NCBI RefSeq assembly: GCF_001194135.2
Contig: NC_068983.1
Coordinates: forward strand, 84,660,338 to 84,724,337
DNA: 64,000 nt
Source of the DNA: Octopus bimaculoides
Lineage: Eukaryota
Reading direction: 5' to 3'
The translations under genes and the position numbers were made by a program. The notes under the pieces were generated by a model. The model was given only the letters and a program-made list of their open reading frames with translations. It was not told where the DNA came from and did no database searches. This document shows positions 1 through 64,000 of the stretch, in pieces; positions within the stretch are counted from its first letter, which is position 1, and each line of letters starts with the position of its first letter.

Positions 1-326
1 CATATATATAAACAAATACTCATACATAAAGACAGAAGCTGAATTTACTCTTTAAAGTAAAGTCGTCATCCTTGTACAATTACTGGATTATATGCAAATC
101 ACAGTTCTATCCTCTTCCAGCAGTTCTACTCTCATATCTGGGACACTACTTCCAATACTGATAATTAAGTTCTGGACTCCGTCTTCACCTTATTAAAAGT
201 TTCATCCGTCTGATAGTTAAGTGTTCACTGGCAATAGTATATAGGCATTGAAACATCGGTGTGCTGTTCATTTCACTCTGTCTCATGTGCTTAAGATACT
301 ATGTTTTCTGAACATTCTGATTATAT

Positions 327-404
<78 letters not shown>

Positions 405-1303
405 CATGTATATATATATANNNNNNNNNNNNNNNNNNNNNNNNNNNNNNNNNNNNNNNNNNNNNNNNNNNNNNNNNNNNNNNNNNNNNNNNNNNNNNNN
501 NNNNNNNNNNNNNNNNNNNNNNNNNNNNNNNNNNNNNNNNNNNNNNNNNNNNNNNNNNNNNNNNNNNNNNNNNNNNNNNNNNNNNNNNNNNNNNNNNNNN
601 NNNNNNNNNNNNNNNNNNNNNNNNNNNNNNNNNNNNNNNNNNNNNNNNNNNNNNNNNNNNNNNNNNNNNNNNNNNNNNNNNNNNNNNNNNNNNNNNNNNN
701 NNNNNNNNNNNNNNNNNNNNNNNNNNNNNNNNNNNNNNNNNNNNNNNNNNNNNNNNNNNNNNNNNNNNNNNNNNNNNNNNNNNNNNNNNNNNNNNNNNNN
801 NNNNNNNNNNNNNNNNNNNNNNNNNNNNNNNNNNNNNNNNNNNNNNNNNNNNNNNNNNNNNNNNNNNNNNNNNNNNNNNNNNNNNNNNNNNNNNNNNNNN
901 NNNNNNNNNNNNNNNNNNNNNNNNNNNNNNNNNNNNNNNNNNNNNNNNNNNNNNNNNNNNNNNNNNNNNNNNNNNNNNNNNNNNNNNNNNNNNNNNNNNN
1001 NNNNNNNNNNNNNNNNNNNNNNNNNNNNNNNNNNNNNNNNNNNNNNNNNNNNNNNNNNNNNNNNNNNNNNNNNNNNNNNNNNNNNNNNNNNNNNNNNNNN
1101 NNNNNNNNNNNNNNNNNNNNNNNNNNNNNNNNNNNNNNNNNNNNNNNNNNNNNNNNNNNNNNNNNNNNNNNNNNNNNNNNNNNNNNNNNNNNNNNNNNNN
1201 NNNNNNNNNNNNNNNNNNNNNNNNNNNNNNNNNNNNNNNNNNNNNNNNNNNNNNNNNNNNNNNNNNNNNNNNNNNNNNNNNNNNNNNNNNNNNNNNNNNN
1301 NNN

Positions 1304-1353
<50 letters not shown>

Positions 1354-3879
1354 GAAATAACACCTTTTTTCCCCCCTTTAACTCTCTTCTGTTACTTTTT
1401 CTACATCAAACAGTTCACATTTATTTTCTTTCTCTTCTCTTTATTCACTACAGACATTCCTACGTTCACAGATGCTTCTTAAAATTAAGAAAGTAAAAAA
1501 CAAAAAACAAAACAAAAGCAAAACGCAAATAAACGAAAAACATACGAAAACAAGCAAAGAACTCTTTTAGTCTATGTAATTATATTAAAAAAAATCTAAC
1601 GAATTAATTTATGCAGCCAAGTGATAAACCTCGCCCAAATTCTTTGACTATTCTATTTTCAATCATTTACCTTCTGAACAATTACTTTGTAAAGCAATAT
1701 AAGAAATAATTTCACAATATTTGATATCACTAACATTGAGAATGTAGCCTCAAGATATTATTTCAAAATGGTTTGAACCAATCCCATTTATTGTACATGT
1801 CTATATACATACACTCGCATACACATGCATACACACTCGCACACATGCATTTATAATCTCTAGAACACACACGCATGCTTCAACAGAACAAACTATTTAA
1901 AATTTATTTCAATATTTGATACTATCAATTAATTTTTTTCTTTTGCAATTCGTTTAACCTTCCCACTGTGAGATCTGTGATCTCATGGTAAGACAAGTCA
2001 ACGAAGTTAATTTAATGATTGTATTAAGCTCTAAGCTTTCAAACACAGGCAATATGTAATTCCTTTCTAAGTAATTAACTGCTGATAAGAGATCTGTTAT
2101 ATTTGTTGTACCATTATTTTTCTCAGTCGACATTTGTTTTCACAAATATTTTTCAACGTGTAATGATTTCTTACATTACATTAAACATATAATAAATACG
2201 AATAACACAAATGAAAATAATGTCCAAAGGTCTCTTTTGAAACAGAGAAAATTAAAAGAAAGTTTAAAACGTAAAGGAAAAAAAAAAGGCATGGATACTT
2301 TGAAAAAGTAATTAACTACATTCTTTTATTAATGTTAGGAAACTTTCTAATCTTGTTACTAAAATCACATCTCATCTGAAAAAGTTGTTTATCGAAGACA
2401 ACTGTGGTCTTGAAGATAACTATGGTCGGGTTCACTATGGTCATGAGAAAGTGAGAGAAAAATATGTGTTATAGTACAAAATTTGTTCAATGACAAATTA
2501 AATTTTGGCCGACTCTTGCTAAAGACAACTTCAAATTGCAGAAAATGAGGCCATTCCTTATAAATAAACATTTTTCACCGAAAATACTTTTAATTCTTAT
2601 GAAGGGTGTAAAAACAGCCACATATTTGATTGCTTAGTAATGTTCTTATTTCTGAAAATATTTTTCGAAGAGTAAAAAACAAAAAAAAAAAAACAATTGA
2701 ATTTTGGACGGTTTTAACCTATATCATATTTTTTGCTTTATCAGATAAACACATGAATATATCGTTGATAGACTGGGGAAACCAAATTTTGCAATTGATG
2801 CTTTCAAGCTTTAAGTAGATGTAAAAAAAATAAATCAGTTATCAACTATCGATTCTACGTGTATTATCTTTCATCGATTGATCATCGTGTTTTATCTGAA
2901 AATATTACACTATAAATAATATTATAATTCTATAATGGGTGCAAGTCCGACTTGCCTGCTCGAAGCAATTCTGTCACAAAACAGTGTATCAAGCTGCATA
3001 TATTGCACTATCACTATAAAAGATGTATACAACGAAGCCAAAATATCCAAAGATCACCTAGGGGCAGAATTTTACAGCCATAGTCTGGCCTAATAAGAAC
3101 ATATCTTACAATTACATATCTATCAACAGTATAACCATAATACCAAGTCATTGTTTAACTTATCTCGATGTGCTAAGATGTAAGTACTAAATTCCGAGAA
3201 ATGTCACTACTCACTTTGCCTCCAGTTTCAAAAATACCCATTGACACAAGACAAGCTTAGGAGGTAAAATAACCTGATTGTCATACTATCGCACAAAATA
3301 AAACTTAGTAGACACATTAAGTGACATATTCCTAAACTGAAACATGCTATAAAATACTGAATCTATGGGCTATAGCAAATCATTCCATCATTTAATTCCT
3401 TGCAATGAATCTACTGACTCAAAACTTCGGAAGATAATTTAATGATATATTTACTGCTAGCGCATCTCTATGACTTCGTTGTTATCTAATTGGCAGATTC
3501 GTTTATTCATTTTAGAATCCATTTTGGAGCAAAAAATATATCAGTCAGGCGCTCCCAGTTGCTTTAAATCCACTCGATTCATTTGATTCTTTCCCTTTCG
3601 TTACATTTATTCTTTTTCATCTGCTATATCTCGTACTTCATCTCCAGAAAGCAACTCAAAAGATCCTTTTCTTTGTGTTTCGGGTACAAAAATTTAAGGA
3701 GCACCTAAGATTAATGCGGTTTATTTGAAGTTCGAAAAGGTGTTTCTTCTTCGAGACCGTCCGTAAAAGCTTTGCTAGCTTCTTCAGTAACAGCAGATAC
3801 TTTTTATAGATTTTACATGTGGTGCAAGATGGGCCTAGAGCAAATTCCACTTGATCTTTTGTCAATATAATGACACAGG

Positions 3880-4370
3880 AAATGTGTCAAGGCCGACAGG
3901 AAGCGGTCCAGCTTCCTAGGGATAAATATGTATGATATATGTATGGAAGATACTAGAGGGGCTGACACCAAACTTTGGAATTGAGAGTTATATAAGACTT
4001 CGAAATGGACGTCACTGCACTGTTCCAAAAGTCCCAGCTGTCTTATCTAGGGCGAGGACAATGTACTGCAATAACTTGGGATTCAAGTGCCCACAGCTAT
4101 TTAACTCCTTGCTAAACCATCTGAGGGACCTCCATGGAGTAGGAGTAGATGTTTTCAAGAAACAACTTGACCTCTTACTATCCAAGATTCCAGGTGAACC
4201 AATATCAAGGCAGGAAACCCAAAAGGGGGCAGCGATATCGAACTCCCTCCTTCACTAGAAGCCAAACCCATAGAATTGGCCAATTAACAGGTGATTACAA
4301 TGGCGGTGCCCTAGCATGACTGCAGCCTCAAGGCTGAAATATAAAAAAGAATAAAAGAAATAAAAGAATA
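3880..4370 (+). mobile_element. 3' end of a CR1/L2-group LINE (ORF2 C-terminus, 3' UTR, tail)
   Basis: MIYVWKILEGLTPN...GFKCPQLFNSL...FKKQLDLLLSKIPGEP is a typical CR1-group C-terminus; ends in aaaagaat-type repeats. Confidence 0.8.
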
Positions 4371-4384
4371 TATATATATATATC

Positions 4385-4536
4385 AGCTTTCACCGTATAT
4401 TGACTAATATTAGGGTATATAACCCCGCACCATAACGGAAAACAATCGGTATTAGTACGCTGCCCATTTTTCCGTTATGGGGGTAGATATGCCCTAATAT
4501 TAGACTATTTTATATCGTCAGTATACAGTGAAAGCT
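4385..4536. mobile_element. Fold-back MITE-like element
   Basis: Left arm agctttcaccgtatattgac..taatattagggtatat..ccataacggaaaa mirrors right arm ttttccgttatgg..atatgccctaatatta..gtcagtatacagtgaaagct. Confidence 0.7.
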
Positions 4537-5004
4537 TATGCTAATCCTCTCCCCCCAACAATTGGCGGTCTTATGCACAGGCTAGAAACATTATTAGTTA
4601 CATATTATTTATTTAGGAGGCAAAATGAGTTCTATACATACAGCAAAATACTTAAATCTAAAAAATAAAACGCACTGTAGAATTACTAGTGTAATAGAAT
4701 GAAAATATTCTCTTCGACGTGATGTAGTAATATAGCTGTTACCATAGAATGAGATGTATTATTGCTGATTACGCAATGCAATCTTCCAGAATTAACAACC
4801 ACCCATTAAACAATTCTTAACCTCAGCATTTTTGCGTCAGACATATCTGAAATATCCATTGACATTGTAGTCAGTTTTATTTTCTCATTCTTGAACAGAA
4901 AGAAAACTATTTACAACGTAATAGGTACACTGCCAAGAGTTCAGCACTGTACTTCGCATAGATAAGGAATTTTACAATTTAGATGTCGTTTAGTTACTCC
5001 GCTT

Positions 5005-5130
5005 CACGTATGAGTTCAAATCTTGCTAACGAGTAGATGTTTGCTTTCCGTCTTTCTTGAGTAGAATACGTAAATAAGAGTCAAGTATTCGATATAATTG
5101 ATTATATGCTCCACCACCTAATTCTTTACT
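5005..5130 (+). mobile_element. Highly decayed SINE (family A)
   Basis: cgtatgagttcaaatcttgc..tttgctttccgtctttc..taaataagagtcaagtatt..gatataattga resembles the intact copies below. Confidence 0.4.
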
Positions 5131-5792
5131 GTCAAGTTTATAACTCTGCTTCTAGGAATAAACTTGACTGTAGCACGGTTTCAAGTCTTGGATGAAACCG
5201 TAAAGCTCTCGTTACACGTCTACTGGTGTTGATAAGAGCATGAATTTCTCAGTTCTCATTTACTAGGTGTGAAATATCGTTGTTTGTGTTTTAGTCAAAG
5301 AGAAACTTATATTATTTGCTAAAATAGGCTATCAGCAGCGAATTACCTGAAACGAAAGAGCACTATATTATGTATCTTTATATTATGTGCCTTTCATACT
5401 GAACTTTCTGAGTTCAATCCCACCATTGTTAATTGTTTTCCACTCCTATTAAACGGTGGTGAACTGGCAGACACTTTGGAGCAGTGGACAAAATGTCTTG
5501 CAGTAGTTAGTTACGCACAAATTCCACAGAAGTCAACATTTCGGCGTATTTAATTGTCGTTTCTTGTTGAGGTTGTTTTAAAATGTTTTATTCAAGTACT
5601 GGTTCGACTTAATCGTCTTTAACCTTTCCCACCCCAAATTTGTGTCCTACAAATCGAAGAACATAATATTATAGATTTCTAACCTTATGACAGCGTGACA
5701 TATCTTGAGAGAGAGAGAGAGAAAGAGAGAAAGTGAGTGTGTGTGTGAGAGAGAGAGAGAAAGCGAGAGAGAGATAGATAGANNNNNNNNNN

Positions 5793-5846
<54 letters not shown>

Positions 5847-6039
5847 GCAATAAATTAAACAGTGTAATGTACCACCTGATTGCTACTGTTTCTAGTTATC
5901 GAGATTGGAGGAAATGTAAAATCGACTTCAGAACGTAATCTACATTTAATTTTTAATACAGATATAGATATTTGCATTTTGTAATAGACTTTTAATTGAA
6001 GAACCTTGAATATGATATATATATATCTTAGCTCTCCTG

Positions 6040-6290
6040 AAATAAGAATTTCTAACTTCCGGTCAGTCATTGTTATGATCGGCCATTATTATGATTGACC
6101 GTTGACTGAACACTATTCAATTTTTTTTCTTCGTGTTTTTCTCCTTGTCTCCGTATTCTTTCTGTTGAAGAGCGTAGCTCGAAACGTCAAAGACTTTCCG
6201 CATTCCCGAGCGTCATACTAATATATACTTTTGTTATTTACACCACCTGTCCTCGTCTGTTGTTATTATTTGTATATTCTCCCATATATA
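6040..6290 (+). mobile_element. Penelope-type terminal-repeat remnant carrying a minimal hammerhead
   Basis: Contains the hammerhead motif at 6157-6193 in a T-rich repeat ending at a (TA)n/gap; the Penelope assignment is inferred from the ribozyme type. Confidence 0.45.
6157..6193 (+). ncRNA. Minimal type I hammerhead ribozyme motif, one core substitution
   Basis: tcttt-CUGUUGA-a-GAGC gua GCUC-GAAACGUC-aaaga: 5-bp stem I, 4-bp stem II, palindromic ACGU stem III, GUC site; position 6 is U rather than A. Confidence 0.6.
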
Positions 6291-7797
6291 TATATATATA
6301 NNNNNNNNNNNNNNNNNNNNNNNNNNNNNNNNNNNNNNNNNNNNNNNNNNNNNNNNNNNNNNNNNNNNNNNNNNNNNNNNNNNNNNNNNNNNNNNNNNNN
6401 NNNNNNNNNNNNNNNNNNNNNNNNNNNNNNNNNNNNNNNNNNNNNNNNNNNNNNNNNNNNNNNNNNNNNNNNNNNNNNNNNNNNNNNNNNNNNNNNNNNN
6501 NNNNNNNNNNNNNNNNNNNNNNNNNNNNNNNNNATATATATATTACATATGTATATACCACACACACACATAAATAAAACGAGATAAGATAAGAGAAATA
6601 TCTCTGAGTGGTCAGTGGCATGTATTTGAGAAATTAATTTAATAATAATTGAATTGAATTAAATATTAATTTAATTTGATTATTGAATTTAATATTTTAA
6701 TTAAGTTATTAAGTATGTTATTTTAGAATCTGAGCATATTAAATAACTTACAAGACATTTCGCTTTTTTATTGAAATTATCTCCGCTTCCAGAGAGGATA
6801 GGCAAATTGCTTGGTAGCAATTGGCGCCGCCTCTAAATGAAAATGGAAGGTAATCACAAGGATAAAAATTCTCCAAAACAGACATGCCATTAAGGAAAAT
6901 AGTCTAATTGTTGCAAAATGAGAAGATAACTGTGGACGCAGGTTTCTGCATTAATTGGTGTCATCAGTACAGCAATTGTTTTACTTTATGTTCAGCAGAC
7001 GAAACACTTAGGCATACAGAAAAAAGAACACAGTAATGGCATAAGTCACTTGCATGAATTAAACAAAAATGTGCAAAAAATATATAATGCAATGTGGCCA
7101 GTGCATGTATTTGAACATACACACGAACTCACACTCATAGATACAAACATACACACACACATTTATATGATCGAAGGGAGACAATTCTGGTGATTCTAAT
7201 AAGATTGGGGTTATCTCCATTTGCGTGACACGAAATATATAAATATACATAGGTATTTATTAGAAGTTGTGTACATGGTTATGTGTATACCGAATGGCGT
7301 TCCTTTAAATTAAAAGCTGACATCCATTTGATAAATAGATATTGATAAAATAAATATTGTCAAGTTGAAATAAGTCAAGTTGGAACGGGAGCCCTAGCAC
7401 GGCCGCAGTTTTATAATCGAAGCGAGTAAAGCGATGAAATAATAATAAAAAATCTGGCCTTAAAGCATATTGATATCAAATAATGGTCACTAAAACACTA
7501 AGGTCGATGCACCCAACTATATATACTCCCGTAATAATTGGCTTTGTGCCGGTGATAAAGATATCAGTATCACATAGTGATTAATATTGATAGCAATTAT
7601 CTGAAGTATGATATGAATGTTGTCAGATTTCCAATTCTGTAAATAGCACTGACATTTGTATAATAAATAGGAAAAAGAGAGTCGAGATTATCTGGGGTTG
7701 GTAGGATACGTAAAAACAAACTACCGTACGAAAGGGTAGTGTCTCCCATGACCAAGATACTTAACCTTGCTGTTTCAACAGAGCTTTTAAATGAGTA

Positions 7798-7839
<42 letters not shown>

Positions 7840-8399
7840 GGCTAGATAAATATACAGGCGAAAGCGAAACGCACTCTGTACATTTCACAGTGTCTGTATA
7901 CACATTACCTGAGAACGGCAGGGAAGCTATATACTTAGAAAGTGTTGAATATGTTTATGCTGTTGGGTTTAGGTACTCAAAAAAGACTGAGAAATAATAA
8001 AACATTCTCCAAGAAATACCGTATTTAATAGAAGTTTCACGTGAACATTTGTAATTCGGTTCTAAGAGCAATTTGGCCACTCGGTGATGTTTAACATCTT
8101 TTAACGATGTACTCTAAGCCATATTAGTACAACCCACCATCCACACACATACAAGCACACACAAACACTCACATACACACACGCACACGCACACACACAC
8201 ACATAAATACACACTCACACACACACATACACGCACGCACATGTTGGGCTTGTTCGGATGCCTTCTTATAGGAAGCAAGGATCCAAACGATAAGCGTTTT
8301 TCTGTGTTCTGTGTAACTTGAAGTATTGTGAGTCTAAGTCCAATGTTAATACAAAAAGCAAAATATAAATATACTGTGAACTCTTTTCTTTTGTTTGTC

Positions 8400-8404
8400 T
8401 TATC

Positions 8405-8473
<69 letters not shown>

Positions 8474-8714
8474 NNNNNNNNNNNNNNNNNNNNNNNNNNN
8501 NNNNNNNNNNNNNNNNNNNNNNNNNNNNNNNNNNNNNNNNNNNNNNNNNNNNNNNNNNNNNNNNNNNNNNNNNNNNNNNNNNNNNNNNNNNNNNNNNNNN
8601 NNNNNNNNNNNNNNNNNNNNNNNNNNNNNNNNNNNNNNNNNNNNNNNNNNNNNNNNNNNNNNNNNNNNNNNNNNNNNNNNNNNNNNNNNNNNNNNNNNNN
8701 NNNNNNNNNNNNNN

Positions 8715-8805
<91 letters not shown>

Positions 8806-8883
8806 ATGTATGTATGTATGTATGTACGTCTGTCCATCCATCCATCCATCCATCCATCCATCCATCCATCCATCCATCCATCC

Positions 8884-8948
<65 letters not shown>
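8400..8948. repeat. Compound (TATC)/(TGTC)/(TATG)/(CATC) microsatellite around a gap
   Basis: Direct reading. Confidence 0.95.
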
Positions 8949-9162
8949 CACTGGGTTCCCGTGTAGCTTCCGTCTACACACAAGAAGACACTTATTCGAA
9001 ATGCTACACAATGAGATTGAACATGGAACATAAATGCCTCTTGTAAGCCAAATGCAATGCAGAATCATGTTAATTGGCACTGTGTACAAACACATATTTG
9101 GACACAATGTATAAATGCATGCCATTAAATGCATATGTTTATCGTATATATCGCTTATCAAG

Positions 9163-9249
9163 GCTTTCAAGACTGGAAGGAGGAATGGAAGAAGTTTTGC
9201 TCTGAACGGGGACTTGCAACTGAACAGACACTGCTTGAGTCACCCAAAG
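9163..9249 (+). CDS. Weak candidate 87-nt exon (GFQDWKEEWKKFCSERGLATEQTLLESPK)
   Basis: Donor AAG|GTAAGG, open frame, phase 1-1; the acceptor (cttatcaag) is weak. Confidence 0.2.
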
Positions 9250-9800
9250 GTAAGGCTGTGAAACTTAAGTGGGGAACGAATTTCAGTTTACCACTCTCCT
9301 ACAGAAACTGTTCCATCTACGGGCTTCTAGAGGTTTGGTCAACCAAATTTCCCTTACAAAACTTTGGTCATCCAGAGGCTAAGAAAGACGACAGTTCCAC
9401 AACTTGCAACTAATTTGTGAAACGGTCTATTTGTTCCCACAACTATATATGTTTTAATGTATTTATTTTTTGCGTGTATTTGAACTAGTGGCAAGATCAT
9501 CGTAGCATAACTAGAAATCTATCGATTGGAGCCCGCAAAGAAGGCTCAATATATTTTTGTGCAGCTCTTTCGCTTCCATTTATAGGATTCCAAATATCAC
9601 TGAATTTTACAGGGCTCATTATCTTTTTACGTATTCAGATCACGAAAGTTGTAACTGTTGACACAATTTATCACACAACTAGGATTAATAAATTCCTATT
9701 GAACATATAAGGCTGGAAGAATTTGGTTTACAATAGAACTTCTGCCCATCATTTGAATCTAATGGTTGGTGTTTGGCACGCTAAGAATTTTTATGAGTGG

Positions 9801-9887
<87 letters not shown>

Positions 9888-10405
9888 GGTGTGCATGTGT
9901 ATACATATATCTGTAAGGCCAAAGTATTTGAAAGACAAAAAATAACAAAATACCATGTACGTTTCTTTTTGACTGTGAAATACACCTCGAAGAAATAAGA
10001 CTTTTATTAGAAAAGTTAGTGGATATTTTGTATGAGCAAATCGTGATGTTGCCAGATATATATATATATACACACACATACGTACTACATACATGAATAT
10101 GTACGTATGCACATATATATATGTATGTTTGTATGTAGGTGTATGCATACACATACACATATATGCACCACTGCTGCCAAGTAAAATAAAAAGGTATCCG
10201 GTAAAAAAAAAATACAGAGAGCTATCAAGTAGTTCATCACACGTCATACGAGTACAGATATGCAGATTATTGATAAAGAAGGGCGTTTTAAGTTTAGATA
10301 TAATCACCTAAGGTACAGCTAGTATAACCACTACAACCACCATCGTCAACAGCACCACCAATACCATTACTAGCACTAGCACACCACCACCAACAACAAC
10401 AACAC

Positions 10406-10463
<58 letters not shown>
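10406..10463. repeat. (CTA)n microsatellite
   Basis: Direct reading. Confidence 0.95.
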
Positions 10464-11731
10464 ATGAAATGTTGTTAACCACATCTTAATTATTTACTTT
10501 CAACTTATAGCAAACTCTTTCTGTGTGTATTTGTATATCTGTCTCTTTGGATCGATCTAAGGAAAAAAAACAAAAAAAACTTAATGACGTTTACTTTACA
10601 AATCTAACACAAAACTGGAATTTAGAATTCTTTTCAAAACGAATAATAAAAGTTGAATCGGTTATGTATGGAAATAAACGGCTTCGTTCATTTAATTAGA
10701 ATACGGTAGATATTTATTAACAGATGAGACACATCTGACATTCTTTCAATCATATTTGTTAGAGGATTCTAAAGCATAACACAATACAACACAACGCAGG
10801 ATTTTAAATTCTCCTCACAACTACAGATGAGAAAACACAAAGAGGAAAATACAAACAAAAACACTGCAAAACGGTTTATCAAATTCATCCTTGAACTGAT
10901 GAATTAATTTGCAAAGAAACCCCATCGCAGTAACATGGCTGCCACGAGTTAAATAAACACAGCGCAACAATTTTTTCAAAACGTTGCCTAGGGCGTGGGA
11001 ATGAGTTTTAGAGATTAGTTATCAATTATTCAAACGTTACCGATATTGTATGTTAAAAAATTGCCAACATAAACTGTTCGACTTGTTGTGACATCAATCA
11101 ACGACGAAACTAAGTCGTGTGCTGTGCATGCATAATTTACACCTTATGCAAAATATCTGACACACAATATCTTACACAACTTTTGTCTTTAAATTTATGC
11201 CCATCTGCACTTTCGTGCACACAGAACACACAGAAATACACACATGCGCAACACAGTACAAATATATACCCGTATTCTCATTAAAAAAAAAAAGACCCTC
11301 AATCATGCACACACGCATACAGACAGACACGAAGTGATTTGCAATTTACTGGACTGATCATATTACCGTTATATTTGATGTATACATAAACACACATATA
11401 CAGGTTTGTTCCAAAGAGCTTTGCGATCACATTACTGTTTTAAACATGAGCTTTACATAAACAGTCACACACACAAACACACAGCACTGCACAACTGCAT
11501 ATATTTAGACATAGAAACGTCTGCTGCAGTAGAAGAACCATTCATAATGTTACTCGTACACTGATACTAACACAGGCATACATAGAAATGCTCTTTCTTC
11601 CTCGGAGAAATTGTCATGATCGTATTCTTAATGTGTGTGTGTGTGTGTACATATGTGTATGAGTACTCATGTATTCACAAAACACAATGTGTGCGTGTGT
11701 GAGCGCACACACGCACGCACACACACACACA

Positions 11732-11916
11732 CAGAATCGTTAGCACCCAGGGCGAAATGCTTAGCGGTATTTCGTCTGTCGTCACGTTCTAAGTTCAAAT
11801 TCCGCCGAGGTCGACTTTGCTTTTCATTCTTTCGGGGTTGATTAAATAAGTACTAGGGTCGGTGTAATCGACTTGATCTCCTCTCCCAAGTTGCCCTTGT
11901 GGCAAAATTTGAAATC
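11732..11916 (+). mobile_element. tRNA-derived SINE (family A)
   Basis: cagaatcgttagcac..gttctaagttcaaattccgccgaggtcgactttgcttttcattctttcggggttgattaaataagtact; the central block resembles the MetaSINE domain as I recall it. Confidence 0.85.
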
Positions 11917-12841
11917 ATTATTTATTCCGAGGAAGAGAAGTAAATTCCCATGCATGCCTTGATCTAGCTTGCTCCTTACCAAACAACGTGGAAGTCCTTA
12001 TATGAAGGAGGTGGGGTTCGCCCTACTAGAAATAACAACTAAATCCCCCTTCAAAGCACATCTCACCGACTTGAACAGTAAAAATACATTAGATGTCATA
12101 CTCCTAGATACCTATAAAAAGAACACATCGTGATAGTTGGGTTGATTCTGATGACAAATTTGAATAATTAAGGCTAGACCTGGTAGCAATAATCTATTTC
12201 CTACACTTAACTACTTAACTTAACTTTAAAATATTTCACAGTCTGGAAGAATCTACAGAGGCAATAAGTACATCTCCCATCGCACCCAACTAATAAATAA
12301 AATACAAATGGATCGTTGTTGTAGTTTATCATTTCCCTGAGTAAACCTATAATGGAAGCCGTTCCAATTACGACAATACAGTCATTTTTCCATAACTACA
12401 TTATCCAATGTATCTCTTGTTAAGACATTAGGATATGATTTGAAGGACATTTAACTGATATTTCTTACTGATCGGAGTATTACGTGGAGGCTCTCTACAA
12501 GAGAAGTATACTCTAAGATCTTAGAAGCGAAAAAACATTGAAGGAATAGCAAGGAAGAGTTAAAATGAGGATTACAGTTGGAAGACTGGCAGTGCTAATG
12601 TTACTATTGTAGTTAAGCTCCAGGTCAAGGAAACTAATTATGAAAGGTATTCCAGTCGTGACCAACCAGTTTTTTTGAAAGAGACTTTTATAATAGATTG
12701 TGATCCGAGGAAGATTTCAGGGCTAATTTTAGTAGGTGGCGCAACCATTCACAAGCACAGTATTTATAAATGCTGCAATAAAGATGCTTCTAAAACAACG
12801 ACCAGCTAGCGATCAATGTTTTCTCGATATTAACAGAGGGG

Positions 12842-13042
12842 AAGGCGGCGAGCTAGCAGAATCGTTAGCATGTCGGGCCAATGCTTAGCGGCATTTCGTC
12901 CGTCTCCACGTTCTGAGTTCAAATTCCACCGATTTCGACTTTGTTTTTCATTCTTTCGGGATCCTTAAAATAAGTACTGGGATCAATTCAAACGATTTGC
13001 CCGCATACATAAAGATGCTGGTCTTGTGTTAAAATTTGAAAC
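12842..13042 (+). mobile_element. Full-length SINE (family A) with 17-bp target-site duplication
   Basis: cgatattaacagagggg at 12825-12841 and 13043-13059. Confidence 0.92.
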
Positions 13043-13094
13043 CGATATTAACAGAGGGGTGCAACAGATCTCTTGTACGAGCAGTTCTCTAGAG

Positions 13095-13388
13095 AAGGGC
13101 CCCCAACTAACGGGGTTATAGACCAGTATGGGCCGCACAAAAAGTATAAGTTGTAAAATTTTATTTTTATTTTATCATTTCTATTTTATCGTACTTAACA
13201 ATGTAATAATAGTAGAAATAAAGTGCGTAATATGCAATGTGATAATTACATTTGCATTATATATGTAATAATTAAATTATATATTATGTACTTAATTGTA
13301 TTTTATTATGTTTATGATCCTCTGGTCCATGAAAAAATTGTCTTGCATGAAACTGGTCCTTGGTGCAAAAAAGGTTGAGAACCGACTG
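13095..13388 (+). mobile_element. hAT-Charlie-type MITE
   Basis: 8-bp TSD ctctagag (13087-13094 and 13389-13396), matching the NTCTAGAN preference of Charlie elements; ends aagggcccccaac...ggttgagaaccgactg. Confidence 0.88.
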
Positions 13389-13847
13389 CTCTAGAGTATG
13401 GCACATTTCTCGTCCAGAATAGTTTAAGCATCTCTTCATGGCTAAAGTTTTGTCTGGTATCTGTTAACGTTTACAAAGTAATCTTGGCTAAGTGATATAA
13501 GAGTGTTAGCCATCATGATAGGTTATTTTATCTAGCTTTTGATCATAATATCTAGCATTTGCTGTGATGGATTTAGCTTGCAACTATTTCCTTTAAACTT
13601 TAGAGAAGGGCTGCTTCTATATATTGTCCAATAGTCTTTACAACCTAGTAAAACATTTAAGTTGTCCTACAGAAATACTTTGAAATGTTATGCTGGAGTG
13701 AAATGGCTAAAATTGCGAGAATGGAAGTAACGAGACAATATATGTTAGATGTCACGGAAAATGGCAGACATCTGCATGCACGTACAACCACTCCATCCCA
13801 AACAAAATGGCACACAACGTACGACTATACTCAGAAACCCCAACCAT

Positions 13848-14028
13848 GTGTATGCATGTATGTATGTATGTATGTATGTATGTATGTATGTATGTATGTA
13901 TGTATGTCCATCTGTGTGTGTGTGTGTGTGCGCGCGCGCATGCGTGTATTTATGTATAAATGTATGTACGTAAGTACCTATTTTATGTATATACGTATCT
14001 CATTCTCTCGCTTTATATATGTATATAT

Positions 14029-14077
<49 letters not shown>

Positions 14078-14343
14078 CACACACAGACATACAGGCATAA
14101 ACACACACAAACACAAAAACTCACGCACACACATGTACATATAATCATTCATAAAATATATATGTATACATGGATACATGTGTTTCTATGTATGCATGTA
14201 TGTATGTATGTATGTATGTATGTATGTATGTATCTATCTATCTATCTATTTATCTGTCTGTGTATCTGTCTCTCTGTGTATGTATGTATGTATGTATGTA
14301 TGTATGTATGTATGTATGCATGTGTGTGTATGTTTGTATGTAC

Positions 14344-14395
<52 letters not shown>

Positions 14396-14400
14396 ATATT
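13848..14400. repeat. Compound (ATGT)/(TG)/(CA)/(TATC) microsatellite
   Basis: Direct reading. Confidence 0.95.
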
Positions 14401-15178
14401 AAATAGCATAATTTATTATGCTGTAAATTTCATGTGACTGTGTCATACGCCATGTTTGCTGCTGTTGCTGCTACTGCTACTATATCTTCTTAGGCTTCTG
14501 TTTTTGTTGGTCTCTCGACTGTTTTGTTCTTTATAAAACACATTTCATGTATGTTAATTATAAATGTTTCTAGTTTGTCCTCTGAATCCTTACTTTTAAT
14601 CTCTATTGCTCTTATGTTTATGTGTCTCGGTCCTACAATAGGTTGAACATGCTGCATGAAATGTCAATGCTGTTTTTCTTATTCAGTATGTATGTATGTA
14701 TGTATGTATGTATGTATGTATGTATGTGTGTGTGTATGTGTGTGTGGATTTTATTGTGTACTACGTGTGTGTTTTGTATGGATCATGTACCAAAGGGAAT
14801 GAAATATGTTTGTAGTTACGTATAGATTGTTATATTGCTTAGTGTTGTATGCTTTAAAGTCAGTAATATACACACTATATGTGATGAATGCCGTGTCAGA
14901 TTCCTTGCTTGTTATTCCAATAGATTAACACACATTGAGGCATGCGCTGTAGGGAAGAGGATCAACTCCGTTGAAGAGAGATGGAGTAGGAAGAGACAGA
15001 GTGAGACAGAGAGTGAGTGAGCTAGTTTTATTTGAAACTCTGCCATCACGCTGACACCCCTGTAGTCACATCTATTTTCATTCTGTGCATTCCTAGCGAA
15101 TAGTAACCTTTTCACCGACCAACTCATTGTCGTCGTTGTCAATCTCCTCCTGCTGATCCGCCTCTTGTACATACTTAC

Positions 15179-15250
15179 GAACAATCATACCAAACAAAAT
15201 ATTGATGATAACTAAATTAGTACTAATATATCCAATGCAGAAAGTATTAA
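15179..15250 (-). CDS. Candidate 72-nt phase 1-1 exon encoding a hydrophobic helix resembling a channel S6 (xNTFCIGYISTNLVIINILFGMIV); the frame could instead run on to the stop at 15093
   Basis: Minus-strand acceptor tcatttccAG (present twice in tandem), donor TTC|GTAAGT, open frame. Confidence 0.35.
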
Positions 15251-15314
15251 CTGGAAATGAACTGGAAATGATAACGTTCTGTGTGTGCATGCATGTGTTA
15301 GTTAGTTAGTTAGT

Positions 15315-15382
<68 letters not shown>

Positions 15383-17320
15383 CAGGGAGAGACAGAAAGA
15401 AAGAAGGAAAGAGAGAAGAGAAACAGTATTAGGCAATGACTGATACTATTTCAATTATTCCTGACTCAAAATTTAACTCGTTTATTGTAACTAATTCACA
15501 ACTCGGAGCCAATTCCGGATAGTGATTCAGTTTCATTCTGACTTCATCTGCGAAGTATAGACCAGTGTTACTCAAAGGGTGGGTAGGTCTGTAAAGATTA
15601 AAAAAGGGCAGACAAATGACTATATTTAATACAATTAAGATGGTTTCCAACCTTTTAACTCCCTGGTGAAGGAAAAACAACTACATAGATGAAAATTCTA
15701 TTTCTTCATTCAATTAAGAAAGAAGGGAAAGGGTGTAAACAATTTCACCAATATTCTTGTGGTTGGTGTGCCTGATATTTGCCAGTTTGTCAATCATCAG
15801 TAGAGCTTCACCGTACTTGCAGAAATATTAATAAAAAAAAAACTCTCGAAGCGTATGTTGAAGATTATATACACTGGGTGGGATAGAAAAAGAGGTTTAG
15901 CGAAGGAATTATCCCGAGATCATATCGATTTTATACTAACTTGCTTGTCTTGTAAATTTTATTTTTCATTCAATGGGTCTCCTGATCTTTTTAAAAAGAA
16001 ATTATTATAAGATTATGATATTTTTCATCATTTTATAAATATAAAACGGTTGCAACAAAGACAAAGACAAAGCAACAAAAATTAGATGTGTAAATGTAAC
16101 AGCTGTATAAAAGATGACAGAAAAGCTAATATAAAGAAGGGAGTAAGGGAGCCTATACGTTGTTANNNNNNNNNNTGTCTTCGTGGAAATATAGAAAAGA
16201 TACCATGTGTAGTGTAGCCATAGATTAAAAAAAAAAAAAAATAGAACGGTCATGTCTGGGACACATTTGATCAAAGGTCTGTTCAATTAAGGTGACTTGG
16301 GTACACGCCACCCCAACAATAACAACATCGAAAAATGCAAGCTTATAAAGAAGTTATTTTGTAGTGTCCATAGATTAGCAATTTGTTGGCCTTGATTAAT
16401 AGTTTATCGTGAAATTTTGTAGTTGAACCTTAGATCAGCCTTGATCAAGCAAACCAATGATCAATGGTGTTTGCAACCATGATCAAGCCATCATTTTTTC
16501 CCAGTGCATTTAGGACTATATTATCCTACGCGTCCTCTCCCATCTTTTCATCATTTGCTTACCAGTGTTAAATATTCTTAACGCTTCAATTCTTCGCCGT
16601 CACGTTAAGAAAGCAAATGGTTTCTTCAGTATATTATTATCTAAAGTGCTTACTTGGGCGTTCCTAAAGAATGGAGTCAGAATTTATCTAGTGTGCTAAA
16701 AGCCATAATTTCTACGAATGTGTTTAAGTATCGCTGATTGTGGAAATGCTAAAAAAACAAATAACAAACGCGGTGGTGATTGGAGGAAGAGTTGCCCTTA
16801 CCTCATTTCCGTGATATTTATCAANNNNNNNNNNGCAACAAAAATTAGATGTGTAAATGTAACAGCTGTATAAAAGATGACAGAAAAGCTAATATAAAGA
16901 AGGGAGTAAGGGAGCCTATACGTTGTTACACAACCAGCTAGAAATAGCAGAAATATCAGCCATATTCCTTCATGTCTTCGTGGAAATATAGAAAGGATAC
17001 CATGTGTAGTGTAGCCATAGATTAAAAAAAAAAAAAAAATAGAACGGTCATGTCTGGGACACATTTGATCAAAGGTCTGTTCAATTAAGGTGACTTGGGT
17101 ACACGCCACCCCAACAATAACAACATCGAAAAATGCAAGCTTATAAANNNNNNNNNNNNNNNNNNNNNNNNNNNNNNNNNNNNNNNNNNNNNNNNNNNNN
17201 NNNNNNNNNNNNNNNNNNNNNNNNNNNNNNNNNNNNNNNNNNNNNNNNNNNNNNNNNNNNNNNNNNNNNNNNNNNNNNNNNNNNNNNNNNNNNNNNNNNN
17301 NNNNNNNNNNNNNNNNNNNN

Positions 17321-17358
<38 letters not shown>

Positions 17359-17371
17359 GAAAGATGTTGTA

Positions 17372-17535
17372 TGTCACTAGTACTTTATTGTCACTAGTAC
17401 TTTATTTGTCACTAGTACTTTATTTACCGACCTTGAAAAGATAAAAGGCAAAATTGACTTTACTGGGATTTCAACTCAGAGCGTAAAGAACTGGAAAATC
17501 TATGGCATGGCATTTTCTATCTAACAGACTCTGCT
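17372..17535 (-). mobile_element. Antisense SINE (family A) with a 17-18 bp tandem triplication (tgtcactagtactttat x3)
   Basis: Reverse complement reads gcagagtctgttag..acgctctgagttgaaatcccagtaaagtcaattttgccttttatcttttcaaggtcggtaaataaagtac. Confidence 0.75.
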
Positions 17536-19480
17536 TATTCGCTATATTTCTCCAGGTAAGATGTGGAAATTTCAATTAATTCAAGTAATGAAGTTCTGTT
17601 GTTGCTGTTGTTGTTGTACAGCATTCAGAATATCAGCCCTCAAGTTATTTATCTAACTTAATATCATTGGTTCCTTTGAGTTATTTCCCATAGCTCATTT
17701 TTTCTAATTAGATGAATTCGAAAGCTTCGACGAACTCTAAGGTTTCTTCCTTTAGGAACACAATTGTAAAACACAAGCAATTCACAAACGTGTATGGCAT
17801 CCGGCTGTCGTTGTAACCCTTTTTCAATAAAGCTTTAGGACTTGCCAGTAAATATTTTTTGCATATTGATGATTTAAACGTTATAATGAAAAGAGTGTCA
17901 GGTATGGTTAACATAATATTTAACTGCTGATCAAAAGATGATGTAGAAGCTCTCATTGTGTGGATCAAAATCATTCGAACTTTGACTTTTTTATAGCGAA
18001 ATTTGTGATTTTGGATAGGTTCGTATGCGGTGGGAATTTAGTTACGCAGACCAGTATCAGTGCCCTCGGATTGTTTTAAAACTTCTTTTAGGTATAGTTC
18101 ATCCGGGACTACCTTATCCTATAACCCCACTCATATTTCTTAAGACAGTAGGGTCGTATTTTGAGAGTTTTTAGGTCGCTGTTTCTAGCAGGTTGTGTGA
18201 CCGCATACAGGTCCACTTTGCTTCACATAGGGGTGATTGTTTTTTGTACGTATGTATATGCGTCTCTATATGATATTACTAGTAAAAGTGTGTATAGATA
18301 TGAGTGTGTGTTAGTGCGTATATGAATTTGCATGTTCTATTCAACTTAACCGCTAGAAGTTATGTTTGTTATGAAAGGAGTTTATTGTTAACAACTTGTA
18401 GTTATTAGGTCCTTGTTAACTGTTTGCTGGTAATCGCCGGTAATGGTTTGTTATTAACAACATGTTTAACTGCATGTTGATTTCTTGTGTACACTGTTGT
18501 TGCTGTTCTCGTGCCTCAGATCAGCTCTCATCAAGTAGATCTCCGATCAAAGATGTTTTCAGCCTTGACCCTCCATTTCTTTTCCAAGTACAATGTCCCC
18601 GGACTTTATTACTCTACTTGTCCTATTTTTAGATCGTAGGCTATGCTGTGAGGTTTTGGCTATTTTTTTAAAAGTCCAACGATATAAGGCTCATTGAATC
18701 AAATTGATACTCGTAATTAATTTTTGCTAATACCTTGTTGGAAATAGTTTCTTAATTTTTATTAATAGTTCATGATATTTTAGACACCAATTATACAAGT
18801 ACTAGTGGTAATCAAGAAAGTAAGTTTCAGGCAAGTACGTGTGCGATCTGATTCACTATACCCTCCACCCACCCATACACACCATATCTTAAATTTCTGG
18901 GTTACTTTAAAAACTATTTTATACAGCTTTTTTTTTGTTAATAATTCTATGGTACTAGTATCTTATTAATAGCCAACTGTTTAACTGAAACCATAAGATG
19001 TTTCACTGTTTATTGTTCGGGCTATCATTGATCTGATTAAAATTTCAAGTGGACACGATTTCTTTGACTTTAACAAAATATGTCACGATATACTTCTCAC
19101 CAAGAGCTGATCTCGGCTCTTTAACAACCATGTGGCGAACACTAAAAGATTTCGAGACTAACTTTTGGCGTTCTTGCTCTGTAATTCGGTGTTGATTCCA
19201 AATTGTTGCTATTTAATTTTATTCCATTAATTAAACCCCTGAAGAGAAAAACGCCCCACAAATATCACAATATTCTACTTTATGTTTCCCATAATTCTTG
19301 TGCCTAATCGAAAAGGAATTAATAGTTTTATTGTCCCTACGTTCCTAGCAAGCCAAGTTCACAGAGCATTGTGAAAATGACAATTAATAGGTAGTTTATT
19401 TTCTCATTGAAATATGAAAAAATTTTAATGAATCTTATTTTATATTATGTAATAATCTTTCTTTGATAAAATGTTCTAAA

Positions 19481-19501
19481 TAGATTTTTCATGTCTTTCA
19501 G
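19481..19501 (+). other. 3' splice acceptor of the giant exon (exon starts 19502)
   Basis: tagatttttcatgtctttcAG immediately precedes the switch from AT-rich intron-like DNA to exon-like composition. Confidence 0.65.
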
Positions 19502-19740
19502 ATATTCACCTTTTGGTCTGTACAAGATGACATCAGTGGTAAAAAGACATTTGTTCGTTGGCGATTCGCCACTCACAAATGAGTGAAAACACCAACTCAG
19601 CTCACATACCCGCTTCACATCGCTTATCACCATCTTGCTTATCACCACCTTCATCTTTGGATAATCCAGTCCACGCTACCTCTGACCCGCACTCATCTTT
19701 ATGCAGCATTGCTCACACATCATCCGAAACTGCACTCACT

Positions 19741-22700
19741 ATGGGCAATCAACTTAGCGGAGATGGAAGTTTGAAAAGGAAAAGCAAGAAGAAAAATAAA
19801 AACAAAAACGACGAAAAAAGCAAAAGTGAAACCACTTCAGTACTAGATGAAACTGTTGTCGGTGCGTTTGGTGGATCATCTGTCGATGATACCAGTTCCC
19901 CCAGTAAACGACCGGCCCAGAGCAAGTCTCCTCGGCCTGTAAGGTCGACTTATGATAATGTTAATCAACATGGCTCCAATTCGAACTTATGCTCAAATTC
20001 AGGTCTTTACACTAGTGACCTCTATTTGGACACGGTTAGTCGGCTGGATGTCAGCATGACTACTAGTCAAATGGAAACAACTCCGAGAAATGAAAGATCT
20101 TATCGGTTTGATACTCAGTTAGCTGATGATGTATCGTTTAGTGAAATATCCTTTAATGAATCGGGTTTCATTACACCAGCTTTGAGTACACCTCAAGTGA
20201 GACGTAACGAATTACAACAAATAAAAACCACGACAGACAGTGTCAGCGAATTGGGGAAGGAAATAGAAAGGACAATTTTCGAAAGATTATCAGCTGACGG
20301 GAAGTCGGATGGTAGCAAAATAAAATCCGCAGAAACTCCTCCTCTTCCTAGTAAGCAGGATGCTGAAGAAAATGTTGGTCATGGTGTTGATGAAAAATCA
20401 AAACGACTGGAATACATGAATGAAGGAAAGGCACAAACCGAAGAAAAATGTGCTGTCAGTCAAACTGACATGAAAGCACCCGAAGATAACAGTACTGGTC
20501 TGTCGACTTGTCAAGAACTTACAGCCCCTACTCCCAGTGAAGAAGAGATTTGGTCAAATGACAACAGTAAAGACAAGGAGAAATCTTCTGAAATGATCAA
20601 CAAAGCCGACTGGGAATTGATGGAGAAAGAAAGTAAAATATCAGTTACCGACAATACAACCACCGACACCGAAGAACTGACTGAAGTATCCCAAAGAGAA
20701 GCTCCTGAAAAAGCAGAGCATTCAAAAATAGAGCCGAATCAGAATCATTCAAGCTCTGATGAAACTTTTCAGAACGATTTCGAGCAGGTGAAATCACACA
20801 TTAATGAAGACGTTAAGGTCTCACTCAAAGATAGCGATTATGATGCGCCTGAAAGAGAGGGTGTTAAATCAGAGCAAAATGGGACTGTCGATAAAAATGT
20901 TTGCCCAGAGACTCCAGAACAAGAACAAAAGCTAATACCACCTCCCGATGTTGCTGCAAATCAGAAAGTGGAGGAAATTGTAATGGAGGAACCAGTGCCA
21001 AAAAGCGCCGACGATGAAATTAAACAAGTTAAACAGTCAGTAAATCAATGTTTAAATGAGAAAGAAGTCGAAACAAAGATGATTATCGATGATAAAGCTC
21101 AATTAACTGAAAACTATGATGAAAGTACTCTTTCAAATAAAACCGAAAACGTATGTGAAGCTGAGAAATGTTCTTTGAAGAATATCCAAGAAACCGCTGC
21201 TGCTGTAATCGCAACGAAACCTTCGATCCCTGACGAAATCTTGACCATCTCCGAAGCTGTCCCAGTTGTAAAAAATACATCAGTTAAAGAACTGGAACCT
21301 GTTTGCGAAAAAATTATAGAGTCTTCAAGTGCTTCTTTTGCAGAGCGATCAAAGATTCTAGTTCATCATCCTGTTTTAAGTAATGACCAAGAAAAGGAAA
21401 CCGAACGAATCAAGACCAGTTGCGATGAGAGCTCGAAAAAGTATATTCATGAACCAGACGTAGAAGCAAACAGTATCAAAAGTGAATCCGATAAACATTC
21501 TAAAGACCCGGCTACACAAGAAATAGAAGAAATTCCTCAGGGAGCTATTTTGGAAACCGAAAGTAGTTTAGAATGTTCTGTCACTCAAACAAGTGATACA
21601 ACTGATGATAAAAAAGAAACCTCAGAAAACGAACAAAATATTTCGAAAATCAAAACAAAAAAAGGACGCAAAAGAAAAAGAAAGAAAAAATCGAGTTTAG
21701 GAAACGAAAGTTCGGCAAATGCTTCTGCGAGTGAGAGCCAAAGTGTTAGCGAAGTGACAGAAATAGAGGATAACTGTGATCTAGCTATCTCTAGATCCAG
21801 AGACAGTGATCTCACAAAAGAGGATGAAGAGAACGGTAATGAAATAAAATCTGTTGCTAGCACCCCTGATAGTGACAGCCCCGTATTTCTGCATCAATCC
21901 TCTGTCATAGAAAATACTAATTATTTAAAGGACGAAAGCTCAACATCAGATAAGTCAAACACTGTATCTAGTAGTGAAATTCAGAAAAAAGAACAAGCAA
22001 ATCAGAAGGACATCGATTCAAAACCACATCCTTTTGTAGACGTAAGTTGTTCAGTTGGAGCGTTGCATTCAACCACTGATATTGTGAGTGATGAATCTAC
22101 TCCCACGAATGAACGTCAGAATGAAATAAGAGCTTTCTATATTCCAAATAAAGAACAGAAAATTAAGTCAGATTCTTCACATGGAGAAGGAACCAAAGAC
22201 GACAATAAACGACTTAATGACCAAGTAGAAAACGTTCATACTACCAACGAAAGGACAGAAAAAGAAGATCAACAACTGGAAGATGAAAGTAAAAATATTA
22301 GTCAACTGAATGTTCAGTGTGAAGATGAAAATGAAACACATCAATGTGAAGATGAAAACGAAAACGTGTTCGATAAAGATGAAGATGCAACTGTTGCTAT
22401 TCCACATTGTCGAAATGGGACCAAAAACATTGTTGAAGAAACTGTTAACCCAAGACTATCAACTGCCTCTGAAGAACTCAACGAAATTATGGAAAATTCA
22501 AATAAAGTTGAAAAGAGAAGTGATCAAAATCGGCCACATAGTTACCCTAAAGAAGGTGAAGATCTGCGGGACAGAAATGAAAACCACTCAGCAACTTCTC
22601 AGGTAAGTTTAGAATCAAATAACTCCAGTAAAAAGAATTACAAATCTGGTCATAAGTCTCTGACTGATATCGACCACAACTTACCGGAAACATTACCTGA

Positions 22701-23445
22701 ACTTGCTGATCTAAAGAACTTTCTCGATTACATAAAACTAGGGGAAGATCAAAAATTATCAGAATCACCTTTTCCTTATAAGTGTGAAACTAATCGCTCA
22801 TCTCCATCTGAAAACGCGAGTAGTCGGCGTCTTTCACGTATTTCGCCGGCAGTGACCGATAGATCCGTGACCGAATCCGATATTGATATTTCAGAACAAC
22901 GCGATGATATCAGTACAGACAGCAACATCTTCGCCGATGATGAAGATGAATCAGCCTCTGAATTACTTTTCACTAAAACTTACACAGAACCAGACAAAGG
23001 GGGAGAAGTGCTGGTCAGTTGTACAGTCGTTAATACAGCTGCTGATGATGACAGTGATGACTTTTGGGCAGAGCATTCGGCGAGTGAAGAAGTTTACAGA
23101 CAAATACAAAGCTCTACCAAGGTCGTAACTACAGTTTTTGACAATGCTCGCCTACAAATGCAGGACATTCATACACATCTACAAAATCTCCGTTTACAAA
23201 TGGAGAACCTTCAAGAATCATTGGACAATGCCTCTATTTTTAGCCATGAGTACTACCCTGCCGACGATACTCCCGAGTCGTCCCAAGATTTCTATCCTTT
23301 AGACAAAGGATTCATTGTTTCACAAGAATATTTCCCGAAGCACATTGCATCGGTGACAACCGAAGAATATTCTCCTGTGGAGATTGGACCCGTATTAACT
23401 GAAGAATATTATTCATCACATTTTGGTAAACCACCATTTTTGTAA
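19741..23445 (+). CDS. Giant single-exon ORF, 1234 aa acidic low-complexity protein; candidate myristoylated scaffold (AKAP/MARCKS-like architecture), orthologue unknown
   Basis: Uninterrupted frame 19558-23445 in AT-rich, repeat-free DNA; an in-frame TAA at 19540-19542 bounds it upstream. ATG 19741 has strong context (actATGG) and gives MGNQLS; the upstream in-frame ATG 19579 (caaATGA) is weak. E/D/S/K/T-rich composition. Confidence 0.88.
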   Translation: MGNQLSGDGSLKRKSKKKNKNKNDEKSKSETTSVLDETVVGAFGGSSVDDTSSPSKRPAQSKSPRPVRSTYDNVNQHGSNSNLCSNSGLYTSDLYLDTVSRLDVSMTTSQMETTPRNERSYRFDTQLADDVSFSEISFNESGFITPALSTPQVRRNELQQIKTTTDSVSELGKEIERTIFERLSADGKSDGSKIKSAETPPLPSKQDAEENVGHGVDEKSKRLEYMNEGKAQTEEKCAVSQTDMKAPEDNSTGLSTCQELTAPTPSEEEIWSNDNSKDKEKSSEMINKADWELMEKESKISVTDNTTTDTEELTEVSQREAPEKAEHSKIEPNQNHSSSDETFQNDFEQVKSHINEDVKVSLKDSDYDAPEREGVKSEQNGTVDKNVCPETPEQEQKLIPPPDVAANQKVEEIVMEEPVPKSADDEIKQVKQSVNQCLNEKEVETKMIIDDKAQLTENYDESTLSNKTENVCEAEKCSLKNIQETAAAVIATKPSIPDEILTISEAVPVVKNTSVKELEPVCEKIIESSSASFAERSKILVHHPVLSNDQEKETERIKTSCDESSKKYIHEPDVEANSIKSESDKHSKDPATQEIEEIPQGAILETESSLECSVTQTSDTTDDKKETSENEQNISKIKTKKGRKRKRKKKSSLGNESSANASASESQSVSEVTEIEDNCDLAISRSRDSDLTKEDEENGNEIKSVASTPDSDSPVFLHQSSVIENTNYLKDESSTSDKSNTVSSSEIQKKEQANQKDIDSKPHPFVDVSCSVGALHSTTDIVSDESTPTNERQNEIRAFYIPNKEQKIKSDSSHGEGTKDDNKRLNDQVENVHTTNERTEKEDQQLEDESKNISQLNVQCEDENETHQCEDENENVFDKDEDATVAIPHCRNGTKNIVEETVNPRLSTASEELNEIMENSNKVEKRSDQNRPHSYPKEGEDLRDRNENHSATSQVSLESNNSSKKNYKSGHKSLTDIDHNLPETLPELADLKNFLDYIKLGEDQKLSESPFPYKCETNRSSPSENASSRRLSRISPAVTDRSVTESDIDISEQRDDISTDSNIFADDEDESASELLFTKTYTEPDKGGEVLVSCTVVNTAADDDSDDFWAEHSASEEVYRQIQSSTKVVTTVFDNARLQMQDIHTHLQNLRLQMENLQESLDNASIFSHEYYPADDTPESSQDFYPLDKGFIVSQEYFPKHIASVTTEEYSPVEIGPVLTEEYYSSHFGKPPFL
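22600..22608 (+). other. Internal consensus 5' splice donor within the giant ORF (phase 0, after ...ATSQ)
   Basis: CAG|GTAAGT, perfect consensus; CAG is an in-frame codon. Confidence 0.5.
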
Positions 23446-23579
23446 TATATATGTATGTATACACATATATGTAATATATATATATGTATGTATACACATA
23501 TACATACATGCAAACATGCATACACGCATCGTTTTGAAAGAGGTATCGAAGCTTTCATGCACATAATAAGCGGTATCAA

Positions 23580-23585
23580 AATAAA
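23580..23585 (+). promoter_or_regulatory. Candidate polyadenylation signal of the giant exon
   Basis: AATAAA 135 nt after the stop; TG-rich catgttttgtt about 55 nt downstream. Confidence 0.5.
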
Positions 23586-23731
23586 GATGACACAAAAATA
23601 GTCTCAAGTGATGTAGACAATATTTAAATGATCATTGCCATGTTTTGTTAAACTATATATCTTAGACTAGGCAGTTTAGGTTTTGTTGTTCGTTCTTTAT
23701 ACTTGATTGACCACTGTCCTACTCTCTCTAG

Positions 23732-23764
23732 AACCTGAAGACACCTGAACTTGAACTGTAAATG
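23732..23764 (+). other. Candidate 33-nt micro-exon ending in ATG
   Basis: Acceptor ccactgtcctactctctctAG, donor ATG|GTAAGT; stops in all three frames before the terminal ATG. Confidence 0.55.
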
Positions 23765-24559
23765 GTAAGTTCTCGTCAAATAGTTTTTATGCGACTCAAG
23801 AGTAAAACAAAACAGTTATACAAATTACAGCCACGAAGAAAATGATGATAATAATGACGAGGATGATGATAGTAAGAATAATGCAAGAGATAAAAATGAT
23901 AGTAGTATTATTTAAACCCCAGACTCCTAAAAAGGAACACGAATACAATAGGCACAAAGAAACAAAACGTGGGTTTGTTACATCAGTTTTGTTAAAACTA
24001 TAAAACGATTATAATGATAAGGAAAGTTATTGTGAAGAAAATGGTGGTAATTGTTAGAGAAATGATAATGATGAAGACAATAATCATTACATTTTTAGTA
24101 ATCAAGAAATATTTTAAATTGACTCAAAACTAATTACTAATTCGAAAATTTAGTACCTTAGATTAAGAAGACAAAAACACCTACAATATTGATAACGCGA
24201 TACACTCAAAACGAAATTCAGGGGAGATTTGTATAACTATAGTAAGTAACATAAGTAATTTAATATCCGTTTAAGTAGTAAGGCGGTAGGGTAGGCGGAA
24301 GTGAATTAGCATAGCCTTCATTCACTCTATGAAAAGTCAAGGGAAGTAATTGTTACTGACAGATTAAAAAAAATGGTGCAACTGGGGAAAAAACAATTTT
24401 GTTACATTTTCTATTAATGTGAATACAAATCACTCAAAAACGGAGACTATAAGCAACTATGATATCAACTAACAATGGACTACATTTTTATCCTAATTTA
24501 TTTGTATTTAGTTTTGTTTAGAATGCTTTTGGTTTTCTGAGAATTAGTTACATTTATAG

Positions 24560-25040
24560 ATTTCTGAGTAGAACATTGACGATAGCATTTTGCTAAATAC
24601 AACTTAGAATTTGGTTTTTGTAGTTCTTCTTTAATCCCCAAGTCACCCCTGATCAAGTGGACCCATGATCAAATTTATTCTAGTCATGACTATCCTGTAT
24701 TCTATTTCAAACAAAGTACACATACGATTACATTATTCAACGTAACCCTCTCTCTTTTTAAGAGATACAACGTAATACGAAGCATATTTGACTGTTATTT
24801 TAAGCAAATCGAGCAATCTTGTCAAGCTTCTCTTGCTGGTTCAGTGTACCCCTTGTTTTTTTAAGCATCTGGGTATTGTTGCATAGCTCCCGGTCAGCTC
24901 TGAGTGAGAAAACATGACCAAAGGCATTGCATCTGTGACCAACTCATTTTGCATTTCGCGACTTCATTTTTTAGTGTGTTATGCTTTATTTAAATCAAGA
25001 TTGTGGTTTGAAATAGATTTGGCTGCTATTTCTGTAAAAC
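24560..25040. repeat. Decayed interspersed repeat family B
   Basis: Motif gacctgctagaaatagcagccaaat or its reverse complement recurs near 12020, 16930, 18180, 25020, 25605, 34910 and 35410. Confidence 0.5.
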
Positions 25041-25289
25041 TCCTTCATTTACTCCATTGAGAATTTCCCGTTATATATATTTTCCCCATTATATAAATAT
25101 ATATATATAATGATTATATAATACATATAATCACATGTATATGTATATACATGCATATGCATAGCGTATCTGTGTGCGTGTGTATGAGTGAGAGAGTGTG
25201 AGAAAGAGAGAGTGAAAGAAAGAGAGAGAGTAGCTAGCTAGCTAGCTAGCTAGCTAGCTAGCTAGATAGATAGATAGATAGAGAGAGAG

Positions 25290-25394
<105 letters not shown>

Positions 25395-26071
25395 ACGCTT
25401 TTCTTAATATGTATATCTATGTTACTATTTAGTAGCAAACATTTTTGTTCCTGAATGTTTTTCGCATAAGATATTAAGACCAAGGCGAGTATAGTATAAA
25501 TCAGAATAGTACGAGTCTTATCAACCCTTTGAATATACCCACACAATCATTTCTTTTTCACAAAGATGGCTGAGACGAGAAGCCAGAGTGCTTCAACGTA
25601 ATTACTAGACCTGCTAGAAATATGAGCCAAATCGTCCTCATACCATACCTTAGCGTTTTATGACAGGTCATGTTAGATAATTTGGTTTTAATACACTGTG
25701 TATAGAAAAAGAGACAGGACGTTCACGGCTGGAAGTTCTTTGATAGTATCCTGTTCACTTAGGTCTGGGTTGGAGTGAAACAATTTCAATGTAAGTTTAA
25801 TTCTTCCTATAATCACCAGCCTAGAAAGACGATCGAACAAGATGGCTTCTATGTTGCCGTTCGTTCTGAAAGGAATAGTTGCTAAGTCACTCCTCCGCCA
25901 ACCACATTCTGCTGTTTCATTATAGTGTATAAGAATACATTAAATAATATACGTCTTCTACATTGTGCCTCGAAAGGATACAATGTCTAATTAAAAAAGA
26001 AAGAGAGAAGGGATAATCTGGCTAGAATATCTTTGATTATAGGTTCCTTCCAATCGTAGTTTATCTGGGTG

Positions 26072-26073
<2 letters not shown>

Positions 26074-26159
<86 letters not shown>

Positions 26160-26160
26160 C
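26074..26160. repeat. (AAC)29 microsatellite
   Basis: Direct reading. Confidence 0.95.
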
Positions 26161-26843
26161 GGTGATAGTAATAACAGTTCGTAAAGCAAATAATATTTTA
26201 GGGATTACATTTTTTTGCAAGTTTTCCGAGTATAAACTTAAAAACAAAACTAACTAGTAAGCTACTATCAAAATGCTACTTTCTATGAAATCTTGTTCAG
26301 AAATTTGAGATAACTTCCTATTTAAAAAAAAAATTTGTTTATTGTTTCATATTTTACACGATTGAGTGATATATTATAAAGGAAATATTTGTTTTTTACT
26401 CAGAGTTTCTCATAACCCCATAGCAATATAACATAGTGCGTGACCAGCAACGTAAAAGGAAGTCTCCACAGGGACAAACCTGTCATTCTGATTATATCAA
26501 TGAGTAGGACGTGAATATTAGTTTCCTAATATAATGATTTCTAGGTTTCCTAAATTATAATGAATTTGTTTAGTCAAAGGAAACTAATACAAACGCACGG
26601 TCAACTGAAATATTGTCAGATGACTTCAATACTTGATGATAGCGTTTTAATGCAGTAGACTGACAATGTATAATTAAAAAAAAAATGAGGGCCTCCCGTG
26701 TTCATTTAAAACTGCATTTTCCTCGCAAACACAAGTATTTATTAATGTCTGAGATAAGCTGCAATTAGTAATATTATTACGTTCTCGGACTCTTAACCTC
26801 ATCTATAGATGTGAAAGGTTTTTGAATATTTACACCTACATTA

Positions 26844-27056
26844 AAGCGGCGAGCTATCAGAATCGTTAGCACGCCAGACAAAATGCTTAGCGACGTTTCG
26901 TCTGTCTTTACGTTCTGAGTTCAATTGCCGCCGAGGTCGACTTTGTCTTTCATCCTTTCAAGGTTGATAGAATAGGTACCAGTTAAGTACTGGGGTCGAT
27001 GTAATCGACCTGCCCCCACCCCCGAAATTTTTAGCCTTGTGCTAAAATCTGAAACC
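26844..27056 (+). mobile_element. SINE (family A), first of a tandem pair
   Basis: Complete head-to-tail copy flanked by aatatttacacctacatta (26825-26843) and aatatttatatctacatta (27057-27075). Confidence 0.9.
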
Positions 27057-27075
27057 AATATTTATATCTACATTA

Positions 27076-27295
27076 AGGCGGTGAGCTGACAGAATCGTTA
27101 GCACACCGAGCGAAATCCTTAGAGGCATTTCGTCCGTTTTTACGTTCTGAATTCAAATTTCTACGAGGTTCACTTTGCCTTTCGTCCTTTTGGGGTCGAT
27201 AAAATAGGTACCAATTGAACACTGGGGTCGATATAATCGACTTAGCCTCTCCCCCGAACTTGTTGGGCCTTGTACCAAACTCGGAAATCAGTATT
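27076..27295 (+). mobile_element. SINE (family A), second of the tandem pair
   Basis: Complete copy; matching target repeat reappears at 28262-28280. Confidence 0.88.
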
Positions 27296-27297
27296 GA

Positions 27298-28257
27298 ATC
27301 TTTGTGGTTTTCGTCACCGTTTACAATTATCTTAAAAAGAAAAAAAAATTAATGTATCATATAGATGTAATTTTTGACGCTGAATCCAATTTGTCATTCA
27401 TTTGTTCAAGAAAAAATTTATATAAAANNNNNNNNNNNNNNNNNNNNNNNNNNNNNNNNNNNNNNNNNNNNNNNNNNNNNNNNNNNNNNNNNNNNNNNNN
27501 NNNNNNNNNNNNNNNNNNNNNNNNNNNNNNNNNNNNNNNNNNNNNNNNNNNNNNNNNNNNNNNNNNNNNNNNNNNNNNNNNNNNNNNNNNNNNNNNNNNN
27601 NNNNNNNNNNNNNNNNNNNNNNNNNNNNNNNNNCGAGCAAATTAAATAATTAAAAAAGCTAGGAACAAACAAACAAACCAACAGGAGTTGCTAGAAAAAA
27701 CAGTCAAGACATTGTTTGAAACAGACATTTATTAGTTAAAATATTCAAGAACGAAAGTTTGCAATACATACGCGCGCACACACACACGCCCCCCCCCACA
27801 CACAAGCATTCGCATAACTCTACACACAGGGTTGAAACGCCCCCACTACCAGTTTGCCACCACCCCTTCCTTCCTTATTCATCTATCACCCCTTCCTTTC
27901 TCATTCATATGTTGTGACGGAGAAAAACACAAGAGTATTATAATAGCAGAAGATTATCATTCTCCTTGTGCGCATACGCAACATCCTTGGTTACTATGGA
28001 AACAGAGTTTTTCGCCGCGGTGATCATCTTTGGTTACTATGGAAACAGAGTTTTTCGCCACGGTGATGTGTAAACTATTCGCTTCTGATCGGTTTAAATA
28101 CCCAAATTTTGCAAATTTTAAAAAGCTAATAACTTTTTAATTATGGATTTATCTGAAATATGAATTTCATTTTCTTAATTGTATAAAACTTAATCCATAT
28201 ACATAATTTGAAAACACTTGGAACAATATTGTAAACATTGACGAAAACCACAAAGAT
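27298..28257. mobile_element. Non-autonomous DNA transposon (MITE) with 30-bp TIRs, spanning a gap
   Basis: atctttgtggttttcgtcaccgtttacaat (27298-27327) versus the reverse complement of 28228-28257, 28/30 identical. Confidence 0.8.
27982..28067 (+). repeat. 43-bp tandem duplication, each unit carrying an RFX X-box
   Basis: catc(c/t)ttggttactatggaaacagagtttttcgcc(g/a)cggtgat x2; GTTACTATGGAAAC at 27990-28003 and 28033-28046. Confidence 0.85.
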
Positions 28258-28730
28258 CCCCAATATTTACACCTACATTATGTTGTACACATAGTAATGG
28301 TTTGAACTGAAACTAATAATCTTTATATTTAATCTAAGAGTTACAGTATTTTTAACTACAATATCACTGACACATTAAAACTATTTAATTCTCGGAGTGT
28401 TTGCTTCCCCAGAAAGCAAACGTTTGGCCAGTCGAAACCATAAGGGCATTTAGATTCTCAGCTAAAACTAGTTCCTTCAATTTACGCTGCAAATAATCTT
28501 GAGCTACACATGAAATTCCCTCAGTCTCATCTTTCTATAATCTTGTAGTCTTTGTGCATTAGTAAGACATAAGAAATTGATATTTATTTCTCTAATATAC
28601 ACAACACGTACCAACATTTTATTTATACCTTGGTTTTACAATATTTATTGACAGAAACGTGTGTGTGTATGTATATAATAATATAAATTTGTAAATATGC
28701 ATACAAATAAACATGTATATATATAACTCA

Positions 28731-28809
<79 letters not shown>

Positions 28810-29487
28810 ATGAGGAGTGTGTTGGCTCTTATTGTCAAATATGCATTTAGTGTCATGTTTACATGTGTAAGTGTAAGAAGAAATAAATTTGGAGTTATTA
28901 TGTCCCGTTTTTCGTATTGATGCCTTATAATCTTGAAGTGGATTTGAACAGAAATAAAATACTAGTGTGTTGTGTTTAAACTATAAAGCATGTTTTAAGA
29001 TAAAACGCAAAAATAAAAGTAAAACAGAACTAAAACCAAAAGAATGGGAGAAAGAGCAAGAGAAGAACATAAAGAAAACGAAAGACGAAAAATTCATTCA
29101 GTGAAAGGAAAATGAAAAATAACACAAAAACAAAACAAAAGATGAAAAAATACAGAAAATGGCAGTAAAATCTAAGGGAAACAACTCGAGGCTCTAAATG
29201 AAAAGACTAATAACAGTAGCTAAGACTTCAAACGGAAGTTATAGCAACAGTTACAACAACAGCAACAACACTAATAGCGGCAATAGTAAAAACAACGACT
29301 ATAATAACAACATACGTCAAATGGAGAACTGGTAGAATTAAGGATATTTTTGCATGATTTTTGTGAGCCCTAATCACAGCTGTATTGATCAAGAAGATCG
29401 ATAATCAAGGGCACTGAAGCCGTAATCATCTTATCATGAATCGGACGGTATGGAATAAATGCAAACTGAGGTAAGAGAAAGGGGGAA

Positions 29488-29585
<98 letters not shown>

Positions 29586-29667
29586 TGTATGTGTGTCTAT
29601 ACATACATACATACATACATATATACATACATACATACATACATACATACATACGTATGCATATATA

Positions 29668-29860
29668 TATTCTTTTATTCTTTTACTTGTTTCAGTCATT
29701 TGACTGCGGCCATGCTGGAGCACCGCCTTTAGTCAAGCAAATCGATCCCAGAGCTTATTCTTAGTAAGCCTAGTACCTATTCTATCGTGTCTTTTTTGCC
29801 GAACCGCTAAGCTACGGGGACGTAAACACACCAGCATCGGCTGTCAAGCGATGTTGGGGT
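29668..29860 (-). mobile_element. 3' half of a SINE (family C) with LINE-derived tail
   Basis: Minus strand ends ggcggtgctccagcatggccgcagtcaaatgactgaaacaagtaaaagaataaaagaat. Confidence 0.85.
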
Positions 29861-30534
29861 GACAAACACAGACACACAAACATGTACACACACATACATA
29901 CATACATACATACATACATACATANNNNNNNNNNNNNNNNNNNNNNNNNNNNNNNNNNNNNNNNNNNNNNNNNNNNNNNNNNNNNNNNNNNNNNNNNNNN
30001 NNNNNNNNNNNNNNNNNNNNNNNNNNNNNNNNNNNNNNNNNNNNNNNNNNNNNNNNNNNNNNNNNNNNNNNNNNNNNNNNNNNNNNNNNNNNNNNNNNNN
30101 NNNNNNNNNNNNNNNNNNNNNNNNNNNNNNNNNNNNNNNNNNNNNNNNNNNNNNNNNNNNNNNNNNNNNNNNNNNNNNNNNNNNNNNNNNNNNNNNNNNN
30201 NNNNNNNNNNNNNNNNNNNNNNNNNNNNNNNNNNNNNNNNNNNNNNNNNNNNNNNNNNNNNNNNNNNNNNNNNNNNNNNNNNNNNNNNNNNNNNNNNNNN
30301 NNNNNNNNNNNNNNNNNNNNNNNNNNNNNNNNNNNNNNNNNNNNNNNNNNNNNNNNNNNNNNNNNNNNNNNNNNNNNNNNNNNNNNNNNNNNNNNNNNNN
30401 NNNNNNNNNNNNNNNNNNNNNNNNNNNNNNNNNNNNNNNNATATATATATATATATATATATAGATAGATATATGCATATATCCATACATATATGTAAAT
30501 ACCTACATCTATATGTATACATACATGCATATAT

Positions 30535-31043
30535 GGGTACAAGTCATAAAAAAAGAAACGTTAAACACAATGAGAAACGAAAACATAAAAACGAAATCAG
30601 AAAACGAACTTTTTTCGAACAACGAAAAAAAAACAACAGAGAAACGAAACATGCAACATAAAGAGTATATGCTTTCGTCGGTTGTCCCTGTCCAAGTACT
30701 CCACGTTTCGAAGGCAAGGACAACACGTGACTTCGTTGGAACAGCCCTTCGCGCAAAGCAAATTAAAGAAAATTTGAAACTTTTTGCGGAGAGTGAAAGT
30801 ATTAACAAGTATAGGACAGTGAGAACAGACAGTAAAAACAATAGAAACAGTAAAAACAAGTAAAAGCGCGACAGTAAAAACAAACGGTGAGGGCTGTTGG
30901 GCCAAGCCGATAGAAAAATTATGAACGCTAAGTAGAAGAGACAGAGAAATTAACGTCTGTTCTTTAGGAAGGCCAGTGGGCAGTAAGAAGGAACCCCTTT
31001 CGTCACGTGTCAGCGACGAAAGGATCAAGGAAGAAGAGGAGGA

Positions 31044-31045
<2 letters not shown>
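30535..31045 (-). repeat. ~500-bp interspersed repeat (family D)
   Basis: Colinear similarity to 56200-56690 (+): cacgtgac, ctcactgtcct, gcaaaa..tcaaattt, tcgaaa..gayga, tttcgttgttcg.aaaaaagt. Confidence 0.65.
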
Positions 31046-31076
<31 letters not shown>

Positions 31077-31249
31077 TGAGGGAACGGTGAAAGGGAGAGA
31101 AGAAGAATAGGGAAAGGGTGGGAGAGAAAAACAGAGAGGATGAAGAACAAGAGAGGGAGAGAGATAGTAGAAGAGTGCTCATAGTAATATTAAGATAAAA
31201 CTTACTTGGAAAAGGATGCGTGGCGTTCGATCATAATACTGTGTGTGTA

Positions 31250-31291
<42 letters not shown>

Positions 31292-31293
<2 letters not shown>

Positions 31294-31900
31294 CTCATAT
31301 ATGATGGCTGTCCATTCGTGACCGAGGAAGACCATTACTGATGATTATCCATGCAAGTTGCTAGCAATGCCCGTGCATTAGGTTATTGAACCAGGAGTCA
31401 GTTCACGCGGGTTTTGCGTCCGTGGATTCCATGCTAGTCGTAGCACCCTCCTACTTGACCGGGCATGGAATGCTTGCTTCGCCAGCGATGGCACAGCCTA
31501 AAATTTTAAGCTCAAATAGCTTTGCACAACACCTCGCAGACCCTCTCCACCCTAAAGACATGATCCAAAGACAAGCCAGGGGAGGATATACAGTGCTAAC
31601 ATGGGTCGCAGGCTCAGTAATGTGGGGCCATGTTCTTAAGCGCATGCAAAGGATAAAAGATACTCAAATTGTTCAATACCATTCCTTTCATATCTGATTT
31701 TATATCAGAGAGATCTTCTGCTAAAGAAGTCAGAATTTCTGAGGGTCCGTGCTACTGCTAGATAGTCGCTGAACCTACATCAGTTTCATCCGTTCTTTTG
31801 ACAGGTCTTGTTTTCAGTCCTGCCAGGTTTCTGAAAATCCTCCTCACCACGTAAGCCTAGTGGGGATGCCGGATTAGTCGTGGACAACTCGACCATGTTA
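31292..31900. repeat. Unclassified GC-richer interspersed repeat, possibly an RTE-type LINE end
   Basis: Abrupt compositional change next to (TG)n; no recognisable domain. Confidence 0.3.
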
Positions 31901-32175
31901 CCAGTAGCACTTATGAGAGACCTCACAAGTGACCTGACATTTATATACACACAATATATATTTATCTATAAATATATATATTCATATATATTTATAGATA
32001 GATCCATTTCAGTCAATTTTACCAGTTTCGTACACAAGTACTTGGAGACCGATCAAGGTACACATGAGAAGAGCGGGGAGGAAGAGTATGGCAACGAATC
32101 CGTTGTATAAATATTAATATACTCACTGTATTGACAAAGTGCTTCTCTTTTTGACTCACGAATTCCTAGTTTCTA

Positions 32176-32218
<43 letters not shown>

Positions 32219-32249
32219 CTAACTGATAGAATGTATTAAGTCATTTTAA

Positions 32250-34080
32250 AGTCAAGTTTTGTGGTACATGGCTCATTTAAGTAGGGAGTTGTTGTTGACT
32301 GAGATGTGTTTGATATCCCTTGAAGAAATTTGTCCAGGTTTCTTTTGAATGTGATGGGTTCTTTTTCCTCATTGATTTGTTTTGAGATAATGTTAAATAG
32401 AGTAAGAATTGTTGAGAAAAAGAAATTGTGAAGCCTAAATATAACATGTGGCTCCAGCCGTGGATAAATTGTGAATTTGATGTTAAGATCGTTTGGGCAA
32501 TACCGGTGGTATATTCTTCACATTGTGCAAATGATGTAGCCCACACAACAGCGTCGGAGAGAATAAATTTTCGATGTTTAAAGGCGGTCCCAAAAATCAA
32601 GATCAATCGTGCTTTTATCTTTTTCTGGAGTGACTTAATTCTTGTAATGTTTTGTTTGGTGTAAGGAGATCAGAAGGGGCAGCAATATTGTAGGTGTGGC
32701 CGTACAGAGGATGAGAAAAGGAGAGTGATGTCATCTTGCTCCGTGGACCGGAAAGTTCTGAGGATACAGGAACTCATCCTGCGAGCCGTATTGACTTTAT
32801 TGTTGGTATGAACACTCTTGCTGAAATTGTTGTCAACAATTACTCCTAAGTCCCTGATATTACTGGATGCTTTGAATAGTTCCCCATGAAGGAAGAGAAT
32901 AAGATTGTTTAAGTGCATTCTTTTTTCCAAAGTGCATGAGTTCGAATTTTTCATCGTTTAACCGCATGTTGGTCTTTTTATCCACCCATTAGCTTACAGC
33001 ATGTAGTTCAGACTGGCGTTCAGTTCGGTCTTCTATACTGATAATTTTCTGAAGCTTTGAGTCATCTGTGAATATTTTTATTTTGCTTGTGCTTTAAGAC
33101 GCTTGATATGTCATTTATATTGACTATAAAAGAGAAGCCGACACAAAACAGTCCCCTGGGGGACACCACTGGTTGGCTTGAGTGGATTTCACCGTTGGCA
33201 ACATGTGTCCTATTCACCAGGAAATATTAAATTCAGTGCAGCAGTTTACCACGGATTCCAGTATTGGGCAATTTTAACAGGAGGATATTTTGGTCGACTT
33301 TGTCGAAGGTTTTGTTGAAGTGAAGATATATATCAGTTCGAACCTGATCTCAATGTAATGTATAAGCTATGTTAGACAGTCCCTGCAGCAGCGGAAGCCA
33401 AGCTTGTTGGAATTTAGAAGATTGTAGTTTTCTGGAAGCCAGTTATCCTTGAACTCTCCACCTTTTTAAACACATTGATGTTAAACTCAGAATGTGCGTC
33501 TGTCTGTCGGGTTGTGTATCTGTATGTGTGCATCACTAAAACTCGAGAACTACCCAACAGATTTCATTCAAATTTTATACATGCCTTACTTAGGGTCCAT
33601 GCAGTTTCATGGGCCAAAAGAATTTTCAACTTCTTGCCTAATGTATGCCTGGAGCAATCTCTTATCTCTTGCTGATATGATGTCTGAGGCAGTAAAAAGT
33701 TATGTCCAAGATAATATGTTGAGGATTAAGTTCGTTCAGATCTCTTGTGTCAATATCACTGGGATCACTAAAGACAGTGCAATATTGTTTTTGTAGTACT
33801 TCTGCCATTTTTTTTGCGACATAGCGGAGAATACTGTTATCATCTATCAGTGGACCGACGGGTGAGACAGCGGTCCTATGTTTGTTCGCATATGAATAGA
33901 ACACCTTCGGGTTCTGTTTGATTTTTTTGATTACCCAGTCTTCCTCTGTAACTCTTTGGTTGTCGTTGCAGGATTTCATGTTAATCTGCAGATAATATTT
34001 TTATAACTGAAGCCTTCTTACTTAAGTTGAATCTGGATGCAGTCAACCTCACCCCAGGGCACCTGTACGACAACATCAAT
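32250..34080 (-). mobile_element. Decayed CR1-group LINE ORF2 (linker, RT, C-terminus), interrupted at about 33470-33665
   Basis: Broken frames read IKQNPKVFYSYAN, FNKTFDKVD, PQGTVL, IFTDDSK, IRDLGVIVD, SVRPHLQYCCP. Confidence 0.9.
33470..33665. mobile_element. ~190-bp insertion inside the LINE, resembling DINE-1/Helentron-type non-autonomous elements
   Basis: Splits LINE ORF2; gtctgtctgtc..aactcgagaactacccaacagatttcattcaaatttt recalls the DINE-1 core. Confidence 0.4.
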
Positions 34081-34311
34081 CCTCACATAGTAAAGTGGGA
34101 AGTGATTAGAAAAGATGTCATTTATCGACTTGTTCTTCACTCACAGTTCCTTTGATATTGAAATATGGTAGCGTTTTGAGAACATTGTATACATGCTCAC
34201 AAGTACTACAGAATTCCCAAGGGAGAAAAAAACTCTCATCAAGAGAATAAAAGGATTTAATTATAAAATCAACCAATTAAAATTTATACTCACTCCCGCA
34301 CCATTTTCAAG

Positions 34312-34512
34312 GTAGAATCGTTAGCACGCCGGCCAAAATGCTTAGTGGGATTTCATCCGTCTTTATATTCTGAATTCAAATTCCGCTCAGATCGCCTTGC
34401 CTTTAATCCTTTCGGGATCGATAAAATAAGTACCAGTTGAGTACTGGAGTCGATGTACTTGACTTAACTCCTCTCTCAGAATTGCTGGGCGTGTGCCAAA
34501 ATTTGAAACCAA
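34312..34512 (+). mobile_element. SINE (family A)
   Basis: gtagaatcgttagcacgccggccaaaatgcttag..gataaaataagtaccagttgagtactgg..aaaatttgaaacc. Confidence 0.88.
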
Positions 34513-35998
34513 TATGTGCGATGAGTTATAGGGAAACCCTTCAATATTTAAAGCATTAAATTTTATGTTTTCATCAGTCCAGTTGTATATGAAATCGAGG
34601 TCCTGCTACAGATCTTTTAGCTGTTAGAGGTCTTTGGAGGCCTTCGAGATTTCATTTTCATTATCACTGATGGTGAAAAAGTTTATTTTGAGACCTGGAG
34701 ATATGTTTGTGAGGATACGTCAATTAGAAATTTTATTCGTCCCATTTTGTTTCTTTTAAAGACACTCCAAGTAACTTGCAGAACTTTTGGTTTAAGAATG
34801 GTACTGTTTCTTATTCCAGCAGGCTAACTTTTAAAGCAATACTGAAATTGACAACGTGTGAGTCTTCATCTGATGAGTGAATCAACGAGGGTGACATTAT
34901 GGGATAGAGCGACCTGCTAGAAATAACACCCAAACCTTCCTTTATTTACATACTGTTACTTTCATTTATGAACCGCGGTTATGTTGGGGCAAAAGCTTTA
35001 AAGTTTTTTAGTTGATAATATATAATTCAAAATACGCTTCTTGATTTCAACGAAGGAATCTCAAACTAAGGAAATCTTCTTTCAGTAAAGAATTCCCACC
35101 TGGAAAATAACATCATAATATGGGTTAGTAACACTAATAAAACGAGGCAAGCGAAATGCTTGCGCTTTATTTTTTTTAAATTAGTCAATGTATAAATCTA
35201 ATTTAAAAGCGAAAAACAAGGTAAAGCGAATCTTATTAATATTTAATAAATTTTCTACATTTAAAAAATTGTAGAGAGATTATTGTTTAGCTCCAGGTCA
35301 TTCTAAATTGATTAGTCTTATGATTAAAGGCCTTCTAACCGTGAGCACTCATCTTTTCCAGACATATATCTAGAATAATATGCTTTAAAGACAGTGTGAT
35401 TTAAAGGGAATTTTGTTACTATTTCTGCATAGATATTCCGTCGTAAGGTCATCGTGCCCATTGTGTGCTCCCTTTTACTTTTAGAACTTAGTTAATAAGA
35501 TGCCATTTAATAAACAATAAAGTTATAAGGCAATCAGCACTAAAAAAAAGACAGAACTACACCAGAGAGCTAGGAATAGTTTAATAAATCTGCTTAAATA
35601 ATAAAGAAATAATCACAGTAAAGTTTTCTTGATTCTATTTCGCATAATTTCCCGCTGCATTATCGAGTGCAGGTGGTTCAATATCTATAGTGTGAGCATC
35701 TAGTTCCATACATACCTATATATGCACTGTAACATATCTAAATATATGTATGTACTGTAACGTATATGTAAATATATGTATGTATATTATATGTGCATGA
35801 GAAAGTATGCATGTGTGTTTATGTGTATCAACACGCATGAACATACACGCAAAAGAAAGCAAAATTAACTGTACTATTCAACAAAAAGTTTTGAAGGGTC
35901 TTTTTTGCATAACGATTGTAAAGTGTATTAAATTACAATTGACATCCTCATCTAAGAATAAATAAATAAATCAATAAAATTAATTTTTAACTTTTCAG

Positions 35999-36047
35999 CT
36001 GTGGCATGTTTTCTAATATTACTAGATCTCACAATTCTTCCAGTCAC
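35999..36047 (+). other. Candidate 49-nt exon with ATG 36006 (MFSNITRSHNSSSH), phase-0 donor
   Basis: Acceptor taatttttaacttttcAG, donor CAC|GTGAGT, ggcATG context, 14 open codons to the donor. Confidence 0.4.
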
Positions 36048-36585
36048 GTGAGTATATTTGCTCAAACTGTACGCGTAACACTGTTGTTAATTTGTAAAAC
36101 ATCATTCACCAGCAAAATGCTACCTTAGCGTCTTCAAGTCTCCATTAATGGCAACTATAGAAATGATATCTTAATGTTGCTATTGCTGTTGTTAGCAGTA
36201 TGATTTAAAAAGCTGTTTGGTTAGAAGCGACTAAAAAATCACTATCGTTCTGTATTGTATAAAATCATCATTACTTTCGTAAAAGAAAATTTGGCGACAT
36301 TTACAGGGTTAGAAAATTTTCTGTGAATTACGAAAAGTAAACAATTAGTCAAATTAAAGGGTAATTGTTGCGGTTACTATTGATGATTTTTGAATAGACA
36401 AGATGCTTTGCATATTCTGTACGATAGTAATATACTATCGTATTGTACCTAATTTTCTGAAATGCATTAGCAGAATATATGGTTAGATACCTGTTACTAG
36501 GGAGCGAAGCACGTTGTAGCATCTTCTTCCGAAAGAAGTTACTTCTATAGTACAACGCTTACTACACTGTCTTACACACACACGC

Positions 36586-36694
<109 letters not shown>

Positions 36695-37183
36695 TGTTTT
36701 GGCAAGATTCAAGACAAATCTTCGCAGTAAAAGAGCACGAAATGCCAGAATGAGTTCCAGTACAAATAATATGCTGCGAACCAGAGACACTGTTGCTCGA
36801 TCTTCTAGTAATAGAAGCCAATCATCCATCAAGCCATATTCTGCGATAGTGTTCGATATATCTAAAGCAAAAAAGTCAAGAACAAAGCTGGAATACCTTT
36901 GATCATCGGATGGCTGGATCAATGTCAACAGGCGACAACATAGTAACAACCACAAAAATCACCTCCACCATCGCCACCAATATCAGCAACAGAAGAAACT
37001 ATACGTGATGTTATTTATTCAACGCTGTATATATTAGCAAAATAACTGAAGTGACATAGATGTAACCGGGAATTTAAATCAAGATCCTGTTCTTCCACAA
37101 GTCACAACCTTCACTTCAATTTCTCACACATTTATTCAGTTACAACGAAAGCAATAACACTACTCGCTCTTATTCCTTCCTCA

Positions 37184-37210
37184 CTGAGACGAAGAGCAAT
37201 GCCCCGAAGC
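37184..37210 (+). ncRNA. Degenerate hammerhead-like remnant
   Basis: ctgagacgaagagcaatgccccgaagc resembles CUGACGA-a-GAGC aau GCUC-GAAAC with several lesions. Confidence 0.25.
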
Positions 37211-38565
37211 TTTATATTCTTTCTGGAATTTGAACTTATCAAACTCTTTGTATCAACACTCCTATGGGTTAATTGTTGCTGATGCAGACCATCATCAGTT
37301 TCCTTGGCTTTCCGATTTTGCCCTATTGGTAACTAGCAAGATTCATTTAATAAAAATACTAGAGCCAACTTATATTCATTCTTCTCTCACAATGGAGTTG
37401 CCCGAGAGATACTCATTGAACTTTCAATGTATTTATACGATTTGTGTGTTTAGTTCCGAATGAACCCTCAATGAGTAACCTTATTATCTGGTTTTGATTC
37501 CTGATTCCTGTTACAACCATTTCACCTCATCTGTGTCACTAATGCTCTTGAAATAAATCGCCAGAAAATTATAAGTACCCCACTTTTCTCCCCTCCATAA
37601 ATGTTAGATTTTGTGTTTATAAGAATAGAATTTTCAGAGAAGAATTAATCAAGTTAGTTTCCTATAAGCTTCTCCAGATGCAGTTTCAAGATTCGAACAC
37701 AGAACTTCAAACCAAATTTCCTCACTTAAATTATACAATAACAGGGGGTTCTTGCAACGGAGTATTTTTTATTTAAGCTTTTGTAACTTTAATCGAATTG
37801 GGCCACAGAAAGGGTTAAACAAGTTTCTTATTTCGATGTGAGAGTTAAATACATTTAGAGTTATGAATATTTAGAGACATCAATGACTCAGCCTAGGATC
37901 CTTGAAATGTTGCCNNNNNNNNNNNNNNNNNNNNNNNNNNNNNNNNNNNNNNNNNNNNNNNNNNNNNNNNNNNNNNNNNNNNNNNNNNNNNNNNNNNNNN
38001 NNNNNNNNNNNNNNNNNNNNNNNNNNNNNNNNNNNNNNNNNNNNNNNNNNNNNNNNNNNNNNNNNNNNNNNNNNNNNNNNNNNNNNNNNNNNNNNNNNNN
38101 NNNNNNNNNNNNNNNNNNNNNNNNNNNNNNNNNNNNNNNNNNNNNNNNNNNNNNNNNNNNNNNNNNNNNNNNNNNNNNNNNNNNNNNNNNNNNNNNNNNN
38201 NNNNNNNNNNNNNNNNNNNNNNNNNNNNNNNNNNNNNNNNNNNNNNNNNNNNNNNNNNNNNNNNNNNNNNNNNNNNNNNNNNNNNNNNNNNNNNNNNNNN
38301 NNNNNNNNNCCAACACGATATCACTGATGTAACCGTGAAGTATTAGAAATCTTTGAAAATATTCTTCTAAAGATTTTATTCTCACATATATTCTTTCCTC
38401 TCCTTTGCGTCTATTTTTATCTCGCGAACTTCAAGGGTGTTGGTCGTAATACCTTTTGTAGTTGCGGATGCATAACTTGCGACACGTTCCATTTCTCCTC
38501 CTTTTCCCACTTCATCCATATTGGGGAAGAAACAATTTTCAAAAACAGGCACACACAACGACAGA

Positions 38566-38629
38566 AATTCAACAATTTAACAATTCAACAATTTAACAAT
38601 TCAACAATTTAACAATTCAACAATTTAAA
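38566..38629 (+). repeat. Minisatellite (aattcaacaatttaac)x4
   Basis: Direct reading. Confidence 0.9.
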
Positions 38630-38639
38630 AATTTAACTG

Positions 38640-40500
38640 ATCCCGGTTGACACGCGCGGGGAAACCTACAACAATATATAATAACAGTGTGTAACAATTT
38701 AACTCACGTTCTAAAGAAATCAACACCAACACCCAAGATGGCTTGCTTCTGACTAGTGTTTGATGGTTGCCCTATTTTTATAGGGGGTTGATGGCTCAAA
38801 TTAGCATATGTTTTGAATAGGATTTGATTAGTAGAGAATAGTCACATGATTAGTCTTAGAAATTTTTGGAGGTTCCCCGCTACGTCTCTGTGTTAGTATC
38901 AAGTGACGATGTTTGGCGTCGTAAGTTAAGGCTGACACGGTTGACTGAACATGTACAAACAATCAATGCTCTGTTTTCTGTCAAGTGTTTGTAGAGAATG
39001 AACACATGATTAGGTTTATAACCTTTTGTATGTTTTCCGCTACGTCTGTGTTAGTTTCCCATAACAGCATATTTTGCGCCTAAAAAGAAGGCCGACACGG
39101 ATGAGTGATCATGTTTATTTACAATCAAGGCACTCCAAATTTAATCTGTCTGGTGGGACAGTGGACAGGAGTCGTTTGTATTTAGTCCAGTGGCTAAAGT
39201 TTAGGTTGTTAACTGTGTAGGTTCCTCATGTTAAGTGGCAGAATGAGTTCGTGTGTGAATAGTTATTTGTGTCTGTACTCTGTTAAAGCTTGTTAAGTCT
39301 TGGTTTGTATTTTCGTATGAAAGTATTTTCTTTGTTTATCCGTGCTTCATCTGTGGTATTCTCTTAACATAGTTAAAGTGGGAATACTTGGAATTCAGGG
39401 GACTTATTTTTTGCACGTGCTTGTGTCCACTCAGTGGAATCTGTCTAGTACTGGGGTCTCGTATTTGTTGTCGGTGAATGGTCAGTTTATTTCTTAGAGT
39501 GAGCTTTGTTTGACCTATGTAATCTTCATTACATCCTTAACATTTTATAGCATATATCTAATTCCTTGAAGAACATGGAAGGTGATTTTTACAGTAAAAA
39601 TATGGCCTGATTAGCTGTTGGTGTAGGAATTGTAGAAGGTAATTTAGCATTTGTGAGGAATTTTTTGAGGTACATTGATTGTCTTTTACTTTTGATTATT
39701 TTGTATATTTCGAATGCTTGTTTCATTCTTGGGTCTTGTTTTAGTAATGGAATGTTCTGGTAGATAATATTGTAAACCTTTGTGTTTCTTGGGTTGTGTG
39801 TTGTAATAAAGGGTAGAGTATTGGATGTATCTGGAGCGTTTTCCGTAGGTCTTGGATATTTATTGCTTTGGCATGTTCTATTCCGTTGTCTATCAACATT
39901 AATTGATATTGTCTTTCAAGTAGCACTTGTTTTAGTTCCTGGAGTCTTTTATTGTGAGTTTCAGGGTTTGAGAAAATTGTGCAGATTCTTCTTGCTAGAT
40001 TAAAGGGAATATTATTCTTCGTGTGTTTGAGATGGCATGAGAAGTACAGTAGGTATTGTTTAGAATCTGTTTGTAGTGAATATCTGTTCCAATATTTTTA
40101 TCTCCTTTGATGATTAGTAAATCCAGGAATGGTAGCTGAGTTTTACTGTATTCCATGGTATAGTTAATATTATTGTTTATGCTGTTGATTAGCTTTTTGA
40201 AATCTATAAATTGTTCAAATGTGTGTGTCCAAAGGATTTGGCAGTCATCTAAGTAACGTTTCCAGTTTTCTAGTAGATATTTGTGGAAGTTCAAACCATA
40301 TTTCAATTTAGATTGTTCATATATCTGGACCTCCATGTATGCCATGACTAGATTTGCGTAAGTCGGAGCAACTTTCGTGCCCATCGCAGTACCAGATATT
40401 TGTTTGTTAATACTGCCATCGAAGTAAAAAAAGTTGTTTTCGAGGATAAAAGCCACGTTTTTCTATCTCAACTTTTTGAAAATCAGTGTAAACTGTGAAA
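38640..40500 (-). mobile_element. 5'-truncated Penelope-like element: RT, thumb and GIY-YIG end (stop at 39283-39285) plus 3' region
   Basis: QISGTAMGTKVAPTYANL, WKRYLDD, LPFLD, then after a frameshift TDSKQYLLYFSCH..NIPFNLARRIC and the C-terminal RINKENTFIRKYKPRLNKL*. Confidence 0.92.
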
Positions 40501-40564
40501 CTGGTTAAAGCTTTAAATATATTAATAAAAATATTTTAACTATCCTCAGTGCAGTTTCAACTTC

Positions 40565-40678
<114 letters not shown>

Positions 40679-40719
40679 TATATAAACAATATATGAGTAT
40701 ATGCATATATATGTACATG

Positions 40720-40915
40720 TATGTACATACCTTCATCTACATGTACACATAGATACATAACTGGGTACATGACGTGGCAAAAGAACATGGACAAAATGAT
40801 AAACGAGGTACAACAAACAAGCAAGCCACATAGAAACATCTCCTTCATCAGCTGCCACCATTAAAACACCGGCGTTTCGAAGAATTAAGGCAATATGCAA
40901 CTACCAATACAATGG
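40720..40915 (-). repeat. Repeat related to family D
   Basis: Minus strand ttcttcgaaacgccggtg..gcagctgatgaaggag..gtcatgtaccca, same motif order as 30535-31045 and 56200-56690. Confidence 0.45.
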
Positions 40916-41889
40916 TAGGCAGCGTATAGATGCATACAAGTATTCGCGCGCACACGCACACACATACACACACAATGACATAAGGGTAAATTTTAAAAAA
41001 TATATTTGGTTCTTCCAACAAAGCACATAATTTTACCAGATTGATAACCTTGCATACACAAGACTTCTCTTCAACAATACGCCCAAATCACGTAAGAAAA
41101 CAAAACCCAAAAGCATATAATTTAACAAAGAAATGAAGGATTTAGCCCCTGTCCCAATGATAGATGATAAAGTAGAATATTTGGCAACACGTCAAACATG
41201 TATCATGTTAAAAGAGCACAGTATTAAGTTCTTAACAGATCCTAAATGTCAGGTTATTTAACCCGCTAAAAGAGACGTTTATAAGATGAGGATTGATACA
41301 GGAAGAAAAGATGGCAGGAAGAAGAAAGAAAAGAGAAAAAGAATGACGAAACGAACATATGTTAAGCGGAGCAGAGAAAAGGAGAGATTATGTATAAGTG
41401 TATATAGAAAAAAGAGGGAAGCATTTGTGAATATTTATAATGCAGTATATATATCTGGTTACGTATCTACACATATGCGTACGCATATGTATATGTGTGA
41501 ATATCTTAGTTCTATAGAAAATGTCTTAAATTCCTTCGCTCTGTACAGCGTATCTACAGACGTTTACTGAAACCAGGTAGACATTCGTATCAATATCACT
41601 TTAATAATTCTTTCTCCACGGTACATTGAAAAACACAGACGAACAAACACGCATGAGAGGGAGGGAGAGAGAGAGAGAAAGAAAGGGAGAAAGAGAGAGG
41701 CAGAGATAGATAGATAGATAGATGGAAAGAAAGGGAGAGAGAACCTGTGTAAACATATACGAACTGAACGAATAATAGAAAACTATATCATTGATATTTC
41801 AAGAATTTCATTTCCCACCATCGATTCAGGAACTCTCACAGTCCTTCACTATTATATTATTATTACTAATAGCTTCATTATTGATGCAC

Positions 41890-42752
41890 GTGATGTGTTT
41901 GCATATGCACACAACATCATCGTTACAGAGTCGGGCCAGAAACATCACTGCGCAAAGGGAATACGTGGCAGTTTCAGGAGGAAATATTTACAAGAAGTCA
42001 TTGGGCCTTCAACTCGGCACTTGGAGAAGCAGGTTCATGTCCAACGGCGAAGTAGGGCGTTGGGAGAAAGGATGTATTAAATTGCTCGGCGTTTGGTTTG
42101 TCTAAGTGGACAAGGACTAGGACAATTTACGAGCAGGGTATCCTGTCTCACTCAGAAATGAGCTGAAAAGAAACCATCCCTGAAGAGTCTGTCGGAAATT
42201 ATGAATGCTTACAATGCATCCATCATGTCTTTCTCCACGTCATGGCCGACCAGAAAGGAGCGCATGCTCTTTCACTTTGTGTGGAGGGGACGTATTCAGC
42301 TGATTACACAATCTAATTGCAGGCAACAATCCGTGGTGCATGATGCGTAGCCACGCGCTAAGGCAACACCTCCAGCGTTTCCTTGACGGTTTGCAAGCAT
42401 GGTTGCCGTTTGTCAAATGCACATTTCTGTAGCTCATCTCTTTGACAAAGCTGAAGTCCTGGGAGAAGTAGAGACAGACTGGGCAACTGACATCAAGAAT
42501 GTCGTCAAGCGCTCAGTCTTCTACCAGTTGGGCAATGCAGTTGGTGAAATTTCCATCATGGCGTCGTATAGGCGAAGAAGTGTGATGACGTTCCTGGAGA
42601 AACGCTGGGCATCGACAAAAATCAACTAGCTGCTTCGATCCTAAGGACTTTATCTCCAGGGCTTATGTATAATTTTCAGAAATCCCTGGCCTAGTAGGTT
42701 ACAGAGGAGCATTGCCGGTTCGAGACAAACTCTGTAAACATTGCAGTGCCGG

Positions 42753-42753
<1 letters not shown>
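41890..42753 (+). mobile_element. Decayed Tx1/L1-group LINE ORF2 3' fragment
   Basis: IKLLGVWF, KSLSEIMNAY, LFHFVWRGRIQL and PVRDKLCKH in broken frames. Confidence 0.7.
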
Positions 42754-42819
<66 letters not shown>

Positions 42820-43375
42820 GAGCGAGAGAGCAGTGCATGCCATCTAAGTGACACTGGGGTATAAATATATGAAACCCAATTTACCCATCATGACTACCCG
42901 TCTGATAAGGATACACCAGGCACATGCATCACAACCGTATGTGCGCGACATGGTGATCTCATATCAAGATAAACAGTGCATGGCCTTGCAGGTGGGGACC
43001 AGTTAGAATTTTCTTCAGGTTGAGTAGCCCATCCCACTAAAAAGGTCTCTGAATAAGGTTTGTTTAAGGATGACGAACGAAACATCCATGCTTCCAGAGG
43101 TGAATGATTCAAACTCTAAAGAATTCCTCTCAATACATGGCTATGATGCCCCCTCACTACTTCTGCTCGTGATCAGAAATACTCATATCGTCAGCCGCTA
43201 AAGGATGTGCTCAACCGGTTAAGCTCAAGCAACTGACAAGCAAATCTGTGGTATTAAGCAGAATATTTACTGTAGCCCATCTTTTATACCAAGACAAAAT
43301 ATGTACATGATAACACTTCCAATCAGTTAAGATCAGAAGCCATGAGAGCTAGTGCCTGGTACTGCATCAGAGCAC
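42754..43375 (-). mobile_element. Non-coding retroelement fragment with (AAT)n 3' tail
   Basis: ~560-bp GC-richer block ending in (ATT)22 at 42754-42819 on the + reading; recalled as a high-copy octopus repeat. Confidence 0.55.
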
Positions 43376-43470
43376 AGTGCCTGGCTCTCGAAGCATCAAC
43401 GCTTGTTTTTTTCCGTTCCAATTCACGACTGCATTTCACGCATTCCAAAATGAAAACTCTTTGGAAGTAT

Positions 43471-43539
43471 GGCGCAGGCTTGGCTGTGTGGTTAAGAAGC
43501 TAGTTTTGCAGTCACGTGGCTTCAGGTTCAGTCCTACTG
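43471..43539 (+). mobile_element. Isolated tRNA-like SINE head
   Basis: ggcgcaggcttggctgtgtggttaagaagc..ggttcagtcc with A- and B-box-like motifs. Confidence 0.6.
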
Positions 43540-43869
43540 TTTTTACCGATTGTATTTTATTTGCTTGCATATTTTAACGACATTTCTCTTTAAAAATGTA
43601 TACCAAAGGAACCTATCGAACAACCAAAGCAAACATAATTGTATGCAGTGATTATAAAATCATATTGCACTACAAAAAATGAACACTTACAACAAAAGAA
43701 GAAAAAATGCATATTTAATAGAAAAAGAAAGGAACACAAAGCCTACTCCATCTCTTTTGTTGCATATATAGTTTTTATACTTGACAAGAGTCAGAGAGAA
43801 ATAATTAATTAAGACAATGTTTTCCTTGCCCCAAGATTCAGCTATGGTAGCAGCTTTCAATTATCGACG

Positions 43870-44830
43870 AAATATTTAGACAATACACTGCATGAAATTT
43901 TGGAAGAAATTGTAACATAACTTTGTGGCATAACCTTTGTAACATAACCTTTGTAGCATAGATTATATTACAATTTGTTGCACTTTCAAGAATGAAGACC
44001 CAACCAAAACATATTGGCCAAAATCGTTGTACTTCCGCCTATACACTCCAGCACAAAGAATGAAGAAATACAAGGAACATTGAAACTATGTAGATCCAAG
44101 GCTGGTAGTTATTTTTGTATCAGCAGTATATACGGCTTGTTAAAGCAGTGATGTATAGTTAGGTGAGCCCATATGGATTTGCATATCTTAACGAACTTCG
44201 AAGGCCATCAGGCAATGTCAGGCTTGTGCCCTGTTGAAAGTGCTGAAACAAAGTGTATGAGATTGATAGTATGAAACCTAGTTGCTACATATGTATTACT
44301 AAGAGCCATCTGAGAATATTTTATCCCGAAGAACTGGCAAAACTTAGAAAGAAAATGAGAGAGGAAAGTGGTGGAGCGTAGCCAAGAGAACAAGAAGAAG
44401 AGCAAGCCCCAATTTTCAGAGCACGATCAGTTACAGCCCTAGAAATGGAAGGAGAGGTTACCTTGTATTCAGTCCCGGAAACAAGTGAGCTGATGCAGTG
44501 TCTCTTAACACTGCGATAAGCAGCGCCATTCTACCGTTGTGCTGCAAGGAAGAGGCAATAGTTGCCGAGGGAAGTAACCAAACTATGAAAATCAGAGAAA
44601 GAAATCATACACACAAATGTGACTAGCAATGACGGTGTGAACAATGAACTGAGATCCAGCAACATCTAATAAACAGAATCCTGTATCTGTGGCGCAAGCG
44701 ATCTTCTGATGATATAAAAATGACAGAAGTGCAGTTAGGGTTGGAATAAAGATTTGCAATGAACAAGTTGTTGGCAAAAACAATGCAAATATATTACGGC
44801 AAGCTGAAATATTGTTATCTTGAAGACGTG
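43870..44830 (+). pseudogene. Degraded coding-like segment of unknown identity
   Basis: Protein-like stretches broken by stops and frameshifts (TYWPKSLYFRLYTPAQRMKKYKEH; YPEELAKLRKKMREE..EQEEEQAPIFRARSVTALEMEGEVTLYSVPE; EIQQHLINRILYLWRKRSSDDIKMTEVQLGLE). Confidence 0.3.
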
Positions 44831-45628
44831 AGTTGCTATTTATTTTAACCAACTCAAAAATTGTTAACAAGTATCTTTGGTTGCACGTGACATTTTAAAC
44901 GGAACATTAACATAAAGCTCACCGGTCTCGGAGGTTGGCAAAGTTTGGATGAAGGGGTGAAAACATTGTCAGTAGTCTTTCTATAATCTCAAAATATCTT
45001 ATAATTTTTATTGATGTTCTTTTTTTTCTCCTTGACATTTCACCATTTTGGATGTTATCATCTTAATCATACAAATATTAAATTTCATAATTATTTTAAT
45101 TGTCGTTAGCAATATTAATTTTTCTCCTATCATTCAGAAGTTTATTTTAAACAGTATTTTATTATTTTTCTCCTTTTTTTCCATGAAAGGTTTTCAAATA
45201 TTATTGCTTTTATGTTTTATTATTATCATTATTTCTAATTTTGGTATCTATAAATTGGTGTGTATTTCGATTTTCACTTAATTCTGATCTCAGCTCAGAC
45301 ACGATAAATATAGAAATACTTAAAGTATGCGATAAGCTCATGTCTCTTAAGTAAATGAATACACACTCAACTTTAATAATATAGTTAGTAAGTCCTTTAA
45401 TGAACTATAGACATCTTGAATTCCTCTCTAAGAATTTGACAAATTACATATCGGTCTTAATACAGATATTTATATCTGTACTATCTACATACACACACAT
45501 GAACGCACACGCACGCACAAACACACACACACATACATACACATACATGTATGTATAATTGTGTATATACATGCAGACATAGATACATACATATATACAA
45601 ACGCATATAGACATACTAATATATATGT

Positions 45629-45733
<105 letters not shown>

Positions 45734-46649
45734 TAAGACTTTGGGTTATGTGTATTTAAGTGCCTGTACGTGTGTGCGTGTATGTGAGTATTTGTTGATG
45801 AGTGTGTGTGTATGTGTGTGTGTGCGTCAATGTCCATGCCAGCCAACTAACCAACTAGCCAGCCAGTCAGCCAGTCAGCCAGCCAGCCAGCCAGTCAATA
45901 TCTATGCTGTGCAGGTATATTTGTACGTAAGTCTTTATTTATGATAGTGAGATTGACATGAAAGAGAGCAATATTGATGTAAAAGACAAAAAAAAAAAAA
46001 AAGGAAAATAAAAATAAAAGCTAAACATTCTAACAATGTATATTTTAACAGCAAGTAGGTGTTTAAGAGGCAAAAGATCTTTAAGAAGTTGTAGATATTT
46101 AAAAAGAGGACACCTTTTATTGATTAATGATTTTATGGAAACATGATGAAGAAATTTTCCTTTCAAAACATTTGATTTTCAAAGGAACACAATTTTTTTC
46201 TTTTACTTTTTCATTTTGTTTTGACACTATGTTTAGATATATGTATTTGTGTGTGTATACATACATGCATACGTGCATACATACATACTTCGATATATAT
46301 GTATGCATTCATACACATATACATGTATACATTTATATGCATACATACATTTTGTATACATATATATATAAATGTATGTGTATACATGTCTGCATGTACA
46401 AACACACACACGCACACACACACACACGCACACACACGCACACACACGCACACACACGCACACACACGCACACACACACACATATAAGTAAGCATGTATG
46501 AGTGTGTGAGTGTGTGAGTCTGTGTGCGTGTGTATGTACGTGCATCTGCATGTATCTCTTTGTATTTTTCCTTCCAACATGTTGCATTCAACACTCGATA
46601 ACATTTAACGTCTACGAAGAGTGTCTTGTGCTCTTTTCTTAAGTTTGTA

Positions 46650-46737
<88 letters not shown>

Positions 46738-49700
46738 GGTGTAAGTGTGTTTGTGTCTTGATGTGTGTTTGTGTCTTGATGTGTGTTTGTGTCTTGATGT
46801 GTGTTTGTGTGTGTGTGTATGCACTTGCATGTCTATGTGTGTTGATAACATAACCATCCTAAATAGAATTGTATTAAAAAGTAAAGACTAATATAAACAT
46901 AGTTTACTGCACCCGAGGAGTAAACAGAAAAATTATTGTTCGCTGAAGTAACTCAGACTTGAAATTCTAAACCCATGATGGTGTAACGTTACCACTAACA
47001 TCACTACCATAATCCTGATTGCTAACTTACAAAATCCCGCCGTGGACGCTCACTATAGGGTATCGATAGTATCGATTAATTCCGTTCCCCACATAATTTT
47101 CTGGCTTTGTGTCTATACTAGAAACCATTATTAACTCCATATTAATACTCAGTCTTCCACACACACACACACACACACACACACATGCACACACACACAC
47201 GTACATACACACACACACAGATTATATATATATACATGGATATACATATACTCGCAAGTACAGACACGCGTATGCATACGTATGAGTGTGCGTGTGTGTG
47301 TATATATATATATGTATATATATGTGGATATATATATATATGTGTGTGTATATGTGTGTGCCTGTGTGTGTATATATATATATTGTTACCCTTATCTTAT
47401 TTTGTTTACGTGTTTTGGAAGCTGAGCGATCGTTGTAGCGCCGTTAGTTAGTGCTATATACTTTTCCCATTACATAACGCGAAATCTGCTTTGTATCTCA
47501 CGGGTTCACTTCCCATAATATTAGAACAGTTTTTAACTGATTGTACACATCTCTTTTTTTAAAATGTGACGGCAACTGTCACTAATATTTTGCTAAAGTT
47601 TACTCGTCGGTAAATATTTACTATGAGATATAACTGCAGAATGTCCAGAAGCCACTCCTCAAAGACAAATCTCCAGCATAAGAGTAGTTGTTATTTCTCG
47701 CTTAATACTCAGACGTCTTAGCCACTAGGTATTTTAAACGCAGAACTTTTGAGTTGAGTCACTTATACCTAAGACTTCTCTAGTGATTGACCCACAGAGT
47801 CGGACTCTTGCATTCTTTTTACAGAGAGGGACTTATACCAGTTATCCAAAATCTTACCTATTTGCAGGGAATTCTTTAGGAACGTCTCACTGTCCATTTC
47901 TCATTGTTTGCTTCGTGTGTATGGGATAATCCCTGTTCCTTCGGCGAGGAAACCATTTGGCGCTGTAACAACTTAGTTCTTTGGGATAAATGCGTTGATA
48001 TGTTTCCGGTAAAACCTTTTAAGGGGCTTGTACGATTTTACTCTATATCAATACATTCTGGTTAATATGCAAATCTTTCCTTTCGTTACTGCTCAACGTG
48101 GGACTGGGTAACAATATCTGTTATTAAATCGTCCAGATTTGTATAGCTTCCAAAATACAAATATTCGGTGTTAGTATTTTAGGCGCACTTTTGAAAGTTA
48201 TTTGCTTGTTGAGAAAGATTTGATAGTTCAAACAGATCAAGCAACTCCGTAAAATCTACCTTTCTGATTTGAATCATGATTGCAGTAAATTCTTTGAGTA
48301 TGAAATATTATTTTTAGCATCAAAGCCATAATGGTACCTAATTCCTGACATTCAACGACACAGCTTTAATAGCGGTTCGATACATTCTCGTATTCCTTTG
48401 AACGCACAATCGTCTTAATGAAAGCGTGTGTATTTTCGTAAATTCGTGTGCAAACAAACATATATTCAAGTTTTTATAGCAATAAATCGATATTATATTA
48501 ATAAAAAATAGATGTGTGAACTACTTGGGTAAAATGCTTCAAAGATACAAATAACTACACCATACAATATAGTAGTAACAAAATGTGTAAACTGCTTCGA
48601 TATGAATGCAACTATACAATCTAATGTAACTCTTCTGTGAACAAGTAATGAACAGAGTCTGTGTCAGTTTCTTATATTAAAACTACTGAACCATGAAAAG
48701 TCTATTGTGTGAATTAATGAGTAAAGTAAGGAAATGAAATTTACTGAAAAACATAAACAAAATGAAAACAAAATATGTTTCAATACAGTATTTATGTTTG
48801 ATAATAATTTAGTTTCTGCCCTGAAAGTTTATTGTTTGGTAATGTTGATATTATTTTACCAACATTTCATTAATTATAGAACTAAGTATATAACATTTAT
48901 TGCTTCTATAGGTTTCCAAATATTTGTTAAATAACAACATCTATATTACATCTCTATAAAAGCGTCTGGTATATTTTTCTAGTTTTAATCATCACAAGCT
49001 ATTTATCTAACTTAACAACACAAAACAAATCAATGTTTATTTTCATTAAATATCACATAACTTCATTGTAACCACTTGTTTATATTTCTGTTTAACTGTT
49101 TCAGTGGGTAGTCAACTTGACACAAAGGCAACGGTGTCATTGATGAAGCTTGGAAGCAACAATCATGAATCTTATGGTTCTGGGAATTATATTTGATGGA
49201 TCCAATTACGCGTCTACCTCATAATCTTCAGGAGATTTGAAAATAAATAGAAATCAGTATGATTAGGCTCAAAAAACAGAAGAAATAGAAATGAATGTGT
49301 TTGACTTCACGGTTGAGGAACAGACAATTTTTGATCGAATCATTAACATATTTTCTTGGCGGTGGGTTACGTTACATAAACCAGTGTGGTTGAAAGGAAC
49401 CAATCATATGACATTTGGGAAAAGGGAAAGAAAAACAAGAAAACAATGGCCCATCGGTATTTTCTGCAATATATGCTTTTGGTGAAAGTTTACTTCTGTC
49501 CAGGAAACCAGCAGGCTCAGTGTACTATTTGAAAAAGGCAAAGCCAATATGCAATAAGGAACACATATAAACTGCTGAAAAGAAAAAGAAAAAAATGGTG
49601 ACTGGTACATATATATATGTATGTGTGTGTGTGTGTGTGTGTATAGGAGTGGCTGTGAAAGAAGCCCGTCGTATATATATATATTTATATATATATNNNN

Positions 49701-50280
49701 NNNNNNNNNNNNNNNNNNNNNNNNNNNNNNNNNNNNNNNNNNNNNNNNNNNNNNNNNNNNNNNNNNNNNNNNNNNNNNNNNNNNNNNNNNNNNNNNNNNN
49801 NNNNNNNNNNNNNNNNNNNNNNNNNNNNNNNNNNNNNNNNNNNNNNNNNNNNNNNNNNNNNNNNNNNNNNNNNNNNNNNNNNNNNNNNNNNNNNNNNNNN
49901 NNNNNNNNNNNNNNNNNNNNNNNNNNNNNNNNNNNNNNNNNNNNNNNNNNNNNNNNNNNNNNNNNNNNNNNNNNNNNNNNNNNNNNNNNNNNNNNNNNNN
50001 NNNNNNNNNNNNNNNNNNNNNNNNNNNNNNNNNNNNNNNNNNNNNNNNNNNNNNNNNNNNNNNNNNNNNNNNNNNNNNNNNNNNNNNNNNNNNNNNNNNN
50101 NNNNNNNNNNNNNNNNNNNNNNNNNNNNNNNNNNNNNNNNNNNNNNNNNNNNNNNNNNNNNNNNNNNNNNNNNNNNNNNNNNNNNNNNNNNNNNNNNNNN
50201 NNNNNNNNNNNNNNNNNNNNNNNNNNNNNNNNNNNNNNNNNNNNNNNNNNNNNNNNNNNATATATATATATATATACCTT

Positions 50281-50396
50281 GTTTTTCATCCCCCCGGATC
50301 GATAAAATAAAGTACCAGTCAAGTATTGGTACTTCATTTTATCGAATAATTTCCTGAAATCAAAATTTTTGGCCTTGTGCCTAAATCAGAAACCAT
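50281..50396 (+). mobile_element. Partial SINE (family A) with an internal fold-back
   Basis: gataaaataaagtacca..tggtacttcattttatcga followed by the ggccttgtgcctaaatcagaaacc tail. Confidence 0.7.
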
Positions 50397-51029
50397 GTAC
50401 ATTTTTCTGAAGAAAGATCTAAGGCTAATTCTTTGTCCTTTTAAGGGATAATTAACCCTCTACCTTGCCGGTATTTAAATATTAATTTTACATTTTCTGT
50501 TCTGTAATTCGTATGTAACACGCAAAAGAATATGTTTAAAAGGTTGAAGACTGAATTTTCCCTATGTAAACAATTGGATAATGTTTCTTCTTATTCAGGA
50601 TGTTTTTGTGCAGATTTAATAAATTGCCTTCTTAAGAGAAAATGGCTGTCGAAAGCGGTAGTGTGTTGAGAACAAATGTAAAATCAGAAAGAGAGTACGA
50701 AAACGGTAAATGTTTGGTGAACAGAAAACGTCTCAAAACCTAATATAGACAATATATACATACATTCATAAATGCAAAAGCAGTTCTATTTCGATATCAA
50801 AATATATATGGTATCTCAAATACGAAAGAAAAAAAAACCAACTTTATCAGAAAATGAAATCTTGTCGAGAGATGAAAACCATACAACGAACATGAAAGCA
50901 AGTTCAGTTTGTGCAGATCTGAATAATTTAAAATATCAACTTCAAAGAAATTGCCTTTGAGTGATATCCCTTGACATACCGGATATGTTGTAAACCATCA
51001 AATTCCTATGCAGAAACCGTATGACTTAC

Positions 51030-52000
51030 GATCACGCTATGTAACAGAATTTTTGTCTTTCGAAAACAAATGCCATTTCCTGTTTGGTTAGGTCTAAAAG
51101 TATGAATAATGGCTATTATTTACTTCAAACTTTGTTTTTGTGGCCAGAATAAAGACATTTCTTAAGTTTGATTAATACCATTGGGAAAACCGGCAAATAT
51201 GAACATTGCCATTCATTCAAAGTAGGATCCAAACAACCTATAGTTCAAAAGTGGCATCTATTTATTCTAGGATTGCAGAAAAGATACCATAAAATATTTA
51301 GACACTAGTAGTTTTTCGCGATTTACGCTTATACTGTAAATTACTTTCACGAATAAGCGACCAAACATCCATTATATCTTGGTGGAATAGCTCACCGTGC
51401 TCCTCCGAGTACGCTCCCATGTTCTCTCAACATGAGCGTCAAGGATGTGGACATTGAGGGACATCCTGCAGCCCATTTTGCCGTAGTTTTTCATCAGCGT
51501 CTCAACAAGCTCTACATAGTTTACGGCTTTGTGATTTCCCAGGAACTCTCGAACCACTGCAACAAAGCTGTTCTACGCTGATTCCTCCGTCTCAGTGAGC
51601 TTCTTGAGGAATTCCTTGTACTCTAAGATCTTCTTCATTTGGGGTCCAACGAAGACACCGGCTTTCACTTTTGTCTCAGAAAAGCTTAGGAAAAAAGTCT
51701 TTAAGATATCTGAAGGTTGAAGATTCCTGATCTAGATCCGAAGCAAACTGTTTCATAAGACCCAATTTTATGTGTAGTGGAGGAAACAATACATTCTGGG
51801 AGTGCAACAGTGGGGTCCAACATTTTTACACTTAATTCCACTATCCAAATAAACAAAATTTTCCATAATAGCTTCTTTTGCAGAGTTGATGTGCCCAGGG
51901 TTTATCCTGATCCTCGACAGGCATGCCGAAATATGCCTTGTAGGCTTCCCACATTTTAGCAGATGTTGTTATAGAGTACTATTTTGCTCTTTTAGTAAAT
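51030..52000 (-). mobile_element. Internally deleted DNA transposon, Chapaev3-like (CMC) transposase remnant; ends approximate
   Basis: YKAYFGMPVEDQDKPWAH, PPLHIKLGLMKQF, FPKLSETKVKAGVFVGPQMKK, FLGNHKAVNYVELVETLMKNYGKMGCRMSLNVHILDAH; family name from recall. Confidence 0.75.
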
Positions 52001-53699
52001 TAAAATTTCAGAAATTAGGTAACTTTATTTATTTTTTTACTTGAAAATTGCAAATAATCACTATTATTGTTTAAATATCTTGTAATATCGCTACTACATC
52101 AACTAATGCAGGTATAAGTGGGAAGAGAATTTTTCGTGAAATAATGTTTCTCTTCTTTCCTGAAACTAATTGCGAGATAACGCCACCTTCAGAGACAGAG
52201 TTTTGAATTCATGCTTTAAGGATAGCATGTTTCCTGTTACGAGTTTAAACTTTAGATGTATTCTACACTTTGGTCTGTATTTTCAGAAAATATTGATGGT
52301 GTGTGATGAAATTGCTGTTTATCTCCTACCTTATGAGATTTAAAAATCGGTGCAAAATGTTTACTAAAACTAGAAAAGTTTTGGTAATGGAATTACACAA
52401 TGTAATTTCATTACATTGTGTAATTTCATTATTATATGCATTATATCTTCTGAGTATTCTTTCAGAATAATAGCTGCTGAATATATAAAGAGAAATCAAT
52501 TGCTCAATACGAATTATTACTTCTTTTCATAAGACTTCTAAGTCGTTAAAAGTGTTATGCTCCATATTCTCTGATTTCGCGAAACTATACCTGAGAAGAA
52601 GCAGATGTTTTTGTCATTGTTCTTGTTGCTGCTCTTCTATTTCTTTGAAATTTTCAGTTACAGGGCGGTCAGTATGTTCAACTTCTTTTTTATGCATCTC
52701 ATATTATGTAATATTGACGATACTCATTACATAGTTAATTTAAATCATTATCTACCCCAGCCATATGAGCTAGCACGACTAATATACTAGCCAAAGAAGG
52801 ATGGAAAAAAGAATTAAAAATAAAGAAAAAAATTGTTCCTAACATTAAAAAAATATACATATAATGTCAATGTATTATGTCTCAAAGAAAGGGAAAGTTT
52901 CACCGTTTTAGACATAGACAGATAGTGAAGAGAGCTAATTAGATAAGAAAGATATGTCCGTATGTTGTTAAAGGGTCATGATAATGAGAGATAACAGAAG
53001 CGGGAAGGTAGTTAGGTGGTGTGTTGGTAGAAGAGAATGTAGAGGGATAAGGGGTAGAAATGTGGCTCATATGTGAAAAGATGAAGAATGTGTGAATTTG
53101 TATATGAGTTAGCTTAACAGTATGTATGTATCTAAAATGGTCGAGTAATATGAGTGTCTGTGAAAGGTATTGGTGGTGGTGAAAAGAGATAGAAAGGAAT
53201 TGGAGGAAGATTTAGAAATAGATACAATTACTCTGTATTCTACTCTTTATTTTACTCAGTCGTTCTTAAATATATAAAATCTTTCACAACACAAAGGTCA
53301 TTGTAACCGTGCAGCAGTCCCTGGCTTGTACACGTATCTTGCTCAACGGTAGTCAACATTTTCCTTATAACAGTATCTTATAGTAGTATTTTTTCAGAAT
53401 ATGTGAATGTAAAGTTATTATAGAAGGAAAAGATTGAATCTACTCCCGTGTATCTCTCAAGGATCTTACATTATAGGAATCGAAAAGAAGAGAAAAAAAG
53501 ACAAACTCGGCAAAAATATAATTCGCAAGTGATTTATCAACTTATCACAAAGCATTTATTTCAGAATGCTACATTTTCTGACATCACGCCACTTACAATA
53601 TTTGTTCAAACTCCATTGATTGAAAATAAAAAGGAAGACAGTTGTCGGTTTTGAACCGTAAACTTCATCTTTTATCTATCACAAAAAAAAAGAAGAAAA

Positions 53700-54420
53700 A
53701 ATGTCTAGTGAGGACCGGTGAACGCAAAATCTCACCAAGTTAAGCCTTTACATTACTATGGTAGTGTAGGTGTACCGCATCTTGCTAGGAATAAAATCCC
53801 ATATCTTGAAAGTCCTCTCGAATGCTTGGCAAGACAGATTGCCGTATTAAGTTAAAGTAAATGGGACCATTCACTTCGTAGAACCGCCTTCTACCCACCA
53901 AAAAACACGAAAAAAAAAAAGAAAGAATAGTCCAATTAATCCTTTCGCTGATAAACCGCCCCATACTGTAACTCCTGGTTAATCTGATGTTCCTCCGTAA
54001 TATACGGATTCTCACGTCCCCAGTAGGTTAAATTGTGATGGTTAACTGAGCCATTTAATTTAAATGAAGTTTCATCATTACCGACAATCTTTGTTGGATA
54101 GTGAGCATCATCTACGTATCTTGTCGAGCACCATTGACAAAACTTCACTTTTCGACCTGGATCATCTTCATCGAGACTATGCTTGGAATGTAGCGTTCCC
54201 GATTACAGCGCTTCAAAATGTGATGGACGCTTGATTTTGAAATTCCTATCTAACGACTCACCACAGATTTTCTTAAACGCTGCCAATACGTTTCTTGTAT
54301 ATACTCTTGCTTTGTAGGGCTCGTCGATGTCCGCGGTCTTCCGGGCAAAATAGTTAGAAACATTTTGTCAGTCTTCATGTTCTGTGCTTAAATTCCGCCA
54401 CTCTGGGCCATTATGAAACT
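53700..54420 (-). mobile_element. Decayed Tc1/mariner-superfamily transposase
   Basis: [48 protein letters not shown], a QD-type second Asp region, and RSPVLT (for RSPDLT). Confidence 0.85.
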
Positions 54421-55652
54421 ATTATGAACATTTCCATCTCCTTCAAACATTTCTTAAATTCTAGCGATGGTAAATTGTTAAGTGGATCTGCTTGCAAGTC
54501 TTCCTTAAACTGTCTTTGCACTTCAACTGCATTTAAAAATTTTCAGTTACACTTTAGGACAGTGGATTGGATTGGAAACAAACTGTTTTTAGGATTCAAT
54601 TTGTAGTCTTTAATTCTAAAAAGTAACAAAAAAAAAACGTAACAAATCTAAAAGATCGAAAAGGAAGTCTTAGATAGTTGCACTTTGAAGTCATAAGTAC
54701 ATTCAAAACGCAGTTTTGAATGTACTTATGAGAAAAACATCATAAGAAGTTGTAACTAATTTCTACTTCTTGCCAATAAATAGGTCATCATTAATACGCC
54801 ATCCTATTATCTATCACACAGCATGGTTATGCTGACCATGAAATGTTATGAAGAGAATGCACGACTTCCTTTTGCCATTCATTATGTAATTAACGGTAAT
54901 TTGCTGGTTTTACCAACCTAATTGAAAAACATCAACCGCAATATAGCTATTAAATTGCTTCTTCATTTATTGTAAATAAAAAATGTAAATATACTTTTCT
55001 TCCACTTTTAGATGTTTTTTTTTTGCTTGCAGGTTCCATAAACAAGCAAATATTATAACACTGATCTAATACTCATTTAACGATTGCGATTGTACCCGTG
55101 CGTGACGCTGGCATGTGGAAACAATTACTACTTTATGGTGTTTATATTCCGGAAGAGGGTCGGATAATTGGTTTAGAGGTCAGTGGGCTTGGTATTTTTT
55201 GATCATAACAAGTGGGCCCAAAGATGAAAAAGATTGAGAACAACTGCTTTAGAACATATTTTCATTGTTCAAAGCTTAGTCTGTGTCCTTTCATCATTTC
55301 TAATGGGATAAATTTTAAAAGAAATGAAAATTGAGTTATCAGTTGTTAAAATGTGTATAAATATTTTGCGACACCGTGTATGTATGTATGTATGTATGTA
55401 TGCATGTATGTATGTATGTATGTATGTTTGTATGTATGTATGTATGTATGTATGTATGTATGTATGTATATCAGAGGTGTGCTAGGTGTGTGCTGTAACC
55501 CACAAAAAATGGCAATTCCTTATAAATATTAACCTTATTCATTAATTTAATCCCAAATCTTAATGGAAAATTTTCGTTATAACCCTGCTTGGTGGTATTG
55601 AGTGTGGTAGTATACCCAATACAACAACCAACATACGCCACTGATATATATA

Positions 55653-56130
55653 TAAGTAGTGTGATAAATTATAAGAAAGGTTAGTTCTTTCATTTTATGA
55701 TATTTCCTTTTTATCTTTCATCTACTGTTATGATGATAGAGCAAGCAGTTTAATGTCTTTAATAGGGAACAGCTACGGTGTCATTAGATCTATGCAAATT
55801 CTGAAAAAAAAACTAAGAGAAAGAGAAAACAAACAAAATATATACATACATACACACATACATGCATACATATGTATATACTTGTATATATATATATTTA
55901 TAAAGGTATAACACCACGCATTCTTTTTCAAGTAAGTTTTATCTTAATAATTCTGATGCACCACTTCCATTCTATTCTATTATATTCTATTCTATTCTAT
56001 TCCATTCTATTACTCTTCCGTTTTCTCTCTTCCTTTCTCTAATTCTTTTTATCTCCCCTTCTTCTCCCTCTCGTTTTTTCTCTTATCCTTTTTCTCATTC
56101 TTTCCTCTCCCCTTCGCCGTTCTCTGTCTG

Positions 56131-56180
<50 letters not shown>

Positions 56181-56749
56181 TCCTTTGCTCTCTCGTTGCT
56201 CCCACGTGACCACCGGCCATCTTTCTTTCTTTTCCTTACTTGTGTTTCTTTGTTTCTTTCTTTCTGATTCAGCTGGAGGGATCAGACGCATTCTTGTCTG
56301 TCTCCTGTCCAAGCTTACTTCTCCGCGTTCGCCACCTCACCTCGTTTAGGCTTAGCAGCCCTTCCTGTTTGTTTTCACTGTCCTGTTTGTGTAATCGATT
56401 TTGACCCTCAGCAAAATCTCAAATTTCATTTAATTTTCGTTGCGGGAGCAACTATTTTTTATCGAAGGCGTATCTTGTCATGAATTGCTCGAAATACGGA
56501 TTAGAAAACAGCCAACAGCTGATGAAGGGTCGTTCTTTGTGTTGCGTGTCTTGTTTTCCATTTGTTTCTTTCGTTGTTCGTAAAAAAAGTTTATATTCCA
56601 TGTATTCGTATTTCGTATTTCATGGTTTCGTATTTTATGTTGTTTACGTTTTGTGACGTCCTGTGCCCACATATGCATATGCATGTACGTATATATGTAA
56701 GTATGTACATATACGTATGTGTCTATGTAAGTATGTACATATACGTATG

Positions 56750-56791
<42 letters not shown>

Positions 56792-57004
56792 NNNNNNNNN
56801 NAACTAAGTGACGTGATAAATCATGAGAAGGATTAGTTCTTTCATGTTATGATATTTCCTTTTTATCTTTCATCTACTCTTATGATATTGGATGACAGAG
56901 GAGTTTAATGTCTTTAATAGAGAACAGCTACAGTGTCATTAGATCTATGCAAATTCTGAAAACAAAAAAAAAACAGAAAAAGAGAAAGAGAAAACAAACA
57001 AAAT
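55653..57004 (+). repeat. Diverged ~190-bp direct repeat pair (55653-55839 and 56805-57004)
   Basis: Shared ttagttctttcat..gatatttcctttttatctttcatctact..gtcattagatctatgcaaattctgaaaa, with scattered substitutions and indels. Confidence 0.85.
56200..56690 (+). repeat. ~500-bp interspersed repeat (family D)
   Basis: Homologous to the reverse complement of 30535-31045. Confidence 0.65.
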
Positions 57005-58020
57005 CAATTCAGATCCACCCGTCATCGCAGCTTCTAAATGACGTCATCGGAGATTTAAATCTATTTTTGCTTTATTAGATAAGTAACAAGATTTACATGA
57101 CTAGAAAATTAAAAGTAAAATGCATAATGCACGGCTCCAAGAGTCTATTAATGGTTTTCTTTTAAGCCAAAATCTTATAGCATTGTTTTAAAGATTAAAT
57201 AGATGAACGGGGAAGCTTCTTTCTATACTGCTTCATAAAATCTTTCCCTCGCTGCAGTTTCTTTACTTATCTGCATGTACTAGGACACATTACTTATTGC
57301 TGCTATTTTTATTACTTAACAAATTCAATTATTCAGTGTTTCTTATAATATACTGCTTAAATCATTTAGCTTTTAAAGGTTATTTAAGATTTCCATCTGA
57401 GTTCATCGACGTCATGGTATTTCTCCTTAAATTGAACAAGCAATTTATAACCATGGCAATCTGCGCCAGCTGAACCAGTTATGATTTTGGCACAGTTCAT
57501 GCAATTCCATTACAACGAACATTTTAATAAACCCGAACAGAGCAGAAGAGCTAAGTAAAAATGGATTATTTAAGGGCAACTAATTCCGAATGAACTAACC
57601 ATGACTAATTCAATTGGAATTAAATTTTCAAGATTTCAGTATTAAACACAATTAACGCACCTTTTATCAATGTCTTTTCCACCCCCAGCTCCTCCAGCAC
57701 CTACATACTTACCGTTACCGCGTTCATCGAGTTTATTTCCTCTGGAAATATTTTCCGCTAAACCATACATATACATAGACAAGATAAATGTATGTATGTT
57801 TTAGGTATGTAGGTATGTGTACACGGAGATATAGTATATATGTATTTATGTATATATATATAGGGAAATGTGTATGTTTATGTGTAGTGTGTGTGTGTGT
57901 GTGTGGTTATGTATAGTCTGTGTGCATGTGAACAGCGTCATTAGATTGGCACAAATATGTACATACACTTTTATATAGTTATATACATATATTTATATAT
58001 TTGTGTATGCTACTTAAGTG

Positions 58021-58057
<37 letters not shown>

Positions 58058-58615
58058 GTCTGTCTGTCTGTCTGTCTGTCTATATGTGTACAGACAAAGA
58101 CGCAAACAAATATACACATAGTTACACACATTTATACACATTCATGCGAGAGACAGAGTGAAAGTGAGAAAGTGAATATGAGATGTATGCGGTTGATTGT
58201 CACTTAGTTGAAGGCTGCTTAATCGAAGGCACCTAACTTCATTAAAATCGATAAGTGAACAGACTTAATATGGCTGCTGATACCATCTAGAAACTGTACT
58301 TGTTTTATGTAAGAAAAATATAGTTATATTGGGTAAATTTTATGTATAGTGTTGATACATTTAATAGAAACAGTATATTTTTCTTGCGTATTGTCAATTT
58401 TTTCTCGAAACAGTATCTTATAAAACAAAACATTTCTCATTTATCTATTTCTCTCACTCTTCCTCTCACTTTCTCTTTCTCTCTCTCCTCACTCTCACAC
58501 ACACACATGCGTACATATGTTCCTACATACAGATGTAGATACATTACTACTTATATATATGTATACGCTCACACGTATGTTCAGAGAAGGAGAGCGAGAG
58601 AGAGAGAGTGAGAGA

Positions 58616-58661
<46 letters not shown>

Positions 58662-58888
58662 NNNNNNNNNNNNNNNNNNNNNNNNNNNNNNNNNNNNNNN
58701 NNNNNNNNNNNNNNNNNNNNNNNNNNNNNNNNNNNNNNNNNNNNNNNNNNNNNNNNNNNNNNNNNNNNNNNNNNNNNNNNNNNNNNNNNNNNNNNNNNNN
58801 NNNNNNNNNNNNNNNNNNNNNNNNNNNNNNNNNNNNNNNNNNNNNNNNNNNNNNNNNNNNNNNNNNNNNNNNNNNNNNNNNNNNNNNN

Positions 58889-59040
58889 ATGTTCTGAGTT
58901 CAAATTCCACCGAGGTCAACTTTGCCTTTCATCCTTTCGGGGTCGATAAATTAAGTACCAGTTGCGTCCTGGGTCGATCTAATCGACTGGCCCCCTCCCC
59001 CAAAATTTCGGGCCTTGTGCCTAGAGTAGATAAGGATATT
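58889..59040 (+). mobile_element. SINE (family A), 5' part lost in a gap
   Basis: gttctgagttcaaattccaccgaggtcaactttgcctttcatcctttcggggtcgataaattaagtaccag.. Confidence 0.9.
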
Positions 59041-59141
59041 GGGGGAATAGGACGATACAAAAGGATGACGCGACGAGACTGGATAATAATAATTATTTGT
59101 AAGTGTAAGAATAATTAGATACAACAAATATTTAAGTCTAT

Positions 59142-59532
59142 GGTTGTTGTTGTTGGCACTCCGTCGCTTACGACGTCGAGGGTTCCAGTTGATCCGATCA
59201 ACGGAACAGCCTGCTCGTGAAATTAGCGTGCAAGTGGCTGAGCACTCCACAGACACGTGTACCCTTAACGTAGTTCTCGGGGAGAATCAGCGTGACACAG
59301 TGTGACAAGGCTGACCCTTTGAATTACAGGCACAACAGAAACAGGAAGTAAGAGTGAGAGCAAGTTGTGGTGGAAGAGTACAGCAGGGTTCACCACAACC
59401 CCCTGCTGGAGCCTCGAGGAACTTTAGGTATTTTCGTTCAATAAACACTCACAACGCCCGGCCTGAGAATCGAAACTGCGATCCTATGACCGCGAGTCCG
59501 CTGCCCTAACCCCTGTGCTATTGCGCCTCCAC
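59142..59532 (-). mobile_element. Full-length tRNA-derived SINE (family E) with (AAC)n tail
   Basis: Minus strand begins gtggaggcgcaatagcacaggggttagggcagcggac..gtttcgattctc (A/B boxes) and ends caacaacaacc. Confidence 0.85.
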
Positions 59533-59560
59533 CAAGTCTGTGGACACGCACACATATGTA

Positions 59561-59623
<63 letters not shown>

Positions 59624-61674
59624 GTGTTTGTTTCAACTGGCCTTTGGCGATCAGACATAGTTTGCTAGCATGAAATGAGCCATCACTTGGTGTACTCATT
59701 ATATGTATGCCTTCCCGCACACAAACGCGTTAATACACATATTTTTCCCAACACAGAAATAGGTTACAGATATGAAACGCGTTTAAATAATTAGAAACAA
59801 AATCATAACAAGTGAAACAGTTTTCAGTTTTCTGAGAAAAATATGATGATCTAATGGATGAACTGACAACCACTTAGCCTAGATTCATGAGTTCATATCT
59901 CGTCGGTGGTTCTTCATCTTATTCTAAGCGAGGCACTTCGTTTCAAGAGACTCACCTATCTTGCAAGGAGTATAAATAAGAATAGGGGTTGCCAATCTAA
60001 GAAGAGAACTGACAGTAGGTTTTCTGTACTGACCTAATCTGTCTCCTGCTTTAACATAACTCTTGATGCTCGGGTGCCTTTAGTGGTGTCCACTCGGCTG
60101 CATGTATTCTGACTGGATATTTTATCCGAGAATAACTCGATACCTTGACGTGCTGCTTCTTGCTGCATCAACAAAAGAGTTTTGGTTCCATCTTGCCTTT
60201 CCTCACTTTCCAACTACAAAGGTTATGTACGAGTCATATTCTTCTTTCTTTGACTACTAGAACCATCTCAGTTGTAATAAATATATGAAATTCAATTAAA
60301 CTAGCAAACTCGTTTCAATATAATATATGAGCGCCATCTTTGATTGCATACATAACAAAGGTTGAGTGAATGAGAGATAAATGCCTTGGTCTGTTTCAAT
60401 GCAGCAATGAATACGATACGAACTTAAACTTTTTGGTCATGAATTTTACCAGTGAAAACACAAATCATTAAGGAACTCATTGTAGCGTAACAATCAATAC
60501 CAATAATTGTCGCTGTATTATGCCTTAATTTAAACGCATATTTAATACACTCACTATATTATATACACATTTCTTTAGAATCATTAGGATGTTGAAAACC
60601 GTTTCTCGTAGCATTTGTTACAGCTTTGTGTACTCTTATATCAAAATTACACTGATAACTCTTTGTTTTTCATCATTTAGAGGTCAATAAATAAAGTACC
60701 AGTCCTAAATTACTCCCTCTCTTTCTATCTCTCCATCTCACAAGTTTGCTGTCTCTCTTTCTCTCTCACATGCACGCAAGAATGCGTGCAAGTGAGAATT
60801 GCGTTAAAGGTACGCGTGTCTATAGAATATCCAGCAACTGACGTGTCAAATCCAGGAGATAGAATTCAGTTAGTCGAATAATTGAATGCTCAGCACCAAG
60901 ATCGCCGAAGAATTCGCCATCACTCACTCCTTTAACTATAGATCACATTAACCGAAGCAATATGAGGTGTTTGACTTTCCGGAGGATTGTTGAAGATTCT
61001 ATTACAATTTAATTGTTATAAATCTGCCTGCTTTTGTGAAAGCAACAAACATTTAAAAGTACACGCGGTTTAATTTATATTGCTAACTTAAAACAACAAA
61101 TATTTTAATGTCCATTATTTTCTATGATGGAACACCTACTTCATTGCAAACGTTGCCATGATATTGGAATTTTATTTCTTTCTAAATGCAATATTTGTCA
61201 ACAGTTTTGTATTGCAGAAAGTAAAGTTTTTGCTATATCATGTTTGCTTTATGCAACCGCAAAAACATGATACATCAGTATTTAAAAAATGAATTTATGA
61301 TGAGCAAAAAACTTTTAAAGGAGGGGTAAATTGATTATATAGAGCCTAGTGTTCAACTGGTTCTTATTTTATTTGAAGAAACTTTTATCTGCGAAAATAG
61401 TAGTAAAATTTCCAAGTTACCACCTGCTACATCAAAAAACAATGAACCCATTGGATAGTGTACTATGAGGCACACTATGCCTAAAAAAGGCGGTATGATC
61501 ATTGCTAAAATATTAAAAGCCCACTTGATCAGTGCCGGCACGATGGTAAAGCAACAGTAAAGAAAAAGATAAAGAAGAATAACAAAATAATCATTTGTGA
61601 ACAGTGCTGTCATTAGTCGACGTTTTCACCAAGCAAAGAATCCTTAGTGACTAATATAGTTTTACTGAAATTCA

Positions 61675-61965
61675 GCTTGGTACGCCGGACAAAAATCCCT
61701 AGTCTTATTTCGTCCCTCTTTACGTACTGAGTTCAAATTTTGCTGAGGCTGATTTTGCATTTAATTCTTTCGGGGTCGATAAAATAAGTACCAGTTGCAC
61801 ACTGGCGTCCATATAATCGACCTAAACCCCACTCCTTTAAAATTGATGATTTCATGCAACCATTTCTAACATTAGAACAACGGTACAAGCTTTGCTGGAT
61901 TTGAACTCGGAACATGCAGTACAGAACTAAATACCATAAAGTATTTCTACGGCTCGCTAACGATG
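61675..61965. mobile_element. Sense SINE (family A, 61675-61870) followed by an antisense SINE head (61889-61965)
   Basis: gtactgagttcaaatttt..cggggtcgataaaataagtaccag on +; gatttgaactcggaac..ctaacgat on the opposite strand. Confidence 0.7.
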
Positions 61966-62355
61966 TCTCCATCATTAACTGTTCCTGCGTCCAAAGTTGT
62001 GTGTCGTTGATATTCACTTTTAAATTCCGTAGGGTGTTCTTGTCTCAAAGTAAAATGTGGTCAGGGAGGGATGCAGTTTCGAAGAGTAAGGACTGGGTAA
62101 ATATTCCTCATTCAAGTGCATGAGTGGGTTGCGGTGAGGTAAAATAGGAAGAAGTGGCTATATCGATGGGTCTGAGTGGGATACGCATATCACTTCAGCG
62201 ATTTACAATTTCGAAATTGTTGTAGAGAAAAGCTAGGATTATTATCATAAATACATAGCTTTCTATAAACCTCTTTCATGACTTTTCGGTTTTGTTTTCC
62301 CTCTCTCTCACTGGAATCCTGTTTGTCTCTATTTTCTTTCTCGTCCTTTCTCCTA

Positions 62356-62391
<36 letters not shown>

Positions 62392-63316
62392 GCGTTTTTT
62401 CTCACTCTCATCTTTCTCTAGAACATTTGGTTAAATTTCTCCAAATCACTTTTTTTTTAAAAACTTGCTCTCACAATATCTGCAGTATTATCTGTTTCTC
62501 TTTCTCAAACCTTTGCCTTTTGTTCTATGGTTTCCTTTCTCCGTCTCTGTAGTTTTCTTCCAAAATATTACATTATACGATAAAAGCCATACAGTTATCA
62601 CGTAAAAAGCGAAAAGCTATTAATATGTATTATGTCCACATATCTGTAGGGATAATATTTGTAACTGACATTCTCCATCCTTAAGCCATCTTTGAAACAA
62701 ATCTAATCTTGTTTCAAAAATAGTTTTTGTTTTCGAGATACTCAAAATGTTATAATTTTCTTACACATTTACGAATATTCATACATTATTTGACCTTTTC
62801 TTGTTTGTTTTCTTTTAATTAAAAAAAAAACTCATGGAACAATTTCGTCATAATTAAAAATTTAAATTAGATTTGTATTTTTTTAATTAACATATTATCA
62901 AACAAATCAGACATTTTCCGGGAGCCTTTAGGGGAAACTGACTTGATCAAAATATATATAAACACGGCCAAACTTCAGAAACTTTCTATTGATCTAAACC
63001 TTTGTTAATGCCATGATTCCACAAAGAGCTGGAATTATTGTTGAAATTGAAAACTTCGATAGTGAAATTTTGACTATAGTGCTATCGAATATTTTTTTTC
63101 AAGAAGCAAATCTATCAAATCTATGGGAGTTGATATACTTTGATACAAGCGCGTGCGCACAGGCACAAACGCATACACACACCCATATACACACAGATAT
63201 GTAAACTTGTACACACTCACAGTTAGACATGTAAACATCTTTATGTGTGTATATACACAGATACAGACACACACACGCTCACACACACAAACACTACACA
63301 CACACACACACATACA

Positions 63317-63419
<103 letters not shown>

Positions 63420-63440
63420 CACACTCACATATATAAACTT

Positions 63441-63665
63441 GTGGAGGCGTGTGCCTTAATGGTTAGACTCATGATCGTAATATTGTAGTTTAGATTCCTG
63501 GATCGGGCACTCCGCTCTGTTCTTGAGCAAAACAGTCTGCTCAGCTGGCAAAAAATGAGTAATCCTACGGAGGACTGGCGTCCCGTTCAGTGGGTAATAT
63601 ATACGCCATAGAAACCCGAAGCTGGCCCTTATGAGTCTATATAACTCGGGAAGGAGCTTTATCTT
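63441..63665 (+). mobile_element. tRNA-derived CORE-type SINE
   Basis: gtggaggcgtgtgccttaatggttagac..gtttagattcctgg..tgttcttgagcaaaac. Confidence 0.75.
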
Positions 63666-64000
63666 TTCTTATATTCTTACACCCCCCCCACATCTATAGC
63701 AATATTCATTCTTGTAGTTTGCACATACGCCTGGATTTCTCCTACTCCTGCTACTCCTCCTTCTCGAAAAACGGCGAAATGCTATAAGTCGGAACAGGGA
63801 GAAACTATAAATATGGGTGATCAAGGTGGCTTAAGGCATTGTCTTGAAAATATCTGAGTAACATGAAGGAGATATAGGAAACAAAAGAAGTTTATGAGCC
63901 AGCCACCACTTAACCTATTATAAATATTGATAAAAATCTTTAAATCAAAGTCCACTGTTTTTAAACAAGGAACGACATATAGGATAGTGTATAAACGAAG

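What the first reader, a model, noticed from the sequence alone, without database searches (positions are those of the whole stretch)
19741..23445. Orphan 1234-aa giant-exon protein with a myristoyl plus polybasic membrane anchor: candidate cephalopod MARCKS/gravin-like scaffold
Seen: the best-context ATG gives MGNQLSGDGSLKRKSKKKNKNK (G2, S6, then 8 basic residues in 11 with an embedded Ser), followed by ~1000 aa of acidic low-complexity sequence in one exon. Known: MGxxxS plus a basic cluster is the two-signal membrane anchor of Src, MARCKS, BASP1, AKAP12-alpha and Drosophila DAKAP200, and Ser phosphorylation in such clusters can release them from membranes. Inference: a membrane-tethered disordered signalling scaffold with no orthologue I recognise.
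Basis: partly seen in the sequence, partly recalled or inferred. Interest (0 to 1): 0.8.

Follow-up and report, generated by a model that had tools for sequence, protein, structure and literature searches.

The report
Mollusc-wide myristoyl-motif disordered scaffold gene
This is a real octopus gene for a long, acidic, mostly unstructured protein whose conserved Met-Gly start motif and basic patch look like a fatty-acid membrane anchor. It is not an orphan: it belongs to an unstudied family found in every mollusc class sampled, and in octopus the anchor can form only if translation starts at the second AUG.

Summary
There is one 1295-codon ORF (19558-23445, +) with in-frame ATGs at 19579 (MSENTN...) and 19741 (MGNQLSGDGSLKRKSKKKNKNK...). 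The product is acidic (pI 4.6) and predicted disordered.

"Orphan" is wrong. An exhaustive profile search found 34 clusters, and every one that carries an organism name is a mollusc (cephalopods, gastropods, bivalves, a chiton). All are uncharacterised, and none has a Pfam, PDB or fold match.

The Met-Gly-Asn motif plus basic cluster marks the family. In Gigantopelta, Mytilus (mRNA) and Sinanodonta a stop codon lies 3-6 codons upstream, so the protein starts there.

Cephalopods, Patella and many bivalves also keep an upstream AUG and an N-terminal extension. That extension contains no Met in 2632 residues (39 expected). The upstream AUG is always in weak context and the MGN AUG in strong context. 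A conserved uORF ends 7 nt past the first AUG.

The best reading is two proteoforms, with the shorter one myristoylated and membrane-tethered. Conserved Y[DE]NV motifs, an RRxS/acidic phospho-cluster, an NLS-like cluster and a C-terminal helix suggest a docking scaffold.

It resembles MARCKS and gravin in how it may work, but it is not a homologue of either. Lipidation and start-site use remain untested.

The parts
19487..19501 (+). Polypyrimidine tract and AG splice acceptor (AG at 19500-19501). The giant exon begins at 19502.
   Evidence: the window, O. sinensis, L005, Argonauta and squid genomic L003 all have Y-tract+AG here. Squid mRNA contigs L008/L009/L016 replace it with a conserved exon-1 sequence (..gaagggttttcg|ATATTTATC).
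19502..19578 (+). 5'UTR portion of the giant exon (77 nt).
   Evidence: The in-frame stop at 19540-19542 closes the frame upstream of AUG1.
19527..19586 (+). Upstream ORF of 19 codons (MTSVVKRHLFVGDSPLTNE). Its stop (TGA, 19584-19586) overlaps codons 2-3 of the main ORF.
   Evidence: a uORF ending 7 nt past AUG1 is present in all five cephalopods; the same arrangement occurs in bivalve contig L020.
19579..19740 (+). AUG1 (weak context, c at -3 and a at +4) and a 54-codon N-terminal extension (MSENTNSAH...) with no internal Met.
   Evidence: dN/dS is 0.5-0.66. Identity to squids is 19-26%, against 69-73% for the next 26 residues.
19701..19757 (+). The only other ATG between AUG1 and AUG2. It is out of frame, in weak context, and opens an 18-codon ORF that ends 16 nt past AUG2.
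19741..19761 (+). AUG2 (strong context, a at -3 and g at +4) and the N-myristoylation-type motif M-G-N-Q-L-S-G.
   Evidence: Met-Gly-Asn is conserved across the family.
19774..19806 (+). Basic cluster KRKSKKKNKNK (aa 12-22 of the short form).
   Evidence: A basic cluster follows the motif in most family members, and eleven sequences (ten bivalve-type, six of them named bivalves or clustered with one, plus the unionid Sinanodonta) add a Cys-Cys.
19951..19962 (+). Y71-D-N-V, the family's recurrent Y[DE]N[VIL] motif. It fits the Grb2-type SH2 docking consensus pYxN.
   Evidence: 37 occurrences in 22 of 31 family proteins, against 1.1 (max 5) in shuffles. STYDNVN is conserved in the four cephalopod proteins counted.
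20164..20289 (+). Conserved N-terminal motifs GFITPALSTPQV (20164-20199) and ELGKEIERTIFERL (20248-20289).
   Evidence: The motifs are shared with gastropods (GY.TP...TP and ELG+.IER.I), with the chiton (the ELG helix motif only) and with the oyster (the GF.TP motif only).
21652..21690 (+). Internal basic cluster KTKKGRKRKRKKK (aa 638-650), which resembles a nuclear localisation signal.
   Evidence: It aligns across cephalopods and Patella.
22681..22737 (+). Short predicted helix LPETLPELADLKNFLDYIK.
   Evidence: helix at residues 18-34 of the modelled fragment, pLDDT about 50-70. Conserved as I-P-E-I-E-E-T-F-x-E-L in gastropods.
22825..22962 (+). Basophilic-kinase-type site RRLSRISP, followed by an acidic Ser/Thr cluster TESDIDISEQRDDISTDSNIFADDEDES.
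   Evidence: R, S, TES, D, SE, D and ADDE are invariant across 16 diverse members.
22963..23079 (+). Conserved LLFTKTYTE...VSCTVVNT (weakly predicted beta-hairpin) and the DSDDFW motif.
23080..23229 (+). Long C-terminal alpha-helix (aa 1114-1163), probably a coiled coil. This is the most conserved part of the family.
   Evidence: ten-residue block means 73-96 across the helix, 86-96 in its core. (F, A, M, I, L, LR and QM invariant). The weak Aip3p_Bud6_N Pfam hits fall here. dN/dS is 0.01-0.07.
23245..23445 (+). Cephalopod-specific Tyr-rich acidic tail (HEYYP, QDFYP, QEYFP, EEYSP, EEYYSS) and the stop codon (23443-23445).
   Evidence: Non-cephalopod members end earlier, at ..R.[IV]T[DE].
23580..23585 (+). 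AATAAA, a candidate poly(A) signal 135 nt after the stop codon.
   Evidence: AATAAAGAT and the flanking 3'UTR block are conserved from Octopus to Argonauta. Alignable similarity to Argonauta ends at about 23588.

Best explanation
The window carries the octopus member of a mollusc-restricted, uncharacterised gene family. The gene has a non-coding first exon (not located) and one giant exon from 19502 that holds the whole coding sequence. The protein is about 1,250 aa long, acidic and mostly disordered. It is built from short conserved motifs plus a C-terminal helix that probably forms a coiled coil.

The family hallmark is Met-Gly-Asn-x-x-[S/G/T] followed by a basic cluster (plus Cys-Cys in many bivalves). 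This is the two-signal pattern of co-translational N-myristoylation plus electrostatic or palmitoyl membrane binding.

In cephalopods the mRNA offers two in-frame starts. AUG1 (19579) is in weak context and is overlapped by the stop of a conserved uORF. AUG2 (19741) is in strong context.

I infer that ribosomes reaching AUG2, by leaky scanning or by reinitiation after the uORF, make the short form. Its Gly2 is then myristoylated and it sits on the inner face of membranes. AUG1 makes a longer form that cannot be lipidated.

Once tethered, the protein would act as a docking scaffold. It would dimerise through the C-terminal helix, and the Y[DE]NV motif would recruit a Grb2/Drk-type SH2 adaptor after tyrosine phosphorylation. 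The RRxS site and acidic Ser/Thr cluster, together with Ser residues in or beside the basic clusters, would offer phospho-control, possibly including release from the membrane.

What is shown: gene structure, conservation, motif statistics and start-codon architecture. What is inferred: use of AUG2 in octopus, lipidation, membrane location and partners.
For: Real gene: the ORF is unique in the window. The coding sequence is a single exon in six species. dN/dS is 0.01-0.07 at the C-terminus. Spliced mRNA contigs from two squid species carry the full ORF, and for one of them the protein is indexed in 42 blocks of the collection, mostly on 5-10 kb contigs.

Family: 34 clusters with E from 1e-113 to 1e-6. 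Every named member is a mollusc.

Anchor motif: MG[NT]xx[STGA] is present in 32 of 40 sequences examined, and all 32 also pass the remaining PS00008 positions. Most are followed by a net-basic segment. An in-frame stop lies 3-6 codons upstream of the MGN ATG in Gigantopelta, a Mytilus mRNA contig and Sinanodonta, so it is the true N-terminus there. Conservation jumps at this Met, from 19-26% identity before it to 69-73% after it (octopus against squids).

Use of AUG2: 19 members with N-extensions of 46-305 aa contain no Met in 2632 residues, against 39 expected. AUG1 has a pyrimidine at -3 and A at +4 in 7 of 7 species with DNA in hand. AUG2 has a purine at -3 and G at +4 in 7 of 7. A uORF ending 7 nt past AUG1 is conserved in five cephalopods and one bivalve.

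Precedent: in Arabidopsis JASON, leaky scanning yields a long Golgi form and a short plasma-membrane form whose N-terminus resembles MGCxxS/T/C (PMC5853252). Human NAA40 proteoforms made by alternative initiation differ in myristoylation (PMC8037211).

Docking role: Y[DE]N[VIL] occurs 37 times against 1.1 expected. RRxS, the acidic cluster and the helix are invariant. The helix is modelled at pLDDT 86-96 in its core.
Against: No direct evidence shows initiation at 19741, or lipidation, in any species.

AUG1, its open frame and its first residues (MS[DE]...) are conserved from cephalopods to Patella and bivalves. The long, non-lipidatable form is therefore real and could be the main or only product in octopus. 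RefSeq models for O. sinensis and Argonauta start there.

Out-of-frame ATGs between AUG1 and AUG2 are not depleted: one in each cephalopod, 7 in Patella, 11 in bivalve L020. This argues against simple leaky scanning in species with long extensions. In octopus, the ORF opened at 19701 runs past AUG2.

The Met-free statistic ignores shared ancestry among the 19 proteins.

No octopus transcript was available; the three Logan contigs closest to the window are genomic.

Only one Y[DE]NV motif survives in cephalopods, and several gastropods have none. The SH2-docking idea rests on a consensus recalled from the literature, not on a test.

The internal KRKRKRKKK cluster could make this a nuclear protein.
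Confidence: 0.5

Rival explanations
1. There is only one product, starting at AUG1 (19579). In cephalopods the MGNQLSG motif is always internal and is never myristoylated. Its conservation reflects another role for this basic segment, or inheritance from ancestors that started there.
For: AUG1, the open 47-54-codon frame and the MS[DE] start are conserved in all five cephalopods and recur in Patella, Haliotis and many bivalves. The annotated models start at AUG1. An out-of-frame ATG lies between the two starts.
Against: AUG1 is in weak context and is overlapped by a uORF stop in every cephalopod, while AUG2 is in strong context. The Met itself is present in all 32 sequences that carry the motif, and no other Met occurs in 2632 extension residues. 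The extension evolves almost neutrally (dN/dS 0.5-0.66), whereas the residues from the MGN Met onward are highly conserved. The motif is the proven start in three other lineages.
Confidence: 0.25
2. The protein is mainly a nuclear or membrane-to-nucleus signalling factor. The KTKKGRKRKRKKK cluster acts as an NLS, the acidic disordered body as a transcription-regulating or chromatin-binding region, and phosphorylation releases it from the membrane. This would be analogous to Aplysia CAMAP or vertebrate Jacob/NSMF. It is compatible with the anchor but changes the main function.
For: The NLS-like cluster is conserved in cephalopods and Patella. An RRxS site is conserved. The sequence is long and acidic. 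CAMAP is described as plasma-membrane associated, PKA-regulated and nucleus-translocating in a mollusc (review PMC2546398).
Against: No DNA-binding or transcription-related domain is detected. The Aplysia family member has no RRxS at the CAMAP Ser148 position, and the CAMAP sequence could not be obtained, so no homology is shown. Basic clusters of this kind also bind acidic lipids.
Confidence: 0.15
3. It is a divergent orthologue of MARCKS/MARCKS-like, BASP1 or AKAP12/gravin (DAKAP200).
For: It shares only the general pattern: MGxxxS, a basic cluster and an acidic disordered body.
Against: No Pfam hit to MARCKS, BASP1, the AKAP12 WSK motif or RII-binding families in this protein or in seven relatives. 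No PDB sequence hit. The internal basic cluster lacks the Phe/Ser pattern of the MARCKS effector domain. A regex for the RII-binding helix gives one hit, against 0.5 expected by chance. The exhaustive search with the C-terminal profile recovered nothing that is identifiably outside Mollusca.
Confidence: 0.02
4. It is not a functional gene: a chance ORF, a pseudogene or a transposon-derived ORF.
For: None, beyond the absence of any known domain.
Against: A 1295-codon ORF in 37% G+C DNA. Strong purifying selection. Orthologues across the phylum with the same single-exon coding structure. Spliced mRNAs in squids.
Confidence: 0.01

Closest known systems
MARCKS / MARCKSL1 / BASP1 (myristoyl-electrostatic-switch proteins)
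   Same: An N-terminal MGxxxS-type motif, a basic cluster containing Ser, and an acidic, unfolded body. The idea that phosphorylation in the basic patch can release the protein from the membrane also carries over.
   Different: No sequence homology. The protein is 4-5 times longer. Its basic cluster adjoins the lipid site and has no Phe residues. It has a conserved C-terminal helix and other motifs that MARCKS and BASP1 lack. In cephalopods the motif sits behind an upstream AUG.
AKAP12/gravin-alpha and Drosophila DAKAP200
   Same: A very long, acidic, disordered scaffold with an N-terminal myristoylation motif and polybasic membrane-binding regions. Lipidated and non-lipidated isoforms come from one gene.
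   Different: No WSK or RII-binding domains are detected, and there is no significant amphipathic AKAP helix. To my knowledge, AKAP12 isoforms arise from alternative promoters and first exons. Here the two starts lie in one exon of one mRNA.
FRS2/SNT and other lipid-anchored docking proteins (LAT/PAG type)
   Same: A lipid anchor plus pYxN-type (YENV/YDNV) candidate Grb2-binding motifs scattered along a disordered chain.
   Different: No PTB domain and no transmembrane segment. Only one such motif remains in cephalopods. Tyrosine phosphorylation is untested.
Arabidopsis JASON (and human NAA40 proteoforms)
   Same: Two in-frame AUGs in one mRNA. In JASON the downstream start exposes an MG...S/T/C motif and sends the short form to the plasma membrane, while the long form goes elsewhere (PMC5853252). 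NAA40 proteoforms differ in myristoylation (PMC8037211).
   Different: These proteins are unrelated to this one. In NAA40 it is the long form that is lipidated. Here, start usage is inferred only from sequence.
uORF-controlled choice of downstream start (C/EBP alpha/beta type; from my own knowledge)
   Same: A short uORF close to the first AUG, together with a downstream in-frame AUG, gives N-terminally different proteoforms.
   Different: Here the uORF stop overlaps AUG1 by 7 nt, and an out-of-frame ATG lies between the two starts. No functional data exist.
Aplysia CAMAP (apCAM-associated protein)
   Same: A mollusc protein described as membrane-associated, PKA-regulated and able to move to the nucleus (PMC2546398). 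This family likewise combines an anchor, an RRxS site and an NLS-like cluster.
   Different: No sequence comparison was possible. The Aplysia family member lacks an RRxS at residue 148. This remains a lead only.

Membership tests
Mollusc MGN-start / C-terminal-helix family (unnamed; includes O. sinensis LOC115209215) | Significant match to the C-terminal profile (RRS...TESDLDISEQRDD..ADDE...LLFTKTYTE...SCT..N...helix F..AR.QM.DI..HLQ.LR.QME) | tested here: met
   The window protein seeds the profile. Cephalopod relatives score E = 1e-110 to 1e-113, and other molluscs reach down to 1e-6.
Mollusc MGN-start / C-terminal-helix family | Met-Gly-[Asn/Thr]-x-x-[S/G/T/A] followed by a basic cluster, either at or shortly after the annotated start | tested here: met
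   In the window this is MGNQLSGDGSLKRKSKKKNKNK at 19741.
Mollusc MGN-start / C-terminal-helix family | Entire coding sequence in one exon | tested here: met
N-myristoyltransferase substrates (co-translational) | Gly at position 2 of the nascent chain, i.e. translation starts at the Met before it | tested here: inconclusive
   True if AUG2 (19741) is used. Start contexts, the uORF and the Met-free extension favour its use. However, AUG1 is conserved, and no initiation data were available.
N-myristoyltransferase substrates (co-translational) | Sequence rules for residues 2-7 (PROSITE PS00008: G-{EDRKHPFYW}-x(2)-[STAGCN]-{P}) and a hydrophilic or basic follow-on | tested here: met
   GNQLSG passes, as do all 32 family N-termini that carry the motif. 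Position 6 was part of the search pattern, so only positions 3 and 7 count as independent checks.
N-myristoyltransferase substrates (co-translational) | Covalent myristate on Gly2 | not testable with these tools
   This needs alkyne- or azido-myristate labelling, or mass spectrometry.
MARCKS family (Pfam PF02063) | Sequence homology to the MARCKS profile, including the MH2 and effector domains | tested here: not met
   no hit even at E <= 1 for the window protein, and none at E <= 0.01 for seven relatives.
MARCKS family | Central effector domain: a Lys-rich stretch with interspersed Phe and PKC-site Ser residues | tested here: not met
   The internal cluster KTKKGRKRKRKKKSS has no Phe and resembles a classical NLS.
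AKAP12/gravin, DAKAP200 | WSK motifs and an RII-binding amphipathic helix | tested here: not met
   (no PF03832 or PF10522 hit). In one search the helix regex gives one hit (STKVVTTVFDNA), against 0.5 expected by chance.
FRS2/SNT docking proteins | N-terminal PTB domain | tested here: not met
   no PTB/IRS-type domain.
FRS2/SNT docking proteins | Multiple pYxN Grb2-binding sites | tested here: inconclusive
   Y[DE]N[VIL] is strongly enriched in the family (37 against 1.1), but the octopus protein has only one. Phosphorylation and binding are untested.
AIP3/Bud6-SRCIN1-SKT coiled-coil proteins | Pfam Aip3p_Bud6_N (PF23153) at or above the gathering score | tested here: not met
   Scores are 17.6 and 20.7 bits against a cutoff of 27, seen in only 2 of 8 proteins, and both hits lie on the coiled-coil helix. 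This is most likely generic coiled-coil similarity.

The most novel reading that the evidence does not exclude
The family is a phylum-specific signalling device with translational control built in. A uORF that ends inside the first codons of the main ORF, a deliberately weak AUG1 and an N-terminal extension kept free of Met would let the cell set the ratio of two forms. One is a soluble or nuclear long form; the other is a myristoylated, membrane-tethered short form. The tethered form would dock SH2 adaptors and could be released towards the nucleus by phosphorylation. That would make it a mollusc-specific membrane-to-nucleus scaffold, possibly relevant to neuronal plasticity in cephalopods and Aplysia.
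Probability: 0.15. Interest if true: 0.65.

Novelty: new variant of a known kind. Interest (0 to 1): 0.42.

Why it matters
If the reading is right, molluscs have their own large, lipid-anchored, disordered docking protein, with no detectable relative in other phyla. It has been kept for the several hundred million years since cephalopods, gastropods, bivalves and chitons diverged. Proteins of this design (MARCKS, BASP1, gravin, FRS2) organise signalling at the inner membrane face in vertebrates.

The gene is also a clean natural example of a lipid-anchor motif hidden behind an upstream AUG, with several independent sequence signatures of dual initiation. That makes it directly testable with standard reporters.

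It has practical value for annotation too. Current RefSeq names for relatives ("futsch", "serine-rich adhesin for platelets-like", "FK506-binding protein 5-like") appear to be low-complexity artefacts, given that no domain supports them, and the longest-ORF start may hide the functional N-terminus.

Tried and rejected
- Word-indexed protein search with alignments. A2 returned nothing at all, not even the self-hits. A3 returned only two fragments. I treat these as limits of the index, not as evidence. The exhaustive HMMER search is the basis for the family claim.
- PDB sequence searches. The C-terminal profile gave only coiled-coil noise (haemagglutinin HA2, flagellin, E >= 0.03). The full protein gave no hit at E <= 1.
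- AlphaFold2 on the C-terminal 211 aa with 16 sequences: mean pLDDT 57, with only the long helix confident. Foldseek against PDB gave nothing below E = 2. The viral library and a model of the N-terminal region were not run.
- Pfam. Only sub-threshold Aip3p_Bud6_N and THOC7 hits, all on the helix. Rejected as generic coiled-coil similarity.
- Logan contigs L005-L007, which I first took for octopus transcripts. They are colinear with the window through the intron (19088-25109) and end in a TA microsatellite, so they are genomic.
- Locating exon 1. Squid exon-1 sequence finds nothing in the window or within 10 kb upstream in the squid genomic contig. The window also has assembly gaps upstream (for example 17148-17320).
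- CAMAP identity. The original paper is not held, and Aplysia P0031 has no RRxS near residue 148. It stays an untested analogy.
- AKAP RII-helix regex: no enrichment.
- Literature search for LOC115209215, and for mollusc myristoyl/polybasic proteins: nothing relevant.

Full report
**The observation.** The window is AT-rich (about 34% G+C), repeat-rich, gapped animal DNA. It holds exactly one long ORF, 19558-23445 on the + strand. An in-frame stop at 19540-19542 closes the frame just inside the exon. Two in-frame ATGs follow, at 19579 (MSENTNSAH..., 1288 aa) and 19741 (MGNQLSGDGSLKRKSKKKNKNKN..., 1234 aa). The protein has pI 4.6, 20% Asp+Glu, 21% Ser+Thr and GRAVY -1.06. All twelve full 100-residue blocks lie on the disordered side of the charge-hydropathy boundary. 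Block entropy is 3.55-4.0 bits, so "composition-biased and disordered" is more accurate than "low-complexity".

**It is a real, expressed, spliced gene.** The closest relative is Octopus sinensis LOC115209215, at 95% identity. dN/dS between the window and three other octopods is as follows:
- C-terminal 270 codons: 0.01-0.07.
- First 230 codons after the MGN Met: 0.16-0.22 in the two more distant comparisons, and 0.58 (on 14 substitutions) against O. sinensis.
- Middle of the protein: about 0.4.
- The 54 codons between the two ATGs: 0.5-0.66.

The coding sequence is one uninterrupted exon in O. sinensis, Argonauta, a squid genomic contig, Patella, Gigantopelta and Sinanodonta.

All five cephalopod genomic sequences read polypyrimidine-AG|ATATT[CT]A.C. 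Logan contigs from two squid species (L008/L009 and L016) carry a different, mutually conserved sequence (..GAAGGGTTTTCG|ATATTTATC) up to exactly that point. Those contigs are therefore spliced mRNAs with a non-coding first exon. For one of these squid species the protein is indexed in 42 blocks of the collection, mostly on 5-10 kb contigs.

The three Logan contigs nearest to the window (L005-7) run straight through the intron, so they are genomic. I therefore have no octopus transcript.

**It is not an orphan.** A profile of the C-terminal 200 residues, run without a word index against 1.84 billion cluster representatives, found 34 clusters with E from 1e-113 to 1e-6. Every member that carries an organism name is a mollusc:
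- Cephalopods: Octopus, Argonauta.
- Gastropods: Patella, Haliotis, Gigantopelta, Littorina, Nucella, Pomacea, Batillaria, Physella, Biomphalaria, Aplysia, Candidula.
- Bivalves: Mytilus, Ostrea, Pinctada, Sinanodonta, Mercenaria, Mactra, Mya.
- A chiton: Liolophura.

All are "uncharacterized" or carry names such as "futsch" or "serine-rich adhesin" that no detected domain supports. Nothing reaches a Pfam threshold. No PDB sequence matches. The only confidently modelled element is a 50-residue C-terminal helix, and it has no informative fold match. At this level of sensitivity the family is restricted to Mollusca and is undescribed. Literature searches found nothing on it.

**The anchor motif marks the family.** Thirty-two of the 40 sequences examined contain Met-Gly-[Asn/Thr]-x-x-[Ser/Gly/Thr/Ala], and most of the rest are fragments. 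All 32 also satisfy the remaining positions of PROSITE PS00008, and most are followed by a net-basic stretch. Eleven sequences, ten bivalve-type and the unionid Sinanodonta, add a Cys-Cys next to a KKK run, which could be a palmitoylation site.

In Gigantopelta, in a Mytilus mRNA contig and in Sinanodonta, an in-frame stop lies 3-6 codons upstream of this ATG, and the Mytilus leader has stops in all three frames. There the protein really does begin Met-Gly. In octopus-squid comparisons, identity jumps from 19-26% in the 53 residues before the Met to 69-73% in the 26 residues from the Met onward.

**The complication is that there are two starts.** Cephalopods, Patella, Haliotis, the chiton and many bivalves keep an upstream in-frame AUG and an open extension of 46-305 codons. 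Its first residues are recognisably conserved, for example MS[DE]x[ST][DE]..V in Patella and Haliotis and MS[DE]..DV..VV.P in several bivalves. A 266-codon open frame in Patella cannot be chance. The long form is therefore real and probably ancestral. Four sequence features suggest the second AUG is used as well:
1. The 19 extensions total 2632 residues and contain no Met, where the Met frequency of the rest of these proteins (1.48%) predicts 39. This figure is not corrected for shared ancestry.
2. In all seven species with DNA in hand, AUG1 has a pyrimidine at -3 and A at +4, while AUG2 has a purine at -3 and G at +4.
3. A uORF of 17-19 codons in the exon-2 leader (window 19527-19586) ends 7 nt past the A of AUG1 in all five cephalopods and in a bivalve contig. 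Squid mRNAs have 5-7 upstream ATGs, and a second conserved uORF ends on the ATGA of AUG1. Ribosomes translating these uORFs cannot start at AUG1, but they could resume scanning toward AUG2, 155 nt downstream.
4. In Patella and in the bivalve contig, every out-of-frame ORF between the two AUGs stops before AUG2.

Against simple leaky scanning, out-of-frame ATGs are not depleted, and in octopus the ORF opened at 19701 overlaps AUG2.

The principle has precedent. In Arabidopsis JASON, leaky scanning gives a long Golgi form and a short plasma-membrane form with an MGCxxS/T/C-like N-terminus (PMC5853252). Human NAA40 proteoforms differ in myristoylation (PMC8037211).

**Other conserved parts.**
- Y[DE]N[VIL] occurs 37 times in 22 of 31 proteins, against 1.1 (maximum 5) in shuffles. 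In octopus it is Y71 in RSTYDNVNQ, conserved in the four cephalopod proteins counted. From my own knowledge, pY-x-N, and YENV in particular, is the Grb2 SH2 consensus found in FAK, SHP2, LAT and FRS2. I treat this as a lead, not a test.
- The N-terminal third carries GF.TP...TP and ELG+.IER.I.E motifs shared with gastropods; the chiton has the second and the oyster the first.
- An internal KTKKGRKRKRKKK cluster (aa 638-650) is shared with Patella and resembles an NLS.
- The C-terminal module contains RRxS, then an invariant acidic Ser/Thr cluster (TESDLDISEQRDD.STDS..ADDE), then LLFTKTYTE...SCT..N, and then the helix F..AR.QM.DI..HLQ.LR.QME.
- Cephalopods add a Tyr-rich acidic tail beyond the ancestral ..R.[IV]T[DE] C-terminus.

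**Mechanism, and how sure I am.** The best-supported reading (about 0.5) has two proteoforms. The AUG2 form is N-myristoylated and held on acidic membranes by the adjacent basic cluster. There it acts as a long disordered docking scaffold that pairs through its C-terminal helix and is controlled by phosphorylation. The AUG1 form cannot be lipidated.
- Shown: gene structure, purifying selection, family distribution, motif conservation and statistics, and start-codon architecture.
- Inferred: initiation at 19741 in octopus, lipidation, localisation, partners and dimerisation.

The rivals are:
- AUG1-only translation, with a never-exposed motif (0.25).
- A mainly nuclear or membrane-to-nucleus role like that described for Aplysia CAMAP (0.15; PMC2546398). 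A check of the Aplysia member gave no support for identity with CAMAP.
- Orthology to MARCKS or gravin (0.02).
- Not a gene at all (0.01).

**Comparison and verdict.** In working principle the closest things are MARCKS/BASP1, AKAP12-alpha/DAKAP200 and FRS2-type lipid-anchored docking proteins. It is a member of none of them, because every defining domain that could be tested was absent. I rate it a new variant of a known kind: an undescribed, phylum-restricted family built on the myristoyl-plus-basic design, with an unusually clear conserved dual-start arrangement. "Orphan" is wrong, "MARCKS/gravin-like" is analogy only, and the anchor depends on the unproven use of AUG2. Interest is moderate (0.42).

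Noticed in passing
window 19527-19586: A 19-codon uORF whose TGA stop overlaps codons 2-3 of the main ORF (A ATG AGT GA). The same arrangement (uORF ending 7 nt past AUG1) is conserved in five cephalopods and in bivalve contig L020. The need to keep this stop (codon 2 ending in T, codon 3 starting GA or AA) may partly explain why the long form always begins M-S-[D/E/N].
   Followed up: partly
L008 424-537 and L016 359-469 (squid mRNA contigs): A second uORF of 36-37 codons spans the exon 1-exon 2 junction. Its peptide is conserved between the two squids (..KLKKRRVFDIYLWPVRDD..), and it ends on the ATGA of AUG1. In Octopus the same frame is closed early.
   Followed up: no
window ~10880-11190 (aligned to L002 6375-6641): A non-coding block of about 290 nt, 72% identical between Octopus and Argonauta even though synonymous sites are near saturation. 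It lies 8.3 kb (window) or 3.3 kb (Argonauta) upstream of the giant exon and contains TGCATGCATAATT and TTATGCAAAATAT. It could be the promoter, exon 1 or an enhancer of this gene. Squid exon 1 does not match it.
   Followed up: partly
window 23446-23530; L002 13715-13810: A TA/TG microsatellite begins directly after the stop codon. In Argonauta it has expanded to a long (TA)n run, while the 3'UTR block just downstream (ATCGTTTTGA...TTTCATGCACATAATAAG...AATAAAGAT) is conserved.
   Followed up: partly
window 23245-23442: The cephalopod-only C-terminal extension contains five acidic-aromatic motifs (HEYYP, QDFYP, QEYFP, EEYSP, EEYYSS). Other molluscs end at ..R.[IV]T[DE], which aligns with GPVLTE inside this tail. 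The motifs could be tyrosine-kinase substrate sites.
   Followed up: no
window 39995-40456 (-): A 153-aa ORF with a weak reverse-transcriptase match (RVT_1, E = 0.0018, below the Pfam cutoff). It is probably a decayed retroelement fragment.
   Followed up: partly
window 421-1303, 6301-6533, 8474-8714, 17148-17320, 27428-27633, 29925-30440, 37915-38309, 49697-50259, 58662-58888: Runs of N (assembly gaps), several of the largest flanked by CA/TG or TA microsatellites, so the window comes from a draft assembly. The gaps at 16166-17320 lie upstream of the gene and could hide exon 1.
   Followed up: no
P0017-P0020, P0022-P0025, P0027, P0028 (bivalve family members): In bivalves the MGN motif is followed within 45 residues by a conserved T-K-C-C-E-I-P-K-K-K segment. 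This Cys-Cys next to a basic run is a possible palmitoylation site that would take the place of the immediate polybasic cluster seen in cephalopods.
   Followed up: no
P0009, P0022, P0031, P0040 (RefSeq names): The automated names given to family members ('serine-rich adhesin for platelets-like', 'FK506-binding protein 5-like', 'microtubule-associated protein futsch', 'platelet binding protein GspB-like') are not supported by any domain hit among the relatives scanned, and they look like artefacts of compositional bias.
   Followed up: partly

What the first reader, a model, noticed from the sequence alone, without database searches (positions are those of the whole stretch)
23242..23445. Five cryptic 13-aa tyrosine repeats forming the C-terminal tail
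Seen: SHEYYP-ADDTPES / SQDFYP-LDKGFIV / SQEYFP-KHIASVT / TEEYSP-VEIGPVL / TEEYYS, with an exact 39-nt period (23242, 23281, 23320, 23359, 23398). The core [ST]x[ED][YF][YFS]P is retained while the spacers have diverged completely, which suggests selection on the motif and spacing. Inference: a multivalent phosphotyrosine/SH2 or adaptor docking array (acidic residues before Tyr suit Src-family kinases; YSPV is also a YxxPhi motif).
Basis: partly seen in the sequence, partly recalled or inferred. Interest (0 to 1): 0.7.

Follow-up and report, generated by a model that had tools for sequence, protein, structure and literature searches.

The report
Fivefold aromatic motif tail, cephalopod protein
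The five 13-residue repeats are real: a short acidic-aromatic peptide motif that other molluscs carry once at the end of an uncharacterised protein was multiplied to five copies in cephalopods and kept under selection, most likely as a multi-site docking tail, but it does not look like a classical phosphotyrosine/SH2 array.

Summary
Window 23242-23442 encodes five in-register 13-residue units with core [ST]-x-[ED]-[YF]-[YFS]. The lag-13 self-score is +71 and 0 of 20,000 shuffles reach it. The motif occurs nowhere else in the 1,295-codon frame.

The tail ends an intronless gene (CDS 19741-23445) for a mostly disordered protein. It has a myristoylation-type MGNQLSG start with a polybasic patch, and a conserved C-terminal coiled coil. 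No Pfam, PDB or literature match exists.

Thirty homologues were found; every one that could be named is a mollusc. A cuttlefish-type orthologue keeps all five units (spacing 13/13/14/13; tail 73% identical, disordered body 16-47%). Between two close species the tail's dN/dS is about 0.06. Gastropods, a chiton and bivalves have one copy at the same position. Cephalopod tails are 52 residues (4 x 13) longer, so this is a tandem amplification of an ancestral motif.

AlphaFold2 models the tail as disordered. The best reading is a multivalent linear-motif docking array displayed on a coiled coil, with an unknown partner.

The SH2/phosphotyrosine reading is only partly supported. Y and F interchange, no register has Tyr in all five units, and the +1 to +3 residues match no SH2 class and are not conserved. 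KLC Y-acidic, FFAT, LIR and YxxPhi classes fail as explanations of the array.

The parts
19741..23445 (+). Coding sequence of the gene (1,234 codons plus stop), MGNQLSG... to ...GKPPFL*, with no intron
   Evidence: The open frame runs 19558-23445. Contig L002 from a close relative is collinear with window 19088-25109 at 88.4% identity with no splice. Its called protein P0001 starts at MGNQLSG and ends at GKPPFL.
19741..19809 (+). MGNQLSGDGSLKRKSKKKNKNKN: N-myristoylation-type start (Met-Gly, Ser at position 6) followed by a polybasic patch; inferred membrane anchor
   Evidence: M-G-N is present at this position in the cephalopod, gastropod, chiton and bivalve homologues whose N-terminal sequence was read. 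In locus L001 a stop lies 8 codons upstream of MGN, so MGN is the first possible start there. Lipidation itself was not tested.
19579..19740 (+). In-frame upstream ATG (MSENTNSAH..., 54 codons): a possible alternative longer N-terminus, or 5' UTR
   Evidence: The stretch is open in both close species and in the cuttlefish-type contig. The 13 nucleotide differences are spread 6/2/5 over the codon positions, with 7 amino-acid changes, so constraint is weak.
22597..22608 (+).
   Evidence: L002 is collinear across it, both close species encode SQVSLE there, and the frame downstream is under purifying selection.
22681..23079 (+). Conserved C-terminal region before the helix: LPETLPELADL..., RRLSRISP (basophilic-kinase-type sites), the acidic Ser/Asp cluster TESDIDISEQRDD..ADDEDE, LLFTKTYTEP..EVLVSCTVVN, and DSDDFWAE with a nearly invariant Trp
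   Evidence: Alignment A1 shows 25 invariant and 13 nearly invariant columns across 15 molluscs. Identity to the cuttlefish type is 81-87%. There are no nonsynonymous changes between the two close species. AlphaFold2 confidence here is low.
23080..23244 (+). Long alpha-helix; its second half (23146-23223) is a heptad coiled coil
   Evidence: AlphaFold2 helix at residues 115-169 of window:22738-23442, with pLDDT up to 96. Hydrophobic residues are spaced 4,3,4,3,4,3,4 and coincide with the invariant M, I, L, L, M columns.
23242..23280 (+). Repeat unit 1, SHEYYPADDTPES; it sits where the single ancestral motif sits
   Evidence: The motif is 16 residues after the L[RK]xQM anchor, against 15-17 in gastropods and the chiton.
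23281..23319 (+). Repeat unit 2, SQDFYPLDKGFIV
   Evidence: The orthologous cuttlefish-type unit is SQEFYSLEKGLLV.
23320..23358 (+). Repeat unit 3, SQEYFPKHIASVT
   Evidence: The orthologous unit SQEYFSRSKKAQVT is one residue longer.
23359..23397 (+). Repeat unit 4, TEEYSPVEIGPVL; the best conserved unit
   Evidence: It is 11 of 13 identical to the cuttlefish-type unit PEEYSPVDIGPVL (read from the alignment).
23398..23445 (+). Repeat unit 5 plus C-terminus, TEEYYSSHFGKPPFL, and the stop codon
   Evidence: The cuttlefish type has TEEYYSSTLGKPPLL. DNA identity to L002 is 97.5% with no indels up to the stop, then falls to 91, 90 and 83% with indels.
23446..25109 (+). Downstream sequence collinear with the relative's contig; probable 3' UTR, starting with a TA/CATA microsatellite
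   Evidence: The contig ends fall in TA repeats, so the true mRNA end is not defined.

Best explanation
Shown: the five units are a genuine, translated internal repeat at the C-terminus of an intronless gene. The protein is uncharacterised and largely disordered. It has a myristoylation-type MGN start with a polybasic patch, a conserved C-terminal region, and a heptad coiled coil that runs straight into the repeats. Every homologue that could be named is a mollusc. In gastropods, a chiton and bivalves the coiled coil is followed by one copy of an acidic-aromatic motif (hydrophobic-[ST]-P-[DE]-[YF]-x) and a short conserved end. In two deeply diverged cephalopods there are five copies and the tail is 52 residues (4 x 13) longer. 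Unit 1 sits at the ancestral position, and each unit's own spacer is conserved between the two cephalopods. The array therefore arose by tandem duplication of a 39-nt unit before those lineages split, and it has been kept by purifying selection.

Inferred: the tail is a disordered, multivalent docking array of short linear motifs. The coiled coil would present it in two or more copies on a membrane-anchored scaffold, which raises avidity for a partner that recognises an aromatic side chain in an acidic, Ser/Thr-flanked context. Because Y and F interchange, the ring rather than an obligatory phosphotyrosine is the core determinant. The invariant Ser/Thr three residues before the aromatic ([ST]-P in other molluscs) is the likeliest regulatory phosphosite. 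The partner is unknown.
For: The repeat is statistically real. The frame is read through and collinear in a relative's contigs. Five units are kept in the cuttlefish-type protein and in Acanthosepion pharaonis CAE1320306. Tail identity is 73%, against 16-47% for the disordered body. Tail omega is 0.064 against 0.45 for the body; octopus-to-cuttlefish dN is 0.25 against 0.79. Conservation drops after the stop codon. AlphaFold2 gives a confident helix followed by a low-confidence tail. The heptad positions are the invariant columns. Other molluscs have a single motif at the same distance from the anchor, and the length difference is 52 = 4 x 13. Y and F interchange within the array and across species. 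The [ST]-x-[ED] flank is conserved while the +1 to +3 residues are not.
Against: No binding partner and no modification has been observed, so the mechanism is inferred from sequence alone. Heterobranch gastropods and a few bivalves lack the aromatic motif altogether, so it is dispensable in some lineages. Only two cephalopod lineages could be sampled (no squid, no nautilus). The tail dN/dS rests on 5 substitutions. The library type of the supporting contigs (RNA or DNA) is unknown. Similarity between the ancestral tails and individual units is weak when scored alone (local scores 13-25); the homology argument rests mainly on position and length.
Confidence: 0.55

Rival explanations
1. Phosphotyrosine docking array: a tyrosine kinase phosphorylates the Tyr residues, and the array recruits SH2 or PTB-domain proteins multivalently.
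For: Every unit holds at least one Tyr preceded by Glu or Asp, a context that suits many tyrosine kinases (own knowledge). The tail is disordered and accessible. A membrane-anchored scaffold is a typical setting. Seven of the protein's 23 Tyr lie in the last 67 residues.
Against: No register has Tyr in all five units (Y,F,Y,Y,Y and Y,Y,F,S,Y), in both cephalopods. F replaces Y in 5 single-copy orthologues. The +1 to +3 residues that set SH2 specificity are neither shared between units nor conserved between orthologues. No Grb2, PI3K, Crk, Src-type, ITIM or NPxY pattern occurs in the window's tail.
Confidence: 0.2
2. Aromatic 'sticker' array: evenly spaced aromatic pairs in an acidic disordered tail drive self-association or condensate formation of the scaffold, or fold back onto its own polybasic patches, rather than binding one dedicated partner domain.
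For: Aromatic pairs are spaced regularly. Y and F interchange. The tail is disordered and next to an oligomerising coiled coil. Two polybasic patches lie in the same protein, at 19741-19809 and 21652-21696.
Against: Each unit's spacer is individually conserved between orthologues (PVEIGPVL against PVDIGPVL), and the [ST]-x-[ED] flank is strict. That points to specific recognition rather than generic stickiness. The ancestral state is a single copy.
Confidence: 0.1
3. Phospho-FFAT-like motifs that bind the MSP domain of VAP proteins after Ser phosphorylation, tethering the membrane-anchored scaffold to the endoplasmic reticulum.
For: The core E-[FY]-[FY]-S occurs in unit 5 of both cephalopods and in units 2 and 3 of the cuttlefish type. 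The Phospho-FFAT definition allows S/T at core position 4 (PMC7705450).
Against: Core position 4 must be D/E or S/T, but in the window units 1-3 have Pro there, and unit 4 has no aromatic at core position 2. Position 5 is L, K or R in several units. The upstream acidic tract is short. The single-copy motifs of gastropods (EYSFE) and bivalves (DYFGL) do not fit.
Confidence: 0.07
4. Neutral leftover of a replication-slippage expansion with no function of its own.
For: Tandem duplications in disordered tails are common and often neutral (own knowledge).
Against: The array is kept in frame with five units in lineages whose synonymous sites are saturated in the rest of the gene and near 1.0 in the tail. 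Tail dN is a third of that of the protein's body. Omega is 0.064 between close species. Conservation decays right after the stop.
Confidence: 0.03

Closest known systems
Substrate/docking domains built of repeated Tyr motifs (for example the YxxP array of p130Cas/BCAR1)
   Same: Several short Tyr-containing motifs at roughly regular spacing, in a disordered region of a scaffold protein, giving multivalent binding.
   Different: Those arrays keep Tyr and a defined +3 residue that is read by SH2 domains. Here Y and F interchange, Pro sits at +2 and is not conserved, and the conserved residues lie N-terminal to the aromatic. There is no sequence homology.
Kinesin light chain 'Y-acidic' (JIP1, TorsinA) and 'W-acidic' cargo-adaptor motifs
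   Same: An aromatic residue flanked by acidic residues in a disordered segment of an adaptor. The protein also has a nearly invariant DSDDFWAE upstream.
   Different: Y-acidic binding needs the free C-terminal carboxylate two residues after the Tyr; amidation abolishes binding (PMC6214655). All five copies here are internal, and the last Tyr is 10 residues from the end. W-acidic motifs have the form L/M-[DE]-W-[DE]-[DE], which is only loosely matched.
FFAT and Phospho-FFAT motifs (VAP/MOSPD2 MSP-domain ligands)
   Same: An acidic residue followed by two aromatics (E-[FY]-[FY]). Unit 5 (EYYSS) fits core positions 1-5 of a Phospho-FFAT.
   Different: Position 4 is Pro in units 1-3 of the window. 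The array as a whole, and the ancestral single motifs, do not fit.
Multicopy linear-motif tails of endocytic adaptors (for example DPF/DPW or NPF arrays of Eps15 and epsin)
   Same: This is the best analogy for how it would work: low-affinity aromatic motifs repeated in a disordered tail, with avidity gained from copy number and oligomerisation.
   Different: The motif sequence differs, the partner is unknown, and the family is unrelated. Here the history of the copy number can be traced (one copy in other molluscs, five in cephalopods).

Membership tests
Internal tandem protein repeat | Self-similarity at a fixed period beyond what composition gives | tested here: met
   Lag-13 score +71, with 0 of 20,000 shuffles reaching it; DNA identity at lag 39 is 0.49 against 0.15-0.32.
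Phosphotyrosine/SH2 docking array | Tyr invariant at the acceptor position of every copy and in orthologues | tested here: not met
   The two registers read Y,F,Y,Y,Y and Y,Y,F,S,Y. F replaces Y in 5 single-copy orthologues.
Phosphotyrosine/SH2 docking array | Conserved +1 to +3 residues matching an SH2 specificity class | tested here: not met
   No pYxN, pYxxM, pYxxP, Src-type, ITIM or NPxY match in the window's tail, and the +1 to +3 residues differ between orthologous units. The patterns used come from my own knowledge.
Phosphotyrosine/SH2 docking array | Tyr residues are phosphorylated in vivo | not testable with these tools
   This needs phosphoproteomics or anti-pTyr blots of cephalopod tissue.
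KLC1 'Y-acidic' cargo motif | Tyr two residues from a free C-terminal carboxylate, with acidic flanks | tested here: not met
   The requirement comes from PMC6214655. There is no Y-x-[DE]-COOH; the protein ends in GKPPFL.
FFAT / Phospho-FFAT | Core E-F/Y-F/Y-(D/E or S/T)-small residue within an acidic tract | tested here: not met
   The definition comes from PMC7705450. In the window only unit 5 (EYYSS) fits, and units 1-3 have Pro at position 4. For unit 5 taken alone the test is inconclusive.
LC3-interacting region (LIR) | [WFY]-x-x-[LIV] after acidic residues, in every copy | tested here: not met
   Only units 2 and 4 match, and both have Pro at the second x position.
YxxPhi sorting signal | Y-x-x-bulky hydrophobic, in the cytosolic tail of a membrane protein | tested here: not met
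   Only unit 4 (YSPV) matches. No transmembrane segment was noticed on reading the sequence; this was not formally tested.
N-myristoylated proteins | Initiator Met followed by Gly2, with a small or hydroxyl residue at position 6 | tested here: met
   MGNQLS in the window. M-G-N is present in the homologues whose N-terminal sequence was read. A stop lies just upstream in L001. This is a pattern check only; lipid attachment was not tested, and an in-frame upstream ATG exists in the window.
Coiled coil | Heptad spacing of hydrophobic residues in a long helix | tested here: met
   AlphaFold2 helix with pLDDT up to 96. Spacing is 4,3,4,3,4,3,4, and the invariant columns fall on those positions. The oligomeric state was not tested.
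Any curated protein family (Pfam, PDB) | A significant profile or sequence match | tested here: not met
   Only sub-threshold coiled-coil noise (Aip3p/Bud6 17.5 bits against a cut-off of 27; THOC7 16.9 bits against 28.7). PDB sequence and profile searches found nothing significant.

The most novel reading that the evidence does not exclude
The motif hydrophobic-[ST]-x-[DE]-[YF]-[YFS] is a previously undescribed class of short linear motif with a dedicated, still unidentified reader domain in molluscs. Its fivefold amplification on a myristoylated, coiled-coil scaffold would then be a cephalopod innovation that rewired, through avidity, a membrane-proximal signalling or trafficking complex.
Probability: 0.3. 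Interest if true: 0.55.

Novelty: new variant of a known kind. Interest (0 to 1): 0.35.

Why it matters
This is a clean, datable example of how a multivalent docking tail arises. One linear motif, present across molluscan classes, was copied four more times in register in cephalopods and then frozen by selection, spacers included. It also points to an entirely uncharacterised protein family, seen here only in molluscs, with clear functional landmarks: a lipid-anchor-type start, polybasic patches, kinase-site clusters, a coiled coil and the motif tail. The single-copy and five-copy versions offer a natural experiment on how motif number affects binding. It does not bear on a long-standing open question, and arrays of linear motifs are a familiar principle, so the interest is moderate.

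Tried and rejected
1. Pfam on the whole frame and on six relatives gave only sub-threshold coiled-coil noise.
2. PDB searches by sequence and by profile found nothing; the haemagglutinin HA2 matches at E around 1 are coiled-coil chance.
3. The search for homologous proteins, with the C-terminal 280 residues and with the 15-sequence alignment, gave no hits. That index does not appear to hold this family. The exhaustive representative search did find it.
4. An exact look-up of the window's own protein found nothing on record.
5. Tandem Repeats Finder does not see the 39-nt repeat.
6. I considered that the repeat unit is the whole ancestral tail, with its terminal V-T-[DE] fused to the next E-Y, because MAFFT aligned VTE/VTD to LTEE. 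Pairwise scores are too weak to support this. The simpler reading, in which the ancestral L-[ST]-P-[DE]-Y corresponds to V-[ST]-x-E-Y, is preferred.
7. I suspected P0008 and P0009 might be nautilus. P0009 is Gigantopelta aegis, a gastropod.
8. I hoped the consistent contig lengths of about 6 kb would prove full-length mRNA, but the contig ends fall in TA microsatellites, so this cannot be claimed.
9. Literature searches for the run accessions and for the protein accessions gave no papers.
10. Fold search was not run, because the model is a single helix plus disorder and the matches would be meaningless.
11. KLC Y-acidic, FFAT, LIR, YxxPhi and the SH2 classes were rejected as explanations of the array.
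Full report
**1. Observation**

The window is AT-rich draft animal DNA with N gaps and many microsatellites. Its only large coding feature is an open frame of 1,295 codons on the + strand, 19558-23445.

The pattern [ST]x[ED][YF][YFS][PS] occurs five times in the whole frame, only here, and always 13 residues apart.

A test that does not depend on the chosen pattern agrees:
- The BLOSUM62 self-score of the tail is +71 at lag 13 and +55 at lag 26, and negative at every other lag from 1 to 30.
- None of 20,000 shuffles reached 71 at any lag.
- The tail has the strongest periodicity in the protein.
- At the DNA level, identity is 0.49 at lag 39, against 0.15-0.32 at other lags.
- The units share only 14-23 of 39 bases, and Tandem Repeats Finder misses them.

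The repeat is real, old and degenerate.

**2. The gene**

A 5.9-kb contig assembled from public sequencing runs of a close relative (L002; its protein P0001 is 99% identical in the C-terminal 280 residues) is collinear with window 19088-25109, at 88.4% identity and with no splice. The gene is therefore intronless over this span.

The donor-like CAG|GTAAGT at 22600-22608 is read through. It encodes Q-V-S in both species. I cannot tell whether those runs are RNA or DNA, and the contig ends fall in TA microsatellites. The case for translation therefore rests mainly on evolution:
- Between the two close species the tail has 4 synonymous and 1 nonsynonymous change (omega 0.064). The conserved C-terminal region has omega 0 and the disordered body 0.45.
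- DNA identity is 97.5% without indels up to the stop codon, then 91%, 90% and 83% with indels after it.

The protein most likely starts at MGNQLSG (19741). This is a Met-Gly start with Ser at position 6, followed by KRKSKKKNKNKN. By established knowledge of N-myristoyltransferase substrates, that is a myristoyl-plus-polybasic membrane anchor. M-G-N is present at this point in the homologues whose N-terminal sequence was read. In one gastropod locus a stop lies 8 codons upstream.

An in-frame upstream ATG (19579, MSEN...) is also open in cephalopods, but it is only weakly constrained.

**3. Family**

- Pfam, PDB by sequence, PDB by profile, and the literature give nothing.
- The exhaustive HMMER search found 30 representatives.
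- Those that carry names are all molluscs: a cuttlefish cluster (Acanthosepion pharaonis), Haliotis, Patella, Gigantopelta, Pomacea, Batillaria, Littorina, Nucella, Aplysia, Physella, Candidula, the chiton Liolophura, and the bivalves Sinanodonta, Pinctada and Mya.
- Their database names (mucin-2, futsch, serine-rich adhesin) are low-complexity artefacts.
- The shared architecture is an MGN start, a long divergent disordered body, and a conserved C-terminal region of about 190 residues with 25 invariant columns.
- AlphaFold2, run with this alignment, is confident about one element only: a helix at 23080-23244 with pLDDT up to 96.
- The second half of that helix has hydrophobic residues spaced 4,3,4,3,4,3,4, and these are the invariant M, I, L, L, M columns. 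It is a coiled coil.
- The tail that follows has pLDDT 46-64 and is predicted to be disordered.

**4. Origin of the repeats**

I measured from the anchor L[RK]xQM in the coiled coil:

| Group | Residues after the anchor | Acidic-aromatic motifs | Position of first motif |
|---|---|---|---|
| Non-cephalopods | 20-37 (28 in Haliotis and Patella) | at most one, typically L-[ST]-P-[DE]-[YF]-x | 15-17 in gastropods and the chiton; 21-25 in bivalves |
| The window, its close relative, and the cuttlefish type | 80-81 | five | 16 |

The difference, 80 - 28 = 52, is exactly four units of 13. Most non-cephalopods end in a conserved R-x-x-[VI]-T-[DE], which cephalopods lack.

Unit 1 therefore sits at the ancestral position, and four extra 39-nt units were added in tandem.

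The cuttlefish-type protein keeps all five units, with spacing 13/13/14/13. Each unit keeps its own spacer: LDKGFIV against LEKGLLV, and PVEIGPVL against PVDIGPVL. Unit 4 is 11 of 13 identical.

Between these two lineages synonymous sites are saturated outside the tail, and the disordered body is only 16-47% identical. The tail is 73% identical, with dN 0.25 against 0.79 for the body.

The amplification therefore predates the split of these two cephalopod lineages, and the array has been under purifying selection since. No squid or nautilus sequence could be reached with these tools.

**5. How it most likely works**

The anatomy is a membrane-anchor-type N-terminus, a long flexible body, an oligomerising coiled coil, and then a disordered tail with five conserved copies of a short motif. 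That is the anatomy of a multivalent linear-motif docking array, in which copy number and oligomerisation supply avidity. This step is inferred.

The sequences show directly which features are selected:
- a hydrophobic pair before each unit;
- Ser or Thr at -3;
- an acidic residue at -1;
- an aromatic residue followed by Y, F or S.

Tyr itself is not fixed. The two aromatic registers read Y,F,Y,Y,Y and Y,Y,F,S,Y in both cephalopods. In the single-copy motif F replaces Y in five species, even among caenogastropods: Pomacea and Batillaria have Y, Littorina and Nucella have F.

I therefore favour recognition of the aromatic ring in an acidic context. The conserved Ser/Thr ([ST]-P in other molluscs) would be the probable regulatory phosphosite. 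The partner is unknown.

**6. Comparison with known systems**

Partly supported as an analogy, because it too is multivalent docking. It is not supported as a mechanism: Tyr is not invariant, no SH2-class pattern is present, and the specificity-determining positions are not conserved.
- **Kinesin light chain Y-acidic motifs.** These require a free carboxylate two residues after the Tyr (PMC6214655). The requirement is not met.
- **FFAT and Phospho-FFAT motifs.** These require D/E or S/T at core position 4 (PMC7705450). Units 1-3 of the window have Pro there. Only unit 5 (EYYSS) fits, although the cuttlefish type has three fitting cores. This remains a minor rival.
- **LIR.** Two units fit.
- **YxxPhi.** One unit fits.
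- **Neutral slippage.** Contradicted by the conservation.

The closest working analogy is the multicopy aromatic-motif tails of endocytic adaptors. There is no homology to any of these families.

**7. Verdict**

The docking-array idea stands, but the phosphotyrosine/SH2 specifics are not supported.

What is new is the history (one copy in other molluscs, five in cephalopods), the orphan family seen so far only in molluscs, and a motif that fits none of the classes tested. The principle is familiar, so the interest is moderate.

Noticed in passing
window 19579-19740 (+); also L002, L005, L001: An in-frame ATG 54 codons upstream of MGNQ (MSENTNSAH...) is open in both close species. A similar 'MS[DE]...' extension of 49 to about 300 residues precedes the internal M-G-N in cuttlefish, Haliotis, Patella and bivalve predictions, while in L001 a stop lies 8 codons upstream of MGN. 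This could mean two alternative starts, with only the shorter product myristoylated. Constraint on the extension is weak (differences 6/2/5 by codon position).
   Followed up: partly
C-termini of P0003-P0023 (no counterpart in the window): Gastropods, the chiton and bivalves end in a conserved R-x-x-[VI]-T-[DE]-COOH (RPVTE, RKAVTD, KRLVTD). Cephalopods (GKPPFL) and heterobranch snails have lost it. From memory it resembles a basophilic-kinase site next to the C-terminus, of the kind that forms C-terminal (mode III) 14-3-3 sites.
   Followed up: no
window 21652-21696 (+): A second polybasic cluster, KTKKGRKRKRKKKSS, sits in the middle of the disordered body. Similar clusters are present in the cuttlefish type (KSKKDRKRKRKKAKR) and in gastropods. 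It could be a nuclear-localisation-like signal or a second membrane-binding patch.
   Followed up: no
window 23104-23145 and 22819-22866 (+): The first half of the conserved helix (STKVVTTVFDNA; SADAAGSAFQNA in Pomacea) fits, from memory, the degenerate amphipathic pattern of A-kinase-anchoring helices. Conserved RRxS-type sites (SSRRLSRISP) lie 80 residues upstream. This is only a lead and was not tested.
   Followed up: no
window 23044-23079 (+): DDDSDDFWAEHS holds a nearly invariant Trp in an acidic run across the family (FWED, FWAE, TWLSDE). It loosely resembles W-acidic kinesin-light-chain motifs, but AlphaFold2 gives no confident structure here.
   Followed up: partly
window 22597-22608 (+): A near-consensus splice donor (CAG|GTAAGT) lies inside the coding sequence and is read through in the relative's contigs. 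The matching part of the cuttlefish-type protein is not conserved.
   Followed up: yes
window about 22159-22360 (+): The second-strongest internal periodicity of the protein is lag 21 with score 54, in the acidic stretch around ...QLNVQCEDENETHQCEDENENVFDKDED.... It is probably a small local duplication.
   Followed up: no
window 39995-40456 (-): A 153-codon ORF with a YLDD motif gives a sub-threshold match to reverse transcriptase (RVT_1, E = 0.0018, 18.4 bits against a cut-off of 29.6). It is probably a decayed retroelement fragment.
   Followed up: partly
window 248-1482, 6231-6621, 8328-9033, 27304-27645, 29807-30661, 37883-38385, 49525-50337, 58517-58949: Runs of N (assembly gaps) flanked by CA/TG, TA, CTCT and similar microsatellites. 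They produce long spurious ORFs in every frame.
   Followed up: no
P0024-P0028 (Aplysia, Physella and other heterobranch-type sequences), P0013, P0019, P0030: These homologues keep the coiled coil but have no acidic-aromatic motif after it (for example LTLTPDNLS). The heterobranch-type sequences have also lost the V-T-[DE] end, so in that group the two tail features disappear together.
   Followed up: partly
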